In this document: positions 1-64,000 of the stretch, piece after piece
How positions within the stretch are numbered: the first letter of the stretch is position 1
Layout of the letters: every line of letters starts with the position of its first letter
Source: Thermoplasmata archaeon
GTDB taxonomy: Archaea > Thermoplasmatota > Thermoplasmata > Lutacidiplasmatales > UBA184
NCBI GenBank assembly: GCA_021796385.1
Contig: JAJYXQ010000081.1
Coordinates: forward strand, 1,377 to 65,376
Reading direction: 5' to 3'
Length of the DNA stretch: 64,000 nt
Notes under the pieces: model-generated
What the model was told of the DNA's origin: nothing
Database searches by the model: none
Seen by the model: the letters and a program-made list of their open reading frames with translations, nothing else
Translations under genes and position numbers: made by a program

Positions 1-2
1 CG

Positions 3-1169
3 ACTCTGGAAGGCCGGAAGGAGATCCTCCAGATCCATACCCGAGGGATGCCCATCGAGGGGACCGACCGGGCCAAGGAGGAGATACTGGCCGAGATGTC
101 GCAGTTGACCCACGGCTATGTCGGAGCCGACCTCGCCGCCGTGAGCCGCGAGGCGGCCATGAACGCCTTGCGGCGCTATCTTCCTGAGATCGACTTCGAC
201 AAGCCGATCTCCGTCCCGTTCCTGGAGAAGATGAAAGTGACCCGGGAGGATTTCCGGGATGCCATGCGCAATGTGGAGCCGTCGAGCCTCCGGGACGTGA
301 CCGTGGAGATCCCTCGCGTGCGCTGGAACGACGTCGGGGGCCTTACCCCTGTGAAGCAAGCGCTCCGGGAGGCGGTCGAACTCCCCTTCACCCGGCCCGA
401 GATCTTCCGTCTAGTCGGGATCGACCCGCCCCATGGCATCTTGCTCTACGGCCCTCCCGGGACCGGCAAGACCATGCTCGCCAAAGCGGTGGCCACGGAA
501 AGCCAAGCGAACTTCATCTCGATCAAGGGACCCGAACTCCTGAGCAAGTGGGTCGGGGAGACCGAAAAGGCGATCCGGATGATCTTCAAGAAGGCCCGGT
601 CGGCCGCACCGGCCATTGTCTTCATCGATGAGATCGATGCGATGGCGAACCGCCGCGGGATGGGTGGACCTTCCAGCGTGGTGACCGAATCCGCCGTGAA
701 CCAACTGCTCACCTCGATCGACGGTCTCGAGCCGTTGCAAAGTGTGGTCGTGATCGGCGCCACGAACCGACCCGACATGCTCGACGACGCCCTGCTTCGG
801 ACCGGCCGTTTCGACCGTTTGATCTACGTGGCCCCGCCCGACTCGGCCGCCCGGCTCGAGATCCTGAAGGTGCACACGGCACGGATGCCCCTCTTCAATG
901 TCGAGCTCGAGAACATCGCGGCGGATACCGAGGGTTACGTGGGAAGCGACCTCGCTTCCCTGTGCCGGGAGGCGGGGATGCAAGCTCTTCGAGAAGGAGG
1001 CACGACGAACAAGGTCACCCAGGCGCACTTCGAGGCGGCCAAGGCCACGATGCACGCTTCCGTGACCCCGGAGTTGGTCAAGTTCTACGAAGAGTTCGGC
1101 CGATCCGTGTCAGCGGCCTCGGGCGCTCTACGCCGGCCGCTGCCACCCGTGGAAGGCATCTATCGCTGA
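3..1169 (+). CDS. cdc48: CDC48/VCP (VAT) family AAA+ ATPase, 5'-partial (D1 end plus D2 domain)
   Basis: Frame is open from base 3 (TLEGRKEILQIHTRGMP); Walker A GPPGTGKT, Walker B FIDEIDA, SRH ATNRPDMLDDALLRTGRFD; C-terminal HbYX-type IYR. Confidence 0.95.
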   Translation, partial: TLEGRKEILQIHTRGMPIEGTDRAKEEILAEMSQLTHGYVGADLAAVSREAAMNALRRYLPEIDFDKPISVPFLEKMKVTREDFRDAMRNVEPSSLRDVTVEIPRVRWNDVGGLTPVKQALREAVELPFTRPEIFRLVGIDPPHGILLYGPPGTGKTMLAKAVATESQANFISIKGPELLSKWVGETEKAIRMIFKKARSAAPAIVFIDEIDAMANRRGMGGPSSVVTESAVNQLLTSIDGLEPLQSVVVIGATNRPDMLDDALLRTGRFDRLIYVAPPDSAARLEILKVHTARMPLFNVELENIAADTEGYVGSDLASLCREAGMQALREGGTTNKVTQAHFEAAKATMHASVTPELVKFYEEFGRSVSAASGALRRPLPPVEGIYR

Positions 1170-1244
1170 TCGACCTTTGCGCAAACCCCGGAAGATGGCT
1201 TGCGGTCAAATAGCCGACGGGGTACGGTCCTTCCGGGCACCGCG

Positions 1245-2534
1245 ATGAAGGGTCGTAGGATCGCACCGCAGTACGGACCGCTCCGCGGGTTGCGGGTCCT
1301 CGACACGGGCCGGGTGGTTGCGGGCCCTTGGGCGGCCACGATACTCGGAGACTTCGGCGCCGAGGTCATTCACGTCGAGGGTCCACCCTTCTCGCCCCCT
1401 TTCGCCGATCCGACCCGATCGCTCCCCCCGCTCCTCCCCCCCCGGGCCTCACCCGAGAACGGGGTCTCCGAGTCTTGGGTCCAGTACTCCCGGAACAAGC
1501 TCTCCCTCGGGCTCGATGTGACCCGCCCCGAGGGCCGGAAAGCCTTCCTCGACCTCGTCCAGTCCGCGGATATCTGGATCGATGCCTCCCGACCCGGAAC
1601 CTTCGCCAAGTTCAGCCTCGGGGATCGAACAGTCCTGCGGGCGAACCCGAGGATCGTCATCACGCACGTCTCGGGTTTCGGACAGAAAGGTGATCCAAGG
1701 TACCTCAACCGCCCTTCCTACGACCTCGTGGCCCAAGCCTTCAGCGGATTCCTCTCCGCCCAGGGAAGACCGTTCCCTGAGCCCCCGACCCAGTCCGGCA
1801 CGGCCATCAACGACCTCGTGACAGGATTGGCCGCCGCCTTCGGTTCCCTCGTGGCCTATGTCCATGCCGCATCCACCGGGAAAGGCCAAGTGGTGGATGT
1901 GGCCCAATATGAAGTGTTCTTCCTCATGATGGAGAACATGGCCGTCGACTTCTTTGGGCGCGGCCAAGTCCGGGAACGGCACGGGAATGCCCATCCCCGA
2001 TTGCACCCCTACGAGATCTTTCCCGCCCGAGACGGTTGGATCGTGCTGGCCGCCCCGACCCCTCGTAGTTGGAGGGTGTTCCGGGAATGGGCGGGCCTAC
2101 CGGACACGCCAGAGTGGAATTCGGTCTCTTGGCGCATCGCCCATCGGAAGCTCGTCAATCAACGGATCTCCGCGATCACCCGGCGCTCCACGATGGCAGA
2201 ACTCGAAGCCGAAGGGTTGCGACGCGACATTGCCTTTGCGCCTATCCTGACCATGAAGGAGATCGCGGAGAATCCGCACTACAAGGCCCGGAACATGTTG
2301 CTTTCATGGAGGGACCCGGTCGCTGGTGACGTCCGCGGGGCCGGGATCGCCCCGAAGCTTTCCCGGACCCCGGGACGGGTGTGGCGGGGAGCGCCGTGGT
2401 TGGGCCAAGACAACCAGCAGGTCCTTGAAAAGCTCCTCGGTTACAGCAAGGACCAGGTCCGACGGCTTCGGGAACTCGGGGTTGTCGGAGACTTTCCCCC
2501 AGTTCGGCTGCGGGAAAGGAAGGGAAGCCGATGA
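1245..2534 (+). CDS. CoA-transferase family III (CaiB/BaiF)
   Basis: LRGLRVLD...GPWAATILGDFGAEVIHVE, SRNKLSLGLD, active-site Asp in AINDLVTG, APWLGQDN; ATG 1245 preferred over ORF start 1200. Confidence 0.92.
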   Translation: MKGRRIAPQYGPLRGLRVLDTGRVVAGPWAATILGDFGAEVIHVEGPPFSPPFADPTRSLPPLLPPRASPENGVSESWVQYSRNKLSLGLDVTRPEGRKAFLDLVQSADIWIDASRPGTFAKFSLGDRTVLRANPRIVITHVSGFGQKGDPRYLNRPSYDLVAQAFSGFLSAQGRPFPEPPTQSGTAINDLVTGLAAAFGSLVAYVHAASTGKGQVVDVAQYEVFFLMMENMAVDFFGRGQVRERHGNAHPRLHPYEIFPARDGWIVLAAPTPRSWRVFREWAGLPDTPEWNSVSWRIAHRKLVNQRISAITRRSTMAELEAEGLRRDIAFAPILTMKEIAENPHYKARNMLLSWRDPVAGDVRGAGIAPKLSRTPGRVWRGAPWLGQDNQQVLEKLLGYSKDQVRRLRELGVVGDFPPVRLRERKGSR

Positions 2535-3673
2535 ACGCGGTGGACCCGGAGACACTTCGAGCCTCGGCCCGGCGGTTTGCCCAAGTCCACGGCTTGCGTG
2601 ACCGGGCCCGGGAACTGGACATTACGCCCGCCTTTCCCTGGAACGAGTTTCGGGAGATCGGGGGGAAAGGTTGGCTCGGCCCGAGAGTACCCGTCGAGTT
2701 CGGTGGAAAGGGGTGGGGGTTCCGGTTGGAAGCGGCTCTCCTTGAAGAACTGGCGGCTAGCGGGGGAAGCGTCTTTGCGAAGCTCGTCCTTCAGCCGGAG
2801 TTCTGCGCCGTCCTCCGTCGCGGTTCGCCGGAGCTCGTGGACCGGTGGTATCGTCCCATGCTCCGGGGCGAGGCCCTCGTGGGGAACCACGTGACCGAAC
2901 CGGGGGCCGGTTCCGACGTGCGGGCTCTTGTGACGACAGCCGAACGCGTGACCGACGGGACGGGCGAACGATTCCTCCTCCGGGGCACGAAGAGCGAGGC
3001 GGCTTTCGTGCAGGATGCCGGGGCGGCCATCGTCTATGCCAGGACCAAGGGAGGGGACCCCCGCGAGGGATTGACCGCATTCCTCGTGCCCCAAGACGCC
3101 CGTGGGATCTCTATCGAGACCCACGCGGATATGGGCGAACGGTGGATGCGGCGGGGTACGGTCCATTATGATGGGGTCAGCCTCCCGTTGAGCGCTCAGA
3201 TAGGGGAGGAAGGGAAAGGACTCCAGTACCTCGTCGAGGAACTCACGGAAGAGCGGGTCATGCTGGGTGTGATCTATCTGGCCCTCGCCGGGGCCTCTCT
3301 CCAAGAGGTCAGTGAGCATGTACAGAACCGCAAGGTTTTTGGTAAGCGGCTGGCGGACTTGGAAGCGGTCGGCTTTGCACTGGTCGAGGACCGTACCTAC
3401 CTTGACGCGACCCGGCTCTACGTGGGTGCGGTGCTCGATGACCTAGAACGAAGAAAGGCGACGGCGGGTAAAGCCTCCATGGCGAAGTGGCTCGCAAACA
3501 CCGTGGCCCTCCGGATCCTCGATCATGCCATCCAGTTCTCCGGTGGAGCCGGATACTCTTCGAAGCTCCCCCACGAAAGGCGGTGGCGGGATGTGCGTTC
3601 GGGAGGATTGGCCCACGGATCTTCGGAGACGCTCAAAATGACCGCCGTTCGGGAGATGCTCGGACGCGGTTGA
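2531..3673 (+). CDS. Acyl-CoA dehydrogenase
   Basis: HVTEPGAGSD, LRGTKS, IGEEGKG, A(L/I)QFSGGAGY, ERRWRDVR; ATGA overlap with the CoA-transferase. Confidence 0.92.
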   Translation: MNAVDPETLRASARRFAQVHGLRDRARELDITPAFPWNEFREIGGKGWLGPRVPVEFGGKGWGFRLEAALLEELAASGGSVFAKLVLQPEFCAVLRRGSPELVDRWYRPMLRGEALVGNHVTEPGAGSDVRALVTTAERVTDGTGERFLLRGTKSEAAFVQDAGAAIVYARTKGGDPREGLTAFLVPQDARGISIETHADMGERWMRRGTVHYDGVSLPLSAQIGEEGKGLQYLVEELTEERVMLGVIYLALAGASLQEVSEHVQNRKVFGKRLADLEAVGFALVEDRTYLDATRLYVGAVLDDLERRKATAGKASMAKWLANTVALRILDHAIQFSGGAGYSSKLPHERRWRDVRSGGLAHGSSETLKMTAVREMLGRG

Positions 3674-3747
3674 ACCGGGCCCCGTAGAATCGGGGGTTGG
3701 AAAAGGGGATGCCCACAACCTTTTTCCGGCCCCCCACCGTATATAGA

Positions 3748-6700
3748 ATGGTGATGGAGGCGCCTTTGCGGACACCGGCACTGGTCTTCGGGTTCTGCGT
3801 TGGCTTCCTCCTGCTTCTCCCGGCTGGGATGGGATTATACCCCGCCCTGTCCGCCGGTGTTTTGACGTCTTCCCACACGGCGTACACCCTCCCACAAAAC
3901 CTGCAGAAGCCGGACTCTGGGTTAGCCCCAACCCCCGGCGAACCCCTCCCCGTCTCATTCCCCGCGTTCGCAAGCGGTGGGTGCACGCCCATCAAAGAGG
4001 TACCGATCACGATCTCGAACTCACAATCGTCCCCGACCTCCTCCCCGTTCCAAGAGATGCTGACGATCGATTCGCTCTCGTATGGGGCGTACATCAATTC
4101 CGCCTGGTCAAACGTCGAGTTCCTCTACCCCTCCGGCACGGCCATCCCCGCATGGATCGAGTCCGGGGCCACCAACACGAGCACTGCGACCCTTGTCTGG
4201 CTCCGGTTGAACGCCATCCCGGCCTCGAGTGCGATCTCGATAGGGATGGTGATCTTCAACACCGGATGCAGCCTCCTTTCATCGACCGGGCCGCTCGGGG
4301 AGGCACCCCAGCTCTCTCCCACCTACGCGGCGTACGACGATGGGAGCCTGGTCTTCTCGTTCTACGACAATTTTGCCGGAACTGCCATTTCGGCCGGGTA
4401 CAAACTCATTTCGGGTGCCACGATCCAACAGAACAATGGCCTCAGCATCTGCTGCGGCATCGAGGGGGGGCTCATCTGGAGTACGGGGTACGCACCGCCC
4501 TTCGTGTTCGAAAGTGACGTCACCGGGATATCCGGACCCTACCCAGGGCTGCTGCTCCTGAGCGGCACCTCGGGGACTTCGCCCGGGTATGCTCTCGATG
4601 ACGATGCGGGAGGTTGCAGTTGTAGCGTGGGTGCAGGGGGGATCGATTCTGGAGTAAGCGGAACTTCCTCTCCTGTATTGTCCCTTTCCACCGGTATCAT
4701 GGGCGGCGCATGGCTGACGAGCTCGTCCCAGCTATGGTATGAGAACTATGCGACCTACACGGGGAGCGCAACCACCTACACCATCCCCGGCACTGAGTAT
4801 GTGGGATTCGGGCTCATCAATGCATCCTCCGCTTCGGCGAGCCTCTCGCTTCAATGGGCTCGCATCCGGGCGTACCCTCCGAACGGAGTGGCCCCGAGCA
4901 CGAGCTTCGGGTCCATGGTCCCCGCTCTCAGCGCGGGAGCGGTCTCGCCATCGGCCCCGACGATCGATGCCGGGCAGTCCCTCGTCCTCACGGCCAACCC
5001 ATCCGGCGGCATCCCACCCTATAACGGACAGTGGTACACCGGTGGAGCACCGAACTGCGGGAGCAATGTGGCCATCATGGGCGCGACCGCTGCCACACTC
5101 ACGGTCGCACCCACCGCCAATACGAGCTATTGCTACACGATCCGCGATGGAGGAGGGATCAGCGGAGCTTCTCCGCTGGACCCCGTTACCGTCCATCCGA
5201 CCTTGACCTCGGGCCAACCCATCCCCGCAGGAGGACGTATAGACCGTGGGCAGCAGATCACGCTCTCGATCAACACGACAGGGGGAACCCCCCCGTACTT
5301 CTACCAGTGGTATTCCGGGAACTCGACGAATTGTTCGAAGGATGTCGCCATCCCGGGAGCCCGGGGGGCGACCTTAACGGCGAGCCCAGTGACCGCCACG
5401 GATTTCTGCTATTCCACGGGCGACGCGTCGATAGGGACCCCGGTCGCGAATGCTTCTTCACCCGCGGTGCTCGTTCAGGTCAGTGCCTCCTTGACACCGG
5501 GCACACCATCGCCGGTATCCTGGGTCCTCGACATCGGACAGAGCGTCACCCTGAGCGCTTCCGCCTCCGGAGGCACTCCTCCTTACTTCTATCAATGGTA
5601 CACCAGCCTGCTGGGCAGTTCACCCTGTACTTCGGGAGTGCCTGTGGCCGGCGCTGTTTCCTCGACGCTCAATTTGACGCCGTCGGCCACAACCTACAAC
5701 TGTTTTGAAGTGAAGGATAGCGCCTCGACACCGGCTGCGAACGGCTCCTCGTGGAGCCAGATTGTGGTGAACCCTCGGCTACAGGCGAAGGGGCCACTGC
5801 CCGGCCCCGTGTCCCTCGATCCGGGACAATCGATCAATCTCAGTGTTTCTGTTACCGGGGGAACGCCCGGGTATGCTTACCAGTGGTTCGAGGACCTGAC
5901 CAACACCTCGAACTGCACTGGAGGAGTCCAGATCGCGGGGGCCACCAATGCAACGTACGCGGCCAAACCCCCTGGGACGGAGTACTACTGTTACGAAGTC
6001 ACCGACCATGCCAGCGTTCCGGTCTCGAACGCATCGAACTGGACCCTCGTTACGGTGAAGCCCCCCCTGGTGGCAGGTAGCATAACTCCGGCGAACCCGA
6101 CCCTACCTCCTGGGCAGTCTGTGCGCCTGATGGCATCTCCCTCCGGGGGGTCCCCTCCGTACACAATCTCATGGTACTCCGGAACCCAAGCGCTATGTTC
6201 CGGGGACAATGTGATTCCCGGCGCCCATGGACTGGACCTGAACGTGACACCATCTTCCACAACGTACTACTGCTATGCCGTGACCGACGCCTCCGCAGGG
6301 GTTCCCGCATCGCACATCCTTTCCCCGACCGACCCGGTCACCGTATCTTCTTCGCCCCTCGTCATTACTGGGCTGAAGGCCATCCCTGCGACGGTCCGGG
6401 TGGGACAATCGACCACGATCTCCGTACTGACCGCGGGTGGGACGGCTCCCTTCACGTATCGCTACGCCGGTCTGCCCTCCGGGTGCGCTTCTTCCGACAG
6501 CGCAAGCATCGGGTGCACCCCATCCACATCAGGCCACTTCAATGTCTCGATAACGGTGAGCGACAGCGTTGGAGCCACCGCCTCGGCCTCTACTCCCCTT
6601 AACGTAAGCCCGGCCTTGGCCCCACTTAGCGCGGCACTGATCTCGAACCGCGCGCAGGTGAACCCTGGCGAGCGCTTCGCGCTCATCATCGAGGTGCAAG

Positions 6701-7500
6701 GGGGCTTACCCCCCTATCGCTTCGTCTGGTCCCTCAATGGGACCAACGTCACCACCGCCCCGGATGCGACAGTATGGAACGTATCGCTCTTGCACCCAGG
6801 AAACTATACCTTCCGTGGCTTCGTCACGGATGCCCAGGCCGACCATACCCAGACGGTGCCGATCCATGTGCTCGTACTGGTGCCATCGTCCCCACCTCCG
6901 GCCACACCTTCCTTCCTTTCCAAAGCTCTCCCCTACATCGTCTTGGTGGTTGTGCTTGCCGTGATCGCTATCCTGGCCATGACGATGCTTGGCCGTCGAC
7001 GGCGACAGCGTAACGAAACCTTTCCGCCGATGCCCCCGGAATCGGCCACCGCGTCTCGGACCGATACCCCCGGACCGGCTCCCAACTTGGACTCTGGTGC
7101 GACACCGAGTTCCCCCGCACTAGTCACTCCATCTCTACCCAGTACTGGTCCATCACCCGCACCTGCCCCATCGGTGGCGACGCTAGGGTCGTCATACCCT
7201 CAACTTCGTTGCGTCCTTTGCGGTGGCCCGATGACCAGCAACCTCGTCTGCGAGAACTGTGGTTATGAACTGGTGCCGCAGACCCCTGCGAAGGAGGCGA
7301 CAACGAGCAAACCCTCCGAGGTCACCTCGGCCCCGCCTTCCACCGAAGCGGAACCACAACCGGAACCTCCGACCTCCCCGGCCCCCGACCCCGGACGACC
7401 CCCCCAACCGGTAGGTCCCTCGGGTGCGACGGATTCGGTCGAGGATATCACCCGGGAGCTCGAATCCTGGCTCAAGAAGACGCGCAAGCCGGGTCCCTGA
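3748..7500 (+). CDS. Large membrane-anchored surface protein: DUF2341-like N-domain, seven Ig/PKD-like repeats, TM helix, Pro-rich cytoplasmic tail with zinc ribbon
   Basis: Hydrophobic N-terminal signal; PLGEAPQLS/YDDGSLVFSFYDNF DUF2341-like motifs; repeats with GQS..L....SGG.PPY.YQW; TM near 6934-6993; CxxC-x9-CxxC at 7210-7260. Start (3748 vs 3697/3754) uncertain. Confidence 0.8.
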   Translation: MVMEAPLRTPALVFGFCVGFLLLLPAGMGLYPALSAGVLTSSHTAYTLPQNLQKPDSGLAPTPGEPLPVSFPAFASGGCTPIKEVPITISNSQSSPTSSPFQEMLTIDSLSYGAYINSAWSNVEFLYPSGTAIPAWIESGATNTSTATLVWLRLNAIPASSAISIGMVIFNTGCSLLSSTGPLGEAPQLSPTYAAYDDGSLVFSFYDNFAGTAISAGYKLISGATIQQNNGLSICCGIEGGLIWSTGYAPPFVFESDVTGISGPYPGLLLLSGTSGTSPGYALDDDAGGCSCSVGAGGIDSGVSGTSSPVLSLSTGIMGGAWLTSSSQLWYENYATYTGSATTYTIPGTEYVGFGLINASSASASLSLQWARIRAYPPNGVAPSTSFGSMVPALSAGAVSPSAPTIDAGQSLVLTANPSGGIPPYNGQWYTGGAPNCGSNVAIMGATAATLTVAPTANTSYCYTIRDGGGISGASPLDPVTVHPTLTSGQPIPAGGRIDRGQQITLSINTTGGTPPYFYQWYSGNSTNCSKDVAIPGARGATLTASPVTATDFCYSTGDASIGTPVANASSPAVLVQVSASLTPGTPSPVSWVLDIGQSVTLSASASGGTPPYFYQWYTSLLGSSPCTSGVPVAGAVSSTLNLTPSATTYNCFEVKDSASTPAANGSSWSQIVVNPRLQAKGPLPGPVSLDPGQSINLSVSVTGGTPGYAYQWFEDLTNTSNCTGGVQIAGATNATYAAKPPGTEYYCYEVTDHASVPVSNASNWTLVTVKPPLVAGSITPANPTLPPGQSVRLMASPSGGSPPYTISWYSGTQALCSGDNVIPGAHGLDLNVTPSSTTYYCYAVTDASAGVPASHILSPTDPVTVSSSPLVITGLKAIPATVRVGQSTTISVLTAGGTAPFTYRYAGLPSGCASSDSASIGCTPSTSGHFNVSITVSDSVGATASASTPLNVSPALAPLSAALISNRAQVNPGERFALIIEVQGGLPPYRFVWSLNGTNVTTAPDATVWNVSLLHPGNYTFRGFVTDAQADHTQTVPIHVLVLVPSSPPPATPSFLSKALPYIVLVVVLAVIAILAMTMLGRRRRQRNETFPPMPPESATASRTDTPGPAPNLDSGATPSSPALVTPSLPSTGPSPAPAPSVATLGSSYPQLRCVLCGGPMTSNLVCENCGYELVPQTPAKEATTSKPSEVTSAPPSTEAEPQPEPPTSPAPDPGRPPQPVGPSGATDSVEDITRELESWLKKTRKPGP
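4927..6880 (+). repeat. Seven tandem ~85-97 aa Ig-like protein repeats; the first five have a conserved Cys pair
   Basis: Recurring L.....P....D.GQS..L....SGG.PPY.YQWY......C.....I.GA...T....P.....YCY...D units in the translation. Confidence 0.8.
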
Positions 7501-7545
7501 CCGCTCACCCATCGCACGGGCTACGGGCCCTCCGTGGGCGAGTGG

Positions 7546-7551
7546 TTTATA
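7546..7551 (+). promoter_or_regulatory. Candidate TATA box upstream of top6B
   Basis: TTTATA about 42 nt before ATG 7593 in a GC-rich intergenic region. Confidence 0.4.
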
Positions 7552-7592
7552 CCCTGAGCCGTTAGCGGGACGGAGGAAACGGACCCACACGC

Positions 7593-9599
7593 ATGCCAGA
7601 CACGCGCTCGATTGCCGAGGAAATGGCGGCGAAGCAGCGGGAGATCTCCGTCGCCGAGTTCTTCGAGCGGAACCGCCAGGTTCTGGGTTTCGACAATCCC
7701 CAGCGGGCCACACTCACTACGGTGAAAGAGGCGCTGGATAACTCACTCGATGCGTGCGAGGAGGCCCGCATCATGCCGGAAGTCTCGGTCGAGATCGCCC
7801 GGATTGGCGAAGACCGGCTCAAGATCGCTGTCGAAGACAACGGGCCCGGGATTGTCCGGCGTGAGGTCCCGAACGTCTTTGGCCGACTGCTCTACGGAAG
7901 TCGCTTCCATTCCAACCGCCAGGCCCGAGGGCAGCAGGGGATCGGCATCTCCGCCGCCGTCCTCTACGCGGGGCTCACCACCGCCACCCCGGCCCACGTT
8001 ATCTCCAAGGTGAACGAAGCACCTACCGCCGTCGCCGTTGACCTTCTCATCGACACCGCGAGGAACCAGCCCAAGGTGATCCGAGAAGAACCCCTCCTCT
8101 GGGGCGATAAGAAGCAAGGTACGCGCATCGAGGTCACCTTGAAGGGGAAGTACCAGCGGGGCCGGGCCTCACCCTACGAATACCTCCGGGGAACGGCGAT
8201 CGTGAACCCCCACGCCCGATTGACCCTCGTGGAGCCCGATGGGACCCGGACGACATGGGAACGGGTCAGTGACGAGGCGCCGCGCCTTCCCCGAGAGATA
8301 CCCCCCCACCCCCACGGGATGGAGCTTGGGGAACTTTTCCAGCGACTCAAGGCCACGGAGGCGAAATCTTTGCAGGACTTCCTTACCCGGAGCCTTTCCG
8401 GGATCCTTCCCCGGACCGCCTCCGAGGTCTGCCGGGCGGCGGACCTTCGTGGGACCGAGAAGCCTTCCGCCCTAACCTCGGCCCAGGTGGAGCGGCTCCT
8501 CGAAGCGCTCCGCTCGGCCAAGGTCGCCCCGCCCCCGACGGACGGCCTCTCCCCTATCGAGCCGCTGCTCATCAAGCGGGGTTTGAAGAACGTCCTTGGT
8601 TCGATACGGCCCGAGTTCTATGCGAACCCGGTCACGCGCCCTCCCAAGGTGCACGCTGGCTGCCCCTTCATCGTCGAGGTCGGCCTCGTCTACGGAGGTG
8701 GCCTGCCGGCAGAGGAGCCCATCCAGGTGCTCCGGTTCGCCAATCGCGTCCCCCTGCTCTTCCAGCAGGGTGGCTGCGCCATCACGCAAGCCGTCGCCAA
8801 CGTCGACTGGCGCCGGTACGGTCTCGAGCAGAAGACCGGCACGATCCCGGTCGGCCCGGTCGTCCTCCTGGTTCACGTCGCCTCCACGAAGGTACCCTTT
8901 ACCTCCGAGGCGAAGGAGGCCGTCGCCTCCACCGAGGACATCGACCGGGAGCTCACATTGGCCATCCAGGCGGCGGCACGGTCGCTCTCGCTTCACATCT
9001 CCCGTCGCACGCGTCGTTCCCAGGCCACGGAGAAGTTCGCCATCATACGCAAGATACTCCCCCGCCTTGCCGAGAAGACGGCCACGCTCGTAGGAAAGCC
9101 CGTGCCGGATCTCACTCCGGTCATCACGAAGATCATGAACGTGGTCGCTGTGGAGCCCGTTGGACCTGAGGCAGAGGGGTTGCAGGGGTTGCGCCTCACA
9201 AACTACACGGCCTCGGAAAAGAAGGTGAAGCTCTTCCTCGAACTGCCATCCGAAGCGCTCGGCGATGGCTTTCGGGCGGAGCCCGCCCCCGAAACCGTGC
9301 AACCGGAACTGGGAAGGGCTTCCTGGGACACCTTCCGACTTCGGACCAATGAGCTTCGGGAGGTGGCCTTCACCTGGCCTCGAGGGGTCCGGCCGGATGC
9401 ATCAGACGTCGATGTATTCCTGGCGGGCGTCGATGAGGCGCACCTCCTCGGGGCAGACCCGCTCCCGGGGGACTGGGACGTGACACTGCCGAAGGAACTG
9501 GTCGAGGAGGCCCGGACCCTATCCTCAGAAGCGACTTCCGAGTCGGAGGTGGATTACGATGCCGCGGAAAGGAGCGCAGGGATCAGCGACGAAGAGTAA
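7593..9599 (+). CDS. top6B: DNA topoisomerase VI subunit B
   Basis: [17 protein letters not shown] motifs [34 protein letters not shown]; RFANRVPLL; [10 protein letters not shown]. Confidence 0.97.
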
Positions 9600-10698
9600 G
9601 GGCCCGCCCGTGGGAAAGGAGGAGGAGGCCCTCCGGCAGGCGATCGCGCTCGCCGGCAAGGTGTACGAAGAGCTGGATAGGGGAGAGGTCCCTTGGATGC
9701 GGCTGCCGCTCCGGACCAAGCAGAACATCGCCTTCAACCTCCGGGAAGGGGTCTGGAAGCTCGGGACCCTCACGGGTACCCGCTCAGCCCGAAAGATGGA
9801 TGGGGCCATGATGCTCCTCCGGACGTTCTGGATCGTCGACTTCATCCGGGAGATGGCCCGGGACCAGAAGACCTCCACCCTCCGGGAACTCTACTACATC
9901 TCCGAACAATGGGAAGAAGCGAAGTTCCACAGCGAGGATGAATCCAATCTCCTCGTCGAGGACCTCGAGGTGCTCACCGAAAAGCTCCGGGAGGACTTCC
10001 GGCTCCATCCGGAGGAAAACGGGGCTTCGGTCATCGGGGACCTGACCCTGACAGAGGTCAACCGGAAGGGGGTCCGGAAGGTGATCAACTGCCGGGACGA
10101 CGTGGGGGACGGCGGCTACCAGCTCCCGAACAATGTGGAAAAGGAGAAGATCACCTTCAAGTCCGCTGGGGCGAAGTTCGTCGTTGCCATCGAGTGCGGA
10201 GGCATGATGGACCGCCTTGCCGAGAACGGCTTTGATGAGCGCCACGACGCGCTCCTCGTCCACCTGAAGGGGCAACCCGCGCGCTCCACCCGGAGGTTCC
10301 TCAAGCGGGTCAACGAGGAGCTCAAGCTCCCGGTCATCGTGTTCACGGACGGGGACCCCTGGTCCTTCCGTATCTTCGCCTCCGTCGCCTATGGGGCCAT
10401 CAAGACCGCCCATCTCTCGAACTACCTCGCCACGCCCGGGGCCCAGTTCCTCGGTGTGACCGCGTCCGATATCGAGAACTACAAGCTCCCGAGCGACACC
10501 TTGAACGACAAGGACATCCGGGCGCTCAATGCCGAGCTCACCGACCCGCGGTTCAACGACCAGTTCTGGCGCACCGAGATCACCCTAATGCTTGAAAAGG
10601 GGCGCAAGGCGGAACAGCAGTCCCTCGCCAAGTACGGTTTGAACTACGTGACCGACAAGTACCTTCCGGAGAAGCTCACCGAGCTGGGCGTGTTGTGA
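9559..10698 (+). CDS. top6A: DNA topoisomerase VI subunit A
   Basis: STLRELYY (catalytic Tyr), [14 protein letters not shown] and DGDPW, KAEQQSL; overlaps the end of top6B. Confidence 0.97.
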
Positions 10699-11318
10699 AG
10701 CGCCCCGCTAGCCCCATCCACGCCCTGACCCTCCCGTGCCCCACCTGTGCCGAAGAGACGCCCCACCGGGTGCTCCACGTCAGCGCCTATCGGGAGGGCG
10801 GTTACCTTGCCGGGGTAGCGCGCTGTGGGAAGTGTCGCCAGACCCATCCCTTCGAGGTACGCCCGGCCACGGGCACCATACGGGTGGTCCTTTCCAAGGG
10901 GGCGCGGTCCCGGGTGGTCCGCGTTCCCCGAGTAGCCTTCCCGAACTTCGAGCCGGGCACGCGCTTTACGATCGAGGACGGGCAGGCCCACATCACCCGC
11001 ATCGAGCCCGAAGGTCCCCCTTCCCCAGAGGACGCAGGGAAGGCCTTCACCGTCTGGGCCGTGGCCGAAGGACCCGCCCGGGTCAGGGTGAGCCTGAGCG
11101 CCGGGGCCCGGACCATCCCGCTCACTGTGGAGCTGGACCCCGACACGCCGCTCCGTGTCGCCGGGAACTTGGTCGTGGGAAGCCGGAGATTGCGTATCTA
11201 TGCCATCCGTGTGGGGCGCAGGACCATCGACGACGAAGGGTTCACGGCACCGGCCGGGAGGATCGTGCGGGTCTACGCCCGCTCCGCTTGGACACCGCCC
11301 CCCGGTAACAACGATTGA
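10695..11318 (+). CDS. HVO_0476-like archaeal zinc-finger protein
   Basis: CPTC...H and CGKC..H zinc ligands, then two beta-rich repeats and a C-terminal IVRVYA; GTGA overlap with top6A. Confidence 0.75.
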   Translation: MKRPASPIHALTLPCPTCAEETPHRVLHVSAYREGGYLAGVARCGKCRQTHPFEVRPATGTIRVVLSKGARSRVVRVPRVAFPNFEPGTRFTIEDGQAHITRIEPEGPPSPEDAGKAFTVWAVAEGPARVRVSLSAGARTIPLTVELDPDTPLRVAGNLVVGSRRLRIYAIRVGRRTIDDEGFTAPAGRIVRVYARSAWTPPPGNND

Positions 11319-13162
11319 ACCGTGGTAAGCGGCACCCCCAGGCCTCGGGCGAGCTCCTTTTCGACGGCGGCGCGCCTCCTTTCATCCCCCGGGGAGATCC
11401 GGTAAAGCGTCCGCCCGTCCGGAGTCGCGAGGGCTTTCGGCGGCGCGCTCACGAGCAACCGCTCTCCTTCGAAGGTCACCTCACCTATGACGAGGGAGAT
11501 CGGAAGGTCGCGCATCACATGCTTCGAGCCATGGATGACCCACGAGCCCACGGGGACGTACTCGCCGCTCCCACCCGCCTTCGACACCTGGTCACCCCGG
11601 ACCCAAAAGGCGTCGGCGGATGCGTGCCCCGCTCGCCAAGCCTTCGAGAACGAGACCGCCCAGGCTCCGGCCTCCTCCAGCGACTCGGGGGTCACTTCCT
11701 TCCCCTGAGGGACCTTCACCACCACGCTCGGGGCGCCGTGTACGTCCGCATGGATGTAGTAGTCGGTCTCCTTCAGGTACCGTTTGACCACGCCGTCGTT
11801 CGACTTGGCATCCCGGCCGGCGACGACCGGGATCCCCTTGGAGGTGATGAACCACCGGGGAGCCTTCTCGAACCAGAAGTTCCGAGTCCGATGGACTGCG
11901 GCCTCGGCGGCCTTCCGGCGGGAAGTCGCCACCTTTCGCTTTCCTAACGTGGCGAGGGCGGATTCGGTCTGCTCCAGGGCCCGCCTCGCTCCTTCGAGCT
12001 TGGGGGCCTGCCGCTTCGCCTCCTCGTAGAGTTCCGTGGCGGCGGCCCGGGGTGGCTTGCGAGCGTTCAACCGGACCTTCTTCCCCTTCACTTCGATCTC
12101 CGCCTCCTCAGAATCCGGGATCTGGTCAAGGAGCGTCTTCACGCGCGCTTCTACCTCGGAATAGTTCGTCAGGATCGCATCCGCGGCGTCGCGCAGCTCC
12201 TTGGCCATCCCTTCGAGCAGCGTGATCCCTTCCATTTGCTGCGTCCGGAGGCGCTCGAGGCGCTCCCGCTCGATCTCCTCCGGGGGTTTAACTTGGGCGG
12301 TCTTCGGGTGCGCGGCAAAATACTGCCGCGCCGCCTCGGAAAACGTGGGAACCTCCGTGCATGCGACCCCGGGCCGGTCCCGCCAGCGGGCGGCGGCGAA
12401 CGGCTGCACGTCGATCAACTTCCCGTTCTCCGAATAAAGGTACCCCTTGGGGTCCGTCCCCACCTCGGCAAGCACCCCCTTCCAGGATCCGAGGACCTTT
12501 TCGGCCGTTCGGTCCGGCTCTAGGCTCGCCGGGCTCGCGGGATCGAGCCCGGCCCGGGCCACGACCTCTTCCGCCAAGGGTCCTCCCATCGAAAGACGGG
12601 CGGCCAATGTTGTCACTATGCTCGTCTTGGATTGGGAAAGCGCCGTGGCAATCTCCGTCCGGGTAAGGGCGAAGGGATCGCGGCGGGAGGGAGGACGCAT
12701 GTAAGCCTCCCCGGGTCGAAGGGTTCGATGGGCCCACTTCCGCTGGGTCAGGATAGCCACGATCGTCCCTTCCCGCACCACGAGCAGGTTCCCATCCCCG
12801 AAGAGTTCGATCACGAGGAGCCGGGGCTTCTCCTCCATCGAGCGTTGGAAGGCGAGCTCAAGGTAACGCTCTCCCCCAGGCTGCTCGATGCCCACGAGAG
12901 GGAGCCCCGAAAGCCACTTGCGCACGTTCTGGGAAAAGGAGCCGGGTTCGGGGCGATGGGCGACCTCGCCGGTCGTCAGGGCGAGGAACCGACCGGGTTC
13001 CACCAAGAGCCGTGCCTTTTCCCGTTCCGGGACCCGGAAAGTGAACAGGAAGCTTCCCCCTTCGACGTCGTACGCCTTGTCCAACCAACATTTCCCCAGG
13101 GACTGTATCGCCCGGGCAACGGCTTGGATATCCACGGATGAAAAGGCATCCTTCGCTTCCAT
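11273..13162 (-). CDS. rqcH: Ribosome rescue protein RqcH/Rqc2 (NEMF/FbpA, NFACT family)
   Basis: SSVDI N-terminus, LLVIELFGDGN, coiled coil, FWFEKAPRWF, AGRDAKSND, YIHADVHGAPSVVVK, GEYVPVGSWVIHG. Confidence 0.92.
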   Translation of the reverse strand: MEAKDAFSSVDIQAVARAIQSLGKCWLDKAYDVEGGSFLFTFRVPEREKARLLVEPGRFLALTTGEVAHRPEPGSFSQNVRKWLSGLPLVGIEQPGGERYLELAFQRSMEEKPRLLVIELFGDGNLLVVREGTIVAILTQRKWAHRTLRPGEAYMRPPSRRDPFALTRTEIATALSQSKTSIVTTLAARLSMGGPLAEEVVARAGLDPASPASLEPDRTAEKVLGSWKGVLAEVGTDPKGYLYSENGKLIDVQPFAAARWRDRPGVACTEVPTFSEAARQYFAAHPKTAQVKPPEEIERERLERLRTQQMEGITLLEGMAKELRDAADAILTNYSEVEARVKTLLDQIPDSEEAEIEVKGKKVRLNARKPPRAAATELYEEAKRQAPKLEGARRALEQTESALATLGKRKVATSRRKAAEAAVHRTRNFWFEKAPRWFITSKGIPVVAGRDAKSNDGVVKRYLKETDYYIHADVHGAPSVVVKVPQGKEVTPESLEEAGAWAVSFSKAWRAGHASADAFWVRGDQVSKAGGSGEYVPVGSWVIHGSKHVMRDLPISLVIGEVTFEGERLLVSAPPKALATPDGRTLYRISPGDERRRAAVEKELARGLGVPLTTVQSLLPGGGVQAERA

Positions 13163-13241
13163 TGCCCCCCCACTTGGAGTCAGCGTCCGAGGTTCTTAAG
13201 GGTTGGACGCCGCGGGTACCCTTTGGGTCCGTGCCCAGGAG

Positions 13242-14807
13242 TCATCCCGAGAGGACCCACCGGTGGGAGAGCCCGCCGTCGATCACAAGGGTCTGCCCGG
13301 TGATGAACCCGGCATCGTCGCTGAGTAGAAAGCGGACGGCCGGCGCCACGTCCGATGGGGTCCCCAAGCGACCCAAAGGGATCTCCCGAGCCCATCGCTC
13401 CCGCTGGTGCGGTGACATCCATGTTAGAAGGGCGGTATCGATCCACCCTGGGGCAACAGCGTTGACCCGGACCAATGGGGCAAACTCCTGGGCGAGCACC
13501 TGGGAAAGAAAGAGGGATGAAGATTTCGCCAGGCTGTACGAGATCATCCCCGTCGATGGGGAAAGTCCGGCAATCGATGCATTGATGACCATCGAGCCTC
13601 GGGTTGACGCCAAGGTCGTCCCGAGTTCCTGCGCCAAAGTGAGCGCACTCAATGTATGCAGGTCGATCATGCCGTGCAACTCTTCCCGCGTAAGGTCAGA
13701 AAGTGGAGTGCCTAACCCTGCACCGGCGTTCGAAACTACGGCATCCAGCCGGCCCCGCCAGTCGCGGACTTCGCGGGCGATCCGGCGAACGTCCTGTTCC
13801 GAACTGGCGTCGCCGAGAACGACCTTCGCATTCGCTCCGAGCGCAAGGACCTTCTGGGCTGTGGCCTTAGCCCCCTCCACATCGTCAAGGGCGTGGACGA
13901 CAATGTCGTACCCGTTCCGGGCGAGTTCGAACGCCACTTCCTGACCGATGCCTCGGGAGCTACCCGTCACAAGAGCCACCTTCCGTTGCGATAGGAGGGG
14001 CGTTGACCCCGCCCTCCCGCCGATTCCCCTGGGGCTTGGGGGGTGTACGATCGATAGCCCACCATCCACCCCGATCTCGGCGCCGGTGATCCAGCGGGAA
14101 CCGGCGGAGAGCAAGAATGCGACGGTGGGGGCGATGTCGGCCGGTTCGCCCCACCGCCCGAGCGGGGTCGCTAGGCGCACTTTTTCGGAGAATTCCGGGT
14201 CCTCGTGAGCGGAACGGTTCATGTCGGTCCGGATGAAGCCGGGGGCGACCACATTGACCCGGACCTCGGGCGAAAACTTCAGGGCGAGGATCCCGGAAAG
14301 ACGCGAGAGGGCTGACTTGGATATCTGGTACCCGATCCCTCCGGTCTGATCGCGCCGTGAAAGTATCGAGGAAATAACCACCACCGAGGCACCGGTCGTC
14401 TGCTTCAGGACGGGTAACGCGCAGGAAAGGAGTTCGTACGTTCCCCGGAGATTGATGGACAACACCCGGTCAAACATCTCGAGCGGATCCAGGCCGCTCT
14501 CTTCGGAATCATACAATCCTGCGTTCGCAACGATGTGCTCCAAATGCCCTTTCCAACCGACCGTGTCCCGGACTACCCGAGCGGGGTCCCCCTTCGTCAT
14601 CTGATCCATGGCGACGGGAAGGACCTCGGCACCGGAGACCCTGCACTCCTGGGCGAGTGCCTCGGCCACGGCAGAGGATTCCCGATAGGTGAAGACCACG
14701 TCCATCCCACGCGAGGAAAGTTCGCGGACCACGGCGGCGCCGATCCCTCGAGAGCCTCCCGTGACGAGGGATACGGGTCTTCGGGTCCCTTCGGATTGTA
14801 CCGACAC
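13242..14807 (-). CDS. Tandem (two-domain) short-chain dehydrogenase/reductase, FabG-like
   Basis: Two TG(G/S)SRGIG Rossmann motifs, two YxxxK motifs (YQISK, YSLAK), two RVN.VAPG.I.T and ITG....DGG ends. Confidence 0.88.
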   Translation of the reverse strand: MSVQSEGTRRPVSLVTGGSRGIGAAVVRELSSRGMDVVFTYRESSAVAEALAQECRVSGAEVLPVAMDQMTKGDPARVVRDTVGWKGHLEHIVANAGLYDSEESGLDPLEMFDRVLSINLRGTYELLSCALPVLKQTTGASVVVISSILSRRDQTGGIGYQISKSALSRLSGILALKFSPEVRVNVVAPGFIRTDMNRSAHEDPEFSEKVRLATPLGRWGEPADIAPTVAFLLSAGSRWITGAEIGVDGGLSIVHPPSPRGIGGRAGSTPLLSQRKVALVTGSSRGIGQEVAFELARNGYDIVVHALDDVEGAKATAQKVLALGANAKVVLGDASSEQDVRRIAREVRDWRGRLDAVVSNAGAGLGTPLSDLTREELHGMIDLHTLSALTLAQELGTTLASTRGSMVINASIAGLSPSTGMISYSLAKSSSLFLSQVLAQEFAPLVRVNAVAPGWIDTALLTWMSPHQRERWAREIPLGRLGTPSDVAPAVRFLLSDDAGFITGQTLVIDGGLSHRWVLSG

Positions 14808-14870
14808 TATCCCCTCCTTCTTGGGCGAGACCGATACAGCATATGAGGACGAATACCGACCGGAAAAGGA

Positions 14871-16121
14871 TCACGAGGGGAGGAGGCGCTCCAGCGCGCG
14901 AGCGCCCCGTGCCTGGGCTCGGGTCAGGAGACGGGGGGTAACATAGACGGCGAGTCGCCATGGAGATGGGGAACGACCAACCAGACGGGAAAGGACTGGG
15001 TCGCGGGCCAGCAAACGATAGCACTGGCCACCTTCTCCGATCATTCGTACATCGTCCCCCGGAAGTTCGAGGCGCGGGGGTATATCGACCAGCACCTCTC
15101 CTGGAACCCCCTTCAACTGATGGGCAAGGTCGTCCTCCAGGGTCCGGCGCTCGGAAGGATGGTTACGATAATGGTCGAGACGCCGTAAGCTCCCCGCTTG
15201 CGACGTGAAAGCGATCTTGTACAGGACCCGGGATACCAGACGGGAGGATATCTCCCGGGAGATCCCGCTCGTATTCGAGAGCGCTGTGAGCAGTTGTCCG
15301 TCGGTCCCCGAGAGCAACTCCTCACCGATCGAAGGAAACTCGGGATGACGTTCCACGGCGGAGAGCAGCATTGTTTCCGCGATCCGCACGGTCTTGTTGA
15401 AGTAAACTGAGGAATACATGAGGGAGCGACCCAAGAGGAAACCCTCCACGGCGGCCCGCCCCTTCTCGAAGAATGCCACATGGTCATCGCGCAATCCGAG
15501 CGTCGCAAGGATGCGGCTCATGTCGATGACCCCATGCGCCACGCCCGTGTAATGTGCATCGCGCAACATGTAGTCTAGGCGATCGGCGTCGATCGTGCCA
15601 TGCAGCAGCTCCCGCAAGTAGGCCTTTCCCGGTGTGCGCGCTCCCAGGAGCCGCACCACGCTCTGGGGATTGACCTGGTGCTTCTCCAGCACCTCGGGTA
15701 TCGACGGGGCACGGTATCCTTGGATGCCCGCTCCAAAAGATGCCATCTTGAACGGGACGTTTCCTCGGATCAGTTGGCCCGTTCGGTCCTCGTGGTTCTC
15801 GCCGGTGGATTCCACGAGGGCGGGCTCCAAGCTGTGGGAGAAAGGGGTATGGCCGAGGTCATGGAGGAGGGCGGCGATCTCGAGGGCGAGCGCCTCTTCT
15901 GAGGGTCGGCCAAGACGGGAGGCCATTTCTCGGACCACCCAGCGGGTCCCGAGAGAGTGCTCCAACCGGGTATGAGAGGAACCGGGAAAGACAAGATGGG
16001 CCATTCCCGTCTGCCGGATACCCCAGAGCCGTTGCACGAGCGGATGGCCCATGAGCTCCAGCATGACCCCCTGAAGCGGGATCGAACCGTGAATTGGATC
16101 GTAGATGTACGTGGTCTTCAT
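14871..16121 (-). CDS. HD-domain phosphohydrolase, SAMHD1/YwfO-like dNTPase
   Basis: DPIHG, QRLWGIRQTG, HTRLEHSLG, LLHDLGHTPFSH, DADRLDY, SSVYFNKT. Confidence 0.9.
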   Translation of the reverse strand: MKTTYIYDPIHGSIPLQGVMLELMGHPLVQRLWGIRQTGMAHLVFPGSSHTRLEHSLGTRWVVREMASRLGRPSEEALALEIAALLHDLGHTPFSHSLEPALVESTGENHEDRTGQLIRGNVPFKMASFGAGIQGYRAPSIPEVLEKHQVNPQSVVRLLGARTPGKAYLRELLHGTIDADRLDYMLRDAHYTGVAHGVIDMSRILATLGLRDDHVAFFEKGRAAVEGFLLGRSLMYSSVYFNKTVRIAETMLLSAVERHPEFPSIGEELLSGTDGQLLTALSNTSGISREISSRLVSRVLYKIAFTSQAGSLRRLDHYRNHPSERRTLEDDLAHQLKGVPGEVLVDIPPRLELPGDDVRMIGEGGQCYRLLARDPVLSRLVGRSPSPWRLAVYVTPRLLTRAQARGARALERLLPS

Positions 16122-16141
16122 GAAACGTGGGGAAGGTCGTG

Positions 16142-16732
16142 TTAGTCTTCTCCAAATTCCCTAGGAGGAGGTACCCTCCGGGGCTTACGACTCCGGCGCG
16201 GCCGGGGGGGAAGGAGCGTTCCCACCATCCCGAGGATAAGGCCAAGGACGGCGAACAGTTCCCAGATGACCGTGAACTCAGGCATGACATTCCAGGAAAA
16301 TGTCACTGAGACGCCGGTGGTGGAATTGGTGAACAGCATGACGCTGGATGCAGTCGGTAACCAGACCGAAAGCGTGCCTGAGGGACCTCGGCCGACGGCG
16401 TACCAGGGGTAGGCGAGTCGGGGACCGACCGTGGGGGATGCATTGTAGTCCTGACACGTGAAAGTGCTGCATTGCACGATCTCCACCCACGTGGATGCGT
16501 TCCCCCCTGTCCACGACACCGTGGCGGGGGCGGAAGCAGGCAGGCAATAGGAGGGGCTCGGTGTCGAGGAGGGAAGGACCTGGGGACAGTACAGGATGAC
16601 CGGCCCCCTAGAGGACCCAACGGGTCCCGACGCATACAGCGAGAAAGTCTGGGAATAGGGCAGCGGAACGTAGATGAAGGTCAGCATGAGCATGAGAAGG
16701 ATCACCGCGGGAACGGTCCAGCCCGGGCGCAT
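16142..16732 (-). CDS. Hypothetical membrane protein (N- and C-terminal TM, Cys-containing outer domain)
   Basis: GGAG-type RBS before ATG, two hydrophobic segments, co-oriented with neighbours. Confidence 0.65.
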   Translation of the reverse strand: MRPGWTVPAVILLMLMLTFIYVPLPYSQTFSLYASGPVGSSRGPVILYCPQVLPSSTPSPSYCLPASAPATVSWTGGNASTWVEIVQCSTFTCQDYNASPTVGPRLAYPWYAVGRGPSGTLSVWLPTASSVMLFTNSTTGVSVTFSWNVMPEFTVIWELFAVLGLILGMVGTLLPPRPRRSRKPRRVPPPREFGED

Positions 16733-16762
16733 GCTAGCTCCTCTCCATAGACGCTTGCCCCT

Positions 16763-17368
16763 TCATTGCGTCCAATCTCCACCATCTGATCCTGGAGGGG
16801 CCGGGACCATGGGGCCCTCCTCAATGCTCTCAACATTCTCCGAAGTCTGCGGTGGCTCGTCCTCGCGCTTCTCGGTGGGGTCTTTCAATGCGATCCCAAC
16901 CACGGTCAAAATGAGCCCTGCCACAGCGATGACGATCACATAGAGCGAATCGAGGGCAGAGTATGGCACTGTGGCTCGGTACTGGGCTTCGGTGGCCGAT
17001 GTGTAGATGACGAGGGCCTGACCGGCTCCCATAGTGAAGGTGACGGACCCCGAGAACGCATGGGCGACCACGATGGGCGTGGCACCGGCGCACGCGGATA
17101 GCACGCTGGATGAACAAAGAACAAAAGCGATCGATGAACCAGCCGGAAGGTTCTGGTAGGCCACGGTCACGGGGAACGAACCCGTGATACTGTAGGCATT
17201 GCCTGGCAGGGTGATGATGGTGGGGGACGTCCCCGGCGCACCTCCGCTTGAACTCGAAAGAGTACCGCTCTGGAGCACCGAAGGCGCAGCGAAGAAGGCG
17301 GCGGCCACGACCCCCATCACGAGCAACATTCCGGGAACGGCGAGAAGAGTTCGCAAGGAATATCCCAT
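16763..17368 (-). CDS. Hypothetical membrane protein, probable paralog of 16142-16732
   Basis: Same two-TM architecture, C-S-x(3-5)-C motif and GLIL.xVG C-terminal TM. Confidence 0.65.
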   Translation of the reverse strand: MGYSLRTLLAVPGMLLVMGVVAAAFFAAPSVLQSGTLSSSSGGAPGTSPTIITLPGNAYSITGSFPVTVAYQNLPAGSSIAFVLCSSSVLSACAGATPIVVAHAFSGSVTFTMGAGQALVIYTSATEAQYRATVPYSALDSLYVIVIAVAGLILTVVGIALKDPTEKREDEPPQTSENVESIEEGPMVPAPPGSDGGDWTQ

Positions 17369-17383
17369 CTTGAGAGTACTTAG

Positions 17384-17397
17384 GGCTTTATAAAGCC
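17384..17397. promoter_or_regulatory. Palindromic TATA box shared by divergent genes (bidirectional promoter)
   Basis: GGCTTTATAAAGCC is a perfect 14-bp palindrome; TTTATAAA core about 19-24 nt from the ATGs at 17368 (-) and 17418 (+). Confidence 0.7.
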
Positions 17398-17417
17398 GTC
17401 ATCAATGCCCGGCCACC

Positions 17418-18422
17418 ATGGAGGTTGAGGAGCGCCATGCCCTCACATTGAAGGGGACGAGCGAGGTGCTGGTCCCGGACGAACTCGGGCAACTGCTGGC
17501 CACGAAGGAACACCCCAAGGTGTACATTGGATTCGAGCCTAGCGGACCGTTCACTGTGGGTCAGCTCGTCACCATCTCGAAGATCCTTGACCTCGAGAAG
17601 GCGGGTTTCGTCGTCACGGTCTTCCTCGCCGACTGGCATGCGTTCATCAACGACAAGCTAGGAGGGTCCATGGAACGGATCACTGCGGCCGGGAAAGAAA
17701 TGGAGCGGGTCATCCGGGTCCTGGGGGCCGGGAGCGGGGTCCGATTCCGATGGGCGAGCGAGCTGATCGGGAACTCAGACTATTGGAGCCGGGTGATCCG
17801 TTCGGCCAAAGCCATGTCCCTGGCCCGCGTCCGGCGGGCAATGACAATCATGGGACGAAACGAGGCGGAGGCAGATATGGATTCCGCCAAGCTCTACTAC
17901 CCGGCGATGCAGGTGGCCGACATCTTTGAACTGGGCGTGGATGTTGCCTACGGGGGGATCGACCAGCGCCGGGCTCACGTGCTTGCCCGGGAGGTCGCAG
18001 CGAAGTACGGTTGGCCGGTGCCGATCGCCTTGCACACCCCGCTCATCTCGTCCCTCAAAGGTGGAGGGCGAATGAACGCTGGAGAGGAGGGTTTGATGGA
18101 ACGGAAGATGTCGAAGAGCGACGCCACCACCGCAATCTATGCGACGGATTCCGAGGAGACCATCCGCGCCCGCATCCAATCCGCCTACTGTCCGGTGAAG
18201 GAGGTCGAGGGCAACCCCATGATTGAATTGGCCCTCCATCTTATCCTTCCGTGGCAAGGAAGACTCGCCATCGAGCGCTCCGAGAAACACGGGGGGGCCC
18301 TCGAGTTCGCTCGTGGAGAGGACCTTCTTGCCGCGTGGACGACCGGCAAGCTGCACCCACTTGACCTAAAGTCCGGTGTGGCGCGCAGCCTAGTCGAGAT
18401 CCTCCGTCCCTTGAGAGCGTAG
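17418..18422 (+). CDS. tyrS: Tyrosyl-tRNA synthetase, archaeal type
   Basis: YIGFEPSG, LADWHAFIN, YPAMQVADIF, GGIDQRRAH, KMSKS, RIQSAYCP, KLHPLDLK. Confidence 0.96.
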   Translation: MEVEERHALTLKGTSEVLVPDELGQLLATKEHPKVYIGFEPSGPFTVGQLVTISKILDLEKAGFVVTVFLADWHAFINDKLGGSMERITAAGKEMERVIRVLGAGSGVRFRWASELIGNSDYWSRVIRSAKAMSLARVRRAMTIMGRNEAEADMDSAKLYYPAMQVADIFELGVDVAYGGIDQRRAHVLAREVAAKYGWPVPIALHTPLISSLKGGGRMNAGEEGLMERKMSKSDATTAIYATDSEETIRARIQSAYCPVKEVEGNPMIELALHLILPWQGRLAIERSEKHGGALEFARGEDLLAAWTTGKLHPLDLKSGVARSLVEILRPLRA

Positions 18423-18426
18423 GAGT

Positions 18427-21400
18427 TCAAGACTTCCCTTCGGGACGAGCCGCTCCACCCGCTCGAACGGGTCTTCGAGCGGCCCGGAGGACTTGGGGCC
18501 ATGCCGGAAGCAAGGCCACCAGCAAGAGTATCGCTCCTGCGGCCAACGTGACCTCGAGGGTGAATTCTTGTTGTTGCTGCTCTATGCCGGATAGGGTAGG
18601 CCCAAGCGGCGGACTGCCTTGGCCAGAACCATAGACGTAGAACACGAAACCGAAGGGTACATGATCCGGCGCGAGGGTCAGGAGCGTGTGAAGCCCGGGA
18701 AGTACGGGAAGAGGATAGTTCGGTGGAACGAAGGCTCCATCCAGATACACCGCCCCCGAACTGCTCGTTTCGATCGTCCAGTTGACCAATGGGGATAACC
18801 GCCACTTCTCCAGGGGGGTGGGACAAGGCCCGACAGCGTAAAGGTCGGGAGTTCTAGGAATGAAGGATATGGCGTTGGGACAGCCCCCCGTGTTCAGGAC
18901 CCCCTCGGGAAAGGTCGAGGAAACGTTATAGAATGTGATGTTGCCAGCTTCTTGCCCCGCGACCGCGACCGTGTTCCCCATGAGGGAAAGCCCTTGGGCG
19001 CCGTCTCCCGCGGTCTGGACGGCAGAAACTGTGCCCAGCGTCCGGTTGATCCAGTCGAGCTGGCCGGGGGACCAGATGCTCACGAGGAGATATCCCGGGG
19101 TAAGGAGGAGGTTGCTAGGGGGCCCTGAGGCATACCACGTGGAAATGAGTTGTCCGGTTGTCTCGTTGTAGATTGGAATCGAAGCACTGCCCGAGGCGGC
19201 CACGTACAAGGTCCCAGAAGCGGGGTCGACAGCGAGAGCGACCGGTGCCGCACCGACGGCGTAGGTGGTAACGAAACCCCCCGTGGAACTGTTGAGCACC
19301 GTCACGTTGCTCATCGCAAGCGAGGAAACGAAGGCAAGATGGCGCTTCTCATCGAAGGCGATGGCATCCGGAGCGTAGCCTACGATGTCAGCACCGAGGT
19401 AACGCGGAGGAGAGCCGTTAAGGAGGGCAAAACGGGCCACGGAAGATGAGAGGTTTCCGGGGCCGGTCTCGGCACACCATAGCTCTGCTGCGGCAGGATC
19501 GATCGCAAGGTACCGAACCCCGGCTGAGGCGGACGGTAGCGAAAAGTTCCAAGTTTGGCCAGACGGATTGAAGGCGTGAATCCATGACGAGTTCAATGAC
19601 CCGACGTACGTCGTCCCGTTCCTTGGGTCGATACTGATGGATGCAGGAAGTGAGCCTGCGGGAAAGCTCCCGACGGGGACAGCCGGCGCAACGACGGGAG
19701 GTCCTCGGGCCCAGATCGTGACATAGTTCCAAGAGAGCGAATTACCGAATGTGGTAGAGACATGGTAGTTCTGTTGGATGTACCACCCGATCACTGGATG
19801 CATGATCTCCAATTCGGAAGTCCGGCTACCCACCACCACGTAGGGTACATAGGTACGGTTCCACGCCTGGAGTAGGGCGTCCATGCTCGGGGCGAGGTGG
19901 AATGGGTCGTAGGGATACGTGCTTTGATCGTTCGGGTACGACACGTAGGCCATCTGGTCAAGCACAATGGAGAGGTTGAGAAGGTTGGGTCTGTCTGCTG
20001 CGGCCAAAAATATGTCGTCTGCCGAGAACATGACGGACTTCGATGTGGTGTTGGTTGAATCAAGGTAATGCGCGACTTGAGCAACTAATTGCGGAGAATA
20101 CGTCCGTTGGATGACATTGTACTGGGGGAGGTCATAGGCGAGCGGCTCGTTGTAGGGATTCGAGGGCCCAAGGACTTCCACCGCAGAGAACACTCCCGCG
20201 CCGACCATCGTGGTGACCAGTGCGAGGGCGACCATGGCAGGTACCCAGCGTCCGGGGTTCCCGGCAACAGGGGTTGCTGCAGAAGGGGTACCTGCCTCAA
20301 GGAGCGGACGCGCCACACGGTCCGCCCACCAGATCCCGGCGAGCACGCTGAGGGGCACGCTCACGTCGGTGAAGTAGTTCGTAAGGAATTCAGGATAGAC
20401 GACTACGTAGAAGAAGAGGTAAAGGACGGCCCAGAGCCCCAGGAAAATCAACGCGAGCGATCCCATTTTTGGTCCCGGTCGCGCAGAGAACTCAATGTCG
20501 AAGGCTGTGACCGCCCAAAGCACTAGTTGGACCACGAGCAGCCCACCTGTTGCCACAAGATCATATTCCCCTTGGCCCCAATCGTAATTTACGGGTCCGG
20601 TGAAGAGAACGAAGCCGAGCAGGCCGGCGCTCAGGAGGAGCGAAAGTAGCGAAAGGTCCCGATGTCCCCGCGCGGCCAAGACCCCCGCAGGGACCGCCAC
20701 GGCGGGTATGATCAATAGGGGCTCATAGACCCAGAGGTAGTACAGAACGCTCAAGTGGTATTGTAGAGGGATCGATTGTTCCACGTACGCGGACCCCAAA
20801 CCGAACTGGTCCCACATCCAACCGAAAGACGTGAGGGAAGCGAAGATCCCGAGCACGGTCACAAGCGGGATTGCAAGACCCAGGAGGAAAATCGCAGAAC
20901 CCTTGAGCGTACCACCGTTCGAGGTGTTACGGGGCGAGGAAGGATGACGAACAATCAGCGCGGAGAGAATCAAGGGAGCTAGCAGCACGGCGTCACGGCG
21001 GGTGAGTTCGGCGATCCCGAGCAAGAGTCCGATCGCGAGAGGTACCCGGACCGGGTCCGGTCGGGACCTGCGAAGCAAGAGGTAGGCGATCCACGCTAGG
21101 GGCAAGGCGGCAAGAGGTTCGAGAAGAACCGTTGAAAAAGCATACACGTCGAAGGGATTGAATAGGAAGATCCCCGCCGCGGCGATCCCGGCAGACTTTC
21201 CACCCAAATCCCGGCCAAGAAGATAGACGGCTACAGCCGTGGCCATGTCGACAAGCACCATCTGCATCCGAGCGACAAAGAGCTGAGGACCGAACACGGC
21301 TACACCGGCCGCAAGATAGTACAGTATCACCGGTTCCCGGGCGGCAAAGGTAACGAAAGGGATGCCCCCCCGGACGATCGCGTCCGCAGCGTTCAGGTAC

Positions 21401-21540
21401 GCCCCTTCATCCATGTTGTACCATTGGATTGCCGCCACCCAACCATACAGCCCCATGGCGATGAGGAGGAGACCAGCGAATACCCCATTCTCGCGGACCC
21501 CTCGTAAGAGTCGACCCAAGCTAGGCAATTTAAGGGACAT
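18427..21540 (-). CDS. GT-C (ArnT/PMT, GT39/83-like) multi-TM glycosyltransferase fused to a YVTN/YncE beta-propeller and C-terminal TM anchor (copy 1)
   Basis: MDEGAY luminal acidic motif, 11-13 TMs, propeller blades VGYAPDAIAFD, VGAAPVALAVD; start placed at ATG 21540 (21579 possible) rather than 21843. Confidence 0.8.
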   Translation of the reverse strand: MSLKLPSLGRLLRGVRENGVFAGLLLIAMGLYGWVAAIQWYNMDEGAYLNAADAIVRGGIPFVTFAAREPVILYYLAAGVAVFGPQLFVARMQMVLVDMATAVAVYLLGRDLGGKSAGIAAAGIFLFNPFDVYAFSTVLLEPLAALPLAWIAYLLLRRSRPDPVRVPLAIGLLLGIAELTRRDAVLLAPLILSALIVRHPSSPRNTSNGGTLKGSAIFLLGLAIPLVTVLGIFASLTSFGWMWDQFGLGSAYVEQSIPLQYHLSVLYYLWVYEPLLIIPAVAVPAGVLAARGHRDLSLLSLLLSAGLLGFVLFTGPVNYDWGQGEYDLVATGGLLVVQLVLWAVTAFDIEFSARPGPKMGSLALIFLGLWAVLYLFFYVVVYPEFLTNYFTDVSVPLSVLAGIWWADRVARPLLEAGTPSAATPVAGNPGRWVPAMVALALVTTMVGAGVFSAVEVLGPSNPYNEPLAYDLPQYNVIQRTYSPQLVAQVAHYLDSTNTTSKSVMFSADDIFLAAADRPNLLNLSIVLDQMAYVSYPNDQSTYPYDPFHLAPSMDALLQAWNRTYVPYVVVGSRTSELEIMHPVIGWYIQQNYHVSTTFGNSLSWNYVTIWARGPPVVAPAVPVGSFPAGSLPASISIDPRNGTTYVGSLNSSWIHAFNPSGQTWNFSLPSASAGVRYLAIDPAAAELWCAETGPGNLSSSVARFALLNGSPPRYLGADIVGYAPDAIAFDEKRHLAFVSSLAMSNVTVLNSSTGGFVTTYAVGAAPVALAVDPASGTLYVAASGSASIPIYNETTGQLISTWYASGPPSNLLLTPGYLLVSIWSPGQLDWINRTLGTVSAVQTAGDGAQGLSLMGNTVAVAGQEAGNITFYNVSSTFPEGVLNTGGCPNAISFIPRTPDLYAVGPCPTPLEKWRLSPLVNWTIETSSSGAVYLDGAFVPPNYPLPVLPGLHTLLTLAPDHVPFGFVFYVYGSGQGSPPLGPTLSGIEQQQQEFTLEVTLAAGAILLLVALLPAWPQVLRAARRPVRAGGAARPEGKS

Positions 21541-22225
21541 CAGACAAGAGGTAAAGGATTGGCCCCGCTTTAACCTCATCGAGGGATGGGCGAGGTCGCG
21601 GGGACAGAAATCTGCCTTCATCTGGAAGGGATGGGATGAACGACATAGGGAACGCCCTTTTCGAATCCATCTAGGGAGGGTTGTGACAGTAGCCCTCCGG
21701 TACGTCATTGGGCACAATGTGATTTTCGGATTACGTTGAGGTGAGGGAGGACACGAACCGAGATGGAGATCGATCTCTCTTAGCGTACCATTTGCATGAG
21801 ACTCTCGGCAGGAGTTCCCATGCAAGCCCCTCACCACAATCACTTTGGGATCAAGGTCTCCAACCCGACTCCCGAAACCGGTGGATTCTCAAGGACAGGG
21901 ATGAATGGGATGTGAGGTCCCCTCTCGGTCCTATCTTCGCGCGTATCCCCTTCGCAGGTATCGGGGTGTCGTTTTAATGCAAGGGGAGGAACCGCTTTCC
22001 TTCATCGACCGACAGGGCACGTCGTGGACACTCAAGTTCCGTGTCCTGCGTCTCCTGTCCCATTAAAGTCTGCCGAAAGACTGTAATAACTTCATGTTGG
22101 AGTTGGAGAAGAAATTCCTCCGCCAAGCGATAGCACTCTGCGTGGCGAATAGGTCTGGGGAAATTCCGCTACGGAACCTTGGACTAATGTACGGCAAGGA
22201 CATCTCCATCCATCCCCACAATTGA

Positions 22226-22933
22226 ATGTCTGAGAGTTCTTGGAATTGCGATGTCGGCTTGGCCCTGGAGTCTCGAGCAGAAGCATTGGCCGTAAGGCTT
22301 AGTCGAACTATCCTCTCATTGACAGCCCACCCAAGATTCTCACTGGATGTCGGTGGAGGGGATGGCTCTCTCACGAGGTCCTTGGAGAAGCGAACGCTGT
22401 CACGCTACATCCTGATCGATCCTGGATTGACACAGGAGCATTCGGCAACTTTCATTACGTCAGTTCGGGGATCGGCCTTTGCACTTCCCTTCCAAGAGAA
22501 CACATTTGATATTGTAACGCTGGTGAGTGTCTATGAGCATCTGACCCCACCGGCCAAGCGATTGCAGGCCCTCAAAGAGATACGGCGCGTTCTCAAACCA
22601 GGGGGATTTTTGGTCGGTCAGATTCCCAACATGAACTTCCCCATAGAGATCCACAGTAAGCTCCCTTTGATCCAGTTCCTACCCGATCCGATTGCGCGTT
22701 GGTACTACCGTGTGATGGCACCAATCCCTCCAGAACGTAAACAGAAGTATGGCATTCGATGGTATCGCGTCACCCCTGCCGACCTTCGACGTGAGACCGA
22801 AGTCAGTGGTTTCCTGAAAGGGAGGGTGTGGGCTGCAAATCTCCCTAAGAGTGCGATCCCTCGCCTATTCCGACCGTTCATGTTTGTTACTAAGGTCATT
22901 CCACTCAATTGGGATTTCTACTTCCAGAAGTAG
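22226..22933 (+). CDS. Class I SAM-dependent methyltransferase
   Basis: LDVGGGDG motif I, GSAFALPFQENTFDIV, EIRRVLKPGG. Confidence 0.88.
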   Translation: MSESSWNCDVGLALESRAEALAVRLSRTILSLTAHPRFSLDVGGGDGSLTRSLEKRTLSRYILIDPGLTQEHSATFITSVRGSAFALPFQENTFDIVTLVSVYEHLTPPAKRLQALKEIRRVLKPGGFLVGQIPNMNFPIEIHSKLPLIQFLPDPIARWYYRVMAPIPPERKQKYGIRWYRVTPADLRRETEVSGFLKGRVWAANLPKSAIPRLFRPFMFVTKVIPLNWDFYFQK

Positions 22934-23040
22934 ATTGAACTCGGCATCGAATGAGATGGGCACGACCCACCCTCGTCCGTGGCACGCTCCCGACTCTGTC
23001 TAAGCGTACCCGGTCAGGCACCGAGATAAGTAGAGAGAAT

Positions 23041-26000
23041 CTATGGGGGGGATGGGGGATGGCGAGGTTCCTGAACGCGCGAAGTGGGCGTACCATTCCG
23101 GGCAGGCACACTATAGTATTGCGGGCAGAACACTAAGACCATCGCACCTACGAAGAATGCTCCTGAGGCAGCCACCACTTCCCATACGAAAGCGGCTTGC
23201 AAGGAGCGGATCCCAGACAAGGAGGGGCCGGTCGTCAGGTACCAATCTAAAGATACCGTCCCAGGAAGTATCGTAAAATATCTCAGGCCAGGGAGGAAGC
23301 CCGCACGGTAGGTCCCCACTTCGAGGCTTTGGGGCCACACTGCCAAGGTCACGGGAAGTGAGTACGTTGCAGCCACTTCACCAAATACTGTTGCCCTAGC
23401 GCCCTCCGGCCCACTCAAGTTCACCAGAGTAGGCGGGGGGAGGTGCCACAGAAGAGCAAGGTTTCCGCATGTCCCCGTGGCCGACAGCAACTGTTGCTGG
23501 GGTAGCCAAAACACGGCGCCGGGACAGTCTGATACTACGAATGACCCCATGGTCTCGAGGGTGGAAGCCGAGAGTGCCATTACAACGTTCTGTTGAGCCG
23601 ATGGCACCAGTACCTCGTTCATGGAAGGAACGGCATCAAGGCTGTTGATGCCTCGTCCTACAAAGGTAGCGTTTTCTAATTCAAGCGACCCGTTCGAAAA
23701 GAATCCCACCTTGTAGACCCACCCTATCCACCAAGATACCAAAATAGAGCCATTGACCGAAACAATAGAATAGGGGGGAAAGGTTAGAGAATCTGACTGG
23801 ATGGGGCGTCCGGTTCGGTCATTAAGCAGTGTCACAGTGTTAGGAGCAATGGTCGAGACGTAAAGGGTCTGCGAGGTCGAGTTCACGGTAACTCCGGTAG
23901 ATGAGCCGGGGAGGGAAGTCTCCCAAGCTACCCTCCAGTTCGTGCTGTTTGGGAGGGAATCATACGCGGTGACTTCCCCCGATGTCAACGAAGTCACGAA
24001 CACCATGTGCGCACCACTGTCGGAGGCAAACCCTGTGGGACCACTTCCACAGGGAAGGACCTCTGGAGAACCACCTCCCATCGGGATTATCTCGACTTGA
24101 GCCGTCAACGTGCTGCCGACCCACACACTTCCGAAGAAGATTCCGAGAGTTCGTGCCCCCGGGAATGCAAGCGGAATAACACTCCAGTTTCCGGTCACCT
24201 CATCGTAACGGGTCAGCATTGAGGAATTTAGCGATGAATAATACAAATCCGGGCCGTACCCGACCACCGCAGTAGGCACCGAAGATAGGGACCGACTCAC
24301 ATTCAGATGAAGGCTGTTCACCGGTGGAGCCCCTCGTTCATAGACCACTACAAGGTCCAACGAAAGAGGATCCCCAAAAGTAGTTACTGGATGGTACTCC
24401 GTCTCAATATACCATTTCAGTAGATTAGAGTACGATAGCGCTTCCTCCGTTAGCGGCCCGGCCACGAACCAAGTGAGATTGGTTTCATTCCAGTAGCTTA
24501 ACAACCCGTCGATCGAAGGAAGGAATCCAGAAGGCGATCCTGGAAATGGCGACCCAGCCGGGGACTCATTGAAATGCATGTAGCTCACATAATCATCCAG
24601 ATACAACGCGATCTGAGGGGAGATTGAACGGCCCGCGTCATCGGCGAAGACCGAGTCGAACGTAAATATCGTGTCGCGAGGCTGCATTACTGCGCGAAGG
24701 TAACTCCCGACCGCTTGGATCTCTGAGGGAGGGTCACGGTAGATCGAGTGATCCGGTAGGAAGGATGTTCCGGGAGCATTGTAAGGGTTCGATGGCCCTA
24801 ATATCAAAGTCGCAGACATGGCTGAGGTCACTACTAGGAGAAACACGAGGGTGATCGCGGGGACACGCTTCCGTAAGGAGCGTCGAACAACCGCTTTGTC
24901 AGACAGGGAATCGTCGACCTGCGCAAATGCGGGAGGGAACAAAGTCGTAAACCATATGCCGAAGAGGATTGAGAGGGGAGCCAACGCATCAGCGAAATAA
25001 ACGGAGAATGCCTCTGGGCGTGCAAAAAAGTCCACAAGCAAGAATGCCGATCCCCAACCTACAAGCAGAAAGAATACGCCCCCATCTATTGGTCTCGACC
25101 CTGGCTTTTCTAGTCCTTCTTTGGCCAGTACCAAAAACCAGAGAACAAGGTTCAAGAACAGGATTTCGGAAAGATAAGGGGTCAGGAACTCGTCAAGTCC
25201 CCATTGGACCTCAAAGGGATAGGCAGCGAACAATCCCGCCACGAACGATAGGGAGATCATTTGGATCACACTTGCCGCTCCCAGATGGCCCTTTGAACGG
25301 AGCGACCGAATTGCGAGCGCGGACGGAGCAACAAATATAGGAGGAACTGCAAACAAAATATACCCAAACACCTCCAACTTGGCCGGTAGAGTTGGAACAT
25401 ACTGATAGGTAGAGGCATGCGTAAGGCTAGCAAGTAAAACCCACGTTAGTGACGTCTTGGAAGCCACATAGAGGAAGAATCCTCCAACACCGATCATTAC
25501 AGGTAGGACGAGGGCCAGGGTTGACAATATTCGGGCCCGCCAACCTCGTTCCGCGAAGATAATCCAAGCCAACCACACTACCGTCACAAGAAAGGCACTG
25601 CGCCGCGACATTATCGCGAGGGCCAAGAACCCACCAGATAGTGGATAATTCCAAAGGCTCACCTTCCATCGACGTCGGAGCAAGAACCACAGGCTAGTTG
25701 CAAGGAAGAACGCAGCCAAGGGCTCTTCAAGGATTGTGGGACCTTGGAAGGCAGCCAAGGGTGCCAGCAAATAGATAGCGGCCGCAGCGAGCGAGGCCAT
25801 TTCTGGCTTGGAATGGGCGAGGCGCCTCGCCAGCAACGCGAGCAAGAGCGCCGTGGCGAGATTGAACGCCACAATGATTTCTCGCCCGACCAATAGATTG
25901 TATCCGAACATGTTTAGCACAGGAGCCATCAACAGTGGAAGCAGTACCTCTGGCCTGGCGGGAAAAGTAACCAAAGGGAAGCTACCCGTCGCTATCATCA

Positions 26001-26328
26001 GGGAGGCTTGGATGTACGCCCCTTCGTCGGCTTGTCCCCAAAGATAGGTGGCCACGAGGCTCTGGACGATTCCACCTATCAGAAGTGTAAATCCAAGGGC
26101 AGCCGGATAGCGGAACTTCCCTAGGCGCCAGTCCGAGCTGAGGGAGCGCACCCTGTGGCCGGTTCCTGCATGGTCGAACACGGGGCGATTTCTGTGACGG
26201 TCGGTCGAAACAGCCCGCGGATTCTCACGCTGAGGGGTATCAATCCGCTGCCGACTTGCATCCGAACGAACACTTGGGGCATGAACGCCTGCCTCGGTGG
26301 TCGAGGTTCTTTCCGGTCTACTCGACAT
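23041..26328 (-). CDS. GT-C (ArnT/PMT-like) glycosyltransferase fused to a beta-propeller and C-terminal TM anchor (copy 2)
   Basis: ADEGAY, LEEPLAAFF, LGPSNPYN shared with copy 1; propeller blades CGSGPTGFASD, PGSSTGVTVN, VGRGINSLDA. Confidence 0.8.
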   Translation of the reverse strand: MSSRPERTSTTEAGVHAPSVRSDASRQRIDTPQRENPRAVSTDRHRNRPVFDHAGTGHRVRSLSSDWRLGKFRYPAALGFTLLIGGIVQSLVATYLWGQADEGAYIQASLMIATGSFPLVTFPARPEVLLPLLMAPVLNMFGYNLLVGREIIVAFNLATALLLALLARRLAHSKPEMASLAAAAIYLLAPLAAFQGPTILEEPLAAFFLATSLWFLLRRRWKVSLWNYPLSGGFLALAIMSRRSAFLVTVVWLAWIIFAERGWRARILSTLALVLPVMIGVGGFFLYVASKTSLTWVLLASLTHASTYQYVPTLPAKLEVFGYILFAVPPIFVAPSALAIRSLRSKGHLGAASVIQMISLSFVAGLFAAYPFEVQWGLDEFLTPYLSEILFLNLVLWFLVLAKEGLEKPGSRPIDGGVFFLLVGWGSAFLLVDFFARPEAFSVYFADALAPLSILFGIWFTTLFPPAFAQVDDSLSDKAVVRRSLRKRVPAITLVFLLVVTSAMSATLILGPSNPYNAPGTSFLPDHSIYRDPPSEIQAVGSYLRAVMQPRDTIFTFDSVFADDAGRSISPQIALYLDDYVSYMHFNESPAGSPFPGSPSGFLPSIDGLLSYWNETNLTWFVAGPLTEEALSYSNLLKWYIETEYHPVTTFGDPLSLDLVVVYERGAPPVNSLHLNVSRSLSSVPTAVVGYGPDLYYSSLNSSMLTRYDEVTGNWSVIPLAFPGARTLGIFFGSVWVGSTLTAQVEIIPMGGGSPEVLPCGSGPTGFASDSGAHMVFVTSLTSGEVTAYDSLPNSTNWRVAWETSLPGSSTGVTVNSTSQTLYVSTIAPNTVTLLNDRTGRPIQSDSLTFPPYSIVSVNGSILVSWWIGWVYKVGFFSNGSLELENATFVGRGINSLDAVPSMNEVLVPSAQQNVVMALSASTLETMGSFVVSDCPGAVFWLPQQQLLSATGTCGNLALLWHLPPPTLVNLSGPEGARATVFGEVAATYSLPVTLAVWPQSLEVGTYRAGFLPGLRYFTILPGTVSLDWYLTTGPSLSGIRSLQAAFVWEVVAASGAFFVGAMVLVFCPQYYSVPARNGTPTSRVQEPRHPPSPP

Positions 26329-27844
26329 ATCCCCAAACTCTCAGCCGAGCGAGCAACTCAGGGTTGATGGTCGCCTCGGGCGCCTTGGCGCCCAACATCT
26401 TCCGAACCACCTGAGCTGCAGAAAGGGAGAGATCCTTCAGGTTCGGGTCGCTCTCGCTCCATATATTGTGCTCTTCTCGAGTATCGGTAAGGATCCGGTA
26501 GGCCCGGAAGGACTCCTGAGCTGAGCAATCCATAACGAGTTTGTAGTCGCCTGCGTACGTCGCCACCTGAATAGGAGTTCCTTGAGAACTACCCTCCCGG
26601 GACAAAGAGTACTGCGTGATGTACCCGTAGCTGTCTGAGATTGTGAAGACAGGTCCTTCTCGCGGACGTGTACCGAGGTCTTGGAGTGGAAGAGCATAGG
26701 AGGGGGGTGTCCCACATTCCATCCTCAGCTCTCTTTTTACGGTAGGAACTACATCCACCAGGCTGGCCCAATCATCGATAGTTGACCCGCCATTGCGGCC
26801 CTCTGGGAAGCGCACCCACAGCGGCACTCTCACCCCTTCTTCTCCTACACCAAAGATGTGGAAAAGTTGGCCGTGCTCTCCGAACGTTTGGCCGTGATCA
26901 CTAGTGAGAATAAGCATCGTGTTGTCCCAACGTCCCGAGTCTTGGAATACCTTGACTATCCGCCCTATCCGATTGTCTATGTCCCGAATATGAGTGCGAT
27001 AGAGTTCATGAAGCACGTGCAGCATCTCAGGGGTATTCCGGCTCGAACCCGAGATCCATCCTTGCCTCTCCTGGCTGGTCTGAGCGTATCTCACCCATTC
27101 GCGGAACCCATGAACAACTTCCTCCGAGGAGAAGTACGGTTCATGGGCATCGAGCAAGTTTATCATGCAGAACACGGGTTGCTGAGAGGGTTGCTTCGAA
27201 ACCCAACGGACCAACTCAGGTTCTATCCACGGTGAGGTTACCCCCACTCTCGTTGAACCCTTAAGTTTCAAGAGGACCCGATGGGCAGCGTCCAAGATGT
27301 AAGTGCGCTCCAAAATCTGAGGGGACAGACGTTGAAGCAAAGGGGATGGGCCGGTCCAATCGCGGTTGGTGGCCCACTTGCGGAGAAGGCGTGTCACGGA
27401 CTTTCGGGCCCATCCGGGAGGGAGGGGCTGGGAAAGTCCGATGGGATATCGGAGGTAAGGTTCCCACCACCCCCCCCAGTCGGCCATGTCCATCCCCTGC
27501 GTCAGCCCAAAGTGCCGGCTGATCAGAAAATTTGCTGACAACGAAGCGCAACTGTAGCCCACGTTATGGAGTTGGGTAGCTAACGTTGGGATGTTCTCGG
27601 AGAGATGGATGTCGCCGACACTATGCACACCATGATCCCATGGGTAGAGGCCGGTGAATAAGCTAGCGTGGGATGGAAGGGTCCATGTTGATGGGCTTAC
27701 CGCCCCAGTGTATCGAATACACTCACCCGCGAGCTCTCTCGCAAAAGGAAGATTGGGAGGAGATTCACTCGGGTTGAAGTCTGCGGCACGCACACAGTCC
27801 ATGACGACAAGAAGAATGTTGGGCCGAACCGAAGTAGACGGCAT
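26318..27844 (-). CDS. Sulfatase-like / alkaline-phosphatase-superfamily protein with Thr nucleophile (copy 1)
   Basis: PNILLVVMDCVRA, WTLPSHASLFTGLYP, NLLDAHEPY, LTSDHGQTFGEHG, VSLVDVVPT-like segment, C-terminal RLRVWGY. Confidence 0.85.
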   Translation of the reverse strand: MPSTSVRPNILLVVMDCVRAADFNPSESPPNLPFARELAGECIRYTGAVSPSTWTLPSHASLFTGLYPWDHGVHSVGDIHLSENIPTLATQLHNVGYSCASLSANFLISRHFGLTQGMDMADWGGWWEPYLRYPIGLSQPLPPGWARKSVTRLLRKWATNRDWTGPSPLLQRLSPQILERTYILDAAHRVLLKLKGSTRVGVTSPWIEPELVRWVSKQPSQQPVFCMINLLDAHEPYFSSEEVVHGFREWVRYAQTSQERQGWISGSSRNTPEMLHVLHELYRTHIRDIDNRIGRIVKVFQDSGRWDNTMLILTSDHGQTFGEHGQLFHIFGVGEEGVRVPLWVRFPEGRNGGSTIDDWASLVDVVPTVKRELRMECGTPPSYALPLQDLGTRPREGPVFTISDSYGYITQYSLSREGSSQGTPIQVATYAGDYKLVMDCSAQESFRAYRILTDTREEHNIWSESDPNLKDLSLSAAQVVRKMLGAKAPEATINPELLARLRVWGYVE

Positions 27845-28568
27845 TGGAACTAAACTTCCGGCAGAAATGAATCCAGATTATGGTGTCGACATCCACTTCC
27901 GAGCCAAACCCAGCTTGCCTCCGCATACCTCGGATCGTACATTGATTTCTGACAGCTTTCGACCCACTTGAAAGTCTTCGTGAGACCGCCGCTCCCCATT
28001 ACGTTCCTGGCAAAGACGGCCCGCATGATGGTTTGCAACCGAGCAAAGATTCGGTGTGCGGGGGAGAAAGTTGGCCCTTCTGCTTTCTCCTCCCTTCATC
28101 TACCCATCGTCGCAACCCCTACGCGTAGAAAGCCTTTGGGGTTGCGACGGTCATACGTCGTGTCAGGACGCACCCTGCCTTGTCGCCGAGAATATCGGCT
28201 CAAGCTGGTTTTCCCTCAAGAGAAAAGAACCTGCGCTTTATTACAGGGCATGATGTGCCCCATCGATCTGCAGAACACAAATGCCTGCGAATCACCGGAA
28301 TCGGGGGCTCCCTTCCCAATCACCTCCCAGTAGAACCTATCGTTCAACGGATGATGGTACATGGGGAGTTTGTGACACACCTCGGGGAATCGGGTGACTA
28401 GGGAAAGCAGGGATGGTATGTCCATAAGCGTCCCGAAGTTCCGCTCCTGCAGATGAATTGGGCGTCTTGGCGGCTTTAAACACCGAGCACGAGGAATCCT
28501 TGCTTGAAGTTCGTGGAAGAGAAGCTTAATTAGCCAGGGCTTGCTGAACCCCATAGGGGCGGGCCACA

Positions 28569-29594
28569 TTGGCACGCGTGTTGCTAATCTCTTTCTTGGG
28601 AGTGATTGTCGTTTGGGGAATCACCGCCGTGGTGGTGTTCTTCAGTGTGGTCCTGGGAGTGTTACCGAGCCTCATCCATTTGTTCGAGACCGGTCACTGG
28701 GTAGATCCCAAGATCCTCCTATATCCCTCTCCAGAGCATGCTTGGATCCTTTTCGCCTCGGTGCTATTCTTCGTCCTATTGCCCGCGCTGATACTCTTGC
28801 TCCTGTTCCTCGGAGTTGTTCGTGGGGGAAGGCGCAAGACCGGGATTGGAACTCAGTGGTATGAAATCACGAACCGGCGAGTTGCCGTGGTGCTTACGGC
28901 GTTCGATGATGAAGAGTCTGTCGGACAGGCAGTCGATCAATTTCGTCGGGCGGTCCCTCAGGGAATCGTCTACGTCGTGGACAACAACTCCCGCGACCGG
29001 ACCGCGGAGGTGGCCCGCGAGCATGGGGCCATCGTGGTGCGAGAAAGCAGGCAGGGATACGGTTACGCCTGTATGAAGGGCTTAAGGACGGCGCTCAGTG
29101 ATGCGACAAACGAAATCATCATCTTGGCCGAGGGGGATATGACCTTCAACGCCAGGGACACTCTAAAGATGTTACCCTACCTCGAGGATTGCGACATGGT
29201 CATCGGCACTCGGACCAATTACGTACTCACCAACCCTGAATCTCAGATGGATTGGTTCCTAAGTTGGGGAAACCTGTTCTTAGCGCTATTGGTCCGCCTT
29301 CGCTTCTGGAATAGTTGGTTCTTAGGCAGGGTCCAGCTCACCGATGTTGGATGCACATTCCGTACCATTCGGCGGAGTGCGCTCGAACGGATGATCGATG
29401 ACCTCACAATAGGAAGCATGGAGTTTTCTCCCCACATGATTCTCGTAGCTCTGAAGAACGGGCTCTCGATCATCGAGGTGCCCATTCGGTTCCAAGCACG
29501 GGTCGGACGTTCAAAGGGAGCGGGAGCAAGTCGGCTACGTGCCATTCGTATCGGATTGCAGATGTTGAAAGAGATCACGTTCCAACGGTACTAA
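28569..29594 (+). CDS. GT2 glycosyltransferase, polyprenol-phosphate glycosyltransferase (DPM-like), with N-terminal TMs
   Basis: VVDNNSRDRT, QGYGYA, EGD at the DxD position, LTDVGCTFR, IEVPIRFQARVGRSK; TTG start. Confidence 0.85.
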   Translation: MARVLLISFLGVIVVWGITAVVVFFSVVLGVLPSLIHLFETGHWVDPKILLYPSPEHAWILFASVLFFVLLPALILLLLFLGVVRGGRRKTGIGTQWYEITNRRVAVVLTAFDDEESVGQAVDQFRRAVPQGIVYVVDNNSRDRTAEVAREHGAIVVRESRQGYGYACMKGLRTALSDATNEIIILAEGDMTFNARDTLKMLPYLEDCDMVIGTRTNYVLTNPESQMDWFLSWGNLFLALLVRLRFWNSWFLGRVQLTDVGCTFRTIRRSALERMIDDLTIGSMEFSPHMILVALKNGLSIIEVPIRFQARVGRSKGAGASRLRAIRIGLQMLKEITFQRY

Positions 29595-29688
29595 TCTTCC
29601 CGAGAGGACACGGCGCATCACCTTGTGGTCGAATGGGAACTGTACGATCTCGGTCCCATCCTCCCTGAGGGGATGAACCCAGGGGAGC

Positions 29689-31203
29689 TCAAACGTATCC
29701 CCAAGCTTGCAGGCGATCCTCGACAGACTTGTTTACCCTCTTCGGTTTGGTCGCGAGCTGTTCAAGGGCAGACACCGCCGCTCGCTCCAACTCGCGAACG
29801 TCCTGTCGATAGGGTGCGTTGCCATCCACTACTTCTCCTTCGGGTCCACCCGTGCCTAAGTCACGGCAATCACACGTTCCACCCCCATCCTCGCAGATCA
29901 CCTTCCATCGGTCACGATATGCTATCACCCGCGCCTTGGACAGGGCACGGAGTTGGTTGGGATTGATCCACCGGCGCGAATGTTCCCATACCACTCCGTC
30001 GCTGAGAGCCAAAGTAGGTGCTCCGCGATCTTCAGTCACCAACCTGGAAAGGTCCACTCCAAAGTGCCCGATCTGGTGCGCAGAACCTGAGGCTCTGAGG
30101 ATGGTTGGGGCGATGTCTATCAAGCTAGCGATGCCGATTCCGACCCGACCCCGTCCCTCCCCTCCCCCAGGTCGGACCCATAACGGGATGCGAAGCAATC
30201 CCTCCGATTGTCCGTAGAGGTGGTAGAGCCGTCCCGCTTCCCCGAACTGCTGTCCGTGATCGCTTGTGATGAAAAGCCATGTGTCTTCCCATCTGTCGAA
30301 GCGACGTAGGATCTCGACGAATCGGCCAATCCTTTCGTCGAGCGTCTTGACCATCGAGCGATACAGCTCTCGCAGAATCCGCAGTTCCGACTTCGATGGT
30401 TTCCACTTCCCGTCGAGCGTCCGGACGTCGTCTTGGCGGACACGCGCCTTCCGCCACCAGTCGAACAGGGATTCACCCTCAAATGAAAGAGGAAAGTACG
30501 GTTCGTGGGCGCTCAGCAGATTGATAAGTCCGAAGAACGGTACTTCCGAGGGAAGTTGCGAAATTTGCCGCTCGAATGTATCCTCCACCCAAGGGCAACT
30601 GGACATCGTTCTCGCGACTTGAGGTGAAAAGACCTTCGTAATGGCTAACCCGGTCAGATCCATGACGGGAGGAAAGCGATCAAGCAAGTGGGTCACGCTC
30701 TGAAGTGGACTGCCTGTTGCCAATCGCAGGGCGTCCATCCGCGAGGCGGTCTTGCCCGCGGATTGCAATTGACCCTTTGCGAATTCATACGACGGACGGG
30801 TCGAAGGTATCCTGAATCTATGCTCCCACCATCCCCCCCAAGCAGCATAGTCGAACCCCGGAGTGAATCCAAACTCATCGTTGAGAAAGCCATTACTAGA
30901 GAGCAGTAACGTATGGTATCCCAAGGCCTGTAGATATTGACCGACACGTGGGATTGAGGGGTCGACCCTGAGAGAGCCGAACCCATGAGTTCCATGCTCC
31001 CAAGGATACATCCCAGTTATGAGGGAGGCATGCGAAGGAATCGTCCAGGTATCAGGAGAGACCGCCGAAGGAAAGAGCCAACACTCCTGCATCAACCTTT
31101 CAAGGCACTCCATGCCCGGGACGGGACTCGTACCTCCGGGGAAGTCACTTGCGCGAACGGCATCCAGGACGATTACCAAGAAGTTAGGACTCGTCCGAGT
31201 CAT
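29689..31203 (-). CDS. Sulfatase-like / alkaline-phosphatase-superfamily protein with Thr nucleophile (copy 2)
   Basis: PNFLVIVLDAVRA, WTIPSHASLITGMYP, HEPY, TSDHGQQFGE, SLIDIAPT, RLQAWGY; ATG 31203 preferred. Confidence 0.85.
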   Translation of the reverse strand: MTRTSPNFLVIVLDAVRASDFPGGTSPVPGMECLERLMQECWLFPSAVSPDTWTIPSHASLITGMYPWEHGTHGFGSLRVDPSIPRVGQYLQALGYHTLLLSSNGFLNDEFGFTPGFDYAAWGGWWEHRFRIPSTRPSYEFAKGQLQSAGKTASRMDALRLATGSPLQSVTHLLDRFPPVMDLTGLAITKVFSPQVARTMSSCPWVEDTFERQISQLPSEVPFFGLINLLSAHEPYFPLSFEGESLFDWWRKARVRQDDVRTLDGKWKPSKSELRILRELYRSMVKTLDERIGRFVEILRRFDRWEDTWLFITSDHGQQFGEAGRLYHLYGQSEGLLRIPLWVRPGGGEGRGRVGIGIASLIDIAPTILRASGSAHQIGHFGVDLSRLVTEDRGAPTLALSDGVVWEHSRRWINPNQLRALSKARVIAYRDRWKVICEDGGGTCDCRDLGTGGPEGEVVDGNAPYRQDVRELERAAVSALEQLATKPKRVNKSVEDRLQAWGYV

Positions 31204-31321
31204 GGACCCCAGTGCAGAAGGCGGAGGCCCTTTCTGGGACACTCGAAGTGTGGACCCATTGGCTTGCCACAGCCGCTATTCAGACAAACCTTATTACGTG
31301 GCTACTGGCTATTAAAGAGAA

Positions 31322-32212
31322 ATGATCCCGGACCTTGTTTCCGTACCGTCCCGGGACGACCCCGTCGTTTCGGTCATCATCCTTGCGCACAAGCCACGGG
31401 AGTATCTCTTCGAGGCGGTCATGTCCGCCCTTCAGGGCCGTGACCGACAACCTGCATTCGAGATTATCCTAGTGAAGCCTTTTGAAAACCCCGATTGGGA
31501 TCTGCGCTTCAAATCCCTCGGAGTTCGCTTGGTCACATGCAAGAAGGCAGGGGCGGGGGCAAAACTCGCAGAAGGCTGCAGATCCGCCCGTGGAAACATC
31601 ATAGCATTCTTGGAAGACGATGATGCTTTTGAGTTTGGGAAACTGGAGACCATCATAAGGGTCTTTCAAGGGGACCCGGAACTCGTGTACTTCCATCACG
31701 ACCAACGGGCAATTGATGCCCAAGGCCATACGTTAGGGTGGATCCATGGAACACCAGGGTTCAATCTGAGCTCCGTGGCGGTCCGTAAAGAATTCCTCTT
31801 ACGTCATCTAACTTTGTTCGAAGCGCTCCCGGCCGCAAGCGACAAGATGCTCTATTATCTGATTCGCATCTCAGGCGCCCCTTCACTCCACTCGGGCTTG
31901 CTCCTCACCCGTTACAGGATCCACGAGGAGAACCGGCATCTCCGGTATGACCCGACGGAGGACTGGCTCCTGTTAGCCAGTTATCTCAGGCACGTCCCGA
32001 CGCACGGCCTCAAAGAGAAGCTCATCGTTGCTTACCTCGTCTCCTCTTCCTCGGTCCTCGTAACAACACGGTTGCTCTTAGGGAGACGCTGGGGCTCAAA
32101 GCTAATCCGATGGTACAGTTGGGCCCTCTGGTTCAGGCATCGACATGAGGTCCTTGGTGAAAAGCCACGTCGGTCACACCCTGACGGGGTGCCGATGCTG
32201 ACCCCCTTATGA
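31322..32212 (+). CDS. GT2 family glycosyltransferase
   Basis: VSVIILAH, FEIILV, ARGNIIAFLEDDD (DxD), LTRYRIH. Confidence 0.85.
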   Translation: MIPDLVSVPSRDDPVVSVIILAHKPREYLFEAVMSALQGRDRQPAFEIILVKPFENPDWDLRFKSLGVRLVTCKKAGAGAKLAEGCRSARGNIIAFLEDDDAFEFGKLETIIRVFQGDPELVYFHHDQRAIDAQGHTLGWIHGTPGFNLSSVAVRKEFLLRHLTLFEALPAASDKMLYYLIRISGAPSLHSGLLLTRYRIHEENRHLRYDPTEDWLLLASYLRHVPTHGLKEKLIVAYLVSSSSVLVTTRLLLGRRWGSKLIRWYSWALWFRHRHEVLGEKPRRSHPDGVPMLTPL

Positions 32213-34428
32213 CCTCCCTGCCGACCCTTTTCACGAAGAAGGTCCGGAGCGTACTAGAAACAGCCGGAGCTAGGGCTCGATCCTGGACTTGGCCGTTCCG
32301 TCTCACGGTGATCCTCACGGTAGGCTTCACGTGCCTAGTAAGTTACGTCACTTTGTCCCGATATTGGCTTGCGCTTTACCCGGTCGCTGATCTTGGGGTG
32401 TACAATCAAATCCTCTACAATACGGTGGTCTATCACCAACTGTTTTACTACCCTTGGGGGTGGCAGGGTTCATCAGGCTCTTTTTTTTCCGTTCACTTCT
32501 CCCCAATCCTCGTTGCGATCCTCCCGATCTATGCTTTGGCCCCCTCTCCGGAGACCCTACTCTTGCTCCAGTCAATTGCCCTTGGTCTGGCCGCTTTTCC
32601 GCTGTTTGGTTTAGCCAAGCATTCGCTCGGATCTGACTGGGCAGGGGTCGCCCTTTGTGCTACGTACTTCAGTGTTCCGCTTACCCTCTCTGTTGTGTGG
32701 ATCGGGTTTCACCCAGAAGCCTTCCTTCCCCTGTTTCTCCTGTCGGCTTTCTACGCTGCGGAGCGAAAAAAGTATCTTCTTTTCCTCGGATGGTGGATCG
32801 CAGCCCTATCCACCGTTGAGACGATCGTACCCTTCATGCTCCTCTTCCTTTGTGGCTGGGCAATCGCACTCTGGCTCCAAAAGCCCTACCACTGGGGGGT
32901 AACCCACAACGTGGAGCGACGGTTGGTGCTGGTGGCACTAGAGATTACGGTTGCTTGGATGGTGCTCGCGTTGGTGGTAATCCGAAGCTTTTCGTCGATC
33001 GGAGGGATGTTCGGGTCGTCGCTGGCCTCCCAGTGGACGATCCTGGGGGCTAGCTCTGGCCTCTCAATCCCGCTACAAGTTGTTCTTCACCCGGGGTCCG
33101 CATTCCGGGCATTTGAGTTTCAGGAGGGGATGAAACTCCTGTACCTTTTGGTGCTCTGCGGATCCTTTGCCTTCCTCCCACTGGTTGGGGATCTTCGGTT
33201 CACCCTCCCGTGGGCGGGCTGGAGTGCGCTCGCGACTCTTTCCAACAACTTGGACTTCTACACGCTCGGTGTTCACTTCATCGCCTATCCGTTGCCGTTC
33301 CTGCTCGGGGGGGCCATATCTGGAATCCCGCGCGTGCGGAAGGCGATGATTCGACTCGCGCGGTGGTGGGGACGGCGTGCTCGTCTTCACCTGACGGCGT
33401 CAAATATCAAGAGCTGGGTTAGCCGACTCTCGTTGACCGGGCTTGTGGTTTGTGCCCTGGTGAGCGCATCCTTGGCAACGCCGCTACTCCCTAGTCCTGC
33501 CGTTTCATTCAATCCCCAACTCAACTATGGATGGCCCACGACCACAACCCACGAAGAGTATGTCGAGCAAGTGGTCCACCTGATCCCTAAGGGATCTTTT
33601 GTTGCGACCACGATCGACCTTTTCTCTGAGGTCTCATCCAGTGACAAAGCGTACGTCATCCCCGTGCGTCCGGGTACAGGGGCGGACCAAGCCAATTACA
33701 ATACTACGGTCGCCCCTTTCGTCAGGACTGAGATCGATGCCGCAAGATACATACTGCTGGACTACTCGAAAGCGAGCGACTTGGTAGCGACTTCATTCAT
33801 ACATAAGTACGCCAATCTTTCGACTTTCGGGGTCCAAGCAGCTGTTGACGGGATCTACCTTTACCAAAGGGGGTGGCGTGCTGCACCTGAGATCTGGGTC
33901 CCACAAACCTTGACCATGCCCCCCAAGGACATAACACCGGTAGCAAACACCGAGCTACTGGCCGGGACATCCAGTGGGCCGCCATCCCTCTACCATCCAC
34001 CCGGGCTTCAAGACAATGGTCTCCTTTGGTCCGCACAACCTCAAACCCGTCTCTCTCCTGGAACTTGGCGGATACTAGCAGATTGCCAAGTGGACTCCGG
34101 ACAACCGGGACGGCAATTGACCGTTCGAGCGTGGGAATCCTACCCCACAGTCGGCCTGACTCAAGGGCGGATAGACGGGGTGAATGTCTCTGTAGGGCCC
34201 GACACCTTTCAAATCACCGGGTGGAGTGGTAAAGCGTTGGGAGCTTCCACGAGGGCCGCAGATGGGGTGGAGGCATGGACTGGAAACCTCACCTTGAATC
34301 TGACGTGGACCATTCCCGGGATTCTATCAATCCGTGGCTGGGCGATTTCTCCAACAGCTACACTCTACCTTTACTCCGTTGTTTTCATTCAGACCTCGTG
34401 GTTAGAACCGGGGTATCCCCAGATGTGA
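32209..34428 (+). CDS. DUF2079-like multi-TM protein (predicted GT-C fold) with C-terminal extracellular domain
   Basis: DLGVYNQ, FFSVHFSPIL, TLLLLQS, FHPEAF, HFIAY..P; ATGA overlap with GT2. Confidence 0.78.
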   Translation: MTSLPTLFTKKVRSVLETAGARARSWTWPFRLTVILTVGFTCLVSYVTLSRYWLALYPVADLGVYNQILYNTVVYHQLFYYPWGWQGSSGSFFSVHFSPILVAILPIYALAPSPETLLLLQSIALGLAAFPLFGLAKHSLGSDWAGVALCATYFSVPLTLSVVWIGFHPEAFLPLFLLSAFYAAERKKYLLFLGWWIAALSTVETIVPFMLLFLCGWAIALWLQKPYHWGVTHNVERRLVLVALEITVAWMVLALVVIRSFSSIGGMFGSSLASQWTILGASSGLSIPLQVVLHPGSAFRAFEFQEGMKLLYLLVLCGSFAFLPLVGDLRFTLPWAGWSALATLSNNLDFYTLGVHFIAYPLPFLLGGAISGIPRVRKAMIRLARWWGRRARLHLTASNIKSWVSRLSLTGLVVCALVSASLATPLLPSPAVSFNPQLNYGWPTTTTHEEYVEQVVHLIPKGSFVATTIDLFSEVSSSDKAYVIPVRPGTGADQANYNTTVAPFVRTEIDAARYILLDYSKASDLVATSFIHKYANLSTFGVQAAVDGIYLYQRGWRAAPEIWVPQTLTMPPKDITPVANTELLAGTSSGPPSLYHPPGLQDNGLLWSAQPQTRLSPGTWRILADCQVDSGQPGRQLTVRAWESYPTVGLTQGRIDGVNVSVGPDTFQITGWSGKALGASTRAADGVEAWTGNLTLNLTWTIPGILSIRGWAISPTATLYLYSVVFIQTSWLEPGYPQM

Positions 34429-34442
34429 ACAGTGGCATTCAC

Positions 34443-34449
34443 TTTTTTT
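34443..34449 (+). terminator. Oligo-T tract, candidate archaeal intrinsic terminator
   Basis: T7 run 15 nt after the stop of the DUF2079-like gene. Confidence 0.4.
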
Positions 34450-34676
34450 CAAGTTGAGGTTATGTTTTGTCGAAACACCGGAGACGCCTTTTCAGAGCCG
34501 GTCGGGAGGGTGTCAGACTGTGCAAGTCACAGATATCACCCCTTTCGCTTGTGGCGTAAAGTGGTGAATAAAGGACCGGGGCCCGGCCGACCCTTGACCG
34601 ACATTCGTTACCCGAGCGAACGAGTAATTCAGATCCACTTCAATGACTCGGATGTCCCCAAACTCCCACAAGGGGA

Positions 34677-35912
34677 ATGAAACACGAACCGGGACGCGAG
34701 GCAACTTTGAACGGAGGAGAGATTAGGACGGCCTTAGTGGCTCCGACCCCCTTCTTTACCGAAGGAGGAGCTAGTTCCCGGATTCTCGGTGAAGCGAGGG
34801 GCCTCCGTTCACTCGGCGCCACGGTGAGGATATTGACGTATCCCCCAGGGCGGAATTGGCCTGGCTTGGAGATTCTTCGCCCGAGAGCCTCCCAGCGAAG
34901 GATGGGAATCGGATTCCACCCTGCCCGCATCCTTTACGACTTCGAGCTACTGAAATTCCTCTTAGCACTACCGATGCGGAGCGGTGAGCATCTGCACGTG
35001 TTCCTCCACGAAGGGGCGGCGCTCGGTCTTCTCAAGGGAAGACTCACTCAACGTTCGTTCCTATTGGACCTCCAAGGTTCGCTAGTGGAAGAGGTGGGTC
35101 GTACTTTCAGATTTGCCCGAGAGGGATGGCTTGGAGGCTTGGCACGTCGGATTGAAATCGCCTTAGAACGCTCAGCTTCCCATGTGATTGTGAGTTCCCC
35201 GGGCCTGTTGAGCGCCATTTCTGCGCGTGACCGGATACCCCCAGACCGGTTACACTTCATCCCCGATGGTGTTGCGACTGAAGACTTCACCCCCAGCGAA
35301 CGGCAGGATCCAGAGCTTAGATCCAGGTGGCGATTACAATTCGGCTTGACCGACGATGATGTGGTAGCGATCTATGTGGGAGGACTCTCCCCAGAACAGG
35401 GTATAAATGATCTGATTCGCCATGCACCTAAGATGATCCACGAATGTCCGAAACTTTGCTTTCTACTGTTTGGGGTCCCAACACAGTTGCACCGCTTCGA
35501 GGACTACGTTGCCCAGATTCGGCGGGCCGGACTCGGTAAAAGACTTCAGATGCCGGGACCACTGCACTATGAGGATCTTCCCTTGGCCCTGGGTTCTTCC
35601 GAAATTGCCCTCACCTGGAAGCATTCCCCACCAGAGGAGGCAAATGGCAAGATCCCGCATTATATGGCCGCGGGGCTTCCGAGCGTGGCTCTCCGACTAC
35701 CCGCCAGTGAATACTACTTGGGGCACAATGGTGAATTTGGAGGAGTACTCTCTCAAACAGTCGCAGAGGCTGTTGATGCGGTGGTCAGCCTGGCGGGAGA
35801 TCGTTCTCAACGGTTACGTCTGGGGCGCTTGGCGCGGAAGTCTGCAGAAGACCGGCTTTCTCTAAAAGTTGCCGCCAGTGAGATATTACGAATCTACAGG
35901 GAACTCGATTGA
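34677..35912 (+). CDS. GT4 (GT-B fold) glycosyltransferase
   Basis: PTPFFTEGGASSRI, IPDGV, IYVGGLSPEQG, EEANGKIPHYMAAGLP. Confidence 0.88.
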   Translation: MKHEPGREATLNGGEIRTALVAPTPFFTEGGASSRILGEARGLRSLGATVRILTYPPGRNWPGLEILRPRASQRRMGIGFHPARILYDFELLKFLLALPMRSGEHLHVFLHEGAALGLLKGRLTQRSFLLDLQGSLVEEVGRTFRFAREGWLGGLARRIEIALERSASHVIVSSPGLLSAISARDRIPPDRLHFIPDGVATEDFTPSERQDPELRSRWRLQFGLTDDDVVAIYVGGLSPEQGINDLIRHAPKMIHECPKLCFLLFGVPTQLHRFEDYVAQIRRAGLGKRLQMPGPLHYEDLPLALGSSEIALTWKHSPPEEANGKIPHYMAAGLPSVALRLPASEYYLGHNGEFGGVLSQTVAEAVDAVVSLAGDRSQRLRLGRLARKSAEDRLSLKVAASEILRIYRELD

Positions 35913-37936
35913 CCTGCAAGATCGAAGACGTAGGCATCTTGCTGAGCAAACACCAGATGGAACTCAGTGGGATCGGACATCATTGGCGAAGCGAGGAACG
36001 GAGCGAACAAGTTGCTCGATTGGCCCGTGACAAGAACGTACTTTACCCCCAAGATCGAGAGTTGATGGGAAAGGTTGGTGCTCACGTTCCCTGTGGTCAA
36101 CTCTTCCACTACGGCTTGGTAGGTTGAGTTCGAAGCAGGCCCTCCGAAAGGGACGCTGACCGGACCTCCGAGGTTTCCGGCAAGGAACCCCACGGCCCCA
36201 CCAATCCCGACCAATGGAAAGATGAGGGGGTCCGGACAAAAGGCGGCTAAAAATTGACCCGCACTTCCGGGGGCTACCAAGACGGGACCGTAGGGAAGAG
36301 ATGCAACATATTGCATGGCTGCAATGTCGCCTGGCGAAACGTTACTGACGAGGCTGAGGTCCATCCTCATGATACTTGGAGCGACCTGGGTAGTCGCACC
36401 CAACGGAACCGCCACAACCGCTACAAGGAGCAGTGTCAGAGCAATCGCCGGTGCAGAAGGCCTGATGGAGAAAGGGGTTGTGTCCCGGAGTACAGCTAAC
36501 TTCCTCAGAGCAAGCTGGAAGAGGATGGTCACTACTATTCCGACCACGAGTCCCTCCGCTGTGACAAACAAGAGGGCGGCTTCAGAAAGATTGACGAGGT
36601 ATCCGACCGGTCCAACCCGTGCGAAGTTGGCAATCAAAACCATTGTAAAGGCCCCGAGTGCCCCCGTGACAATAGCTATGCTGGATTGTAGAAGCTCTCT
36701 TCTATCGAACCAAGAGGAATCGGACGCCAGAAGGAACAGGGCAATGCCCGACACCAGCAACAATGCAAACTCGAGATGAAGAAGGGGCATGGGAGATATC
36801 CAGAGGTCGCCGGACCCAAACGCGAAGGGGTTCAGTATCGCACCAATGTCTTCTATCGTCAAGAACACGCTGACACCCCCTGTCGCCACGCGCATAGGAG
36901 GGTAGAAGAGGAGTAGCAACAGAGAGGGAAGGGCACCGACCAAGGTGACCAGCACCAGCCCTCCCCATCGGAAAAGTTGTTGTCTGGCGACCAAACGGAG
37001 CTCCTTCAAAGATAGAATTCTAAGCACGGTCGTGAGGAGTAGCCCCGAAAGGATCACCTCGTCGGGCACCGGAGAATAAGTCATGCTAATCCCAACTAAC
37101 ATCCCAATCGGCGCAATCGCTCCGCCCCCGGTTACGAGTCTACTTCGAAAGAAATCCTCTGGGATCCGGGCAAGGACGAACAAGAAGAGTGGGAAGACGG
37201 AGACGAAGTCGTATGTTCCTTGGACGAGGAACCTTGGCCACGAGAGCAACAATGCAAACGCGAGCGCCATTCCAACGGGGCCGGCAAACCCCTTGAACCA
37301 ACTCCTCCCAAGGTAAGCGGCGGCGAGTATCGTGAGACCTTGGAAGAGAGGGGCGGTCTCGTTCGCCGCGGCCCAAAGAGGGATTCCCAGCAGGAGGTGG
37401 GAGGCCGCAAACCAAACAATGTCTCCCTGTGGGGCGTACGCCGGGAAGTTCACATACGGAAGGAGCAGTGCCGTGAAGTGTCCATGGAAGAGAAGATTCG
37501 CCGTGAGAAGGGTGGCATTGGCTCCATCCAAGGTGTTACCTGCCGGCGCAGACAGGGCCGTCCAAGCCTCGATCCAGACCACCAAACCAGCGAGGAAGGT
37601 GACGTAGAGAAGGGGTGAGCGAAACACGCGTTGCGACTGTGACGTGAACCATTTGGGGATGTTTTCCACTCGGTCCGCCCACCGAATCGAAACGTAGAGG
37701 GATCCCGCCACGATGATCCCAACGAAAGTGTAGACGTTCGCTAACGGTGCCGGAATCCAGAACAATACGAAAAAGAGTGCCCCCCCTAGATAGCAATCCA
37801 ATACGATGCGACCGTCCCAAGCTATGCGGCAGAGCCCCGGTATCCAACGGGAAAGGAGAAGCCGGGCGGCTTCTCCGGGTATCGCAAAGAAGACCGCTAG
37901 GAGAGCGAGTAACGGTGCAAGCTCAATTGCATCCGT
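35894..37936 (-). CDS. DUF6541-like multi-TM protein (putative GT-C/EmbC-like); start uncertain
   Basis: D..NATLL, YAPQG..WF, many TMs, YGPVLVAPGSAGQFL, LGVKYVLV; frame is open 45 codons upstream of TTG 37801 to ACG 37936. Confidence 0.65.
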   Translation of the reverse strand, partial: TDAIELAPLLALLAVFFAIPGEAARLLLSRWIPGLCRIAWDGRIVLDCYLGGALFFVLFWIPAPLANVYTFVGIIVAGSLYVSIRWADRVENIPKWFTSQSQRVFRSPLLYVTFLAGLVVWIEAWTALSAPAGNTLDGANATLLTANLLFHGHFTALLLPYVNFPAYAPQGDIVWFAASHLLLGIPLWAAANETAPLFQGLTILAAAYLGRSWFKGFAGPVGMALAFALLLSWPRFLVQGTYDFVSVFPLFLFVLARIPEDFFRSRLVTGGGAIAPIGMLVGISMTYSPVPDEVILSGLLLTTVLRILSLKELRLVARQQLFRWGGLVLVTLVGALPSLLLLLFYPPMRVATGGVSVFLTIEDIGAILNPFAFGSGDLWISPMPLLHLEFALLLVSGIALFLLASDSSWFDRRELLQSSIAIVTGALGAFTMVLIANFARVGPVGYLVNLSEAALLFVTAEGLVVGIVVTILFQLALRKLAVLRDTTPFSIRPSAPAIALTLLLVAVVAVPLGATTQVAPSIMRMDLSLVSNVSPGDIAAMQYVASLPYGPVLVAPGSAGQFLAAFCPDPLIFPLVGIGGAVGFLAGNLGGPVSVPFGGPASNSTYQAVVEELTTGNVSTNLSHQLSILGVKYVLVTGQSSNLFAPFLASPMMSDPTEFHLVFAQQDAYVFDLAGQSSSL

Positions 37937-37950
37937 CTACAGCCAGCCCC

Positions 37951-39084
37951 CTATGCCGGGTTGCCGGTGGGGCTTCCCGCCGGCTGTCCCCAGTCCATTT
38001 GGCATTTCGAACAGAAATTGTTCTCGGACAGAGCCCCTCCACAAACGAAACAGGTCTTGCTTCCCGGATCACTCGATGGAGCGGCCGATGCAGCTGCGCC
38101 AGCCCCTCCAACGGCATCCGCCGCAGGCTCAGGGGCGGACATGCTTGATTCCTCCGGGGAAGTAGGGGATGGCGGAGTTGGGTCGGGATACTGCGTGGCC
38201 ACATCGCCGGGGTTCGGGGTGGGTGTTGGGGCGGACGACTCCGCTCCCCCATACTGGTATGGAGCATAGGTCGCGTTCTGGTCATACCCTCCCGTGGACT
38301 GATTGGCATCCTTCGGTGGGGTCCGGTGGAAGTACTTCCGCCAGATCAATACCCCGAGGATGGCGGCGACGACCACGAGCACCACAACAATGAGCCAAGT
38401 GTAATCTGTACCCGAATTGCTAGCTCCATTGGTCGAGGCAGGAGAAGTGCTCACAGTCAGCTGGTACGTGGCCGAATTGGAGGTGAGCCCGTTATTGTCC
38501 GTCACGAACACGGTGACCGTATACGTTCCAGCCTTGGTGTATGTGTGCTCAATGGTCTGGGTGGTGCTCACTCCGGTGTTGGTGTCCCCAAAGCTCCAAT
38601 GGTACGTGTATGGCGGAGTCCCCCCCGATGCGGATGCGGAGAACTGGTAGAGCCCACTCCCTTCATTGGTAGCGGTTATCGAACTCTGGACCACGGAAAC
38701 GCCGCCGGTTGCAATGATATTGTAGCTCTGGGCTACGACATTCTGCTTTGCGGTGACATCCGTCACGGTGAGAGAAACCGTGTAGGTCTTCGGGTTCGTG
38801 AAGACGTGCTGCGGGCTCGCGGCGGTCGAAGTTTGACCATCACCGAAGTTCCATGAGTAAGTGAAGGTATCATGGGTTCCGGCTCCGCTGATCACCGCTT
38901 GAAATGTCACGGTCAGGGGGGCAGGTCCTTGGGAGGTGCTCGCCTGGATGGTCGCGGTGATGTTATACTGGGGAGAGACCCCCGCATTCGCCTGCATCAG
39001 GCCAGCCACCCCCAGCACCAACAGCACTGCAAAGATCCCGATCACTCCGACGCGCATCGCGACGCTTCCCGACATTCCTTTCAT
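37951..39084 (-). CDS. PKD-domain surface protein (two PKD repeats, TM, Pro-rich tail, zinc ribbon)
   Basis: YSWNFGDG, YHWSFGD, HTYTKAGTYTVTVFVTD; signal peptide; TM; CFVC-x9-CSKC. Confidence 0.85.
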   Translation of the reverse strand: MKGMSGSVAMRVGVIGIFAVLLVLGVAGLMQANAGVSPQYNITATIQASTSQGPAPLTVTFQAVISGAGTHDTFTYSWNFGDGQTSTAASPQHVFTNPKTYTVSLTVTDVTAKQNVVAQSYNIIATGGVSVVQSSITATNEGSGLYQFSASASGGTPPYTYHWSFGDTNTGVSTTQTIEHTYTKAGTYTVTVFVTDNNGLTSNSATYQLTVSTSPASTNGASNSGTDYTWLIVVVLVVVAAILGVLIWRKYFHRTPPKDANQSTGGYDQNATYAPYQYGGAESSAPTPTPNPGDVATQYPDPTPPSPTSPEESSMSAPEPAADAVGGAGAAASAAPSSDPGSKTCFVCGGALSENNFCSKCQMDWGQPAGSPTGNPA

Positions 39085-39324
39085 TCCTTTTCTCCCAGGG
39101 TGCTACGGCACAGCACTGCAGGGTTAAATGGAAGGCTATGTATATAATCCTTCGCTTGGACGGCAGGCACGGACGGGTGGGGTTTACCCTGCATGGTCAT
39201 CACCGTGGAAAACGTGCTCCAGGTCTGAGGTCAGGAGAGATGATAGCACGCGCGCGAGACCCGTGCGTAAGGTTAGGTCGAACGGACCAAGACACTTCCG
39301 GAACCGGACGGACCTACCCAGGCA

Positions 39325-41919
39325 TCATACAAGGTGCAACTGAGTCCCGGGGCCGGCGTCGGTAACCCCCGGGGGAACAAGTTCCGATGATGGCGCGGGA
39401 TCCTGAGGACTCCCCTCGATCTCACTGTGGCCCTCCCGCTTGACGATGTGTACCATGTGATGAGCGATCCCCGCCAGATTTTGCTCGTGGCTCACCAGGA
39501 TGACCTGGCGAGTGGGTAGCTCCCGCAGGAGCTCAGAGAGCTTCGCGACCTGTTCGGCGGAAAAACCGTCTGTCGGCTCGTCCAACACCAAGGTCTCCAG
39601 TTGGATGCGCTGGGCTGAAAGCACACTTTGACGCAAGGCGAGGCGGTAGGCAAGTGCCAGGGCGGTCCGCTCTCCCCCACTCAACGCGGCGGCGGGGAGC
39701 ATTTCACCGTTCATGCTCACAAGCGGGCGAAAGCCCGCATCGACCGTCGCACCCATCAAGTCATCATCGACCAACCGAGAGAAACAGCGCGAGAACTCCG
39801 ATAGGAAGTCCGCCCGTATCCGTTCCAATCGGACTCGCTCGATCTCCTCGCAGGCCCGCACAAAACCTCGCAGCCACTCGACCTGCTCGAGACGGACTCG
39901 GGCTTCGCTCTCTTCCCGGAGGCTTCGGGACGCCGCATCCTCCTTCCGCTGCCGCTGGCGTTCGAGCGCCTCCAGTTCCTTTTCCAACCGGACCCGATCC
40001 TCCCTGACCTTGGTCTGCTCCTTGCGATGGCGCTCGAGCTCGGCATCCGCACCTGAGAAGGCTTGGGCCTCTTCCGAACGCTTTGATATCTCCGCCATGA
40101 CTTCCTCTCGAACCGAAGCGATCTTCGATATTTCCTCGGAAACGGAACGGGCCTCGGTAGTCAGCTGCTCCAAGTTCTTTTGGAGATTCTGAATGCGCTC
40201 GGACAGCACCTCGATCTGATGCTCCGACTTCTGGCGTTTTTCTTCGTGCTTCCGCACGGATTGGACCTTCACAAATAACACTTCTTCACGCTTGCGTGCG
40301 TCTTGGACTGTCTGGTTGAGTTCGTCCCACTCAACCCGGAGCTTGGATGCAGCCTCGGGAGAGGCGCGCTCTTCCGAGAGGCGTTGTCGGACCTCACCGA
40401 TCTCGGCGTCCAATGCCGCCAAGCGGGATCTCCGCTCTTGGATGCGTTCGCCCAAGATCCGCCACTCCGACCGCATGCTCTCGTACTTTGACAGAGCATT
40501 GAGCAGTTGCCGTAATCGCTTTTCCTCCTGGGTCAGTGTCTGGTGCTGGACCTCAAGCTGCCCCCGGTGGGCGGATGCCTCGTCGAGGTGATGCTGGAAG
40601 GAGGCGACATCCACCGGTTGTCCACATCGAGGGCAGGTTCCACTCTTGAGAAGTTCTGCGAGCTCTTCCTCCCTGTTTTCCGATATGCCCCGTTCCTTTG
40701 CAAGCTCCTGAAGCCGAGCTTGGACCTTCGCCAACCCTTCTTCGATCTGGAACCGTGTGTCCTCCGTCGGAGGAGAAGGGAGTGATGGAGCCCATTGCCC
40801 TTCCAAAGCGGAGAGCTCACGCTCCAACTGGGAGCGAGTTCCGGTCAAGGTATCGAGTCGCTTCTGAGCCTCTCCCTTCCTCCGAAGGGCCTCCTCGATG
40901 TGGACCCAGGCCTCGGAGAGCTCCGTTTTTCGTCCCTCAAGGGATTCGCGTTCGAGCCGTTCCTCAGCGAGGCGAGCCTCCAGCTCGCGGGACGATTCTA
41001 CGATCGGGTCCGTCGTTTGGACCGCCGTAAGGAAACTCGTACGCTCGGTCTCCGTTACCCCCAGCTCGTTCGTGAGTTTCCTCGCTTGCTGCTCCAACTG
41101 TTGACGCTTCGATAACAGCGCGTTCTCTCGTTCGGTCAAATGGTCCAAGTTCTGCTGTGCAAGACGGATCGCCTCCCGGAGGGTGGCACCCTTGGCCACC
41201 CGATCCGACGCCTGCTGGACCTGGGCCTCGAGGTCCTGAAGCGCCTTCTCTAGGACCGGCAGTCGCTCCCGCGCCGCGGCGATCTGGTGGCTGTCGTCCT
41301 CCAACCCCGCAGCTTCGTCGCGCAATCGCTTCGCCTCTTCACGGTGACGGCGCACCCGGTCCCGCAGGTCGGTTTGCACCATAGGCACATTCTCCCTCGC
41401 TACCCGGTACTCTTCCAGTCCGTGGGCCTTCCGTATCACCTCGAGCCGATCCCCTTCCTCGGACAGGATCTCTCGCATGCTCTCCTGGCGAATGTAGACG
41501 GCCCAACGCCAGACCTCCGAGGACCTCCTGGGATTCGGGCTCTCGGGGAAGCCTAACATCTCCGTGACCCGTCCCTTCATCTCCGTGACACCATACGAGG
41601 TGCGAGAACCCTCGATAATGAGCGCACACTTCTGATTGGGGGCCGCATCGGTACGGCTACGAGTGAAATCTCGCTGCACGGTCAGAGAGGGACCGGTTCC
41701 CCCCAAGGTCACCTCCACCCGGGCTGTATCTTTTCCCTGTCGGAGAAGATGGTTCCATTCGATATCGGCGAAGCCGAAGAGCGCGACCTCGACAGCGTAA
41801 AGTAACGAGCTCTTGCCGGAGCCGATGTCCCCCCAGAGTGCAGTGATCCCTTCCGAAAGGGAAAGCTGGGCGAACTCATAGCTTCGGACGTTAGTAAGGG
41901 CCACCCGCTGAAGGATCAT
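39325..41919 (-). CDS. rad50: DNA double-strand-break repair ATPase Rad50
   Basis: Walker A GDIGSGKSS, long coiled coil, zinc hook CPRCG, signature LSGGE, Walker B LVLDEPT, H-loop VSH. Confidence 0.93.
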   Translation of the reverse strand: MILQRVALTNVRSYEFAQLSLSEGITALWGDIGSGKSSLLYAVEVALFGFADIEWNHLLRQGKDTARVEVTLGGTGPSLTVQRDFTRSRTDAAPNQKCALIIEGSRTSYGVTEMKGRVTEMLGFPESPNPRRSSEVWRWAVYIRQESMREILSEEGDRLEVIRKAHGLEEYRVARENVPMVQTDLRDRVRRHREEAKRLRDEAAGLEDDSHQIAAARERLPVLEKALQDLEAQVQQASDRVAKGATLREAIRLAQQNLDHLTERENALLSKRQQLEQQARKLTNELGVTETERTSFLTAVQTTDPIVESSRELEARLAEERLERESLEGRKTELSEAWVHIEEALRRKGEAQKRLDTLTGTRSQLERELSALEGQWAPSLPSPPTEDTRFQIEEGLAKVQARLQELAKERGISENREEELAELLKSGTCPRCGQPVDVASFQHHLDEASAHRGQLEVQHQTLTQEEKRLRQLLNALSKYESMRSEWRILGERIQERRSRLAALDAEIGEVRQRLSEERASPEAASKLRVEWDELNQTVQDARKREEVLFVKVQSVRKHEEKRQKSEHQIEVLSERIQNLQKNLEQLTTEARSVSEEISKIASVREEVMAEISKRSEEAQAFSGADAELERHRKEQTKVREDRVRLEKELEALERQRQRKEDAASRSLREESEARVRLEQVEWLRGFVRACEEIERVRLERIRADFLSEFSRCFSRLVDDDLMGATVDAGFRPLVSMNGEMLPAAALSGGERTALALAYRLALRQSVLSAQRIQLETLVLDEPTDGFSAEQVAKLSELLRELPTRQVILVSHEQNLAGIAHHMVHIVKREGHSEIEGSPQDPAPSSELVPPGVTDAGPGTQLHLV

Positions 41920-43202
41920 CGACGAGCACCCCTTTCTGTGCGCAGTCGGTCGAGATGATGGATAGCAACGTCTATGGTCCTACGCCGGTAGACCTCCGCC
42001 GTCTCTCCGGAGGACTGGGGTCTCCGGAGTTCGTGGAGCAGTTCGCGCGCTACCCGAAGCGTGGCTTCCGGAGAAAGGTCCGGAAGCGGAGGAAGGGCCG
42101 AAAGGATGCTCGATAGCACAGAACCTTCAACGTCGTTCGGATCGACGGCAATTGCGCTGGGGGGGGCGACCTCACGCGCTGTGAGGTCGTTCAGGTCGAG
42201 ATGGACAACCCCCGGATCGAGCCCTCGGAGGGCGGTCATGAGAGCAGTGATGTCTGTGCTACCGTCCCTCTCACCATGCAAGCGCGGGACCAGGATCCGG
42301 GTCTCCCCCGGGATCCGGGGGGTAGCCCAAGCTTCCCGGGCCTTCGTAGTAGCTTCGGTGATGGAGGTAGCGTTCGCCTTGATGTCCACAAAACGGATGG
42401 ATTCTGATGGGGTTGTGATACGCCAATCGGGATGGGCCTTCCCTTCCTTCACATCCACGATCACGACCCCCGCACGCGTGAGCCCCCGGGCGATCTTGTC
42501 GAGGTCGGTGATGGATGTACCGAACGTGGCGCCGGGGTTCACAAGCACGCCTTGGCCGTCCGGACCCATCCCCGAGTACGTCTCATGGATATGTCCTCCC
42601 GCATAATATCCGCATCCCTTGGGTAGTCGGGCTAATGGGACCCCGGTGACCATGCCTTGCAATTCGGGAGGCAGGTACTCTAAGATGGCGGCGTGGTATA
42701 GGAATATGTGGAACCCCTGCTCGGCGAGAAATCCTTCGGAGCGCATGGTCTCGAAGGCATGGGCGTCCAGCCCCTGGGTCCTCCCGGAGACCCCAGCAAT
42801 CACGGCTCCGGTGGGTTCGTCACGTACCCAAGGAAGATCCCAGGCCTGCCCCTCCTCCATGCGCGGAGAAGGCGCCACACGGGCGAAGAGCCCACCTTCC
42901 GACAGCACATCGAGCCAGCTGATTTGGTGGACCACGTAATCGTGCGAGCCGAAGATGGCGTAGACCCGTATCCCTGCGTCATGCAGTTCCCGCAAGGCGG
43001 CGGCGACGGGGGCGGCTTCGGTAGGCTCGGGGGTCGGATTGTGGAAAAGGTCGCCGGAGATCAACAAGAACTCCGATCGGCTTTCCCGAACCAAATCGAA
43101 GGCTCGGAGGACTGAAGCCCGGAGGGCCCTCTGCAATCCCGGGTCCCGGGGCCAAGCGCCGATGTGGGCGTCGGCGATATGAGCGAATCGGAAATTTTTC
43201 AA
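41916..43202 (-). CDS. mre11: DNA double-strand-break repair nuclease Mre11
   Basis: HIADAHIG, SGDLFH, GSHD, GHIH, NPGA phosphoesterase motifs; ATGA overlap with rad50; TTG start. Confidence 0.92.
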   Translation of the reverse strand: MKNFRFAHIADAHIGAWPRDPGLQRALRASVLRAFDLVRESRSEFLLISGDLFHNPTPEPTEAAPVAAALRELHDAGIRVYAIFGSHDYVVHQISWLDVLSEGGLFARVAPSPRMEEGQAWDLPWVRDEPTGAVIAGVSGRTQGLDAHAFETMRSEGFLAEQGFHIFLYHAAILEYLPPELQGMVTGVPLARLPKGCGYYAGGHIHETYSGMGPDGQGVLVNPGATFGTSITDLDKIARGLTRAGVVIVDVKEGKAHPDWRITTPSESIRFVDIKANATSITEATTKAREAWATPRIPGETRILVPRLHGERDGSTDITALMTALRGLDPGVVHLDLNDLTAREVAPPSAIAVDPNDVEGSVLSSILSALPPLPDLSPEATLRVARELLHELRRPQSSGETAEVYRRRTIDVAIHHLDRLRTERGARR

Positions 43203-43495
43203 GCCCGTTCCCGGGATTTCTTGAGCATGGCGGCGAAAATGCCGGCCATCGGCCCCAGGATCATGATCAGTTCCTCCGCCGTCAGGGAGGTCACTCCCGA
43301 AGGACCGCGGCTGACGGAGGGAGTCGGGGCCGGGGTCTCTCCGGAGATCTGCGATGGGGGAGGGGGAGGGCCTCCCAATTGGTCCTCCAGACTCCGGATA
43401 TCTTCGGACATAGCCGAAAAGAGTTCTCGTGCCTCCTCCAAGGTGATCTGTCCGTTCTTAAGACGAATGAGAAGATAGTTGCGCCGATTTTCCAT
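43199..43495 (-). CDS. Small hypothetical protein translationally coupled to mre11
   Basis: TGA overlaps the mre11 TTG (TTGA); N-terminal LKNGQITLEEAREL (SHOCT-like) and a C-terminal hydrophobic helix. Confidence 0.65.
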   Translation of the reverse strand: MENRRNYLLIRLKNGQITLEEARELFSAMSEDIRSLEDQLGGPPPPPSQISGETPAPTPSVSRGPSGVTSLTAEELIMILGPMAGIFAAMLKKSRERA

Positions 43496-43594
43496 CGAGG
43501 AACCCCTGATGGCGCATTGCAACCAAGGCGAACTAATAATATTGTCGGGAAGCGGGCTATCCCATCCTTGACCCAGGGGTGTCTCGGTGTTGTA

Positions 43595-44284
43595 TCAACC
43601 CGTGGAGCCACCGAGCCCGGCCGTTTCTCGGGACGAGTTGGGCTTCCCGGTGATACGATCCCTAGGAACGCGATCTGGACCCGGTTTCGTCCCTCGGGAA
43701 CGTAACGTGTCGAGCCAGAGCTCCATCATAAGCAAGAGCACCCCGTCCGTAATGATCCCGGCTATCGGGACGTACCAGGCGAAGCTGTAGAAGAGCCAGC
43801 CGGATTCTCCCCCTAAGACCGCCAAATACCACGTCGCTGCTGAGGTGGCGAGTGGGGTGACCACCGTAAGCATCCCGATGAAGATGACGACAAGCCAATT
43901 CGCCCGCATCCCTTTCGGCTGATCTCTCCATGTTCGAGATATCGCTAAGGTCACGGCGGCCCCGCCTCCGATGGCGGCCAACAACCCACCGAACGCTATC
44001 TCAAAGGCGCTGAGTGCGGGGATCGTCAACTGGCACCAAGGGCTCAGTACCATAAGGATCGGAAAATCCCACCATATCAACTGACCATTCCAATACTGGA
44101 TGGAGAACTGAATGGTATCCCCGGTCGACGGCAAGAAAGAGAGATACAACCCCAACCAAGCCGAAAGGATGGCATAGAAGATCCATAGCCCGATGGCGAG
44201 GAGCCACCCGTGATGTTCACGGAGCTCGCCTCGGACTTCCCGTAACGCGAACGATCGCAGGATGTAACTCCCACTTGACCTCAT
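43595..44284 (-). CDS. Hypothetical multi-TM protein downstream of the cupredoxin
   Basis: About five hydrophobic segments from ATG 44284; the longer ORF call overlaps the cupredoxin and is unlikely. Confidence 0.65.
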   Translation of the reverse strand: MRSSGSYILRSFALREVRGELREHHGWLLAIGLWIFYAILSAWLGLYLSFLPSTGDTIQFSIQYWNGQLIWWDFPILMVLSPWCQLTIPALSAFEIAFGGLLAAIGGGAAVTLAISRTWRDQPKGMRANWLVVIFIGMLTVVTPLATSAATWYLAVLGGESGWLFYSFAWYVPIAGIITDGVLLLMMELWLDTLRSRGTKPGPDRVPRDRITGKPNSSRETAGLGGSTG

Positions 44285-44387
44285 GGCAAGGAACGGACCA
44301 TGGATCTTCCGGGTAAAACGTACCGCTTGGACGGACCACCGCCAACGAGGGCGTTCGTATCGATAGGAAGCGATGACGAAGGTCGGT

Positions 44388-45131
44388 CTACCACGTCTGA
44401 GGGGGTTTCTCGCCTGGGGCCACCGAGGGAACCGCTGAGGAGGCTGGCTCCTCCTCTTCCTCATCCGGAGAAACGCGGGGAGGTTTGTGGCTGCGGGCAA
44501 CAAATATGACGGCCACGATGAGGACCCCGGCCGTGCTGATGCCAAGGGCATCCAGTTGAAGTTTGTTCAGGCCGAAGGTGGATGCAGGGGAACTGGGAGC
44601 AGGAACTCCGATGTACACGTGCCCGAACATCCCTTGCTGAAAGTGTCCGGGTACTTCACAAATGAAGGTGAGCACTGCATGGGTTGGCAACTGAACCGGG
44701 GGCGTGCTCTGGGGAGAACCGGCAGAGATCTCTGGGACGATACGGGCGAGGGGAGGATATTTCACGAAGTACGAGTCCACCTGTTGCGGTGTCCAGTTCG
44801 GAGAAAGGGTAGTGTCGTTCGATATCGAATCCAAAGTGAAGTTGTGCGGAGTGTAGCCGATCACTCCCACGACGAACACCACGGGAGCTTGGGTCGGGAT
44901 GCTCACCACGTCCGGGTCCCAAGTGAGACCCGAGGTGCCATTGAGAAAGACCTCCCAGTACCCGCTCGAGCTGTTGAGAGGATGCACAAAGTGTTCGTAC
45001 GAGTCCGACGGAGTATTTCCCAAGGAGAGGGGACTCCCCTGACCGGTTAGCGACAAGGTAATCACAAAAAAGAGAACGGAGGCCAACAGGACCATTCCCC
45101 CGACCACGGCCCGGTTGCTCCCTACGCGCAT
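44388..45131 (-). CDS. Membrane-anchored type-1 blue copper protein (cupredoxin; sulfocyanin/rusticyanin-like)
   Basis: PHNFTL His, CEVPGHFQQGM (C-x4-H-x4-M); N-terminal signal/TM and C-terminal TM; TATA about 25 nt upstream of ATG 45131. Confidence 0.88.
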   Translation of the reverse strand: MRVGSNRAVVGGMVLLASVLFFVITLSLTGQGSPLSLGNTPSDSYEHFVHPLNSSSGYWEVFLNGTSGLTWDPDVVSIPTQAPVVFVVGVIGYTPHNFTLDSISNDTTLSPNWTPQQVDSYFVKYPPLARIVPEISAGSPQSTPPVQLPTHAVLTFICEVPGHFQQGMFGHVYIGVPAPSSPASTFGLNKLQLDALGISTAGVLIVAVIFVARSHKPPRVSPDEEEEEPASSAVPSVAPGEKPPQTW

Positions 45132-45154
45132 CGCGGCGCCCATTCGAACGCAGG

Positions 45155-45212
45155 TATATAACAACTTGGAATTTGACCGTCTAAGACCATTGAATTTCGG
45201 AAAGACTTAAAT
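45155..45212. promoter_or_regulatory. Divergent promoter pair (cupredoxin / oxidase operon)
   Basis: TTATATA on - strand at 45155-45161; AAAG..TTAAAT on + strand at 45201-45212, each about 25 nt from a start codon. Confidence 0.6.
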
Positions 45213-45234
45213 CCGGGCCCCTCTCCCACGCGCA

Positions 45235-48200
45235 GTGATGAACAGGGCGCATCTCCGCTGGCGGCCCCGATTGGCGGCGGTCTTCGTCCTTTTGTCTTTG
45301 CTCCTCTTGCTGTTTGCCGTCCCCGGCCTCCCCGCCGGGATCGCATTGGCCAGTTCAAACGCTCCCAACCCGTGCGGACACATCCTGAGGGCCGCGAACG
45401 GTACGGCCGGGCCCGAGGTGGAATGCTTCCTGAACGCGACCGCCGGTTTAACCTTCGACCCGAACCAGCTTGTAGTACCAGCAAATTCCACCATAGTGTT
45501 CCACGTCGGGGATGTGGGTGGTATCCCCCATACCTTCACCTTGGATAACGTTAGCAACGACTCAACCCTCGCTTCATGGACCCAAGCCCCGAACACTGTC
45601 TCCCCTGCCCAGCTCTACAAGTACTTCGCCTCGCACGAAGCAGTGAACCTCACGTTGGATGGGTCCGCGACCGGGAACACATCTTCGCCTGTGACCCTCC
45701 CGACCGCGCATGGGGTCTACTACTATGTCTGCCTTGTTCCGGGACACTTCCAGAGCGGGATGTATGGGGAACTCGTGATGGGTCTTCCCAAGCCCATTCC
45801 TTCAGTGGCCCCGACCCTCAACGTTCCCGTCCAGTTTGGGATTGTAGCCTTGGCCTTCGTCGCCCTCGCAGCCGCCGCCATCATCATATTCAATGCTCAG
45901 AGCTTCGGAGGGATTCGACGGGGCTTCGTCAAGCTCTTTGAGACCGAGCAGGCCGACCCCAACAGCCTGCGCTCCTGGCTATTCACCACAGATCACAAAC
46001 GCATAGGGATACTCTATCTTGCGACGTCCATTTTCTTCTTTTTCATGGCCGGTAGTTTCGCCCTCATGATGCGGACGCAGCTCTCGGTCCCCAACAACAC
46101 ATTTGTCAATGCTCAGGTCTACAATCAACTTGTGACGATGCATGGGCTTCTCATGGCCCTGTTCGTCCTCTCCCCGCTCGGATTCGCCTTTGCGAACTAC
46201 ATCATCCCGCTTCAGATGGGAGCAAAGGACATGTCGTTCCCCCGGCTGAATGCCCTCAGCTATTGGTTCTTCGCCTTAGGGGGCTTCCTCCTTCTTTCAG
46301 GGATATTCCTTCCAGGGGGGGCTGTCTCCTCCGGCTGGACCTTGTACGCACCGCTGAACGAGACCCCGTACCTCCCCCAGCCTGGGATGGATGTGGGTAT
46401 CCTTGGGATACTCATGCTGTGCATTTCTGTAGTCCTCGGAACCACCAACATCTTCACGACAGTGTTCCGTCAACGCGTCAAGGGGTACAAGCTCCTCGAC
46501 CTGCCGATGTTCACCTGGGGAATCCTGTTCACGCTGATCATGGCTTGGATTGCGTTCCCCGACCTCATGGCTGCCGTCGTCCTCCTCATGATGGACCGCG
46601 CCATCGGCTCAGAGATCTTCCTCGCCAACGTGGGGGGAACGCTCCTATGGCAACAGGTCTTCTGGTTCTTCGGACATCCCGAGGTCTACATTCTCATCTT
46701 TCCGGCGTTCGGGGCCATGTATGACATCGCGAGCGTCTTCTCTGGTCAACCCATCTTCGGGAAACGCTACGTGATCTACTCGATGGCCGCCATCGTGATC
46801 CTGAGCATGGCGGTCTGGCTCCATCACATGTTCATGACCGGTGTGAACCTGGGATGGATCGACTTGCAGTCGTTCACCACACAGGCGATTTCCATCCCAT
46901 CGGATACGCTCGTCCTAGGACTCATCTTCACTATGGCCGGAGGAAACATTCGGTACAAGTCCCCCATGCTTTTCACGCTGGGAGCGATCCCGCTGTTCAT
47001 CATCGGCGGCATCACCGGTGTTCTAACGGGCGTCCCGGCACTCGATGTGGGCTTCCATGGGACCTATTGGGTCGTCGGGCACTTCCATTACATGCTGGCG
47101 GGTACCGCGCTCTGGGGGCTCACCGCAGCCACATATTTCTACTATCCGAAGGTCACTGGCCGGATGCCCAACGAGAACATCGCCAAAGTCCACCTCGGAT
47201 TCGCCGCATTTGGTGTGAACATGATCTACTTCCCGATGCTCCTGCTCTACAACATGCCCCGCCGGTACTTTGTCTACTCCGCGAACTTGGGCTTCAATGA
47301 CCTCAACCTCATCTCCACCATCGGGGCGTACATCTACGCCACTGCGCAACTGATCTTCCTCGCCAACCTCCTCTATAGCTGGAAGCGGGGGCAAGTGGCC
47401 TCGCGCAACCCCTGGCAGGCCTGGGGGTTCGAATGGCTGACTTCTTCCCCACCGCCAGCGTGGAACTTCGATGGGGACCCCACCATCCGTGGCACCCGGA
47501 TGTCCGTGGAGCCTTCCATGGAGCACCCCCACCCTCCCCATCTGAGCAAGTGGCCGATGTTCGTAGGAGTGGGGTCGTTCCTTTCACTCTTCGGGCTCGT
47601 AGTGCAGCTTTACTGGGGGAACCCGATCCTCTTGGTGCTGGGGCTAGTCCTCGTCATCCTTTCGATGGCGGGTTGGGCATGGGAGGATTTTGCCGACCGG
47701 ATCCCCGAAATGGATCACGGCACCCGGGAGCTCTGGCCCTTCGGGTCGCTCTCCAATGTGCAGTTCGGCACCATCGTCTTCATCAGCGGAGACCTTGCCT
47801 TTGTGGGCGCCATGGTAGGCGCATACGCCTTCACCACGTGGCAAGCCGCGTACTTCAGCGACCCGCTCCTCTCGCTCGCCGCTTCCGGCAGCACGCTCCT
47901 CACCGAGCTCATCCTCCTTTCCTTGGTCGGCAGCATTGCCCTGGCGATGGTCGGTCTCTACGGTGCACGTTCGCGGAACCTGGCGCTCGCCGAAACTGGA
48001 ATTGTGGGTACCATCGTTCTCGGGGGCCTTTTCCTGGTGGCATCGGTCCTGAACTGGCAAACCCTCACAAATTCCGGGATGGGAATGTCCACGGTGGGGG
48101 TCAACCTCACAACCTCCATGTTCTACGATTTCTCGATCATCCACATTGTCCACGTCGTGGCGCTCATCGGGGTCATGGGGTATTTTGCCGTCCGGGTGCC

Positions 48201-48345
48201 GAAGCTCTTTGAGTTACCGGACCACTCCATGGGCCCCGATGGCAATAAGGCAGGATCCCCCTTTGATGGGTTAGCCGCCGCAACGTACCTGTGGGTGTTC
48301 ATTGCGGCCTTCGGGATAGTTTTGACGGCCGTGTTCTTGATGTGA
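45235..48345 (+). CDS. coxA: Fusion: type-1 cupredoxin + heme-copper oxidase subunit I + subunit III (A-type)
   Basis: CLVPGHFQSGM; TDHKRIG, TMHG, DMSFPRLN, WFFGHPEVY, WLHHMF, VGHFHY, MPRRY; subunit-III-like region from SKWP onward. Confidence 0.92.
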   Translation: MMNRAHLRWRPRLAAVFVLLSLLLLLFAVPGLPAGIALASSNAPNPCGHILRAANGTAGPEVECFLNATAGLTFDPNQLVVPANSTIVFHVGDVGGIPHTFTLDNVSNDSTLASWTQAPNTVSPAQLYKYFASHEAVNLTLDGSATGNTSSPVTLPTAHGVYYYVCLVPGHFQSGMYGELVMGLPKPIPSVAPTLNVPVQFGIVALAFVALAAAAIIIFNAQSFGGIRRGFVKLFETEQADPNSLRSWLFTTDHKRIGILYLATSIFFFFMAGSFALMMRTQLSVPNNTFVNAQVYNQLVTMHGLLMALFVLSPLGFAFANYIIPLQMGAKDMSFPRLNALSYWFFALGGFLLLSGIFLPGGAVSSGWTLYAPLNETPYLPQPGMDVGILGILMLCISVVLGTTNIFTTVFRQRVKGYKLLDLPMFTWGILFTLIMAWIAFPDLMAAVVLLMMDRAIGSEIFLANVGGTLLWQQVFWFFGHPEVYILIFPAFGAMYDIASVFSGQPIFGKRYVIYSMAAIVILSMAVWLHHMFMTGVNLGWIDLQSFTTQAISIPSDTLVLGLIFTMAGGNIRYKSPMLFTLGAIPLFIIGGITGVLTGVPALDVGFHGTYWVVGHFHYMLAGTALWGLTAATYFYYPKVTGRMPNENIAKVHLGFAAFGVNMIYFPMLLLYNMPRRYFVYSANLGFNDLNLISTIGAYIYATAQLIFLANLLYSWKRGQVASRNPWQAWGFEWLTSSPPPAWNFDGDPTIRGTRMSVEPSMEHPHPPHLSKWPMFVGVGSFLSLFGLVVQLYWGNPILLVLGLVLVILSMAGWAWEDFADRIPEMDHGTRELWPFGSLSNVQFGTIVFISGDLAFVGAMVGAYAFTTWQAAYFSDPLLSLAASGSTLLTELILLSLVGSIALAMVGLYGARSRNLALAETGIVGTIVLGGLFLVASVLNWQTLTNSGMGMSTVGVNLTTSMFYDFSIIHIVHVVALIGVMGYFAVRVPKLFELPDHSMGPDGNKAGSPFDGLAAATYLWVFIAAFGIVLTAVFLM

Positions 48346-48361
48346 GGATGGGAGGGAAACA

Positions 48362-49180
48362 ATGGCAGGTACAGTGAACGGAAAGGCCCGAAGGGACCTC
48401 TTGGCCGGTGGCCTCATCATGCTCGCGGCGACGCTCATCCTCCTGTGGTTCGTCGCCAATCTCTACTTCGACCGCTGGGGGATCGGCGGGTTCCAAATGA
48501 GTCCTTTCCTTCCGTACCCGGTCGTGAGCGGGCCCTCGCTCAACTATGACCATTGGCTGGGCCTGTTGCTGGTGTACCTCGCCTTCGGTATCCCGATCGC
48601 CGTGGTCGCAATTGGGGAGGTCTTCTTGGTCGCATGGAAATGGCGCGCGCGACCCGGCCATCCCGCCCCTTCAGATGGTCTCCAAGAGAATATCATCCCG
48701 ACTTCGCGCCGAGGAAAGGGGTCGCGGACTCTCCTTACCGTCAACATCCTGGTAGCCGTCCTCCTCTTCAGCCTCGCGGTCTACAGCCTACCCATCAACT
48801 CGCTTTTGCTCGGGCAGCCCCCGGACCCGCCGAACACCCTCACCGTCAGTGTGAAGGCCTTCCAGTGGGGCTGGACATTCATCTACCCCAACGGGTACAG
48901 CTCGACGGGCTCCGCCATCCTTCCGACCAACGAGGAGATCGTCTTCAAAGTCTGGAGCACCGACGTCATGCACGACTTTGCCATCCCCAGCCTCAAGGTG
49001 AAGGTTGACGCCTACCCGGACCACAACAACACCGCCTGGACCATCATCTACCAGTCGGGAAGTTACGAGGTGTTCTGCATGGAGCTCTGCGGGGTTGGGC
49101 ATGCCTACATGACCGCCACGCTGACGGCGGAGCCGCAGGCCCAGTTCGCCCAATGGTACAATTCGACCGGGACCACCTGA
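48362..49180 (+). CDS. coxB: Heme-copper oxidase subunit II with CuA centre
   Basis: AFQWGWTFIYP, STDVMHDF, CMELCGVGHAYM; GGAGG RBS. Confidence 0.93.
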   Translation: MAGTVNGKARRDLLAGGLIMLAATLILLWFVANLYFDRWGIGGFQMSPFLPYPVVSGPSLNYDHWLGLLLVYLAFGIPIAVVAIGEVFLVAWKWRARPGHPAPSDGLQENIIPTSRRGKGSRTLLTVNILVAVLLFSLAVYSLPINSLLLGQPPDPPNTLTVSVKAFQWGWTFIYPNGYSSTGSAILPTNEEIVFKVWSTDVMHDFAIPSLKVKVDAYPDHNNTAWTIIYQSGSYEVFCMELCGVGHAYMTATLTAEPQAQFAQWYNSTGTT

Positions 49181-49983
49181 AGAACGCTTTCCGGGGGGAA
49201 AACCTTCCCCTTACCGCGACCATTCTTTTCTTCTTCGCTGCCGCGGGCATTCTGATCTGGATCGCCTACGGGCAACACCTGATCTTCAACACCTTCGCGG
49301 CCGCCTCCTCGGTCGTGTTCTTCGCGGCCACATACCTCGTCCTTCGGCAGACCGTGATGAAAGGAGCGTTCGAGCGGTTCGCGCGTTATGTGCGCAGACC
49401 GGTCGGCGCAATCATTTTCGTCGGCTACCTCGCCCTCCACTACTTCCTCTACGGGTTGTTCTTGGAAAGGCTCCTCATCGGGTTCTACGGAGATGTGCCC
49501 GGTGGACCCCCCGGGGGCTCCCCGCTCTATCTCTCCACAGGTCTAGTGTATCCCGAGTTCCCCGTCGGTGGGTTCTTCAGCATCCTCTCAAACCCGTCGG
49601 TCACCCTCTACATATCCTCGAACTACGGCATCACCCTGATCCCCTTCAGCTTCTTCCTCGGGTTCCTTATCGCAGTCTTGGTGATCGCCAACATCGAAGT
49701 CGTCTCGGATGTTTCGACCTGCCCCGCTTCCCGGCGGCGTCGTGCGTACGTCGTGCTCCCCTCCCTGGGCATCGCTGTGGGTAGCTCTTGCTGCCTATCT
49801 CTTCCCGTCCTGGTGACGCTCGTGATCCCGGCGGCGGGGGCGCTCTCCTACACCACGGCCGCCTCGTACCTCGCCTTCTTCGCCTTCCCGGTCGCCACCG
49901 CGGTCGCGCTCATGTTCAATCTCGAACATTCCCGTGCGATCCTCCGGCAAGTGGCACCACGCATCCCGGGCCCCACAGGGTGA
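49153..49983 (+). CDS. Hypothetical multi-TM protein in the oxidase operon with vicinal Cys (GSSCC)
   Basis: About six TMs; STCP and GSSCCLSLP; overlaps coxB by 28 nt. Confidence 0.7.
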   Translation: MVQFDRDHLKNAFRGENLPLTATILFFFAAAGILIWIAYGQHLIFNTFAAASSVVFFAATYLVLRQTVMKGAFERFARYVRRPVGAIIFVGYLALHYFLYGLFLERLLIGFYGDVPGGPPGGSPLYLSTGLVYPEFPVGGFFSILSNPSVTLYISSNYGITLIPFSFFLGFLIAVLVIANIEVVSDVSTCPASRRRRAYVVLPSLGIAVGSSCCLSLPVLVTLVIPAAGALSYTTAASYLAFFAFPVATAVALMFNLEHSRAILRQVAPRIPGPTG

Positions 49984-50046
49984 CCCGCGGTCGGCCCATG
50001 GATTGATATCGCCACCGAGCTGTCCACTCCTCCGGAACGGGCCTAC

Positions 50047-50940
50047 ATGCGCTTTAACCCAGGAACCCTCGAAGCACACCGCTTCAACCTCCCCATCGTG
50101 GACCATCACGCCCATCTCCGCCATGACCCATTGAGCATGGAGGCTGTGAAACGTTTCGAGCGCCTTGGGGGGTCCCATATCTTTCTCGCCACCCAGAACT
50201 ATGGGCCGGACGTGCCGGTCTCCGTCGAGGATTACCGCTCCCAGTACGAGACCACGCTCGCCATTGTCCGTTCCATCGCCAAGGAAACGACCGTCCAAGC
50301 ATTCCCGGTCCTCGCTCCCTACCCAGTGGACCTTGTCCGTGTGGCACCCAGATTGGGGCTTGCCCGCGCGGTGGAACTCCAAGGGGCTGCCCTGGACCTG
50401 GCCGGAAAGTATGTTCAAGAGGGGTTGGCCGTAGCACTCGGCGAAGTGGGCCGGGCCCACTTCGATGTCCCGGGCGAGGTGAGGGACGCCTTACGCTCAG
50501 TGCTCGAGCATGCGCTCGCCGTCGGGCGAGATGTGAACTGTCCCCTAGTCCTCCATACGGAGGACCTCGATGCCGGAGGATATGCAGGACTGGCCGAGAT
50601 GGCGCGCCGGTGTGGTTTTCCAGCTTCTCGGTTGGTCAAGCACTACGCCTGTTCCCATCTGCCCCCAGAACTCCGCCAGGGGGTCGCTCCCTCTTTCCTG
50701 GCACGCAAGGACCTCGTCGTTGAGGTACTGCCCGACCCGGGACCCTGGTTCTTAGAGACCGATTATCTCGCAGACCCGGCGCGCCCCGGCGCCGTCCTGG
50801 CGCTTGAGACGATTCCCCGGAGGGTCGCCGCTCTGCTCCGGGAGAACGCACAGGGAGAGGGACTCCTTGAGCGGTTGACGATTCCCTTCGTCGAGGCCCC
50901 GAGAAAGGTATATGGTCTTGACCTCCAACGGAAGGATTAG
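50047..50940 (+). CDS. Archaeal TatD-family metal-dependent hydrolase/DNase
   Basis: DHHAHL, LGEVGRAHF, LVLHTE, VKHYA, FLETDY. Confidence 0.85.
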   Translation: MRFNPGTLEAHRFNLPIVDHHAHLRHDPLSMEAVKRFERLGGSHIFLATQNYGPDVPVSVEDYRSQYETTLAIVRSIAKETTVQAFPVLAPYPVDLVRVAPRLGLARAVELQGAALDLAGKYVQEGLAVALGEVGRAHFDVPGEVRDALRSVLEHALAVGRDVNCPLVLHTEDLDAGGYAGLAEMARRCGFPASRLVKHYACSHLPPELRQGVAPSFLARKDLVVEVLPDPGPWFLETDYLADPARPGAVLALETIPRRVAALLRENAQGEGLLERLTIPFVEAPRKVYGLDLQRKD

Positions 50941-50941
50941 G

Positions 50942-51529
50942 ATGTCGATGCTCTTGGCGATCGAAGGGATTGACGGCTCGGGGAAGAGCACCCTCGCAAG
51001 GGGGCTTACGGCTGCACTCCGTCGCAGGGGTTGTCGGGTGGCCCTGGTGAGTGAGCCCTCCTCCGGAACGTTCGGTCGGCGGGCGCGTGCCTTCGGAGCA
51101 GACCGGCCCTTGTCCGCAGCCCTCTTCTTCACGATGGACAGAACTCTCGTGCGCCCTGCCCTGGAGCAAGCGCTACGCACCCATGACTTGGTCATTCAGG
51201 ACCGATCCTTCTACTCTACCTTGGCCTACCAGGGTGGACAGATTCCCCGGGCGCTCAGGCTGGAGCTCGGGCAGCTCGAAAGGGAGGTGGCCCGGGTGCC
51301 AGACCATGTCCTATTATTGCATGGGCCGGTGGACCTCGCGCTCCAAAGGGTACGGACCAGGTCCCGCACCGTTCATCCCCTAGAGAAACGCCGGCTGTTG
51401 GCGCGGGTGCAGGCAGAATACCTTGCCTTGGCCCGAAAGGAGCCTGCCCGCTTCACCCGGTTGCCGTTCGCCATGACCGGACCCGAGATATTGGAGCTGG
51501 CCCTGCGAGCGCTGGACCCATGGGTCTGA
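50942..51529 (+). CDS. tmk: Thymidylate kinase
   Basis: IEGIDGSGKST, SEP, LVIQDRSFYSTLAYQG, PDHVLLL. Confidence 0.92.
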   Translation: MSMLLAIEGIDGSGKSTLARGLTAALRRRGCRVALVSEPSSGTFGRRARAFGADRPLSAALFFTMDRTLVRPALEQALRTHDLVIQDRSFYSTLAYQGGQIPRALRLELGQLEREVARVPDHVLLLHGPVDLALQRVRTRSRTVHPLEKRRLLARVQAEYLALARKEPARFTRLPFAMTGPEILELALRALDPWV

Positions 51530-51571
51530 GCCTCGCAGCCCGTTGCTACCGCTCCTAACCTCCGAAACAAC

Positions 51572-51934
51572 TCACATGCCTTCCGGGATGTCTTGCCCAC
51601 GACGGCACCAATCAATCCAAACCATGTTGAACACGGCATTGCATCCCCCGGAGCGGATGGCCCGATAACCAAGCTCGAGGGCCGCCAAGATGAATGCCCC
51701 ATTCGACACGTACGTCTCCAGGCAAGCATGGGCATCGCATCCGCGCTCGGCCAGGTGCTTCAACCCATAGGAATCCCGCGCGTAGTTCATCCGGGCGACG
51801 GGACGGGCATGGACCTTGATCCACGTCTTAGCGGATTCCACCTGGTATCGGGGAGGGGGCTCCCCCCCAACGCCACCGACTCCTTCGAGGTCAACCTCGT
51901 CCGGACGGATCTCAATCGGTGCCAGTTCCGGCAT
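51572..51934 (-). CDS. Hypothetical protein with SYGLKH...YVSNGAFI motif (mobile-element-type family)
   Basis: SYGLKHLAER-x-YVSNGAFILAALELGY is a motif I recall from phage/plasmid hypothetical proteins; the gene sits in a gap between housekeeping genes. Confidence 0.6.
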   Translation of the reverse strand: MPELAPIEIRPDEVDLEGVGGVGGEPPPRYQVESAKTWIKVHARPVARMNYARDSYGLKHLAERGCDAHACLETYVSNGAFILAALELGYRAIRSGGCNAVFNMVWIDWCRRGQDIPEGM

Positions 51935-52222
51935 GGGCCCTCCGGTGGACCGGTATCTCGGTCACTATTATCTCGTTTCCTCTAAGGGATGGAATACCGG
52001 GGACTCTCGGGTGGGTATGTACGGTCACGCTGCGCGGGGACCGGAGGGAGTCTCGGGGCCCTGCGCATCTCGGTCCGATTGGGGACGGTCATGCGAAGAA
52101 TCTGATCTCCTTGCCCTTTCACCTTCTCTCCTCACTTGAGTTCTAAGAACGCGGAAGGAGGGAAGGGGTACCTACCCCCTCGCGGTGCCTTTATCAATCC
52201 CGCAGTTATTTGTCGGCATCTC

Positions 52223-54115
52223 ATGGTGGCGACCGGTTCCGCAGATGCACCCGCAAAGGATAGCGGGGCAGGACCTTGGCGAGTACGGGCCAAGAAGCTG
52301 AAGGACCAAGGCTCGTGGGACGACCTGATCCAATTGTCCACCGACCGGTTATCGAGAACCCCGGATGATCCCTTGGCAAGCGCCTACCAAGGATACGCCC
52401 TTGCCGGCAAGGGACAGAAGGAACAAGCCCTGACGGCCCTCGCCAAGGGGGCGGCGGAACCCAAGGAAGCCGTTCCGGTGTTGCTACTGCGAACCCGATT
52501 GTTGCAGGAGATGGGCCGGGGCTCGGAGGCTTCGAAGCTCCTCGACGAGGCGTTCCAACGTTCGCCGAACGACAGGAACATGGTGCTCGCCCTTGTGAAG
52601 GCTCAACTGGCGTCGGACGAACCGGGCGCCGCATTGCGGCTTACCCACCACCTCATCAGCACTTGGCCCGAGGACCCGGCCTCTTGGCGGGCCCTGCTCG
52701 AGACCGCCATGTCCGTGGGAAATTATCCCGAGGCCATCGAGGCGGCCGGCAAGGTGCTCGCCATGGACCCGGACGACAGCGTAGTCGCCCGATACCAGGC
52801 ACTAAGCCTCTCCAAGGTGGGCTATACCAAGGACGCCATCGTGGCGTTGCAGGGCCACCTTGAGACGCACCCGACCGACCGGGAAGGGTGGCACGACCTC
52901 GGGATCTTGCTCGTCCAAGACGGACAGAACGAGGAAGCCCTCCAAAGTTTCTCTCGGGCCAGGGACCTGGACCGAGATAACCCGGTCACCTTGCTCGCCA
53001 TTGGAACCTTGCTCCTCAAGATGGGGAGGCTCAAGGAGGCCGTCACCCACCTCAATGAGGCGGCTCGTTCGAATCCCAAGTCCTACGAGGCACATTTCAA
53101 CCTGGGCCATGCCCTTGAACGGAGCCAGAAGCTCCCTGAGGCCCTAGATGCATACTCCACAGCCATAGCTGCCAACGAAGCGTTCGTCCCAGCGTACCTT
53201 GCTCTGGGAACACTGCTTGCCAAGTTGGGACGCTTCCAAGAGGCCATCGCCCAGCTCGAGGCCGGTGCGGACCGAGACCCTCACAATGTCCCGCTCCTCT
53301 ACAACCTCGCCTGCGCCTACAGCGCGCAGGGAGATCACTACCGGGCGTACATGACCTTGAAACGATTGAACCACCACGAACCTTTCGATACGGAGGCCTG
53401 GGCCATGCGCGGGAAGGAACTCGCCCTTAGCCTCAATGTGGACGAGAAGAGCGTCCTTTCCTGGATTTCTCGTGGGGAGGAACTCTACGCCATGGGTTCT
53501 TTTGTGGAAGCGCACGAATGCTTCCGCCGCGCCCTCGACCTCGAACCCACCAATCCGGTGGCTAGACCCCGGAGGGCACAGACCTTGGCGGCGGTGTACA
53601 ACATCCCTCCCGATGACGGCGCGGCATGGTATCGGGTGGCCCGGATGCTCGTCGAACTCCGCCTGCTGTCCGACGCCATGGATGCGGTCTCTCTCCTCTT
53701 CGCCGTTCGCCCGCACGATCCGGATGGCCGGATCCTCGTGGGACGGGTGCTCGAATCCCTGAGTCGACACCAGCCCGCCCTGGGACAGGCGGACATTGCG
53801 CTCAAGCAGGACCCAAAACACACCGGCGCCCTCGCGCTCCGCGGGGAGTCGTTGCTCAAGCTCTCCCGCTACGAGGAAGCACTGGCCACTTGGGAGGAAC
53901 TGCTGAAGCTCACGCCGGACGATCCCACGGTGTTGACGTTCCGCGGGATCACCCTGTGCCGGCTGAAAAGGGGGTCCGAGGGCCTCGATTCTTTCGATGC
54001 TGCGATCGCCCTCGACCCGAGGCTGCGCGAGGCTTGGTACCAGAAGGGATTAGAGCTCGAAGCCCAGGGAAGATACGAACAGGCCCTCGAGGCCTTCACC
54101 CGGGGTTACCAGTAG
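52223..54115 (+). CDS. Tetratricopeptide-repeat protein
   Basis: About 15 TPR-like 34-aa units (WxxLG...G.YEEAL..F..A..LDP); ATG 52223 about 30 nt after TTTATCAA. Confidence 0.88.
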   Translation: MVATGSADAPAKDSGAGPWRVRAKKLKDQGSWDDLIQLSTDRLSRTPDDPLASAYQGYALAGKGQKEQALTALAKGAAEPKEAVPVLLLRTRLLQEMGRGSEASKLLDEAFQRSPNDRNMVLALVKAQLASDEPGAALRLTHHLISTWPEDPASWRALLETAMSVGNYPEAIEAAGKVLAMDPDDSVVARYQALSLSKVGYTKDAIVALQGHLETHPTDREGWHDLGILLVQDGQNEEALQSFSRARDLDRDNPVTLLAIGTLLLKMGRLKEAVTHLNEAARSNPKSYEAHFNLGHALERSQKLPEALDAYSTAIAANEAFVPAYLALGTLLAKLGRFQEAIAQLEAGADRDPHNVPLLYNLACAYSAQGDHYRAYMTLKRLNHHEPFDTEAWAMRGKELALSLNVDEKSVLSWISRGEELYAMGSFVEAHECFRRALDLEPTNPVARPRRAQTLAAVYNIPPDDGAAWYRVARMLVELRLLSDAMDAVSLLFAVRPHDPDGRILVGRVLESLSRHQPALGQADIALKQDPKHTGALALRGESLLKLSRYEEALATWEELLKLTPDDPTVLTFRGITLCRLKRGSEGLDSFDAAIALDPRLREAWYQKGLELEAQGRYEQALEAFTRGYQ

Positions 54116-54125
54116 GTGCACCCCC

Positions 54126-55040
54126 ATGGTGGCCCAGCGACGGGAACTACCCGGTTGGATCCGGGCACCACTGCCCAGCCGGGAATATTCGGACCTGCGG
54201 GAACTCATCCGCTCTAGCGGCCTTGCGACGGTCTGCCGGGAGGCCCACTGCCCGAACCTGACGGAATGCTGGTCTCGGGGCACGGCGACGATCATGCTGC
54301 TGGGGGAAACCTGCACGCGCCGGTGTGCCTTCTGTGCGGTGCAGACCGAAGATCGACACGGGATTATCGACGCAACCGAGCCTCTCCGGGTCGCCACCGC
54401 CATCCGGAACTCCGGCCTACAGTATGTGGTCCTCACCATGGTGGCGCGTGATGACCTCCCCGATCAGGGCGCGGCCCCGCTATGCGACACCTTGGAGCGG
54501 ATCCGGGAAGTGGCCCCGGGCGTCGGGATCGAACTGCTGACAAGCGATCTGGGAGGTTCGCTATCCTCGGTGGACCGGGTCATCCGGTGCCGGCCGGAGG
54601 TCTTCGCCCACAACCTCGAGACCGTTCGCCGATTGACCCCGGAAGTGCGGGACCCCCGCGCCTCATACGAGCGCTCCCTCCGGGTGCTCGAGCACGCCAA
54701 GGCAGCGGGCCCGGAAGGACTGGTCACCAAATCCTCGCTTATGCTCGGGCTGGGTGAAACCCGGGAGGAACTGCGGGGGGCCATGCAGGACCTGCGCGGG
54801 GTGGGGGTTGATATCCTCACCCTCGGCCAGTACCTCCGCCCCGGAGGAGAAGGGTTCTATGACGTGACCCGCTATGTGCCACCCTCCGAGTTCGGAGAGC
54901 TTGCCATCGAGGCGAGAGCTCTCGGGTTCCTGGGGGTCGCCTCCGGCCCTCTCGTCCGCTCCTCCTACATGGCGGGGGAACTGTACTGGAAGGCCCGGCA
55001 CCGGGGAGGCCGGGGACCAGCCGGGGCCGAGGCCATATAG
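54126..55040 (+). CDS. lipA: Lipoyl synthase
   Basis: CREAHCPNLTEC (Cx4Cx5C), CTRRCAFC (radical SAM), HNLETV, GQYLRP, RSSY. Confidence 0.96.
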   Translation: MVAQRRELPGWIRAPLPSREYSDLRELIRSSGLATVCREAHCPNLTECWSRGTATIMLLGETCTRRCAFCAVQTEDRHGIIDATEPLRVATAIRNSGLQYVVLTMVARDDLPDQGAAPLCDTLERIREVAPGVGIELLTSDLGGSLSSVDRVIRCRPEVFAHNLETVRRLTPEVRDPRASYERSLRVLEHAKAAGPEGLVTKSSLMLGLGETREELRGAMQDLRGVGVDILTLGQYLRPGGEGFYDVTRYVPPSEFGELAIEARALGFLGVASGPLVRSSYMAGELYWKARHRGGRGPAGAEAI

Positions 55041-55078
55041 CCCCTCGCTTCACACCTACGCTAGAACCAAGGGGGACC

Positions 55079-55462
55079 ATGGCGAAGAAGGTCAAGAAGA
55101 AGATCGAGGAAGATGACCAGTACAAGGCCTTCGCCTTCCCCGAGTTCGATGTCCGCGGCTTCATCCACCATGAACTCGAACAGACTTCAGCCACCGCCTT
55201 TGCGATCTTCTTATCCATCGGTGTTGCGCTCGTCTCATGGTACCTCACGAGCTATGGGGAAGCCATCAATCTCACGACCTCCCTCGCCGTGGTGTCTGCG
55301 GTCATCGGAATCATCGGGGCGGTGGTCCTGCCCCTCCTCATCCGCTTCTTCCGGGAGAAGGCGGGAGAGTACCGGACGGGGGATTGGGCGACGTTGATCG
55401 CGATCTATGTGTTCCTATGGCTCGGTCTCTGGTCGCTGCTCCTCAACCTCGGCACGGCGTGA
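55079..55462 (+). CDS. Hypothetical membrane protein (three TMs)
   Basis: GGGGA RBS, charged N-terminus (F.FPEFD) followed by three hydrophobic helices. Confidence 0.7.
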   Translation: MAKKVKKKIEEDDQYKAFAFPEFDVRGFIHHELEQTSATAFAIFLSIGVALVSWYLTSYGEAINLTTSLAVVSAVIGIIGAVVLPLLIRFFREKAGEYRTGDWATLIAIYVFLWLGLWSLLLNLGTA

Positions 55463-56881
55463 ACTTCCCTGCACCCACGGGAGGCCCTTTCGCCAGAGAC
55501 CCCGGAGCGCCCCGGCCACGGGCGGGTCGTCAAAGACCTCTTCGAGGAGCACGACTTGGCCCTCCTTCTCGATCACGGGACGCAGGTCGCGGCCCATCGC
55601 CAGATGTGGGAGTAGACGACGGACCCTTTCTATAAGTCCCCGGTCTTCCTCCTCGACCTCCACCATGAGCCGACCATCCTCCGACACGTACGGCCCGGCG
55701 ATCACCGGGATCTTTCCCCACCGTTCAAGGAAGGCATGGGTGTTCCCCACGCCTATGGGGGGCCCCTCATGGACTCGGACGGGACCTATAGTGGCCTCGC
55801 GACACTCGACCAAGATCACGGCCTGGTCGTCCTTGACTGCGGAACTTGTGCCCAGCACTCCAAACCCGCCCTCGGCGAGACGGCTCGAGAGCGACCGCTC
55901 AGAACGACGTAGCTGCGGGACCAGGACATCCGGGACCAGACCCGGAACCGGGAACCGGAGCGCTGCCACGGTCGAACCCCGGCGGGTCAGCATCTCTCGG
56001 GCCTCCTCCCTCGAAAAGGATGGTGGCAAGTTCGGGAAGAAGAAGTCCCGGGTGGGGTAGAGGAGGTATTCCCGGCTCGCCAAGATGAACAAGGCCAAGT
56101 TGCGGGACGATACCGCGGCCGCCACGTTGCGATGTGGGTCCACGGGGTCCGCAAGGACCAGGGCGGCAGTGGTTTCGGCCGCAGGCTCGGACCCGGCGGG
56201 CGCAAGCCGCATGGGCACGGTCCATCGGGAAGCTTCCGACAGCACCTTGCCGAACGAACCAGCCCGGAGGACGAGTAACTCCGTAAGGTATCCGCTGAAC
56301 CCTTCTGTGGCCACTTCGGCGCCATAGACCCGGATACCCTTGAGGAACTGCTTGAGCAAACGGACCTGTCCCCGGGTCTCCAAAGTATGTTGCTGGAGAA
56401 GATACTCCTGATGGAATGGGGTACGGTCCACCGCGGTCATCGGGTGGGCGCCATCGGAGACCGCATAGCCCGGGACCACCTCACAAGGGAACTCTCCGAA
56501 CGTGCCCCTCAGATACGGATGCTCGGCGTACTTCTTTTGAGGGTTTGTGAGGACGGCTGCCCCAAGCCGCAACCCCATCTCCACGAGGTCCTCCCGGTGC
56601 ACCTCCGGCGGAAAGAGCACGAACAGGTCGATGTCGAAGTTCCCCGGGAGGTACGTCCCCCGGGCCGCGCTGCCAGCGACCAGGACGCGTACCGGAGGGA
56701 AATGAAGGGAACGCGCTGTCCGCTCTACCGCCGCCACGGCTTCCCGCATGACCGCCCCAAGCCGGTCGGCGAGCGAGTCGGGCGGCGTGAGCTCCTTCAG
56801 AAGGGCTCCCTCGAGCGCTTCCCGGTGCGTTCCTTCGTCGGGCGAAGCGCTCGTCCCCGATGACACCGTCCTGCGGGCCAC
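55415..56881 (-). CDS. cca: Archaeal class I CCA-adding enzyme
   Basis: GSAARGTYLPGNFDIDLF, YAEHPY, VDRTPFH, VYGAE...EGFSGYLTELL, DPVDPHRNVAAA. Confidence 0.95.
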   Translation of the reverse strand: MARRTVSSGTSASPDEGTHREALEGALLKELTPPDSLADRLGAVMREAVAAVERTARSLHFPPVRVLVAGSAARGTYLPGNFDIDLFVLFPPEVHREDLVEMGLRLGAAVLTNPQKKYAEHPYLRGTFGEFPCEVVPGYAVSDGAHPMTAVDRTPFHQEYLLQQHTLETRGQVRLLKQFLKGIRVYGAEVATEGFSGYLTELLVLRAGSFGKVLSEASRWTVPMRLAPAGSEPAAETTAALVLADPVDPHRNVAAAVSSRNLALFILASREYLLYPTRDFFFPNLPPSFSREEAREMLTRRGSTVAALRFPVPGLVPDVLVPQLRRSERSLSSRLAEGGFGVLGTSSAVKDDQAVILVECREATIGPVRVHEGPPIGVGNTHAFLERWGKIPVIAGPYVSEDGRLMVEVEEEDRGLIERVRRLLPHLAMGRDLRPVIEKEGQVVLLEEVFDDPPVAGALRGLWRKGLPWVQGSSRRAEVEEQRPETEP

Positions 56882-56944
56882 GGTCCGAGGGGATGGGACC
56901 GTTTAGATAGCATTTGGCCTGGAACGGGGAGGCGGCGCTCCTGG

Positions 56945-56958
56945 GGAAAAGTATATAA
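56945..56958 (+). promoter_or_regulatory. BRE-TATA promoter of tfb
   Basis: GGAAAA then TATATAA about 26-32 nt before ATG 56984. Confidence 0.65.
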
Positions 56959-56983
56959 GCTTATAGGGACTCATTGGCTTGCT

Positions 56984-58006
56984 ATGCGAGAAGATGTAGG
57001 TACCTCGCTCCCCGAGGGACGGACCCCGGATGCAGGTGGTACGGTATCCAAGAAGGGCGCAAAAAACCATTGCCCGGAATGCGGTTCGCTCCATCTCATG
57101 CGGGACGAAGTACGCGGAGAGATCGTCTGCGGGGACTGCGGACTCGTCATCGATGAAAGCACCCTCGTGAGCGATTTCGGCCGACGCACGGGAAAGGACG
57201 AGAATTCCATGGAAGGCCGGGGGTACGGCCCCGCCGTCAACCCGCTCATGCCCGAAAAAGGGTTCTCGAGCGAGATCGGTCTGCCCACGCGCGATTTCCA
57301 GGGTAACTCGCTCTCCCGAGACACCTCGCTCAAGTTCTACCACCTCCGGAAACTCAACCACCGCCTCCGCCTTGGCCGGACCCACCAACGCAACATGGTG
57401 GTCGCCCTGGGCGAGATCAACCGCCTCGTGAGCGTCCTCGGACTCTCCCGGGAGATCAAGGAATCCGCCACCTACATCTATCGCCGGGCGCTCGAGTACA
57501 AGGCGACCCGGGGAAAGAAGATCGTCGCATTTGCGGCGGCCAGCGTTTACGCGGCTTGCCGGCAGTGCCATGTGCCGCGGACGATGAAGGAGATCACGAT
57601 GCACTCGAAGGCCACCAAGATCGAGGTGGGCCGCGCGTACACGCTCCTCGCTCGGGAGCTCAAGATCGGGCTCCGCCCTCTCGAACCGCGCGATTACCTC
57701 GTGCGCTTCACCCAAGAGCTCAACCTCTCCCGGCCCGTCCGACAAAAGGTGCTCGAGCTCCTCGAACAGGTCGAGAAGGTCTATTCGACGAGCGGGGTCC
57801 TCCCGAACGGGATCCTCGCCACGATCATCTACATCGCCTCGAACCTGATGGGCGAGCCCCGCAGCCAAGACCGCATCGCCTCGGTCGCCAACGTGACCCC
57901 CGTCACGATCCGCAACCACTACAAGGAGCTCTTGGACGCGTTGGGCCTCCCGAAGGATCTGGCGAACCCGGTCACCAAGAACAAGGTTCCCGTCCCCGCC
58001 AAGTAG
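56984..58006 (+). CDS. tfb: Transcription initiation factor IIB (divergent TFB paralog)
   Basis: Zn ribbon CPECGS...CGDCG, two cyclin folds, AASVYAACR, SQDRIASVANVTPVTIRNHYKEL. Confidence 0.93.
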   Translation: MREDVGTSLPEGRTPDAGGTVSKKGAKNHCPECGSLHLMRDEVRGEIVCGDCGLVIDESTLVSDFGRRTGKDENSMEGRGYGPAVNPLMPEKGFSSEIGLPTRDFQGNSLSRDTSLKFYHLRKLNHRLRLGRTHQRNMVVALGEINRLVSVLGLSREIKESATYIYRRALEYKATRGKKIVAFAAASVYAACRQCHVPRTMKEITMHSKATKIEVGRAYTLLARELKIGLRPLEPRDYLVRFTQELNLSRPVRQKVLELLEQVEKVYSTSGVLPNGILATIIYIASNLMGEPRSQDRIASVANVTPVTIRNHYKELLDALGLPKDLANPVTKNKVPVPAK

Positions 58007-58020
58007 CGAGGGGTGCTCCG

Positions 58021-58827
58021 GTGCCCCGGCGGGAACTCTCCTACTCGAGCTTCCACACGTACGAGGAGTGCCCCCAACGGTGGAAGTACCTCTACGTAGA
58101 CGGCCTCAAGGAGGCGGACCGATCGTACTTTTCGTTTGGCCGCTCTATGCATCTCACGCTGGAGGCCTTTGTGGGCCCGCTCACGAGCCCGCACCGGTTG
58201 CGCCGGAACGGCCAGCTCACGATCTTCGATTTCGGGGGCCATTCCCCCCGGACGGATCCGATGTCCCTGGACGAGCTCCTCGCCCGCTACCGGGAACTCT
58301 GGATTCGGGATGGGTATTCGAACGCCGACGAAGAGCACAAGTATTTCCTGATTGGGACGGACCTCCTGAAGCGCTTCCACTCCCAATTCGTCTCCTCTCG
58401 TCCAGTGACGGTCGCGGTCGAGCGTGACCTCAGTGGCCGGATGGGGAATGTGCCGATCCATGGCATCGTCGATCGGATCGACCTCCGAGAAGGCCGCGGG
58501 CTTGAGGTGCTCGACTACAAGACTTCACGGGAACTGTCGCTCGAGGACGCCCGTACCTCAGACCAACTCACCTTCTACCAAGTGCTTGTCCAGCAGAACT
58601 ATTCGGAACCGGTTGAGGCGCTCACGCTCTATCACCTGCGATCCCTCCGACCGCTCTCGGCTCCGCCCCGGGATGCGAAGGTGGTGGAGGGTCTTGCGAC
58701 CCGGGCGGGGGTGGTCGCCGATGCCATCCGGGGGGAGCGGTTTGAACCCCACCCCGGACCGGTATGTCGTCGATGCGAGTTCCGTCCACAGTGCCCCGCA
58801 TTCGGTGGGCGGTCCACTAGCGCCTGA
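58021..58827 (+). CDS. PD-(D/E)XK nuclease (RecB/Cas4-like, PDDEXK_1) with four-Cys Fe-S staple
   Basis: LSYSSFHTYEECP, GRSMH, HGIVDRID, VLDYKT, QLTFY, CRRCEFRPQCP; GTG start at 58021. Confidence 0.88.
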   Translation: MPRRELSYSSFHTYEECPQRWKYLYVDGLKEADRSYFSFGRSMHLTLEAFVGPLTSPHRLRRNGQLTIFDFGGHSPRTDPMSLDELLARYRELWIRDGYSNADEEHKYFLIGTDLLKRFHSQFVSSRPVTVAVERDLSGRMGNVPIHGIVDRIDLREGRGLEVLDYKTSRELSLEDARTSDQLTFYQVLVQQNYSEPVEALTLYHLRSLRPLSAPPRDAKVVEGLATRAGVVADAIRGERFEPHPGPVCRRCEFRPQCPAFGGRSTSA

Positions 58828-58857
58828 ATCCTGCCGGGAAGACTCCTGGAGATGATC

Positions 58858-59532
58858 CTAAGACTTCATCTCGGGTGTGACCAGCTCGGGGGGCAGGACT
58901 CCGACCAGAAGAAGCCGCCCAGCCTGAGTCAGCTGGATGCCGAGCCGCCCTTGCACCCCCCGGACCACCTCGACCAAGGAGAGGGGGGCAAGGCCCTTGG
59001 TTCCGCGTCCGCCGCGGATGTGGTAGGAGAGGAGGGTTTTGTCCATCCCGGTAGACTGGGTGAGCTCATCGAGGGAACCGACCTGCCCCCCCGTCTTCTC
59101 CAGAGCCTGCAGGATCGAGATCTTGGCCTCGCTCACCAGTTCCGAGTAGGAGAACTTGAGCACGGGGAGGGCAATCAACCGATCCTCCATCACATCGATG
59201 GCGCGGATTCCGTTCACAAAAGCCGCGGCCAACAATGAGCAGGTCATCATGCGTGGGCCGCTCCCAGTGTTCACGATGATCTCGTCGAACTTGCCCCGCT
59301 CCGACCGTACCAGTTCGGACACGATCCGAAGGCATCCGAGAAGGGGTTCCCCCTCGATCCTGCGGACCGAGACTTCGAGCTTGATGAGTCCCGCCTTCCG
59401 GGCGACCTCGTGCGCGGCTTCTGCGAAGGGCGGTGTGTGAAGCAAAACCAGCTTGGTGATGGGAAAGGCGCGCACACCTACGAAGACCGCATCAGGAATC
59501 TCTCCTACGGTGGCAATCTGCAGTACTTTCAT
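58858..59532 (-). CDS. CARF-like + winged-HTH transcriptional regulator (HFX_2341/DUF6293-like), intact copy
   Basis: Rossmann-like N-domain with IIVNTGSGPR, then LPVLK linker and wHTH (SLDELTQ...KTLLSYHI); GGAGG RBS before ATG 59532 (59562 alternative). Confidence 0.8.
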   Translation of the reverse strand: MKVLQIATVGEIPDAVFVGVRAFPITKLVLLHTPPFAEAAHEVARKAGLIKLEVSVRRIEGEPLLGCLRIVSELVRSERGKFDEIIVNTGSGPRMMTCSLLAAAFVNGIRAIDVMEDRLIALPVLKFSYSELVSEAKISILQALEKTGGQVGSLDELTQSTGMDKTLLSYHIRGGRGTKGLAPLSLVEVVRGVQGRLGIQLTQAGRLLLVGVLPPELVTPEMKS

Positions 59533-59628
59533 TGATCCACCCTCCGGGTGTCCAAATGTCATCCCGATGCAAAGGAGGTAGTTCAGGCATATAACTTGGG
59601 GGAGGTCCCCTGCTTTGTTGAATGAATC

Positions 59629-59937
59629 CTAGGCGACGGGTGCTTGGAGGACCTTCCACTCCTTCGTCTTTGGTAGGACGTCCCACACAGCGACCATGGC
59701 CCCATGACTCCTTAGGAACTGGAGCACCTTGCGGGCATCCGCCTTCCGGACCATGAACACTCCATTCGCATACCGAATGCTCTGTACTTTGTCCAAGACC
59801 CCTTTGATCTGGGTGTGATAGCGTCCATAGTGCGAACAGTTCCGGTATCCGTAGAGTTCCCGGTAGAACTTGGAGACCTCCCCCGGAGTTCGTCCCTTGG
59901 TCTTCATGGTGAAGGCGATGAGCGATGCGGTGCGCAT
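59629..59937 (-). CDS. Small basic hypothetical protein (passenger; possible Cas2/VapD-like ferredoxin fold)
   Basis: FYRELYGY...HYGRY...GVL..V pattern; own TTATAT box at 59960-59965; stop abuts the left TIR. Confidence 0.7.
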   Translation of the reverse strand: MRTASLIAFTMKTKGRTPGEVSKFYRELYGYRNCSHYGRYHTQIKGVLDKVQSIRYANGVFMVRKADARKVLQFLRSHGAMVAVWDVLPKTKEWKVLQAPVA

Positions 59938-60002
59938 GGGTGGACTGTCATGGCGAAGGATATAAGTGTGTGACTGCCTTATAGGGCCGTCATAAACGCC
60001 CG

Positions 60003-60807
60003 TTGGGGAAGCCCTACCATGACCATCGGAACTGGCCCGCATACAACGGATCCCTCGTCCTCCGCGGCGAGTTCTACTTGGACCTGAGCCCCTTCCGGGA
60101 CTGGGAGAAGGAGCGGGAGGCCATGAACTGGCACAAGCGCGGGGGCCAGTTCCTCTTCCGTGAGTCCTTCGTGCGGTGGCTGGTGATCGGGAAGCAACTG
60201 GTAGACTACCGGGGACTGGAGGGGGTTACCCGGCAACTCGCCCAGCTCGGTCTCATCCCCCTCGCCCCGGATTACTCCACCTTCTAGCACCGCATCCACG
60301 CACTACGTCCCCCCTGCGGACACCGGACTACCATGACTTGGAACTGGGATCGGACGGGACGGGGCTGAAGACCTCCAATGCCGGGGAATACCGGATCTTC
60401 CGCTACGGGGACCCAGACGCGAGGCAGAAAAACATCTAGTGGTCGTGATCACGGCGGATGTGCGGCACTAGAAGCTGCTGGGGATCGAGGTGCACATCGA
60501 GGGGAAGGGACATTCCGAGACGCGGACGGCGGCCAGCCATGTACGGGAAGTGGCCCAGAAGGGGTATCGGGTGCGGAAGTTCTACGGCGATGGGGCCCTC
60601 GACACGGCGGAGATGTTCGACACCTTGCACAGGACGGGGACGGAGCCAGTGATCAAAATCCGGAAGAACGCATAGTCCTACTACCGCCACAGTCCTGGGG
60701 GAAGCAAGTATCGGAGGAGGGATGTGAAGGCATATCGGAAGCAAGGGTATAGGGCGTGGGCAGAGCAGAAACACTACGGGTTGCGGTGGCCAGGGACAGA
60801 AGGGATA
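60003..60807 (+). pseudogene. IS903-group DDE transposase pseudogene
   Basis: RNWPAYNGSLVLRG, PDYST, SDGTGLK, FYGDGALD, YGLRWPGTEG; three in-frame TAGs, two homopolymer frameshifts, truncated C-terminus. Confidence 0.85.
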
Positions 60808-60964
60808 CGGGGAAAGGGGAGGAAAGGCGTAGGGAACGAGACCCTCAGGAACCCGAGTACACAATGTGCCAGAATCATTCAACAGAGCAGTGGTCCCCGA
60901 GGTGAACCCAGTGGACGTTCCAGCGTCGCACTTCTTCGGAAGGGGAAGCGATTCCCGGTCCGGT

Positions 60965-61099
60965 TCAGTCCTCCGGTTCGTCCCGCCTGTGTTTTTCCGG
61001 GACCGTGCCCACGAGGATCAACCGGCCGGCGGCGGTGATCCGCAGTGTGAGCCGACCCTGAAGACCGCGTTCGACCTCCATCAGGCCCAAGGATTCCAA
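60965..61099 (-). pseudogene. C-terminal fragment of the second CARF-like/wHTH regulator
   Basis: LESLGLMEVERGLQGRLTLRITAAGRLILVG...* aligns with the end of the intact paralog. Confidence 0.85.
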
Positions 61100-62968
61100 C
61101 CTGAACAGCGAGTCGTCCTACCCTCTACGCTTCAGTCTCTCTCCGTGACTCCTCTCGCAGGAGATCCTTGAGTTTGAGTCGCCGGAGCCCCTCCGTGATC
61201 CGGCCGGTCACATTCAGATACCAGGTGCGTCTCTCCGCACCCATGGCCACCTCGATCCGTTCTACCCGGCTCAGATCCTCGAGCAGCCGCTCCTGATACT
61301 CCGCGACTTCGTCCTCCTTCACCCCTCCCTGTAGCAGTCGCCACCGGAGCGCGGTCTGCAGGCGCAGCGCCAACATGCAGACGAACAGGTAGGCCCGCAC
61401 CCGTCTCTCTCGCCGATGCCGCACGGGCTCGAGCTCCACGAAGGTCTTCGCGGTGCGGAAGCACTTCTCCACGAAGTCCTTCCCTAGATACGCCTTCACC
61501 ACCTCCCGCGCCGAGAGTCGCTCGTCCGTGCACAGGAGGGCATACTTCCCGTCCTGACGGGCAGCCTTCCTGACCTCCAGGTCCCGGTACGTCCACTCCA
61601 CCCTGGGAGTCACCCCGCCCCGTTTCACCCGCACATGCAGGAATTCCCCCCAGTCCCCCACGATCTCCCGGATGGCGTCGTGCAGCTTCGCTTCCGACCA
61701 CTTCGCCCCCAGTTTCCCCAGCGTGGTGAGCGCCTCCCCGATGCGCGAGAGGGCCTCGTTCCGCTCCACCCGATCCGACACGGCCTTGTCCGCATTGGTG
61801 TAGACCACCACCTCCCGCTCGGTCCCCCACAACATGGCCCGGACCTTCACCGCATGGATCCCCCCGCTCTTCGACCGCGTGACGAAGCTGCTGGGGGTCT
61901 CGGGTACCTCACTCGCGTCCAGCAGGGTGCCGACCTCCTTCAGCCTCTTCGAGAGGCCCCCCAGGAGGTGCCATCCCATCCCCCGGGCCTCTTCCACAAA
62001 CTTCCTCCCCATGATCCCGCGGTCCACGATCAACAGCCCCGGCGGCATCTTCGATGCCTGGAGCTGGACCAGCAGGTTACGGACCGTCCCTCCCCCGTTG
62101 CGGCTCCCCCGGTAGGCGAAGTGGAAGAGCGGGGCTCGGTCGTGGCGGCTCACCACGACCCCGACGTTCACTTGGGGGCGGTTCTGGTAGTCCGGATTGT
62201 GGCCGACCTCGGCGATGGGGCAGCTCACCCCGAAGAACAGGACGTTGGTGAGATCGTAGGCCACGACCTCCTTCTCCCCAGGGGGCAGCGGGTGGAGCGC
62301 CCGCCACCGGGCCGTGAGGGCGAGGTCGAGGGCCCGGGTGTGGTCTATGATCTCGGCGCGGGCCGGTTCATCATGACAGACCAGATCGAGAGACGTGAGG
62401 AAAGCATCCTTGGTGAAGGTCTCGTCCGGGAACCCTGAGAGCAGGGGGAGGTCCGTGGTGGTCACCCACGGGCCCAACTGGGTGGCACTCTCCGGGTCCA
62501 GGACACGGTTGATGGCCCAGAGGGTCAAGAACGTGCCAGGGGAAGGGGAGTCCGGAGCAGATTTCCCGCCCCCTATCCCATCAATGGTTGCGCGAAAGTG
62601 CAGATCTTCGGCCAGCGTCCAAAGGAGCCGGACGGCTCCGGCTCGGCGGGAATCGCCATGGGCAACCCGGTCAAGTTCCCTCCGGGGCGAACCCGGGGTC
62701 TCTCCTTCCACCCCGAGATAGCGCAGGAACCGGCTGCGGACCTTGCCTCCCTCACGGTAGGACTCTCGCTCCTCGAGGTAGACCCTGTCTCCCACCTTCC
62801 TGCGGTATGTATAGGCCATGGTAGCGGGTAGTGATACGCACTACGATATATAACGTCGCAGGTCCCTCCATGAACACCGGTGCGAGATCCCTCGGGGGGA
62901 ATCAGTCAGCCTTGGCGGAACAGGGTCAACGGGACTCCTGTAGCAAGTAGGAAACCCCTCTGTTCAGG
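61100..62968 (-). mobile_element. IS1634-family insertion sequence, 1869 bp
   Basis: Imperfect ~29-bp TIRs starting CCTGAACAG; 6-bp TSD TTCCAA at 61094-61099 and 62969-62974. Confidence 0.92.
61125..62819 (-). CDS. IS1634-family DDE transposase, apparently intact
   Basis: N-terminal YLEERESYREGGKVRSRFLRYLG, AYDLT, LIVDRG, VEKCFR..K, RVRAYLFVCMLA. Confidence 0.9.
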   Translation of the reverse strand: MAYTYRRKVGDRVYLEERESYREGGKVRSRFLRYLGVEGETPGSPRRELDRVAHGDSRRAGAVRLLWTLAEDLHFRATIDGIGGGKSAPDSPSPGTFLTLWAINRVLDPESATQLGPWVTTTDLPLLSGFPDETFTKDAFLTSLDLVCHDEPARAEIIDHTRALDLALTARWRALHPLPPGEKEVVAYDLTNVLFFGVSCPIAEVGHNPDYQNRPQVNVGVVVSRHDRAPLFHFAYRGSRNGGGTVRNLLVQLQASKMPPGLLIVDRGIMGRKFVEEARGMGWHLLGGLSKRLKEVGTLLDASEVPETPSSFVTRSKSGGIHAVKVRAMLWGTEREVVVYTNADKAVSDRVERNEALSRIGEALTTLGKLGAKWSEAKLHDAIREIVGDWGEFLHVRVKRGGVTPRVEWTYRDLEVRKAARQDGKYALLCTDERLSAREVVKAYLGKDFVEKCFRTAKTFVELEPVRHRRERRVRAYLFVCMLALRLQTALRWRLLQGGVKEDEVAEYQERLLEDLSRVERIEVAMGAERRTWYLNVTGRITEGLRRLKLKDLLREESRRETEA

Positions 62969-63514
62969 TTCCAACCCCTTGGAGCCTCGCCCCCCTCGGA
63001 TGTGGTACGAGAGGAGGGTCTTGTCCATGGCGCAAATGTGGGCGAGCTCTTCCAAGGACATTGAGGTCCCTCCAATCCTGTCCAAGGCGCGCAGGATCGC
63101 AACTTTCGCATCGCTCACCAGCTCGGAGTAGGAGAACTTGAGCACGGGGAGGGCGACCGGCATGTCACCTTTAACATCAATTGCGCGTACACCGTTGACG
63201 AACGCCGCTGCCAGGAGGGCGCAGGTCATCATCCGGGGTCCGCTCCCTGTGTTCACGATGATCTCATCGAACCGGGACCGTTCGTTCTGAAGAAGTTCGG
63301 AGACGAACCGCAAGCACCCCAGCAGGGGTTCCCCTTCAATCCTGTGGACGGAGACGTCTAGCCGAATCAAACCGGCCTTTCGGGCCACCTCGTGGGCGGC
63401 CGAGGCGAACTCGGGGGTGTGCAGTAGGATGAGCTTGGTGATTGGGAAAGACCGGACCCCCACGAACACGGCATCCGGGTTCTCACCCACCGTGGCGACC
63501 TGGAGAACCTTCAT
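62969..63514 (-). pseudogene. N-terminal part of the second CARF-like/wHTH regulator, interrupted by IS1634
   Basis: Highly similar to 58858-59532 up to GGRGSKGLE, where the IS begins. Confidence 0.88.
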
Positions 63515-63609
63515 CCGGACGGGAACGCCTGGGAGGGCACAGGCATTGGAGTTCTGTTCCCCGTAGCCAATACCCAGTAGCGGGGGGCTTTGGACATGAC
63601 CGCTGGCCC

Positions 63610-63999
63610 TCATCGGTACATCCCCTCGGGCTCTTTCGCGGCCAGTTTCTGTAGCGAGTTCTGGAGTTCGGCGATCTTCCTTCGTTGGTTCTTCTCGAGC
63701 GCCTTCGCGGTGATTCGAAGGGGGGTAGGATCTAGATGGAGGGGTGGGACGAGGGGCCCAAGCAACTCGACCACAGAGGCGGCGGCCCAGGAATCCGGTA
63801 ACCCTTTGCTCACCTCAGTGATCAGGCATAGGACAGGTAAGGTGCGGTCCAGCGATGCCCGGACCAGGGCCCCTCCCATACCGGTCATCTGGCCCGAGGC
63901 GCCCGAAAATCCGCACGACTTGAGGACTCGACCTCCGGCGGGATTGGCCGTCGCCACGACATGCGGTGTATGGGCTTCCTTCGTTCCGTCCACGGGAGT
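63610..63999 (-). CDS. Proteasome assembly chaperone (PAC2/PbaA-B family), 5'-partial
   Basis: G.MTGMGGALV, LCLITE, PDSWAAASVVELL, LD..PL...A, C-terminal GMYR (HbYX); runs off the window end. Confidence 0.8.
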   Translation of the reverse strand, partial: TPVDGTKEAHTPHVVATANPAGGRVLKSCGFSGASGQMTGMGGALVRASLDRTLPVLCLITEVSKGLPDSWAAASVVELLGPLVPPLHLDPTPLRITAKALEKNQRRKIAELQNSLQKLAAKEPEGMYR

Positions 64000-64000
64000 C

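Follow-up and report, generated by a model that had tools for sequence, protein, structure and literature searches.

Paired GT-C/beta-propeller membrane proteins from an acid-mine archaeon as possible glycan-extending enzymes at the outer face of the cytoplasmic membrane

In GT-C glycosyltransferases, the choice of acceptor usually depends on a soluble domain joined to the enzyme, and the combination of a GT-C core with an acceptor-binding domain is already established for TMTC, PMT and Emb enzymes. In the DNA analysed here (a 64,000-nucleotide stretch from an uncultured acid-mine archaeon, referred to below as the window), two genes, A and B, had been predicted to encode paralogous fusions of a GT-C membrane part, a YVTN/YncE-type propeller and a C-terminal membrane anchor, with the propeller selecting acceptors. 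The locus raises the question of whether A and B are GT-C enzymes, and what a propeller held between two membrane anchors could do for them. The features of the locus are listed in Table 1.

Table 1. Features of the A/B locus (positions in the window; B residues from the alignment to A)
Feature	Position	Strand	Description
Gene A	18427..21540	-	1037 aa: GT-C / periplasmic domain / 7-bladed YVTN propeller / beta-sandwich / C-terminal TM
A, polytopic GT-C membrane core	20170..21540	-	residues 1-457; PMT_2 match residues 70-223
A, Asp44-Glu45, putative catalytic site	21406..21411	-	first outer loop, directly after TM1
A, alpha/beta extracytoplasmic domain	19696..20169	-	residues 458-615; starts GPSNPYN; invariant W560-N561-x-T563
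A, seven-bladed YVTN-type beta-propeller	18799..19695	-	residues 616-914; 28 strands; conserved Cys887/Cys906 pair
A, 7-stranded beta-sandwich	18607..18798	-	residues 915-978; weak PEGA-like matches
A, GP.LSGI juxtamembrane segment and C-terminal TM helix	18508..18594	-	residues 983-1011; then Arg-rich tail
Class I SAM methyltransferase	22226..22933	+	between A and B; homolog near pair in L014
Gene B	23041..26328	-	1095 aa; paralog of A, same architecture
B, parts			core to residue 510; domain 511-668; propeller 669-962; sandwich 963-1032; TM about 1047-1069
B, DE motif	26023-26028	-	residues 101-102
Sulfatase-like (alkaline-phosphatase superfamily) gene	26318..27844	-	overlaps B start by 11 nt
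Membrane-anchored GT2	28569..29594	+	sub-threshold similarity to AglJ / dolichyl-phosphate hexose transferase / PpgS
GT4 (GT-B) glycosyltransferase	34677..35912	+	close to family member(s) in seven related loci

Both open reading frames were found at the predicted positions. The frame of gene A is open from 18427 to 21843, and the start at 21540 (MSLKL) agrees with the orthologs, giving the 1037-residue protein. BLASTP aligned A and B end to end (28% identity over 1047 columns, E 9e-63), and all of the motifs quoted in the original prediction (DEGAY, LLEPLAA/LEEPLAA, LGPSNPYN, PS.D.LL..WN.T, and GP.LSGI followed by a hydrophobic helix) occur in both proteins, which are full-length paralogs. 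Most of these motifs coincide with invariant columns in alignments of 15 family members: D44, E45, E141, G458, P459, W560, N561 and T563 are invariant in both alignments, whereas N461 and G980 are so in the first one. A public mine-drainage run yielded an independent contig of 21.6 kb that is colinear with positions 16000-28000 and differs by one base, indicating that the arrangement is not an assembly artefact. Three small metatranscriptomes from the same study yielded no contigs on the A/B region and are uninformative about expression. The GP[ST]LS segment with its TM helix was also considered as a general C-terminal sorting signal of the organism, and this was rejected, as the genome-wide search returned A, B and one loose match.

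A and B are the sole PMT_2 proteins in their genome. The PMT_2 (PF13231) score of A, 40.9-41.1 bits, lies above the Pfam gathering threshold of 26.1 bits; that of B is borderline (21.8 bits as a protein, 27.6 bits in a six-frame genome search), and PMT_2 matches 15/15 aligned members at E<=0.1. No ArnT model from NCBIfam matched A or B at E<=1. NCBI names family members 'glycosyltransferase family 39 protein', a loose label, since hmmscan at E<=1 reports PMT_2 alone. Sequence and profile searches of the PDB returned GPI mannosyltransferase 1 as their sole GT-C match, at weak significance (E 0.003). In Foldseek, the full-length model of A matched only propellers and the core brought no match; residues 1-615 were then re-modelled separately (pLDDT 80, pTM 0.85 versus 0.58 for the full-length model, in which the domain arrangement is uncertain). 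The top PDB match of this part was ArnT (5f15, E 2.2e-8, TM 0.54/0.60), followed by STT3/AglB (E 3e-8 to 1e-5) and by ALG12/ALG9, Pmt4 and AftA (<=7e-4); 21 matches to ArnT, STT3/AglB, ALG9/12, Pmt4 and AftA/B reached E<=1e-3. On these fold matches and the PMT_2 matches, the N-terminal part is a GT-C enzyme, as originally proposed.

The closest structure to residues 1-615 is thus ArnT (CAZy GT83; Cupriavidus metallidurans, 5ezm/5f15). The alignment spans 661 columns and hence includes A residues 458-615, so that the likeness covers a polytopic core followed by an outer alpha/beta domain; ArnT also has the Asp-Glu pair in its first outer loop and a polyprenyl-phosphate sugar donor, which we infer for A and B. 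Unlike A and B, ArnT stops after the periplasmic domain and lacks the propeller, the sandwich and the second anchor. It is a bacterial enzyme that modifies lipid A, which archaea do not have, and the likeness is one of fold only. The first 615 residues, an ArnT-like core with its periplasmic domain, also exist on their own: in propeller-less relatives, which are 566-863 aa long, the match is confined to profile positions ~12-620, and one of these proteins, from a Hodarchaeota archaeon, bears an ArnT-family annotation. D44 and E45 are invariant in 15/15 members in both alignments and correspond, by position and the literature, to ArnT D55/E56 and Pmt1 D77/E78 (PMC7801869). The first outer loop is the best-conserved region, with 50% A-B identity versus 27% for the whole core, and D44, E45, E69, E141 and R182 are kept in both paralogs; R68 is invariant in the first of the two alignments. 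A pseudoenzyme reading was considered unlikely, as both paralogs keep every invariant core residue.

The full-length model of A shows the domain order that had been proposed: polytopic core, alpha/beta domain, 28 strands between residues 621 and 914 forming seven blades, sandwich and terminal helix. The YVTN/YncE character of the propeller was likewise recovered. The top match by phmmer, profile and Foldseek was 1l0q (E 4e-7 with the single sequence, 2.8e-20 with the profile and 7.5e-13 in Foldseek), YncE and the PQQ-ABC propeller also matched, and no curated family threshold was reached. Both 1l0q, the surface-layer YVTN propeller with PKD of Methanosarcina mazei, and Escherichia coli YncE have seven four-stranded blades, but these proteins are soluble or surface-layer and have no enzyme attached. 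The outer part of A and B is anchored in the membrane at both ends, as predicted. Its ectodomain holds 15 N-glycosylation sequons in A (4.5+-1.9 expected) and 12 in B (4.4+-1.9 expected), an approximately threefold enrichment, while the membrane cores hold one (A) and none (B); we counted this sequence signal as a topology indicator for an outer location. The basic N- and C-termini fit an in/in topology.

The family comprises about 21 clusters among 1.84 billion representatives and was present in 6 of the 401 sampled Thermoplasmata genomes, all from one taxonomic family and patchy even there. The family is thus rare, and it is unnamed. Literature searches found no described GT-C-propeller fusion, and the architecture occurs in no characterised enzyme; the claim of an unfamiliar architecture stands. 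Three things had escaped the original prediction: the stand-alone ArnT-like core with its periplasmic domain, the ancient A/B split and a conserved gene cassette. The family divides into two deep clades, A and B, and the duplication is old. Two adjacent copies are present in five of the six positive genomes; among the related loci, L001, L012 and L013 carry A+B pairs, and L014 and L017 two A-clade copies. In L015 and L016, a single copy lies between the sulfatase-like and GT4 genes, indicating that an A-B heteromer is not obligatory. A homolog of the sulfatase-like gene directly adjoins a family member in 7/7 related loci with enough flank, and the GT4 gene is close by in the same seven; the pair thus travels in a conserved cassette with these two genes.

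The variability of the outer part bears on whether it chooses acceptors at all. Between the clades, identity is lowest in the propeller (22%) and the sandwich (18%), as would be expected if these domains and the second anchor were structural, embedding the enzyme in the surface layer or mediating A-B or partner assembly. The AglB of this lineage (2187 aa) has a very large ectodomain extension with beta-sandwich domains, and adding big domains to GT-C enzymes on the outer side may be a widespread adaptation of the envelope. However, several columns of the propeller show little or no variation in either clade (G674, W688, D730, N750, G796, G880, P888 and the Cys pair), and the swapping of C-terminal modules among relatives is typical of specificity domains; a purely structural role is quite unlikely. 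One of the propeller-less relatives bears a concanavalin-like (lectin-like) domain instead, and such relatives with other C-terminal modules lend some support to an acceptor-selecting propeller. By analogy with the TPRs of TMTC, the MIR domains of PMT and the carbohydrate-binding modules of Emb, this part of the original prediction is plausible.

If the propeller does choose acceptors, these could be lipids, proteins or glycans. In the mycobacterial pathway PimA/PimB act before PimE/Mpt, and the GT4 + GT-C cassette resembles this arrangement. A and B could similarly elongate a membrane lipoglycan or glycolipid of the PIM/LM/LAM kind, the GT4 priming inside and the GT-C enzymes extending outside from a polyprenyl-phosphate sugar, with the propeller holding the chain. 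An ectodomain that is anchored twice and hugs the membrane fits an acceptor with a lipid anchor, and a mannose/glucose tetraether lipoglycan is the dominant component of Thermoplasmatales membranes (PMC12448462). The family is nevertheless absent from 395/401 sampled Thermoplasmata genomes and patchy within its own family, so A and B cannot be a class-wide general lipoglycan synthase, and we regard the lipoglycan as an improbable product.

Protein acceptors are suggested by a likeness to Pmt1, Pmt2 and Pmt4 (GT39) and to TMTC1-4, which share the GT-C/PMT clan and a DE/DD motif with A and B. PMT carries MIR and TMTC a C-terminal TPR block on the outer or luminal side, TMTC being the closest architectural analogy. 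As protein O-glycosyltransferases of this kind, A and B would attach the first sugar straight to Ser/Thr residues in surface proteins, and the propeller would serve as a protein-recognition platform, perhaps for Ser/Thr-rich stalks by the membrane anchors of surface proteins, as the TPRs do in TMTC. We consider this possible, if rather doubtful. The PMT_2-family core has a DE motif as in PMTs, PMTs too act as paralog pairs (Pmt1-Pmt2), and double anchoring puts the propeller where stalks emerge. The typical ligands of YVTN/WD40-like propellers are proteins, and the propeller here finds its best match in an archaeal S-layer protein. YVTN surface proteins are numerous in the genome (about 90 matched segments), and in the window, L001 and L012 the cluster includes a PKD surface protein whose anchor is preceded by a Ser/Thr-rich stretch. 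True PMTs, however, have PF02366, MIR domains in a large luminal loop and a PMT_4TMC C-terminus, whereas PF02366, MIR and TPR were not found in A or B by hmmscan at E<=1, and A and B instead add a YVTN propeller that an additional membrane helix ties down. In fold, ArnT is a better match than PMT, and the conserved presence of the GT4 and sulfatase-like genes points to a glycan built in several steps rather than single-sugar transfer. We judge unlikely a dedicated archaeal O-glycosylation system in which the tethered propeller captures Ser/Thr stalks, the core adds the first Dol-P sugar and A and B form a Pmt1-Pmt2-like heteromer; if true, it would name an enzyme for archaeal O-glycosylation, to which, to our knowledge, no enzyme has been assigned so far.

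The explanation that we favour, tentatively, is that A and B are GT-C enzymes that extend glycans outside the membrane, with the propeller module docking the acceptor. Both would be active, taking the sugar from a dolichyl-phosphate carrier and transferring it at the outer face of the cytoplasmic membrane; by homology with ArnT and PMT, the Asp-Glu pair of the first outer loop would be the catalytic or acceptor-activating site. The outer module would comprise the ArnT-like domain, the seven-bladed propeller and the beta-sandwich. Since it is joined by short linkers to the last core helix and the C-terminal helix, it should sit near the membrane beside the catalytic face, where it most likely docks the acceptor, although YVTN propellers are known more for contacting proteins than for binding sugars. 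The acceptor would be a glycan already present on a surface protein or lipid, begun in the cytoplasm by the co-conserved GT4, which would make the A and B steps late, extracytoplasmic extensions like those of AglS, ALG3/9/12, Mpt and Emb. AglS of Haloferax volcanii, an archaeal membrane enzyme of the ArnT/PMT-like group, transfers a sugar from Dol-P-mannose to a protein-linked glycan at the outer face, the role proposed here for A and B, but has no propeller or second anchor.

A and B may add different sugars or linkages in sequence, and possibly form a heteromer like that of the adjacent paralogs EmbA and EmbB (PDB 7bvc). EmbA/EmbB/EmbC and AftD (GT53 and relatives) also combine GT-C cores with C-terminal extracytoplasmic acceptor-binding domains (lectin-like in EmbC; PMC3044687) and extend a glycan outside the membrane; unlike A and B, they carry carbohydrate-binding modules, have no terminal anchor and are bacterial, and their fold similarity to A is weak (E 0.05-0.06). 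The single-copy loci L015 and L016 and the full-length model with its pTM of only 0.58 count against the glycan-extension scheme. In three-component extracytoplasmic glycosylation systems, a GT2 synthase of the polyprenyl-P-sugar and a small GtrA-type flippase accompany the GT-C gene. The AglJ/PpgS-like GT2, which lies 2.2 kb from B, is by its sequence similarity a candidate maker of the lipid-linked sugar donor. Against this, its homolog was not found in the flanks of the other related loci, and no GtrA-like flippase ORF was found in 27845-28568, between the sulfatase-like gene and the GT2. A and B were also considered as a replacement for a missing AglB, as no STT3 match was found in their own MAG. 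This was rejected because an STT3 homolog is present in 32 of 41 relatives, scoring above the Pfam cut-off in 31; the absence probably reflects the 92% completeness of the MAG.

The wider impact of these findings is limited, since the family is small and lineage-restricted and the principle of a GT-C core with a recognition domain is already established. New here are a seven-bladed propeller clamped by a second anchor and the old paralog pairs in a conserved cassette. The A/B family is compact and testable as a system for learning how GT-C enzymes present acceptors. It may also serve in the surface glycosylation of acid-mine Thermoplasmata, a group with barely studied envelopes.

Two long open reading frames lie on the minus strand where the original prediction had placed a pair of paralogous proteins, and all the motifs that it cited are present in both (A and B; residue numbers refer to A unless stated otherwise). 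The frame of gene A is open up to 21843; since its orthologs start where A reads MSLKL, the start was set at 21540. A and B can be aligned end to end with 28% identity (E 9e-63). Identity is highest in the first outer loop (50%), followed by the core (27%), the propeller (24%) and the sandwich (15%). They are the only PMT_2 proteins of the genome. Both retain all invariant core residues; therefore, as judged from sequence, neither looks like a dead copy.

Features of the A/B region, of the gene A protein and of a lineage AglB
Feature	Position	Strand	Remarks
Ser/Thr-rich protein	16142-16732	-	196 aa
Ser/Thr-rich protein	16763-17368	-	201 aa
Gene A	18427-21540	-	1037 aa; start at MSLKL
W-N-x-T in A	19852-19863
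SAM methyltransferase	22226-22933	+	between A and B
Gene B	23041-26328	-	1095 aa
W-N-x-T in B	24481-24492
Sulfatase-like gene	26318-27844	-	overlaps B start by 11 nt
Second sulfatase-like paralog	29689-31242	-
Polytopic membrane protein	35894-37801	-	635 aa; kept in cluster in related loci L001 (40% identity) and L012 (46%)
Membrane helices	A residues 8-457		full-length AlphaFold model
Alpha/beta domain	A residues 458-612		full-length AlphaFold model
Seven four-stranded blades (28 strands)	A residues 621-914		full-length AlphaFold model
Seven-stranded sandwich	A residues 919-975		full-length AlphaFold model
Terminal helix	A residues 983-1021		full-length AlphaFold model
AglB/STT3 example, contig L020 of another genome	L020:3150-9713	+	2187 aa

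The only Pfam match in A and B is PMT_2, in the N-terminal part, with 41 bits for A and a borderline score for B, 21.8 bits in one search and 27.6 in another (cut-off 26.1); it is matched by all 15 aligned family members. The core and outer domain of A (residues 1-615) were modeled separately (pLDDT 80, pTM 0.85). The best PDB match of this model was ArnT (5f15; E 2.2e-8, TM 0.54/0.60, 661 columns), followed by STT3/AglB, ALG12/ALG9, Pmt4 and AftA/AftB, and by these matches the core of A is a GT-C fold bearing an ArnT-like outer domain. The GT-C assignment of the N-terminal part was thus borne out by both fold and family matches. The invariant Asp44-Glu45 pair, directly C-terminal to the first membrane helix, occupies the position of ArnT D55/E56 and Pmt1 D77/E78 (PMC7801869).

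The full-length AlphaFold model of A (pLDDT 76.5, pTM 0.58) matched only propellers in the PDB, with the Methanosarcina S-layer YVTN protein 1l0q at the top and YncE and Lp49 among those listed. Fold, sequence and profile matches concur on a YVTN propeller, as had been claimed. A cysteine pair with an identical 19-residue spacing is conserved (887/906 in A, 935/954 in B). Since the linkers between outer domain and propeller and between sandwich and last helix are only ~5–10 residues long in the model, the propeller–sandwich unit would lie near the membrane, next to the catalytic face (full-length pTM 0.58). About 90 YVTN segments matching the family profile occur in the window's own genome, in ~25 large reading frames (up to 2840 aa) on many contigs. 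This number indicates that the organism makes heavy use of surface proteins with propellers, from which the fused propeller was probably derived.

Among 5.8 billion proteins, word-indexed searches identified 13 full-length relatives of A and two of B; when 1.84 billion representatives of clusters at 50% identity were searched exhaustively with a profile, ~21 full-length clusters emerged. All named records but two are 'Thermoplasmata archaeon' MAGs; the exceptions are a partial record labelled Nitrososphaerota and a bin labelled 'bacterium'. The latter (JAKBKR01, 'MAG: bacterium isolate DX1.bin10'; contigs L010 and L011) contains, at ~1x coverage, both a fragment with 100% identity to gene A and an ortholog with 85%. 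Since both contigs are archaeal (Thermoplasmata), the bin is mislabelled or mixed, with two strains. The family was found in 6 of 401 sampled genomes of the class, all from three genera of the window's own GTDB family, many genomes of which lack it. Its absence from the other 395 Thermoplasmata genomes argues against the elongation of a lipoglycan by A and B, which we consider improbable.

Propeller-less relatives of 566–863 aa match profile positions ~12–620 only, that is, the core and outer domain; one, from a Hodarchaeota archaeon, is annotated as an ArnT-family enzyme, and one carries a concanavalin-like 3-keto-disaccharide-hydrolase domain in place of the propeller. The C-terminal module is thus exchangeable, a trait typical of specificity domains. 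When rooted on these relatives, the family tree divides deeply into clade A (SH-aLRT 93) and clade B (SH-aLRT 100). Among the related loci, L001 carries a single A-type gene and two of the B type, L012 and L013 one of each, L014 and L017 two A-clade paralogs, and L015 and L016 a single copy. Clades and copy make-up together place the propeller fusion before the A/B duplication. Two copies lie within a few kb in five of the six positive genomes; paired genes are usual, not obligatory.

Wherever the flank is long enough (seven of seven loci), a family member is directly adjoined by a sulfatase-like gene, with a GT4 gene close by; this adjacency links the sulfatase-like gene functionally to the cassette. 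In nearer relatives the cassette also includes the 635-aa membrane protein, which had no match in Pfam or NCBIfam and may be a further glycan-handling membrane enzyme or flippase, and a PKD surface protein. Both sulfatase-like paralogs of the window look cytoplasmic, match the Phosphodiest family at the N-terminus and have T-L-P-S-H or T-I-P-S-H in place of the sulfatase C/S-x-P-x-R. A membrane-anchored GT2 in the window resembles AglJ, Dol-P-hexose transferase and PpgS, all below cut-offs; none of the other loci showed a homolog of it in its flanks, and no GtrA-like gene was found beside it. Because a cytoplasmic GT4 is conserved alongside and there are several paralogs, as in the ALG, Mpt and Emb/Aft systems, we tentatively favor a late, extracytoplasmic role in which A and B would extend a glycan linked to protein or lipid.

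Direct transfer of sugar onto proteins (protein O-glycosylation) is a less probable role. It would suit the protein binding usual for propellers, the paired action of PMTs and the nearby surface proteins with membrane-proximal Ser/Thr stretches. A separate observation concerns the 196- and 201-aa Ser/Thr-rich proteins, which have an N-terminal hydrophobic segment, a C-terminal membrane anchor and no Pfam match, and are possible surface glycoproteins; in the L011 strain, too, they are conserved next to gene A and TyrRS (L011:6672-7802; 97–99% identity).

N-glycosylation sequons cluster beyond the final helix of the core: A contains 15 there against 4.5±1.9 in shuffled sequences (0 of 2000 shuffles reached 15) and B has 12 against 4.4±1.9; the membrane cores hold one and none, respectively. 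Both termini are basic. All 15 members share the sequon W560-N561-x-T563 of the outer alpha/beta domain, and 14 of 15 have that at N750 in the propeller. Either the enzyme must itself be N-glycosylated at W-N-x-T, or the sequence is a functional motif and a sequon by coincidence. The AglB/STT3 homolog is part of a giant reading frame (~2200 aa) in at least 28 of the 41 genomes sampled from the window's GTDB family; the L020 example comprises STT3, a weak AglB-core match and several carboxypeptidase-regulatory-like beta-sandwich domains. No STT3 match was found in the window's own MAG (2.28 Mb, 92% complete), probably because of a missing contig. That the same lineage has this enlarged AglB would fit a purely structural ectodomain in A and B, which we regard as the least probable of the explanations.

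The window encodes archaeal proteins (topoisomerase VI A/B-like, TyrRS-like and Rad50-like, named by reading translations rather than by library scan). Near-identical sequence occurs in mine-drainage and sediment metagenomes of at least two studies, and positions 16000-28000 recur, but for a single base, on an independent 21.6-kb contig of a public run. The G+C content is 0.53–0.57 at 22–38 kb against 0.60–0.65 in the surroundings. This stretch houses glycosylation genes: the methyltransferase, B, two sulfatase-like genes, two GT2 genes, DUF2079, GT4, the 635-aa membrane protein and the PKD protein. Low G+C and the patchy occurrence of the cassette among close relatives make 22000-38000 look like a variable or exchanged island.

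The domain order of A and B is not known from any characterised enzyme, and no description of a GT-C–propeller fusion was found in the literature, in keeping with the novelty originally proposed. The principle of a GT-C enzyme with an added acceptor-recognition domain is already established, e.g. in TMTC (TPR), PMT (MIR) and Emb/AftD (CBM). The facts support A and B as a putative pair of active, outward-acting GT-C transferases, each with its own membrane-clamped ectodomain, in a conserved glycan-assembly cassette.

Follow-up and report, generated by a model that had tools for sequence, protein, structure and literature searches.

The window, a stretch of 64 kb of DNA from a Thermoplasmata archaeon, contains a heme-copper oxidase gene that begins with a copper domain of its own (Table 1). 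The gene is a single uninterrupted open reading frame at 45235-48345 on the + strand, as the original prediction had stated, and encodes 1036 aa when counted from a GTG codon. The database copy of the protein begins one codon later, at ATG 45238 (1035 aa), which is likely the true start. Upstream lies a BRE/TATA-like element, a putative promoter by its resemblance to the archaeal consensus. Its core, AAA..TTAAAT, and the subsequent CTCCCACGC are kept upstream of the start in the alignment of all five fused loci. The spacing between this element and the ATG suggests a leaderless or short-leader transcript beginning before the cupredoxin domain. No transcripts of the fused gene were found in three metatranscriptome runs from the same study.

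Table 1. Features of the fused oxidase gene and its neighbours, with positions in the window.
Feature	Position	Strand	Remarks
Conserved membrane protein X	43595..44284	-	Likely start MRSSGSY at 44284
Divergent free cupredoxin paralogue	44388..45131	-	Signal, type-1 cupredoxin, C-terminal TM anchor, acidic tail
BRE/TATA-like element (putative promoter)	45199..45212	+	GGAAAGACTTAAAT; ~26-31 nt upstream of ATG 45238
Signal peptide, residues 1-39	45235..45351	+	Basic n-region; hydrophobic core 13-31 (hydropathy); A-L-A before S40
Type-1 (blue) copper cupredoxin domain, residues 40-185	45352..45789	+	Pfam SoxE; predicted extracellular
Copper ligands	H99 45529-45531; C166 45730-45732; H171 45745-45747; M176 45760-45762	+	
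Pro/Thr-rich tether, residues 184-196	45784..45822	+	LPKPIPSVAPTLN; last beta-strand to TM0
Extra transmembrane helix TM0, residues 197-219	45823..45891	+	Predicted outside to inside
Basic (R/K-rich) linker, residues 220-247	45892..45975	+	TM0 to COX1 N-terminus; predicted cytoplasmic
A-family heme-copper oxidase subunit I, residues 248-765	45976..47529	+	Pfam COX1, TIGR02891
Subunit III-like C-terminal domain, residues 766-1036	47530..48345	+	7 predicted helices; includes stop codon
CoxB, subunit II	48362..49180	+	Pfam COX2 (PF00116) E 5e-17; TIGR02866 E 8.5e-39
Operon partner Y, 276-aa polytopic membrane protein	49153..49983	+	Cys motifs STCP, GSSCCLSLP

The order of parts first proposed (signal peptide, cupredoxin, transmembrane helix, complete subunit I, subunit III) is confirmed by Pfam and NCBIfam matches and by hydropathy. 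Cleavage of the signal peptide is predicted before S40 from an AxA motif. The domain that follows matches Pfam SoxE (PF06525) at residues 78-182, scoring 31.1 bits where the gathering cut-off is 21. Its first His ligand lies within PHTF at 45526-45537 and the remaining ligands within C-x4-H-x4-M at 45730-45762; both motifs sit exactly where they had been reported. The His2-Cys-Met set that marks a type-1 cupredoxin is complete. In the alignment with auracyanin B all four ligands coincide with its own, and they are invariant across eight homologues (five fused, three free). The best matches to the domain among solved structures are auracyanin B (E 9e-6), auracyanin A (E 2e-5) and rusticyanin. 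Against the sulfocyanin equivalog TIGR03094 it reaches 30.5 bits, where the cut-off is 168.4. Because this score falls far under the threshold, the domain is classed as sulfocyanin-like and not as an orthologue of SoxE/sulfocyanin. Seven of the ten N-x-S/T sequons in the fused protein fall within residues 55-150. Both AlphaFold models give a pLDDT of 25-50 across residues 1-240, the cupredoxin domain included, because the alignment is shallow.

The tether behind the cupredoxin domain has the same length in all five fused proteins, with zero indels in the alignment. TM0 coincides with a hydropathy peak at 201-219 and forms a helix at 197-219 in the AlphaFold model. The same C-terminal anchor is found in the free cupredoxin homologues P0005-P0010 and in the neighbouring paralogue, whereas unfused COX1 relatives lack TM0, so the helix is taken to be inherited from the anchor of the free cupredoxins. 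The basic linker (...ADPNSLRSW...) is kept in all fused proteins. By a positive-inside argument the cupredoxin would lie outside, with TM0 leading back in and the COX1 N-terminus in the cytoplasm. This topology had been called coherent, and the hydropathy of segment 13-31, TM0 and the COX1 helices, together with the R/K-rich linker, supports it. A separately started subunit I had been thought unlikely. Residues 207-251 contain no Met, and in this stretch of the window gene ATG, GTG and TTG are all lacking. Between TM0 and COX1 it thus offers zero start codons, and that view is borne out.

The subunit I part matches Pfam COX1 (PF00115) at residues 256-700 (E 2e-126) and NCBIfam CtaD TIGR02891 at residues 248-750 (E 8e-164), the latter with 546 bits, under the equivalog cut-off of 670.75. 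The model of this part has a pLDDT >90. The A-family ligands are all in place, namely H303 and H618 (heme a), H616 (heme a3), H481/H530/H531 (CuB) and the cross-linking Y485, and each is invariant in a 42-sequence alignment. The D-channel is represented by DMSFPRLN at 332-339 and GHPEVY at 480-485, in which E483 is invariant. The Lys of helix VIII in the K-channel is replaced by Leu, since IPSDTLVLG aligns with VPTGIKFFN of chain 8hcr_F. This loss is atypical, but family membership by HMM is unaffected. A multi-helix subunit III-like domain is continuous with the C-terminus of COX1, as in other I+III fusions. NCBIfam aa3_CtaE matches it at residues 841-982 (E 9e-6), and the Thermus caa3 I+III chain 2yev_A aligns across residues 248-983. 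Among relatives of 750-823 aa, most of those from P0156 down carry PF00510 (COX3) together with PF00115; the nearest list PF00115 alone.

CoxB, the separately encoded subunit II, carries the full CuA motif that had been attributed to it, H-x(34)-C-x-E-x-C-x3-H-x2-M. The residues are H204 and C239-M-E-L-C-G-V-G-H-A-Y-M250, the latter stretch at 49076-49111. The conserved electron-entry Trp motif, QWGW, lies at 48863-48874. Pfam and NCBIfam searches found no cytochrome c domain in CoxB, and no operon gene contains CxxCH. In window frames of at least 100 aa CxxCH occurs just twice, within a TFB-like motif and in the frame at 4374, so the claim that no cytochrome c of this kind is encoded here holds for the window. 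Searches of the same two collections found no recognisable Sco, PCuAC or Cox11 gene in the operon.

Protein Y has zero Pfam or NCBIfam family matches. It follows coxB in every fused locus, with homologues of 285, 281 and 277 aa in the fused loci L024, L026 and L027 respectively; in the unfused relative L029 coxB has no such neighbour downstream. Protein X is likewise without a family match, and its homologues adjoin the oxidase genes in L024, L026 and L027. The free cupredoxin paralogue, with a likely start at M12 (45131) and a TATATA box at 45155-45160, is ~31% identical to the fused domain and falls in a different cupredoxin subgroup in the tree. A free cupredoxin is encoded adjacent to the fused gene in three of four lineages; the fused domain therefore need not be the sole or main donor. 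The 12.5-kb contig of L026 has no free cupredoxin, which leaves the fused domain as the only candidate carrier there. On that contig the fused oxidase operon is followed by genes for TatA, Rieske, cytochrome b and CtaB. Neither the 64-kb window nor the flanks at L024 and L027 encode Rieske or cytochrome b.

The fusion is a conserved feature. Contigs from four independent mine-drainage and sediment metagenome runs (two studies) cover 45596-46400 with zero indels. A stop or frameshift between the domains, which would have refuted the original prediction, is accordingly not seen in these independent assemblies. Four protein clusters at 90% identity (1034-1041 aa), with N-domains 52-63% identical, and the 96% relative L001 all share the fused architecture, the copper ligands and a tether of the same length. 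Two fused loci are syntenic with the window. Close relatives that always encode the parts as separate genes would also have refuted the prediction; instead the fusion persists down to 52% N-domain identity. More distant relatives do have separate genes. The N-domain is under purifying selection, with a dN/dS of 0.107 against L001 (18 synonymous and 6 non-synonymous codon differences).

The cupredoxin-COX1-COX3 fusion is rare: at 50% identity, a set of 1.84 billion representatives contains a single cluster of it. In the tree the fused proteins group as one clade (100/100) surrounded by unfused I+III oxidases of archaea, and the fusion arose once, inside a clade of such unfused enzymes. The source of both the domain and TM0 is the family of free, C-terminally anchored cupredoxins. 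Its members P0005-P0010, of cupredoxin-plus-TM architecture, are 231-262 aa long and 39-48% identical.

The protein probably serves as catalytic subunit in an oxygen reductase of SoxM type (A-family, I+III) and has its own built-in blue-copper carrier, which would feed CuA. A Sec-type signal peptide would export the N-terminal cupredoxin, so that it sits on the outer side of the membrane. The 13-residue Pro-rich tether and TM0 would then return the chain to the cytoplasm, where a normal subunit I N-terminus could follow. The tethered type-1 site, presumably loaded with copper, would accept electrons one at a time. Upstream of it, the donor is most likely a Rieske/cytochrome b complex like that of SoxM; surface Fe(II), the donor proposed for the sulfocyanin of Ferroplasma, would be an alternative. 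The copper domain would hand the electrons to the CuA of CoxB, from which they would move on to heme a and to heme a3-CuB. As the Rieske, cytochrome b and CtaB genes stand beside the L026 operon, as in SoxM, the best reading of the N-domain is that of a covalently tethered, sulfocyanin-like electron entry to CuA.

More tentatively, this end-segment of the chain may operate without any diffusible carrier. The copper domain would swing on its constant-length tether between CuA and either a docked Rieske/cytochrome b complex or surface Fe(II), and TM0, X and Y might together be a new module for docking or assembly that belongs to this design alone. If so, one polypeptide together with CoxB would make up a complete all-copper entry path, with no soluble or separately anchored carrier.

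Several other explanations can be weighed against the tethered entry to CuA. An artefact of assembly or gene calling, in which two adjacent genes were merged by error or the contig is chimeric, was tested and rejected as exceedingly improbable, and nothing was found in its favour. The same unbroken frame occurs in the contigs of the four runs, four diverged homologues from other assemblies show the same architecture with zero stops, and selection acts on the N-domain. The chain might instead be a polyprotein, translated whole and then cut into an anchored cupredoxin and a normal I+III subunit, for which the cytochrome b/c1 protein FbcH of Bradyrhizobium is a precedent. The mature enzyme would in that case equal the SoxM or Ferroplasma complex with its separate carrier. 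Although the free homologues P0005-P0010 have exactly the architecture that the cut would release, and the tail of P0005 is similar to the first part of the cytoplasmic linker, every fused protein has kept that linker and a conserved cleavage-like motif is absent. The junction is also predicted to be cytoplasmic, following an outside-to-inside helix, and would thus be out of the reach of signal peptidase; such processing is improbable. A little less probable still is a passenger domain that uses subunit I as a mere membrane anchor and has another role, such as copper handling for CuA/CuB or service to a non-CuA partner. The lack of recognisable Sco, PCuAC and Cox11 genes in the operon is in line with such a role, as is the constant company of X and Y, membrane proteins that are Cys-containing or polytopic. 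Against it stands the complete and invariant His2-Cys-Met type-1 site, which is a redox site; PCuAC and Sco copper chaperones have a different ligand set. Both the fusion to an oxidase and the precedent of sulfocyanin as an oxidase subunit favour electron input.

An Fe(II)-oxidising entry module is unlikely but deserves more weight. On this view the fused enzyme would be self-contained as an Fe(II):O2 oxidoreductase, with the paralogue and Rieske/cytochrome b serving the uphill branch; this departs from the preferred explanation solely in the upstream donor. The fused sequence is found in mine-drainage and sediment metagenomes, and the His-Thr pair at its first copper ligand is that reported for Ferroplasma sulfocyanin (PMC10654088). 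PMC8280799 and PMC13741234 describe this sulfocyanin as co-purifying with an aa3 (I+III) oxidase, as part of an Fe(II)-oxidising complex. The fused domain is, however, just distant kin of true sulfocyanin. Within Thermoplasmatales, moreover, a sulfocyanin gene is no predictor of the trait, as Picrophilus and Cuniculiplasma have the gene without being iron oxidisers (PMC5155288, PMC10354927).

A built-in carrier of this kind would matter for several reasons. In a natural covalent fusion the blue-copper donor and the A-type oxidase are bound to occur 1:1 and close together, which makes it attractive for cryo-EM and for measuring intramolecular transfer from type-1 copper to CuA. To our knowledge, cytochrome c-free electron entry in archaeal heme-copper oxidases is represented by few preparations (Sulfolobus SoxM and Ferroplasma aa3-sulfocyanin) and by no structure. 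The origin of the fusion is traceable, to a free anchored cupredoxin joined once to an I+III oxidase. The fusion is also a marker of aerobic respiration, possibly linked to iron, among uncultured Thermoplasmata in the sediments of mine drainage. The clade is narrow, with four species-level clusters, and tethering of a carrier is not new in principle.

The original prediction knew of no described oxidase with a cupredoxin-I+III fusion, and no description of one was found in the literature searched. It had read the enzyme as a cupredoxin analogue of caa3, and here it needs correction. The archaeal SoxM and Ferroplasma sulfocyanin-aa3 complexes are nearer; in them the same kind of cupredoxin is a separate, tightly bound subunit (PMC8280799, PMC13741234). 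These sources and PMC3750248 describe sulfocyanin as integral to both complexes. SoxM of Sulfolobus acidocaldarius (SoxEFGHIM) is, like the fused enzyme, A-type, with subunits I and III fused and CuA on a separate subunit II. It too uses a sulfocyanin-type copper protein, which links Rieske/cytochrome b to CuA without a c-type cytochrome. SoxE is a separate polypeptide, whereas in the fused enzyme the I+III subunit itself starts with the cupredoxin, attached by an extra helix. The SoxM gene set includes Rieske (SoxF) and cytochrome b (SoxG), a likeness seen in one relative, at L026, which also has CtaB; in the window genome these genes are non-adjacent.

The Ferroplasma acidiphilum complex comes from the same archaeal class and an acid-mine habitat, and has an I+III protein with a stand-alone subunit II (Castelle et al. 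2015, as relayed in PMC8280799 and PMC13741234). Electron entry is likewise from copper to copper, but in the same accounts the sulfocyanin is bound tightly and non-covalently. That complex is described there as oxidising Fe(II), a trait that is hypothetical for the fused lineage. In COX1+3 sequence Ferroplasma is distant. For this part the nearest relatives listed are at most 48% identical, and the names among them include nothing from Ferroplasma, Acidiplasma or Picrophilus.

The auracyanins are membrane-anchored respiratory or photosynthetic blue-copper carriers, as the fused domain would be. They are free proteins with an N-terminal anchor. For auracyanins A and B of Chloroflexus (PDB 2AAN, 1QHQ/1OV8) and for rusticyanin the ligands are aligned with those of the fused domain, at low similarity (E ~1e-5). 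The caa3 oxidase of Thermus thermophilus (PDB 2YEV) shares a covalently tethered carrier feeding CuA and the I+III fusion. Its carrier is a heme c domain at the C-terminus of subunit II, whereas the fused enzyme bears type-1 copper at the N-terminus of subunit I, attached via TM0. As CoxB lacks the CxxCH domain that defines caa3, the resemblance is confined to the principle of tethering. The fused enzyme looks like a hard-wired version of the carrier-plus-oxidase complex known in acid-loving archaea.

The gene at 45235-48345 contains a single uninterrupted frame of 1036 aa when read from its GTG codon, from which residues are numbered here. The public copy of the protein begins one codon downstream at the ATG at 45238 (1035 aa), which is taken as the start of the fused protein. 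Profile searches returned the domain order of the original prediction, with cupredoxin followed by COX1 and then subunit III. The SoxE/sulfocyanin-type cupredoxin family of Pfam is matched at residues 78-182 (31.1 bits; gathering cut-off 21), and the Copper-bind profile scores slightly below its own cut-off. COX1 is matched at residues 256-700 (E 2e-126) and CtaD at residues 248-750 (E 8e-164), with a weak match to subunit III (CtaE) at residues 841-982. An alignment with polypeptide I+III of the Thermus caa3 oxidase (2yev_A) spans residues 248 to 983. The copper ligands, H99 of a PHTF motif and C166-x4-H171-x4-M176, lie at the predicted sites and align with those known from the structure of auracyanin B. 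As a type-1 cupredoxin, the N-domain belongs to the SoxE family of Pfam and is not a sulfocyanin orthologue.

The heme and CuB ligands, the HPEVY tyrosine and the D-channel motifs are all present and are invariant among 42 relatives. At the K-channel lysine position in COX1 helix VIII there is a Leu (IPSDTLVLG, compared with VPTGIKFFN in the actinobacterial CtaD chain 8hcr_F). The protein classifies as a subunit I of the A family, fused as I+III, whose K-channel position is atypical in having Leu for Lys. The hydropathy profile shows a signal-like segment at 13-31, a strong helix at 201-219 (TM0), the COX1 helices and then seven further helices. Seven of the ten N-x-S/T sequons lie inside the cupredoxin domain, a clustering that would be as expected for an extracellular archaeal domain. 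Inspection of the signal regions of five fused proteins found no conserved twin-arginine (Tat) motif. An 8-sequence alignment yielded an unusable AlphaFold2 model of residues 1-272 (mean pLDDT 42); in a full-length model from 42 sequences, pLDDT is above 90 for COX1 and COX3 and only 25-50 for residues 1-240.

Features of the window and of the fused relatives' loci (L024, L026, L027)
Feature	Locus	Position	Strand	Remarks
X, membrane protein of ~208-234 aa, no known family	window	43595-44284	-	always adjoins oxidase and cupredoxin genes
X homologues	L026; L024; L027	6184-6849; 5226-5852; 6339-7043	-	
Free paralogous cupredoxin	window	44388-45164	-	divergent from the fused gene; TATATA box 45155-45160
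Fused cupredoxin-COX1-subunit III	window	45235-48345	+	
PHTF motif	window	45526-45537		H99
C-x4-H-x4-M	window	45730-45762		C166, H171, M176
COX1 helix VIII	window	46894-46911		K-channel position
CoxB (subunit II)	window	48362-49180		next gene after the fused gene
CoxB N-terminus	window	48362-48780		
Y, polytopic membrane protein of 276-285 aa	window	49153-49983	+	STCP and GSSCCLxLP motifs; overlaps coxB end
Y homologues	L024; L026; L027	11922-12779; 5288-6133; 11911-12744		after coxB in every fused locus
Compact SoxM-like respiratory island	L026	7020-11774		after oxidase operon: TatA-like, 121-aa secreted protein, Rieske, cytochrome b, two small membrane proteins, CtaB (UbiA family)

Several lines of evidence indicate that the fusion is genuine. 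Contigs from four mine-drainage or sediment metagenome runs (two studies) span the junction with no insertion, deletion or joint, and one of them, of 36 kb, is identical over 45100-46400. A conservation search with the N-terminal 250 residues, limited to full-length protein targets, returned four 90%-identity clusters of 1034-1041 aa, the N-domains of which are 100, 63, 52 and 53% identical to the query. These clusters and L001, a 96% relative from a species-representative genome, keep the fusion, so close relatives do not always encode separate genes. These loci were drawn from different assemblies. Synteny with the window is seen for two of them (Rad50, Mre11, free cupredoxin, fused oxidase, CoxB, Y, TatD, thymidylate kinase), and the genomic context of the fourth differs from it. 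Common to all fused relatives are the four copper ligands, the exact length of a Pro/Thr-rich tether, TM0 and the linker motif ADPNSLRSW. Compared with L001, the N-domain has 18 synonymous and 6 non-synonymous codon differences (COX1: 25 and 2); its dN/dS of 0.107 indicates that the domain is maintained by selection.

The original prediction that no start had been missed between the domains was borne out: in the window gene, the stretch from residue 207 to residue 251 contains no ATG, GTG or TTG. With no place there to initiate a separate COX1, this alternative was rejected for the window gene. The BRE/TATA-like element GGAAAGACTTAAAT lies 26-31 nt 5′ of the ATG at 45238 and is kept in all five fused loci, so the transcription start is predicted to lie ahead of the cupredoxin. 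No sampled sequence word of the locus was found in three metatranscriptome runs of the same study; their sole match to 44300-50000 was a 32-bp piece of the HPEVY region of another organism. The L001 contig (JAKBKR010000084.1) is filed as ‘MAG: bacterium isolate DX1.bin10’. This label is probably uninformative or wrong, because a Thermoplasmata archaeon is indicated both by the gene content of the window (Topo VI, Rad50/Mre11, a TFB-like motif) and by every other related locus.

The architecture is rare. A HMMER scan with residues 1-330 against 1.84 billion 50%-identity representatives recovered exactly one fused representative, that of the window protein's cluster. The next-best matches were free proteins (P0005-P0010) of 231-262 aa and 39-48% identity, built like the fused N-part from a signal, a cupredoxin and a C-terminal TM anchor. 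These were followed by ordinary COX1 N-termini, starting at residue 2-30 of their own proteins. Long N-extended COX1 matches were considered as further cupredoxin fusions and were instead COX2-COX1 fusions, cytochrome c-COX1 fusions, fragments or extensions without a Pfam match. The last applies to P0103, P0045, P0038 and P0115. None of these long N-extended matches is recognisable as a type-1 cupredoxin fusion. P0115 (727 aa) is itself another extracellular domain-TM helix-COX1 architecture, with a signal peptide, an unrelated domain of ~180 aa bearing a GGCNCHG motif, one TM helix and COX1; it has no COX3 and is rich in Ile, Asn and Lys. Among species-representative genomes only L001 is a fused relative. 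Other loci from this search (L002-L023) encode different cupredoxin proteins, and their long stop-to-stop frames (up to 1048 aa) have no COX1 domain. The fusion is real, conserved and narrow in distribution, with four species-level clusters within one 50% cluster.

A search with the COX1 and COX3 part gave four fused proteins at 65-100% identity, then a gap to 48% or less. Below the gap are 116 I+III proteins that lack the fusion; they measure 583-823 aa, only one of them falling under 750 aa. Those with a named source are archaeal, with one exception. Most of the 750-823 aa relatives listed from P0156 onwards have COX3 and COX1 Pfam domains together. In a maximum-likelihood tree the fused proteins form one clade (100/100) within a 17-member clade of unfused sequences. 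TM0 is absent from unfused COX1 relatives. In the cupredoxin-domain tree the fused domains cluster with the P0005-P0010 family, and a long, fully supported branch separates them from the family of the neighbouring free paralogue. As this paralogue belongs to a distinct subgroup, its recent tandem duplication was rejected as the source of the fused domain. The simplest history would be a single in-frame fusion of a gene for a free cupredoxin with a C-terminal anchor to the 5′ end of a I+III oxidase gene, with TM0 derived from the membrane anchor. A free cupredoxin directly 5′ of an unfused COX1 was not found: the free proteins most closely related to the fused domain (P0005-P0008) lie on short contigs or in unrelated contexts, and no cupredoxin is encoded near L029, the closest locus with an unfused oxidase.

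CoxB has the full CuA motif that had been predicted, together with a QWGW tryptophan motif, and has no cytochrome c domain. It is ~45 aa longer than its counterpart in the closest unfused oxidase (272 compared with 228 aa), and by eye its N-terminus seemingly contains three hydrophobic segments before the CuA domain rather than the canonical two. Y, which has no Pfam or NCBIfam match and is absent after coxB in L029, could be an assembly factor or extra subunit. For X, listed as a 318-aa ORF in the window, MRSSGSY (44284) is the probable start in place of 44551. For the free cupredoxin, M12 (45131) is a more probable start than the TTG at 45164; three of the four lineages have a divergent free cupredoxin beside the fused gene. 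L026, which diverges most among the fused loci, is a 12.5-kb contig without any other cupredoxin.

The topology first proposed is coherent when read from the sequence. The signal peptide (A-L-A before S40) would export the cupredoxin, which the tether (residues 184-196) may keep close to the membrane surface. TM0 would then bring the chain back to the cytoplasm, where an R/K-rich linker (residues 220-247) may connect it to the N-terminus of subunit I. Complete His2-Cys-Met sites act as one-electron redox centres, and the sole recognisable electron entry of the enzyme is CuA in CoxB. Because of this, and because there is no cytochrome c gene in the window and the gene content of L026 is SoxM-like, the protein is somewhat favoured to be an oxidase of the SoxM type whose blue-copper donor is covalently tethered and would pass electrons to CuA. 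It is less likely that the chain is split after translation, that the domain serves something other than electron input, or that the fusion is an artefact.

The first choice for the donor upstream of the tethered cupredoxin is a Rieske/cytochrome b complex; neither gene is present in the window. The main variant, direct oxidation of Fe(II) by the fused enzyme, appears unlikely. The sequence is of mine-drainage origin, there is a precedent in Ferroplasma (PMC8280799, PMC13741234), and a His-Thr pair is common to the fused domain and the Ferroplasma sulfocyanin (PMC10654088). However, iron oxidation is not predicted by sulfocyanin genes in Thermoplasmatales (PMC5155288, PMC10354927).

In keeping with the original prediction, the full-text literature on fusions of sulfocyanin, cupredoxin or halocyanin with oxidase subunit I, within an incomplete coverage, gives no such architecture. 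The I+III fusion and free sulfocyanin do appear in several Thermoplasmatales genome papers and in a survey of archaeal fusion proteins, but a cupredoxin-COX1 architecture does not. Tethering of the carrier and a I+III fusion also occur in the caa3 oxidases, where a haem c domain on subunit II takes the carrier role. Closest to the fused oxidase are two systems with the same parts, the SoxM complex and the sulfocyanin-aa3 complex of Ferroplasma, in both of which the cupredoxin is a separate subunit. The gene content of L026 is that of the Sulfolobus SoxM supercomplex, with SoxE having moved into SoxM.

Follow-up and report, generated by a model that had tools for sequence, protein, structure and literature searches.

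The coxAC gene in the window analysed here, a 64,000-nucleotide stretch of a Thermoplasmata archaeon contig (JAJYXQ010000081.1), encodes an A-type terminal oxidase with a complete D-channel and no K-channel lysine. Our preferred reading, to which we assign a probability of roughly 0.6 as a whole, is that CoxAC is a functional A1-type heme-copper oxygen reductase of an archaeal COX1-COX3 fusion clade (the "Aeropyrum / Thermoplasmatales COX13" type), that the canonical K-pathway was probably lost in a single ancestral event in this clade before the query lineage arose, that the D-channel would have taken over proton delivery, and that the K-channel trait would reflect gene ancestry and not adaptation to acid. 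Lysine-less "modified K-channel" A-type oxidases are already listed in the literature (PMC8239418). Added here are the case for a single ancestral loss in the archaeal clade, reasons to disfavor acid adaptation, and a set of polar changes specific to the query genus.

The gene and its domains are placed as follows.
45235-48345, + strand: coxAC, a 1036-aa open reading frame, fusion of a SoxE-like cupredoxin, COX1 and COX3 (Pfam PF06525, PF00127 and PF00115)
45442-45780, + strand: N-terminal sulfocyanin-like type-1 copper domain, aa 70-182 (PF06525, E 2e-7; PF00127)
47539-48342, + strand: C-terminal COX3-like domain, start approximate (PF00510 in homologues; the model aligns to caa3 subunit I+III)

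Assignment of CoxAC to the A-type oxidases is supported by both sequence and predicted structure. The product matches PF00115 with an E value of 2e-126, and phmmer/HMMER similarity is far higher to A-type enzymes (1e-131) than to ba3 (1e-6). The AF2 model of residues 225-1036 (pLDDT 92.7, pTM 0.94) was aligned by Foldseek to Thermus caa3 subunit I+III (2yev_A; TMq 0.88 over 810 aligned columns) and to subunit I of R. sphaeroides, P. denitrificans and bovine oxidases (TMt 0.90-0.95, rmsd 1.6-2 Å). The six histidine ligands of the low-spin heme, the high-spin heme and CuB (H303, H481, H530, H531, H616 and H618) do not vary across the alignments, and the arginine pair in PRRY is intact. A1 features are also kept, with HPEVY at 481-485 supplying the cross-link tyrosine of helix VI and the D-channel glutamate, as opposed to the A2 YS type. 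Because the A1 type is defined by its D-channel, classifiers still file enzymes with a modified K-channel as A1 (PMC3084760).

CoxAC is the single PF00115 match in its genome, and neither a bd oxidase nor a second heme-copper oxidase was found in this 92%-complete assembly; as the sole terminal oxidase found, CoxAC must carry respiration. It is very improbable that the gene is decaying or serves another substrate such as NO instead of acting as a proton-pumping oxygen reductase. Such a fate would fit the loss of a residue essential in model enzymes and the absence of a detectable CtaA (PF02628) in the query genome. However, the metal ligands, cross-link tyrosine, D-channel, CuA site and PRRY are all intact, orthologues in four species (73-88% identity) carry no stops, the same is true of hundreds of relatives, and one relative comes from the obligate aerobe Aeropyrum pernix. 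A pseudogene or non-oxidase was rejected on the intact ligands and sole-oxidase status.

The residues that define the two proton channels and the neighboring metal site lie at these positions.
46195-46251, + strand: D-channel entrance N321, D332 and N339 (bovine N80, D91 and N98), 99-100% conserved in 134 motif-selected relatives, with D91 itself a selecting position
46675-46725, + strand: helix VI, HPEVYILIFPAFGAMYD, with CuB ligand His481, D-channel Glu483, cross-link Tyr485, Phe492 (+7), Tyr496 (+11) and Asp497
46897-46911, + strand: helix VIII PSDTL (Ser556, Asp557, Thr558 and Leu559), aligned without gaps to IPTGIK
47056-47061, + strand: former Mg/Mn site, His608-Gly609 replacing His-Asp by alignment to CtaD

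Positions 46675-46911 (+ strand) translate to HPEVYILIFPAFGAMYDIASVFSGQPIFGKRYVIYSMAAIVILSMAVWLHHMFMTGVNLGWIDLQSFTTQAISIPSDTL, residues 481-559 of CoxAC. HMMER alignment to CtaD of M. tuberculosis and M. smegmatis (E 1e-131) is gap-free through helices VI-VIII and pairs FGIVSE with FGAMYD, IAVPTGIK with ISIPSDTL, and ...TDSYFVVAHFHY with ...HGTYWVVGHFHY. In bovine numbering, S255 corresponds to Tyr496, H256 to Asp497, T316 to Ser556, G317 to Asp557, V318 to Thr558, K319 to Leu559, and the Mg-site D369 to Gly609. An earlier note, made from the sequence alone, had read helix VIII as PSDTL with leucine for Lys319 and aspartate for Gly317, and the gap-free alignment to solved A-type oxidases and CtaD agrees. 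Its other residue-level readings also held: a tyrosine at +11 from the cross-link tyrosine (Tyr496, aligned to bovine S255 and equivalent to ba3 Tyr248), HG in place of HD at the Mg site, and an intact D-pathway in a K-less A-type enzyme, with N321, D332, N339, S342, S398, N405 and Glu483 all present. Helices VI, VIII and IX contain no lysine or arginine at all and no relocated histidine, and helix VII offers only Lys510 and Arg511 at the cytoplasmic boundary. Helix 539-567 is continuous in the AF2 model and spans PSDTL.

Subunit II is encoded immediately downstream.
48362-49180, + strand: coxB, CuA subunit II, 272 aa with three predicted transmembrane helices (PF00116; PDB subunit II matches, E 2e-18)
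48617-48619, + strand: CoxB Glu86, predicted to be membrane-embedded in the penultimate transmembrane helix (IGEVF), genus-specific
48722-48742, + strand: start of the last CoxB transmembrane helix, SRTLLTV, at the position of the canonical E-x-x-W-T K-entrance glutamate by alignment
49076-49111, + strand: CuA motif CMELCGVGHAYM, intact by alignment

The canonical forms VEVAWT, LEILWT and LEIMWT of three controls align to RTLLTV of CoxB, and the E-x-x-W motif is missing from 8/8 clade CoxB proteins examined and present in 3/3 canonical controls, which confirms that the K-entry glutamate is absent, as had been proposed. Where the canonical K-channel has Lys354, Thr351 and Ser291 (Paracoccus numbering) with Glu78 of subunit II, the query thus has Leu559, Ser556 and Tyr496, with RTLLTV in CoxB. 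Glu86 occurs in CoxB of all four query-genus species and is replaced by tryptophan in sister lineages and by alanine, tyrosine or valine in others.

To place these changes in evolutionary order, a tree was inferred from an alignment stripped of the trait columns (quick LG+G4 search, SH-aLRT support, no bootstrap). CoxAC falls in a clade of archaeal COX1-COX3 fusions (34 rows, SH-aLRT 100) that includes Aeropyrum pernix, Caldiarchaeum, soil Thaumarchaeota/Crenarchaeota, Halorubrum, Sysuiplasma and the query genus, with a Thermoplasmatota subclade at SH-aLRT 98. The lysine is absent in all 34 rows, and every row has glycine at the position of the Mg-site aspartate. The query shares with the COX13 clade the fusion of COX3 to the COX1 C terminus, non-ionisable residues at the lysine, serine and COX2 entrance positions, and its place in the tree. 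Bacterial canonical CoxA sequences recovered by a profile scan of genome contigs served solely as canonical controls and outgroups, the scan patterns being too generic for named archaeal relatives. The pattern is therefore not peculiar to this gene; it is standard in a large archaeal clade with cultured, biochemically studied organisms, including Aeropyrum pernix in our tree and Ferroplasma and Picrophilus in the published table for Fig. S7 (PMC8239418). A pattern already standard in a characterised clade is one of the outcomes that the earlier note had named as refuting its reading. A chance substitution in the query gene was ruled out, the pattern being common to the whole clade.

A broader set of 134 relatives was picked by motif pattern, so that figures at the selection positions (242, 255, 319, 369 and D91) hold by definition, and the non-circular support for a lysine-free clade is the 34-row tree. 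In this set, D-channel positions are 95-100% conserved, and positions 255, 316, 319 and 322 are mostly hydrophobic (255 and 319 being selecting positions, occupied by A/G/Y/F/L/M/C and I/L/M/A, respectively), with phenylalanine at 316 in 112/134. Position 256 is D/E in every sequence, 317 is D/E in 70/134, and 368 is arginine in 110/134. Acidic residues at 256 throughout and at 317 in half of the relatives suggest that the K region is not simply dead.

Tyrosine at +11 is limited to two sublineages; phenylalanine alternates with it, the Ser556 position alternates with Ala/Thr in sister lineages, and the 255+316 combinations Y+S, Y+A, F+S and F+T are all found in the alignments and published table. 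This mixing looks like drift or packing and not a conserved hydrogen-bond chain. A steric "aromatic swap" (Phe316 paired with a small 255 residue, as opposed to Tyr/Phe255 paired with a small 316 residue) was also considered on the strength of striking raw counts; it was set aside because Tyr255 requires two changes on the tree and F316 three, approximately one event, which allows no co-evolution statistic.

The preferred account of proton delivery follows from this distribution. In the common ancestor of the clade, the canonical K-pathway would have been lost, with lysine replaced by Leu/Ile/Met/Ala, Thr316 mostly by phenylalanine, Ser255 mostly by Ala/Gly, the subunit II entrance glutamate by a non-ionisable residue and the Mg-site aspartate by glycine, while the D-pathway stayed strictly conserved. 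The D-channel may then admit, via Glu483, the pumped protons together with most or all of the substrate protons, the former K region would be largely packed shut, and Tyr496, Ser556, Asp557 and Thr558 of the query genus would be lineage-specific variation of that packed region with no conserved replacement channel. Against this account, to our knowledge, an A-type enzyme running on the D-channel alone has never been shown experimentally, and loss of the lysine in canonical enzymes blocks reduction of the active site. Electrons would probably leave a Rieske/cytochrome b complex, encoded on contig C77 outside the cox operon, for the blue-copper domain that subunit I carries, and continue through CuA and the low-spin heme to the heme-CuB center. 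A-type oxidases that lack the lysine but keep the D-channel offer natural experiments on the long-standing question of why A-type enzymes need two proton input channels and whether the reductive half-cycle can run on the D-channel; CoxAC is a clean case as the sole terminal oxidase found, and some members of its clade are in culture (Aeropyrum, Ferroplasma and Picrophilus).

Within its subclade, the query genus stands out for the most polar K region (Tyr496, Asp497, Ser556, Asp557 and Thr558), and Asp557, Thr558 and CoxB Glu86 are specific to the genus. This polarity, together with CoxB Glu86, counts against a K region that is packed shut. Alternatively, the genus may have rebuilt a lysine-free proton path convergent with that of B-type (ba3) enzymes, running from an Asp497 entrance through the Tyr496 hydroxyl and water to Ser556 and Tyr485, possibly helped by Asp557/Thr558 and CoxB Glu86; we think this possible but rather unlikely. 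Tyr496 occupies the position of ba3 Tyr248 (+11) and Ser556 that of ba3 Ser309 and A-type Thr316, and three of four core K positions are B-type-like (Tyr-I, Tyr at S255 and Ser at T316), the B-type signature being Y,Y,T,S (PMC3084760; PMC8239418 table). Tyr496, Ser556, Asp557, Thr558 and CoxB Glu86 are kept in all species of the genus, and D/E at 256 is invariant in relatives. However, Leu559 lies at the central ba3 Thr312 position, Phe492 at ba3 Tyr244 and glycine at 322, the subunit II entrance glutamate is missing, sister lineages with this scaffold carry phenylalanine in place of the tyrosine or alanine in place of the serine, and conservation of four to five residues at 73-88% genus identity is the chance expectation. 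A ba3-like channel is weakly supported. We also consider unlikely a related reading in which, within an ancestrally K-less clade, the re-polarised residues (Tyr496, Ser556, Asp557 and Thr558) and buried CoxB Glu86 would form a new lysine-free input path between subunits I and II that combines B-type-like and carboxylate-based elements. The remodelled or hybrid proton pathway suggested in the earlier note thus stands in one part, since both subunit I and the subunit II entrance have lost the canonical K-pathway with the D-pathway intact, and falls short as a ba3-like channel, where the central threonine is leucine, the +7 tyrosine is phenylalanine and the subunit II glutamate is missing.

Acid adaptation had also been proposed as the driver. 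Acid mine drainage is the habitat of both the source organism and its nearest relatives (Sysuiplasma), and loss of the K-channel lysine and subunit II glutamate might be an adaptation to very low external pH. The K-channel, however, faces the near-neutral cytoplasm and not the acid outside. Modified K-channels do occur in several acidophile groups unrelated to one another (Acidithiobacillaceae, Sulfobacillus/Alicyclobacillus and Ferroplasmaceae; PMC8239418 Table S1), but lysine-less clade members inhabit neutral or alkaline settings (Aeropyrum pernix, Caldiarchaeum, soil Crenarchaeota/Thaumarchaeota and Halorubrum), and the loss therefore preceded acidophily in the query lineage. The lysine is retained in the family's other genera, whose 565-aa CoxA has serine and lysine at the K positions and 40% identity to the query. 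Because these genera carry the canonical form, the query genus probably acquired its oxidase type from Sysuiplasma-like Thermoplasmatota. With the trait common to neutrophilic hyperthermophiles, soil Thaumarchaeota and haloarchaea, the acid explanation is not upheld, and we judge it quite improbable.

CoxAC can be compared with several known enzymes. The Sulfolobus acidocaldarius SoxM supercomplex (SoxM I+III, SoxH, sulfocyanin SoxE and SoxF/G) uses sulfocyanin as electron carrier and, like the query, is an archaeal A1 enzyme with a I+III fusion. It differs in that sulfocyanin is a separate subunit, whereas the query fuses a cupredoxin with the SoxE Pfam domain and encodes Rieske/cytochrome b elsewhere. 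By the published table, SoxM also keeps the K-channel lysine and serine and is listed as "hybrid" (PMC8239418). Thermus thermophilus ba3 shares with the query a tyrosine at +11, serine at the T316 equivalent and no lysine, but as a B-type enzyme it lacks a D-channel and has threonine at the lysine position, tyrosine at +7 and subunit II Glu15, where the query has a complete D-channel, leucine, phenylalanine and no such glutamate.

Among clade members, Aeropyrum pernix COX1-3 (P0233), which we take to be the aa3-type oxidase reportedly purified by Ishikawa et al. (2002), is 50% identical over COX1 in the same strongly supported clade, with no lysine (PFEMA), Ala255, Asp256, Arg-Gly at the Mg site and fused COX3; it differs in Phe316, Glu317, the lack of a fused cupredoxin, and its origin in a neutrophilic marine hyperthermophile. 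The nearest lineage outside the genus is Candidatus Sysuiplasma acidicola / jiujiangense (P0002, P0154; MBX8638340.1, MBX8640242.1; 57-58% identity), which shares the acid mine drainage habitat, Ser316, Leu319, Asp256 and x-Gly at the Mg site. It differs in Phe255, Gly-Val at 317/318, a length of 786-801 aa with no cupredoxin fusion, and tryptophan at the CoxB Glu86 position; the fusion is restricted to the query genus (orthologues of 1034-1041 aa versus 767-807 aa in sister lineages). Degli Esposti et al. (2021) list the Ferroplasma, Picrophilus and Aeropyrum COX1-3 proteins as "modified K-channel" A1 COX13 (PMC8239418 Suppl. Table for Fig. S7), with a K-channel row of Y,F,L,T,G,D and COX2 F for the first two (PMC8239418). 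By this table, Ferroplasma acidiphilum and Picrophilus torridus resemble the query in A1 type, HPEVY, full D-channel and COX1-COX3 fusion, and in leucine for lysine, an aromatic residue for Ser255, an acidic 256 and a non-ionisable residue for the COX2 glutamate; a blue-copper partner also replaces cytochrome c, as in the query. The query differs from them in Tyr versus Phe at 255, Ser versus Thr at 316 and Asp-Thr at 317/318, and in a cupredoxin fused to the subunit I N terminus and a CoxB with an extra transmembrane helix and the predicted buried Glu86.

The stretch 46675-46911 falls within coxAC, whose domains and partner gene are as follows.

45235-48345, + strand: coxAC open reading frame, 1036 aa, enclosing 46675-46911
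aa 70-182 of coxAC: sulfocyanin-like type-1 copper domain (PF06525, E 2e-7; PF00127 sub-threshold, 20.8 bits against the 21.2-bit Pfam cut-off)
aa 256-700 of coxAC: complete COX1 domain (PF00115, E 2e-126)
C-terminal extension of coxAC: COX3, identified by homologues and structure comparison
48362-49180: coxB (PF00116), the next gene after coxAC

A free, paralogous cupredoxin is encoded upstream in divergent orientation. Fusion of a sulfocyanin-like cupredoxin and one transmembrane (TM) helix to the N terminus of COX1-COX3 (window 45235-45900; relatives P0151-P0153) was found in the query genus only, giving proteins of 1034-1041 aa versus 767-807 aa, cupredoxin-free, in the nearest lineages. 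The 276-aa membrane protein overlapping the end of coxB (49153-49983; no Pfam match), with a 281-aa counterpart at the same position in a 73%-identity relative (locus L110, 5288-6133), probably serves as an additional subunit of the oxidase or as an assembly factor.

Translation of 46675-46911 gives HPEVYILIFPAFGAMYD…WLHHMF…ISIPSDTL. Residues were matched by phmmer against the PDB (E 1e-131 to actinobacterial CtaD), gap-free across helices VI to VIII, pairing FGIVSE of CtaD with FGAMYD of coxAC, IAVPTGIK with ISIPSDTL, and the Mg-site region with HGTYWVVGHFHY. Bovine S255, H256, T316, G317, K319, and D369 correspond to Tyr496, Asp497, Ser556, Asp557, Leu559, and Gly609, and helices VI, VIII, and IX of coxAC contain no Lys or Arg at all. 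The earlier note's reading of FGAMYD, PSDTL, a Lys319-to-Leu change, and HG for HD at the Mg site was therefore correct. An AF2 model of residues 225-1036 (pLDDT 92.7, pTM 0.94) matches Thermus caa3 subunit I+III with a TMq of 0.88, and its fit to subunit I from Rhodobacter, Paracoccus, and cattle is within 1.6-2 A; helix VIII is unbroken in it, so the sequence register can be trusted.

The D-channel, also described as intact in that note, is present (Tyr261, Asn321, Asp332, Asn339, Ser342, Ser398, Asn405, and Glu483), the sole difference being bovine S157 to Val, with Thr one turn further on, a change frequent among the relatives. In CoxB, the CuA motif is intact, and the absence of the E-x-x-W glutamate, as read in the earlier note, held: the K-entrance E-x-x-W-T reads VEVAWT, LEILWT, and LEIMWT in three canonical controls versus RTLLTV in the window, with Glu and Trp likewise missing from 7 other clade CoxBs. 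CoxB of the query genus also has an additional TM helix at its N terminus (window 48362-48640), making 3 TMs versus 2 in sister lineages. Its membrane-embedded Glu86 (IGEVF), in the penultimate TM helix, is kept in all 4 species of the genus, whereas sister lineages have Trp there; coxAC Asp557-Thr558 is likewise genus-specific and kept in all its species.

The lysine-less K region is a trait of the whole clade. An HMMER search run in full against 1.8 billion cluster representatives, together with a word-indexed search, supplied the relatives, and the nearest (58% down to ~45% identity) all lacked Lys, Ser255, and the Mg-site Asp except P0013, which fell outside the clade in a tree of 155 sequences built with the trait columns removed. 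The clade itself (SH-aLRT 100; 34/34 rows lysine-free) includes Aeropyrum pernix, Desulfurococcales and Acidilobaceae MAGs, Caldiarchaeum subterraneum, soil Thaumarchaeota/Crenarchaeota, Halorubrum COX1-3, Candidatus Sysuiplasma, and the query genus. One member, P0203, is labelled an "Anaerolineae bacterium" MAG, reflecting either a binning error or archaea-to-bacteria transfer. In 134 relatives chosen by motif (Glu242, Asp91, Gly369, no Lys319, no Ser255; values at these positions are definitional), D-channel conservation was 95-100%. Position 316 was Phe in 112/134, 322 was Ala/Ser/Gly, 256 was Asp/Glu in 134/134, and 317 was Asp/Glu in 70/134; 319 was Ile/Leu/Met/Ala, 255 mostly Ala/Gly, and 369 Gly in 134/134. 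The Mg-site His (368) was replaced by Arg in 110/134. Polar residues absent from canonical A1 enzymes were also present (Ser313, Gln327, Tyr343, Thr403, Tyr665, Ser524 in 134/134, Ser553 in 122/134, and Asp at 673 beside the PRRY arginines); together with the Mg-site Arg, these may make up for the loss of the Mg site and the K-channel.

The earlier note had further proposed a hybrid proton pathway. By position, Tyr496 and Ser556 do match the B-type Tyr and Ser of the Y,Y,T,S signature (PMC3084760, PMC8239418), as would suit a polar path rebuilt in the old K region of the query genus. However, Leu559 takes the place of the central Thr and Phe492 that of the +7 Tyr, Gly stands at position 322, and subunit II lacks the Glu. 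Tyr at 255 is limited to the query genus (FYD|SDTL) and a second Thermoplasmatota lineage with Ala at 316 (LYD|AGVL), while Sysuiplasma combines Phe with Ser, and Ferroplasma/Picrophilus Phe with Thr. A rebuilt path is accordingly unlikely, and variation in a packed, non-conducting region would fit this pattern better than a conserved hydrogen-bonded chain. The tree requires just 2 changes for Tyr at 255 and 3 for Phe316, too few to give co-evolution or a steric swap statistical support.

The 92%-complete genome yielded no heme-copper oxidase besides coxAC and no cytochrome bd (PF01654), and coxAC is intact, so it must reduce O2. Strict conservation of the D-channel beside a hydrophobic K region argues for Glu483 as supplier of pumped and chemical protons alike, a reading to which we give a probability of roughly 0.6; residual reductive-phase delivery would run via putative waters close to position 256, where the residue is invariably acidic. 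No A-type enzyme is known to rely on D-channel proton supply alone. No heme A synthase was detected by the Pfam model (PF02628) in the same genome; either heme O/B may serve this oxidase, or that model may have missed a short, divergent archaeal CtaA.

For this enzyme, the suggestion that K-channel loss is an adaptation to acid is unsupported and appears improbable, since the loss predates the acidophilic lineage and is common to neutrophilic and halophilic clade members, and the channel opening faces the cytoplasm. Moreover, all other genera of the organism's family (genomes G005-G024, loci L007-L021) have a canonical CoxA of ~565 aa (~40% identity) that retains Ser and Lys, some with an additional B-like oxidase (25% identity). 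Because of this, and because one species of the query genus (G003, 98% complete) gave no COX1 matches, the genus most likely acquired COX1-3 laterally from Sysuiplasma-like archaea, a transfer that apparently replaced its oxidase type.

The sequence pattern thus stands, its interpretation only in part, and the pattern is already standard in a described group: the lysine-less COX1-3 type is published, and the window gene is another member. Ferroplasma acidiphilum and Picrophilus torridus "A1 type COX13" (Y,F,L,T,G,D, COX2 Phe) are classed as "modified" in the supplementary tables of Degli Esposti et al. (PMC8239418), as are Aeropyrum, Marsarchaeota, and Haloarcula COX13; "modified" K-channels are also tabulated for acidophilic Proteobacteria and Firmicutes, and S. 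acidocaldarius SoxM retains Lys. In the Lutacidiplasmatales paper (PMC9287336), every Thermoplasmatota coxA is termed "D- and K-channel possessing A1", but the underlying classifier defines A1 by the D-channel only (PMC3084760), wording that conceals the lysine loss without contradicting it. In the sister LYD lineage (GCA_023379425.1, locus L111, 2006-7287), a cytochrome b gene lies immediately upstream of coxAC-coxB, a SoxM-like supercomplex arrangement, whereas the window's genome has its Rieske/cytochrome b pair on a separate contig, C77.

What the first reader, a model, noticed from the sequence alone, without database searches (positions are those of the whole stretch)
59602..60898. IS903-like 'transporter' element carrying a passenger gene
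18-bp TIRs (16/18 identical to each other) with an 8/9-matching 9-bp TSD enclose 1279 bp. From memory they closely resemble the IS903 IR GGCTTTGTTGAATAAATC, and the geometry matches IS903. Inside are a dead IS903-type transposase and a divergently transcribed intact gene whose stop codon abuts the left TIR. Passenger-carrying IS5-family elements are little described in archaea. The intact passenger beside a decayed transposase suggests the passenger is selected.
Basis: partly seen in the sequence, partly recalled or inferred. Interest (0 to 1): 0.62.

Follow-up and report, generated by a model that had tools for sequence, protein, structure and literature searches.

The report
Dead two-gene IS903-type archaeal transposon
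This is a dead copy of a jumping gene related to IS903, and its small "passenger" is a conserved, unnamed companion gene that travels with several unrelated transposase families in archaea and whose function is unknown.

Summary
18-bp inverted repeats (59611-59628 / 60872-60889, 16/18) and an 8/9 9-bp target duplication enclose 1279 bp. Inside are a wrecked IS5-family transposase gene and an intact divergent 102-aa gene. The left repeat matches the real IS903 repeat at 16/18, checked on an E. coli plasmid.

Intact relatives in other Thermoplasmata are 1.40-1.45 kb and make perfect 9-bp duplications. They encode a 317-329-aa transposase that passes the same NCBIfam model as IS903, and they carry the same small gene ("Acc").

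So Acc is not chance cargo. It was gained once by this IS903 lineage, diverged with it (dN/dS about 0.2), and was lost once in a 1.1-kb sub-lineage, so it is dispensable.

Acc homologues also sit inside a second IS5-type element, IS1634-family elements and an IS66-like element. They occur in 52 of 301 sampled Thermoplasmata genomes. Acc has no Pfam, NCBIfam or PDB sequence match. Its confident model is a basic ferredoxin-like fold that weakly resembles Cas2.

Selection on the passenger after the transposase died is not demonstrable. A true passenger-carrying, transposase-less cassette with the same ends lies on another contig. I could not query ISfinder.

The parts
59602..59610 (.). Left copy of the 9-bp target-site duplication (GAGGTCCCC)
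   Evidence: Matches 60890-60898 at 8/9. Related elements have perfect 9-bp duplications.
59611..59628 (+). Left terminal inverted repeat, on the Acc side (TGCTTTGTTGAATGAATC)
   Evidence: It is 16/18 identical to the IS903 repeat read from an E. coli plasmid.
   Evidence: Homologues have a conserved length of 101-107 aa. dN/dS is 0.17-0.30. The AlphaFold2 model has pLDDT 93.8. There is no Pfam, NCBIfam or PDB sequence hit.
59960..59966 (-). Putative TATA box (TTATAT on the minus strand) about 25-30 nt upstream of the acc ATG, in the shared divergent control region
   Evidence: A CAGTCA-N5-TTTATAT motif is conserved in 8 related elements. Its role as a promoter is inferred.
59971..59992 (.). 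Palindrome TGACTGCC...GGCCGTCA over the former transposase start, degenerate here.
   Evidence: The consensus hairpin has 8 pairs, 2 of them with compensatory changes across 8 elements.
59981..60871 (+). Pseudogene of an IS903-type DDE transposase
   Evidence: tblastn against the intact 329-aa relative gives 61-67% identity in three frames. A fragment hits NF033579. The lesions are listed.
60872..60889 (-). Right terminal inverted repeat (reverse complement TGCTCTGTTGAATGATTC)
60890..60898 (.). Right copy of the target-site duplication (GTGGTCCCC)

Best explanation
Window 59611-60889 is a fixed, dead copy of a two-gene insertion sequence of the IS903 group (IS5 family) that circulates in Thermoplasmata.

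The live form is 1.40-1.45 kb. It has 18-bp TIRs (TGCTSTGTTGAAYRAAYM) and makes 9-bp target duplications. It carries two divergent genes separated by about 45-60 bp that hold a TATA box and a palindrome over the transposase start. One gene encodes a 317-329-aa DDE transposase. The other encodes a 100-107-aa basic ferredoxin-like protein, called Acc here, whose stop codon abuts one TIR.

Acc is a long-term accessory module of the element, not host cargo. It was acquired once by this IS903 lineage, co-diverged with the transposase under purifying selection, and was lost once, leaving a classical 1.1-kb IS. It is therefore not needed for the chemistry of transposition. Related Acc genes sit inside IS1634-family elements, a second IS5-type element and an IS66-like element.

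Inferred and not shown: Acc is a nucleic-acid-binding factor that modulates or assists transposition, or transposase expression from the shared control region, in a way that does not depend on the transposase family.

In this genome the copy cannot move. Its transposase is destroyed and no intact transposase of this kind is in the assembly.
For: The anatomy is confirmed.

The intact relative L012/L011 is 1423 bp, with a perfect TSD GGGGCGAGT, a 329-aa Tnp and a 102-aa Acc that is 85% identical to the window's. That Tnp scores 160.5 bits on NF033579 (cut-off 140). IS903's own Tnp scores 353 bits on the same model. The Tnp aligns over residues 17-327 with IS903/IS903B.

The same pairing of Acc, Tnp and TIRs recurs in more than 20 loci from several Thermoplasmata families. 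Perfect 9-bp TSDs are seen in L012, L050 and L051.

In the Acc tree, all IS903-linked Accs form one clade with 100/97 support. In the Tnp tree, one clade with 100/99 support holds all 11 Acc-bearing copies plus 5 Acc-less copies. The Acc-less copies are nested as sister to L012/L013, and all outgroups lack Acc.

Acc dN/dS is 0.17-0.30. Other partners are IS1634 (NF033559, 7 loci), a 374-aa IS5-type Tnp in a 1494-bp IS present at 99.7% identity in at least 3 copies, and an IS66-like Tnp that overlaps Acc by 8 nt. In the IS1634 type, the repeat unit ends about 58 bp after the acc stop.

Acc has a median pI of 9.6-9.8 and a confident fold. The own genome has only one acc and no intact Tnp.
Against: The function of Acc is inferred only from context, charge and fold; there is no biochemical, expression or interaction evidence.

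Acc-less sister elements with open transposase frames (L089, L091) show that Acc is dispensable, which also fits a purely selfish or host-directed cargo. Some Acc homologues lie outside any recognisable IS: next to CDC48 in Aenigmarchaeota, and at a conserved chromosomal site in one Thermoplasmata genus. The family is therefore not exclusively transposon-borne.

I could not query ISfinder, so the IS may already have a name. No empty site was found, so the insertion itself is inferred from the TIRs and TSD alone.
Confidence: 0.8

Rival explanations
1. Transporter IS with a host-beneficial passenger. The 102-aa gene is cargo that benefits the archaeon and is kept by host selection after the transposase died.
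For: The ORF is intact beside a transposase with about 8 disabling lesions. On the window branch, acc has 10 synonymous and 5 non-synonymous changes, which departs from neutrality (binomial p=0.002). Non-IS chromosomal Acc homologues exist. acc reads towards the downstream host gene.
Against: The window branch includes time when the element was still live. The ratio of tnp to acc substitution rates is the same on the intact L012 branch. The chance of no lesion in 309 bp is about 0.08. Acc is present in every intact copy of the clade and co-diverges with the transposase. A solo acc plus TIR left behind in two sister species shows about 7 amino-acid replacements at about 5% nucleotide divergence, and a lost start codon in one of them, which looks like decay and not domestication. 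The genome has only this one copy.
Confidence: 0.08
2. Selfish maintenance or counter-defence module. Acc is a Cas2/VapD-like nuclease, toxin or anti-defence factor that raises the persistence or spread of whichever IS carries it, without taking part in transposition.
For: The best Foldseek probabilities are for Cas2 proteins (5g4d 0.95, 7f84 0.94, 3exc 0.91). Acc moves between unrelated transposase families. It is dispensable for the IS.
Against: The fold matches are weak (E at least 0.02, TM 0.4-0.5). No Cas2 or VapD profile hit was found in 68 members. There is no conserved acidic residue after strand 1. No partner antitoxin-like ORF lies inside the 1.4-kb element. A dead element still carries an intact copy without a visible antidote.
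Confidence: 0.1
3. Composite or nested structure. The transposase belongs to a separate IS with its own ends, inserted next to an unrelated TIR-flanked gene.
For: The region is rich in IS elements; an IS1634 lies 230 bp away.
Against: Intact relatives have exactly one TIR pair with a perfect 9-bp TSD around both genes, and no internal TIR. The 59984 sequence is one arm of a conserved promoter-proximal palindrome.
Confidence: 0.02

Closest known systems
IS903 / IS903B (IS5 family, IS903 group; E. coli and Klebsiella plasmids)
   Same: Both have an 18-bp TIR, 16/18 identical to the window's IRL, and a 9-bp target duplication. The DDE transposase passes the same NCBIfam model NF033579 and aligns end to end.
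   Different: The transposases are only about 24% identical. IS903 is 1057 bp with one ORF that starts about 30 bp from IRL. This element is about 1.42 kb and has a second, divergent 102-aa gene plus a shared control region between the transposase start and the TIR. The terminal base is T and not G. The host is archaeal.
Transporter IS (tIS) and mobile insertion cassettes (MIC), as defined by ISfinder (my own knowledge, not checked in a paper here)
   Same: An extra gene lies inside the TIRs (tIS). The C75 element in the same genome has the same TIRs, a perfect 9-bp TSD, no transposase and an unrelated 291-aa ORF, which fits a MIC.
   Different: In a tIS the passengers are variable cargo. Here the extra gene is the same family in every intact copy and co-diverges with the transposase.
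IS66-family accessory protein TnpB (PF05717)
   Same: It is a small protein (about 100-115 aa) of unknown function encoded with a DDE transposase. In L040 the Acc homologue occupies the TnpB-like position, just upstream of and overlapping an IS66-like transposase gene.
   Different: There is no detectable homology: hhalign probability is 0.2% and none of 68 Acc members hits PF05717. In the IS5 and IS1634 partners, Acc is divergent and not co-directional.
Cas2 (CRISPR adaptation protein) and the VapD-type ferredoxin fold
   Same: Both are roughly 100-aa beta-alpha-beta-beta-alpha-beta proteins. Cas2 structures give the highest Foldseek probabilities. Both accompany a DNA integrase or transposase.
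   Different: E-values are at least 0.02 and TM is 0.4-0.5. There is no sequence-profile match. Acc has an extra beta-hairpin. The conserved residues form a Tyr/Gly/Ser/Arg motif (LYGYxxxSxYGxYxYxRxGLLD), not the Cas2 acidic site.

Membership tests
IS5 family, IS903 group | DDE transposase of the IS903 type | tested here: met
   The intact relative scores 160.5 bits on NF033579 (cut-off 140) and also hits PF01609 and PF13737. IS903's own Tnp scores 353 bits on the same model. A window fragment hits NF033579 at 1.5e-8.
IS5 family, IS903 group | Terminal inverted repeats of about 18 bp resembling GGCTTTGTTGAATAAATC | tested here: met
   The IRL is 16/18 identical to the IS903 repeat read from plasmid NZ_CP073944.1. 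The first base is T and not G.
IS5 family, IS903 group | 9-bp target-site duplication | tested here: met
   The match is 8/9 here. It is 9/9 in L012, L050, L051 and the C75 cassette, and 8/9 in L022.
IS5 family, IS903 group | Length of about 0.95-1.15 kb with a single ORF (ISfinder description, from my own knowledge) | tested here: not met
   Intact copies are 1399-1450 bp with two genes. Acc-less sister elements are 1109-1137 bp and do fit.
Transporter IS (tIS) | Passenger gene(s) unrelated to transposition inside the TIRs together with a transposase | tested here: inconclusive
   An extra gene lies inside the TIRs (met). Whether it is unrelated to transposition is unknown. It is constant across the clade and co-diverges with the transposase, unlike typical cargo.
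Mobile insertion cassette (MIC), for the C75 element and not the window element | IS-type TIRs and a TSD around cargo, with no transposase | tested here: met
   G000:C75:58759-60090 is 1332 bp, with TIRs matching 14/18, a perfect TSD TCATCCCCC, a 291-aa ORF and no transposase similarity. The cargo's only homologue found, in a congener, has no TIRs.
Cas2 (PF09827) | Sequence-profile match and a conserved acidic residue at the end of strand 1 | tested here: not met
   None of 68 family members hits a Cas2 model at E<=0.1. The near-invariant columns are R26, L28, Y29, G30, Y31, S35, Y37, G38, Y40, G46, L48 and D49, none of them after strand 1.
Cas2 (PF09827) | Cas2-type ferredoxin fold | tested here: inconclusive
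   Foldseek probabilities for Cas2 entries are 0.91-0.95, but E is at least 0.02 and TM is 0.40-0.52. CutA, RAM and PII folds score similarly.
IS66 TnpB (PF05717) | Profile similarity to TnpB_IS66 | tested here: not met
   hhalign probability is 0.2% against a bona fide archaeal TnpB_IS66 that scores 94 bits on PF05717.

The most novel reading that the evidence does not exclude
Acc is a generic transposition cofactor of archaeal DDE transposons. It would be a small Cas2-like nucleic-acid-binding protein that works with unrelated transposases (IS903-type, IS1634, IS66-like), for example by bridging or protecting DNA ends, or by gating transposase expression through the promoter palindrome. That would make it a family-independent IS accessory factor and a possible evolutionary cousin of the Cas1-Cas2 partnership.
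Probability: 0.12. Interest if true: 0.8.

Novelty: new variant of a known kind. Interest (0 to 1): 0.5.

Why it matters
Insertion sequences are usually described as a transposase gene between two ends. Accessory proteins are known for only a few families (IS21 IstB, IS66 TnpA/TnpB, IS91, Tn7-like elements).

Here a small, well-folded protein family without any annotation is carried inside at least three, and probably four, unrelated kinds of archaeal IS. It is found in about one in six sampled Thermoplasmata genomes. It is kept under purifying selection, yet it can be lost.

Acc therefore marks a recurrent functional need or advantage of archaeal transposons that is not understood. It gives annotators a marker for these elements. 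It is also easy to test, by running transposition assays with and without acc and by measuring nucleic-acid binding.

For this genome the practical message is modest. The locus is a dead IS in an IS-rich intergenic spot. A real cargo-carrying cassette with the same ends lies on another contig.

Tried and rejected
- Empty site. No relative among 25 searched has the flanks without the element; the one genome with the flanks is essentially the same strain.
- Recoding. All three in-frame stops in the transposase are TAG, which suggested pyrrolysine or another code. Each is a single-base change from a different sense codon in the intact relative (TGG, AAG, CAG), and there are frameshifts as well. 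They are ordinary nonsense mutations.
- Homology of Acc to IS66 TnpB: rejected.
- A link between the adjacent 564-aa transposase (61125-62819) and the 564-aa IS66-like partner in L040: rejected. The equal length is a coincidence; one is IS1634 and the other IS66-like.
- Giant proteins with up to 12 'Acc-like' stretches in the representative search are repeat-rich adhesin-like proteins without the motif, so these matches are spurious.
- Viral fold library: nothing significant.
- Partner TIRs for the solo ends on C10 and C77: none found.
- Literature. Four full-text searches and two papers read gave no description of this gene. Filee et al. 2007 could not be retrieved under the id I tried.

Full report
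**1. The observation**

- The 18-bp arms lie at 59611-59628 and 60872-60889 and match at 16/18.
- With up to three mismatches the motif occurs only at these two places in the window. Shuffles predict 0.04 matches.
- The arms are flanked by GAGGTCCCC and GTGGTCCCC (8/9) and enclose 1279 bp.
- The repeat finder extends complementarity to 25 nt, because GGTCC/GGACC is itself palindromic. Relatives show that the 9-mers are target duplications and not part of the repeat.

The ends are GGCTTTGTTGAATAAATC and the element is 1057 bp. The window's left repeat is 16/18 identical to that.

**2. What lies inside**

The plus strand from about 59981 to 60871 is a wrecked IS5-family transposase gene. Compared with an intact relative it has these lesions:
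- both ATG start codons are now ATA;
- three in-frame TAG stops, at 60285, 60469 and 60673;
- three 1-nt deletions relative to the intact relative, two of which show as reading-frame switches in the window's own translation;
- about 144 bp missing from the 3' end.

Each TAG is a single-base change from a different sense codon of the relative (TGG, AAG, CAG). They are plain nonsense mutations, not a sign of a different genetic code.

The minus strand at 59629-59937 encodes an intact 102-aa protein. Its stop codon touches the left repeat. A TTATAT box lies about 25-30 nt upstream of its ATG.

**3. The intact form of the element**

The 102-aa protein has seven close clusters in the big protein collection, six of them 101-102 aa long and one called at 92 aa. 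Their contigs settle the anatomy.

In L012/L011 the homologue is 85% identical. It sits divergently next to an intact 329-aa transposase. Both genes lie inside one pair of TIRs (TGCTCTGTTGAATGACTC / TGCTGTGTTGAATGAACC), flanked by a perfect 9-bp duplication GGGGCGAGT. The element is 1423 bp.

The same layout recurs in more than 20 loci from named Thermoplasmata MAGs and from the genome panel. A decayed copy is in the cultured Thermogymnomonas acidicola. Lengths are 1399-1450 bp, and further perfect 9-bp duplications are seen.

The window copy aligns to L012 as follows:

| Region | Nucleotide identity | Gap columns |
|---|---|---|
| Transposase part | 75.2% | 86 |
| acc | 85.1% | 0 |

The palindrome covers the transposase start codon and lies beside the conserved TATA box. 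It is present in eight elements, with compensatory changes at two of its eight pairs. The nested-IS alternative is therefore excluded.

**4. Family membership**

- The intact transposase passes NCBIfam NF033579 (160.5 bits, cut-off 140) and hits PF01609 and PF13737.
- IS903's own transposase is a top-scoring member of that model at 353 bits.
- The two proteins align over residues 17-327 at about 24% identity.

With the 18-bp IS903-like repeat and the 9-bp duplication, the element belongs with the IS903 group of the IS5 family. It departs from the group's description in size and in having a second gene.

**5. Is the small gene a passenger?**

I call it Acc. In a maximum-likelihood tree of Acc proteins, all those linked to IS903-type transposases form one clade with 100/97 support.

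In the transposase tree, one clade with 100/99 support holds all 11 Acc-bearing elements. It also holds five Acc-less elements of 1109-1137 bp from the window's own taxonomic family. These are nested as sister to L012/L013. Every outgroup lacks Acc: distant Thermoplasmata IS903-like elements of about 1.05 kb, a Sulfolobus plasmid copy, and E. coli IS903.

The simplest history is one gain, long co-divergence, and one loss. Acc evolves under purifying selection, with dN/dS 0.17-0.30. At least two Acc-less elements keep open transposase frames.

Acc is therefore a stable accessory module of the element. It is not chance cargo, and it is not required for transposition chemistry.

**6. Acc beyond this IS**

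- An exhaustive HMMER scan found 117 cluster representatives.
- A profile search found 110 clusters. Every source that names one calls it hypothetical.
- 52 of 301 sampled Thermoplasmata genomes (30 of 88 genera) have at least one copy, and some have 5-8.

Partners other than the IS903-type transposase:
- **A 374-aa IS5-type transposase.** It lies in a 1494-bp element with GGCTTTGGGACAA... ends. One copy has a 9-bp duplication, and at least three copies share 99.7% identity in one genome, so the element is recently active.
- **IS1634-family transposases.** Seven loci, all divergent from Acc and confirmed with NF033559. Where two copies could be compared, the repeat unit ends about 58 bp after the acc stop.
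- **An IS66-like transposase.** Its gene overlaps the end of acc by 8 nt, in a roughly 2.3-kb unit bounded by 35-nt inverted repeats.

In the Acc tree, the IS1634-linked, 374-aa-linked and non-IS members are intermixed, with at least three label changes each. This indicates partner switching.

Some homologues are not in any recognisable IS. One group sits next to CDC48 in Aenigmarchaeota and another beside riboflavin-kinase/ECF genes. A third group is at a conserved chromosomal site in one genus.

**7. What Acc might do**

- No member hits a Pfam model convincingly, and there is no NCBIfam or PDB sequence match.
- AlphaFold2 with 68 homologues gives a confident model (pLDDT 93.8): a beta-alpha-beta-beta core with an extra hairpin, a second helix and a final strand.
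- Foldseek finds nothing significant. The highest probabilities are for Cas2 proteins (0.91-0.95), but with E at least 0.02 and TM 0.4-0.5. CutA, RAM and PII folds score close behind.
- The family is basic, with median pI 9.6-9.8.
- Its invariant residues form a Tyr/Gly/Ser/Arg-rich hairpin, LYGYxxxSxYGxYxYxRxGLLD.
- It is not homologous to IS66 TnpB (hhalign 0.2%).

My reading is an inference: Acc is a nucleic-acid-binding factor that modulates transposition, or transposase expression from the shared control region, and works regardless of transposase family. A selfish maintenance or anti-defence role, and host benefit, remain possible.

**8. Is the passenger selected in this dead copy?**

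The evidence is weak.
- At the transposase's lesion density, about 2.5 lesions are expected in 309 bp, so P(none) is about 0.08.
- Acc changes specific to the window lineage are 10 synonymous to 5 non-synonymous, which departs from neutrality (p=0.002). That branch, however, includes the time when the element was alive.
- The window-specific substitution rate is 0.118 for tnp and 0.082 for acc (p=0.086). The same ratio is seen on the intact L012 branch.
- A solo acc plus TIR, left at an orthologous site in two sister species, shows several replacements and a lost start codon in one of them. That looks like decay, not domestication.

**9. This genome and this site**

The assembly (81 contigs, 92% complete) has one acc, no intact transposase of this kind, two solo ends (C10, and C77 with a transposase C-terminal remnant), and one transposase-less cassette on C75.

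The C75 cassette is 1332 bp. It has the same TIRs, a perfect duplication TCATCCCCC, about 20 nt of residual acc 3' end, and an unrelated 291-aa ORF. The only homologue found for that ORF (44% identity, in a congener) has no TIRs. This is the true passenger-carrying derivative, of the mobile-insertion-cassette type.

The window element sits 48 bp upstream of an HFX_2341/Csa3-like regulator gene (58858-59562) and just outside that gene's TATA box. Next to it, an IS1634 has split a tandem paralogue of the regulator gene.

The same dead copy, in the same context, is found in assemblies from several samples. It is therefore fixed in this population. No empty site was found.

**10. Limits**

- ISfinder could not be queried.
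- Genome counts come from a sample of MAGs in which repeats are often unassembled.
- The organism behind the IS66-like example was not identified.
- The Cas2 resemblance rests on a predicted model and sub-threshold scores.

Noticed in passing
G000:C75:58759-60090 (L002 1505-2836): A 1332-bp transposase-less cassette with the same IS903-like TIRs and a perfect 9-bp TSD TCATCCCCC. It carries a 291-aa ORF of unknown function (no Pfam or NCBIfam hit). The only homologue found, in a congener, has no TIRs. This is a mobile-insertion-cassette-type derivative.
   Followed up: yes
window 60965-61099, 61125-62819 and 62976-63514: An IS1634-family element (564-aa transposase, NF033559 189.7 bits) has split a tandem paralogue of the HFX_2341/Csa3-like gene at 58858-59562. 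The C-terminal 44 codons lie at 60965-61099. The rest, 74% identical in DNA, lies at 62976-63514.
   Followed up: partly
G000:C10:38849-38866 and G000:C77:13265-13282: Two solo TIRs of the same IS (2 and 1 mismatches). The C77 one still has a remnant of about 43 codons of the transposase C-terminus. No partner ends lie within 5-6 kb.
   Followed up: yes
window 59971-59992; L012 1068-1098 and relatives: A conserved palindrome TGACTGY-N6-10-RCAGTCA covers the transposase start codon and sits next to the shared TATA box. Two of its 8 pairs change in a compensatory way. It could be an operator, or an mRNA hairpin that blocks translation of read-through transcripts. Palindromes also precede acc in the IS5_374 and IS1634 types.
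   Followed up: partly
L074-L076 (G231:C3, three loci): A 1494-bp IS with GGCTTTGGGACAATATTATT ends, a 374-aa IS5-type transposase and a divergent Acc. At least 3 fetched copies are 99.7% identical, and the search counted 6 such Acc matches in the genome. One copy has a 9-bp TSD TATTGCTAC. The element looks recently active.
   Followed up: partly
L031-L034 (Aenigmarchaeota contigs): A distant Acc homologue (107 aa) lies immediately upstream of a CDC48-type AAA ATPase gene (2-nt gap). The index lists it in 201 blocks of the collection. This is a cellular, non-IS context that may hint at the ancestral role.
   Followed up: no
L047 (G207:C11) and L049 (G155:C8): An orthologous solo acc plus one TIR, with the transposase and the other end gone, is shared by two species (94.6% nt identity over 2 kb). 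The start codon is lost in one of them.
   Followed up: partly
L072 (G209:C77:283-2030): An Acc homologue is divergent from a 468-aa protein with a Cys-rich N-terminus. That protein matches no NCBIfam transposase model and may be a further, unclassified partner.
   Followed up: no
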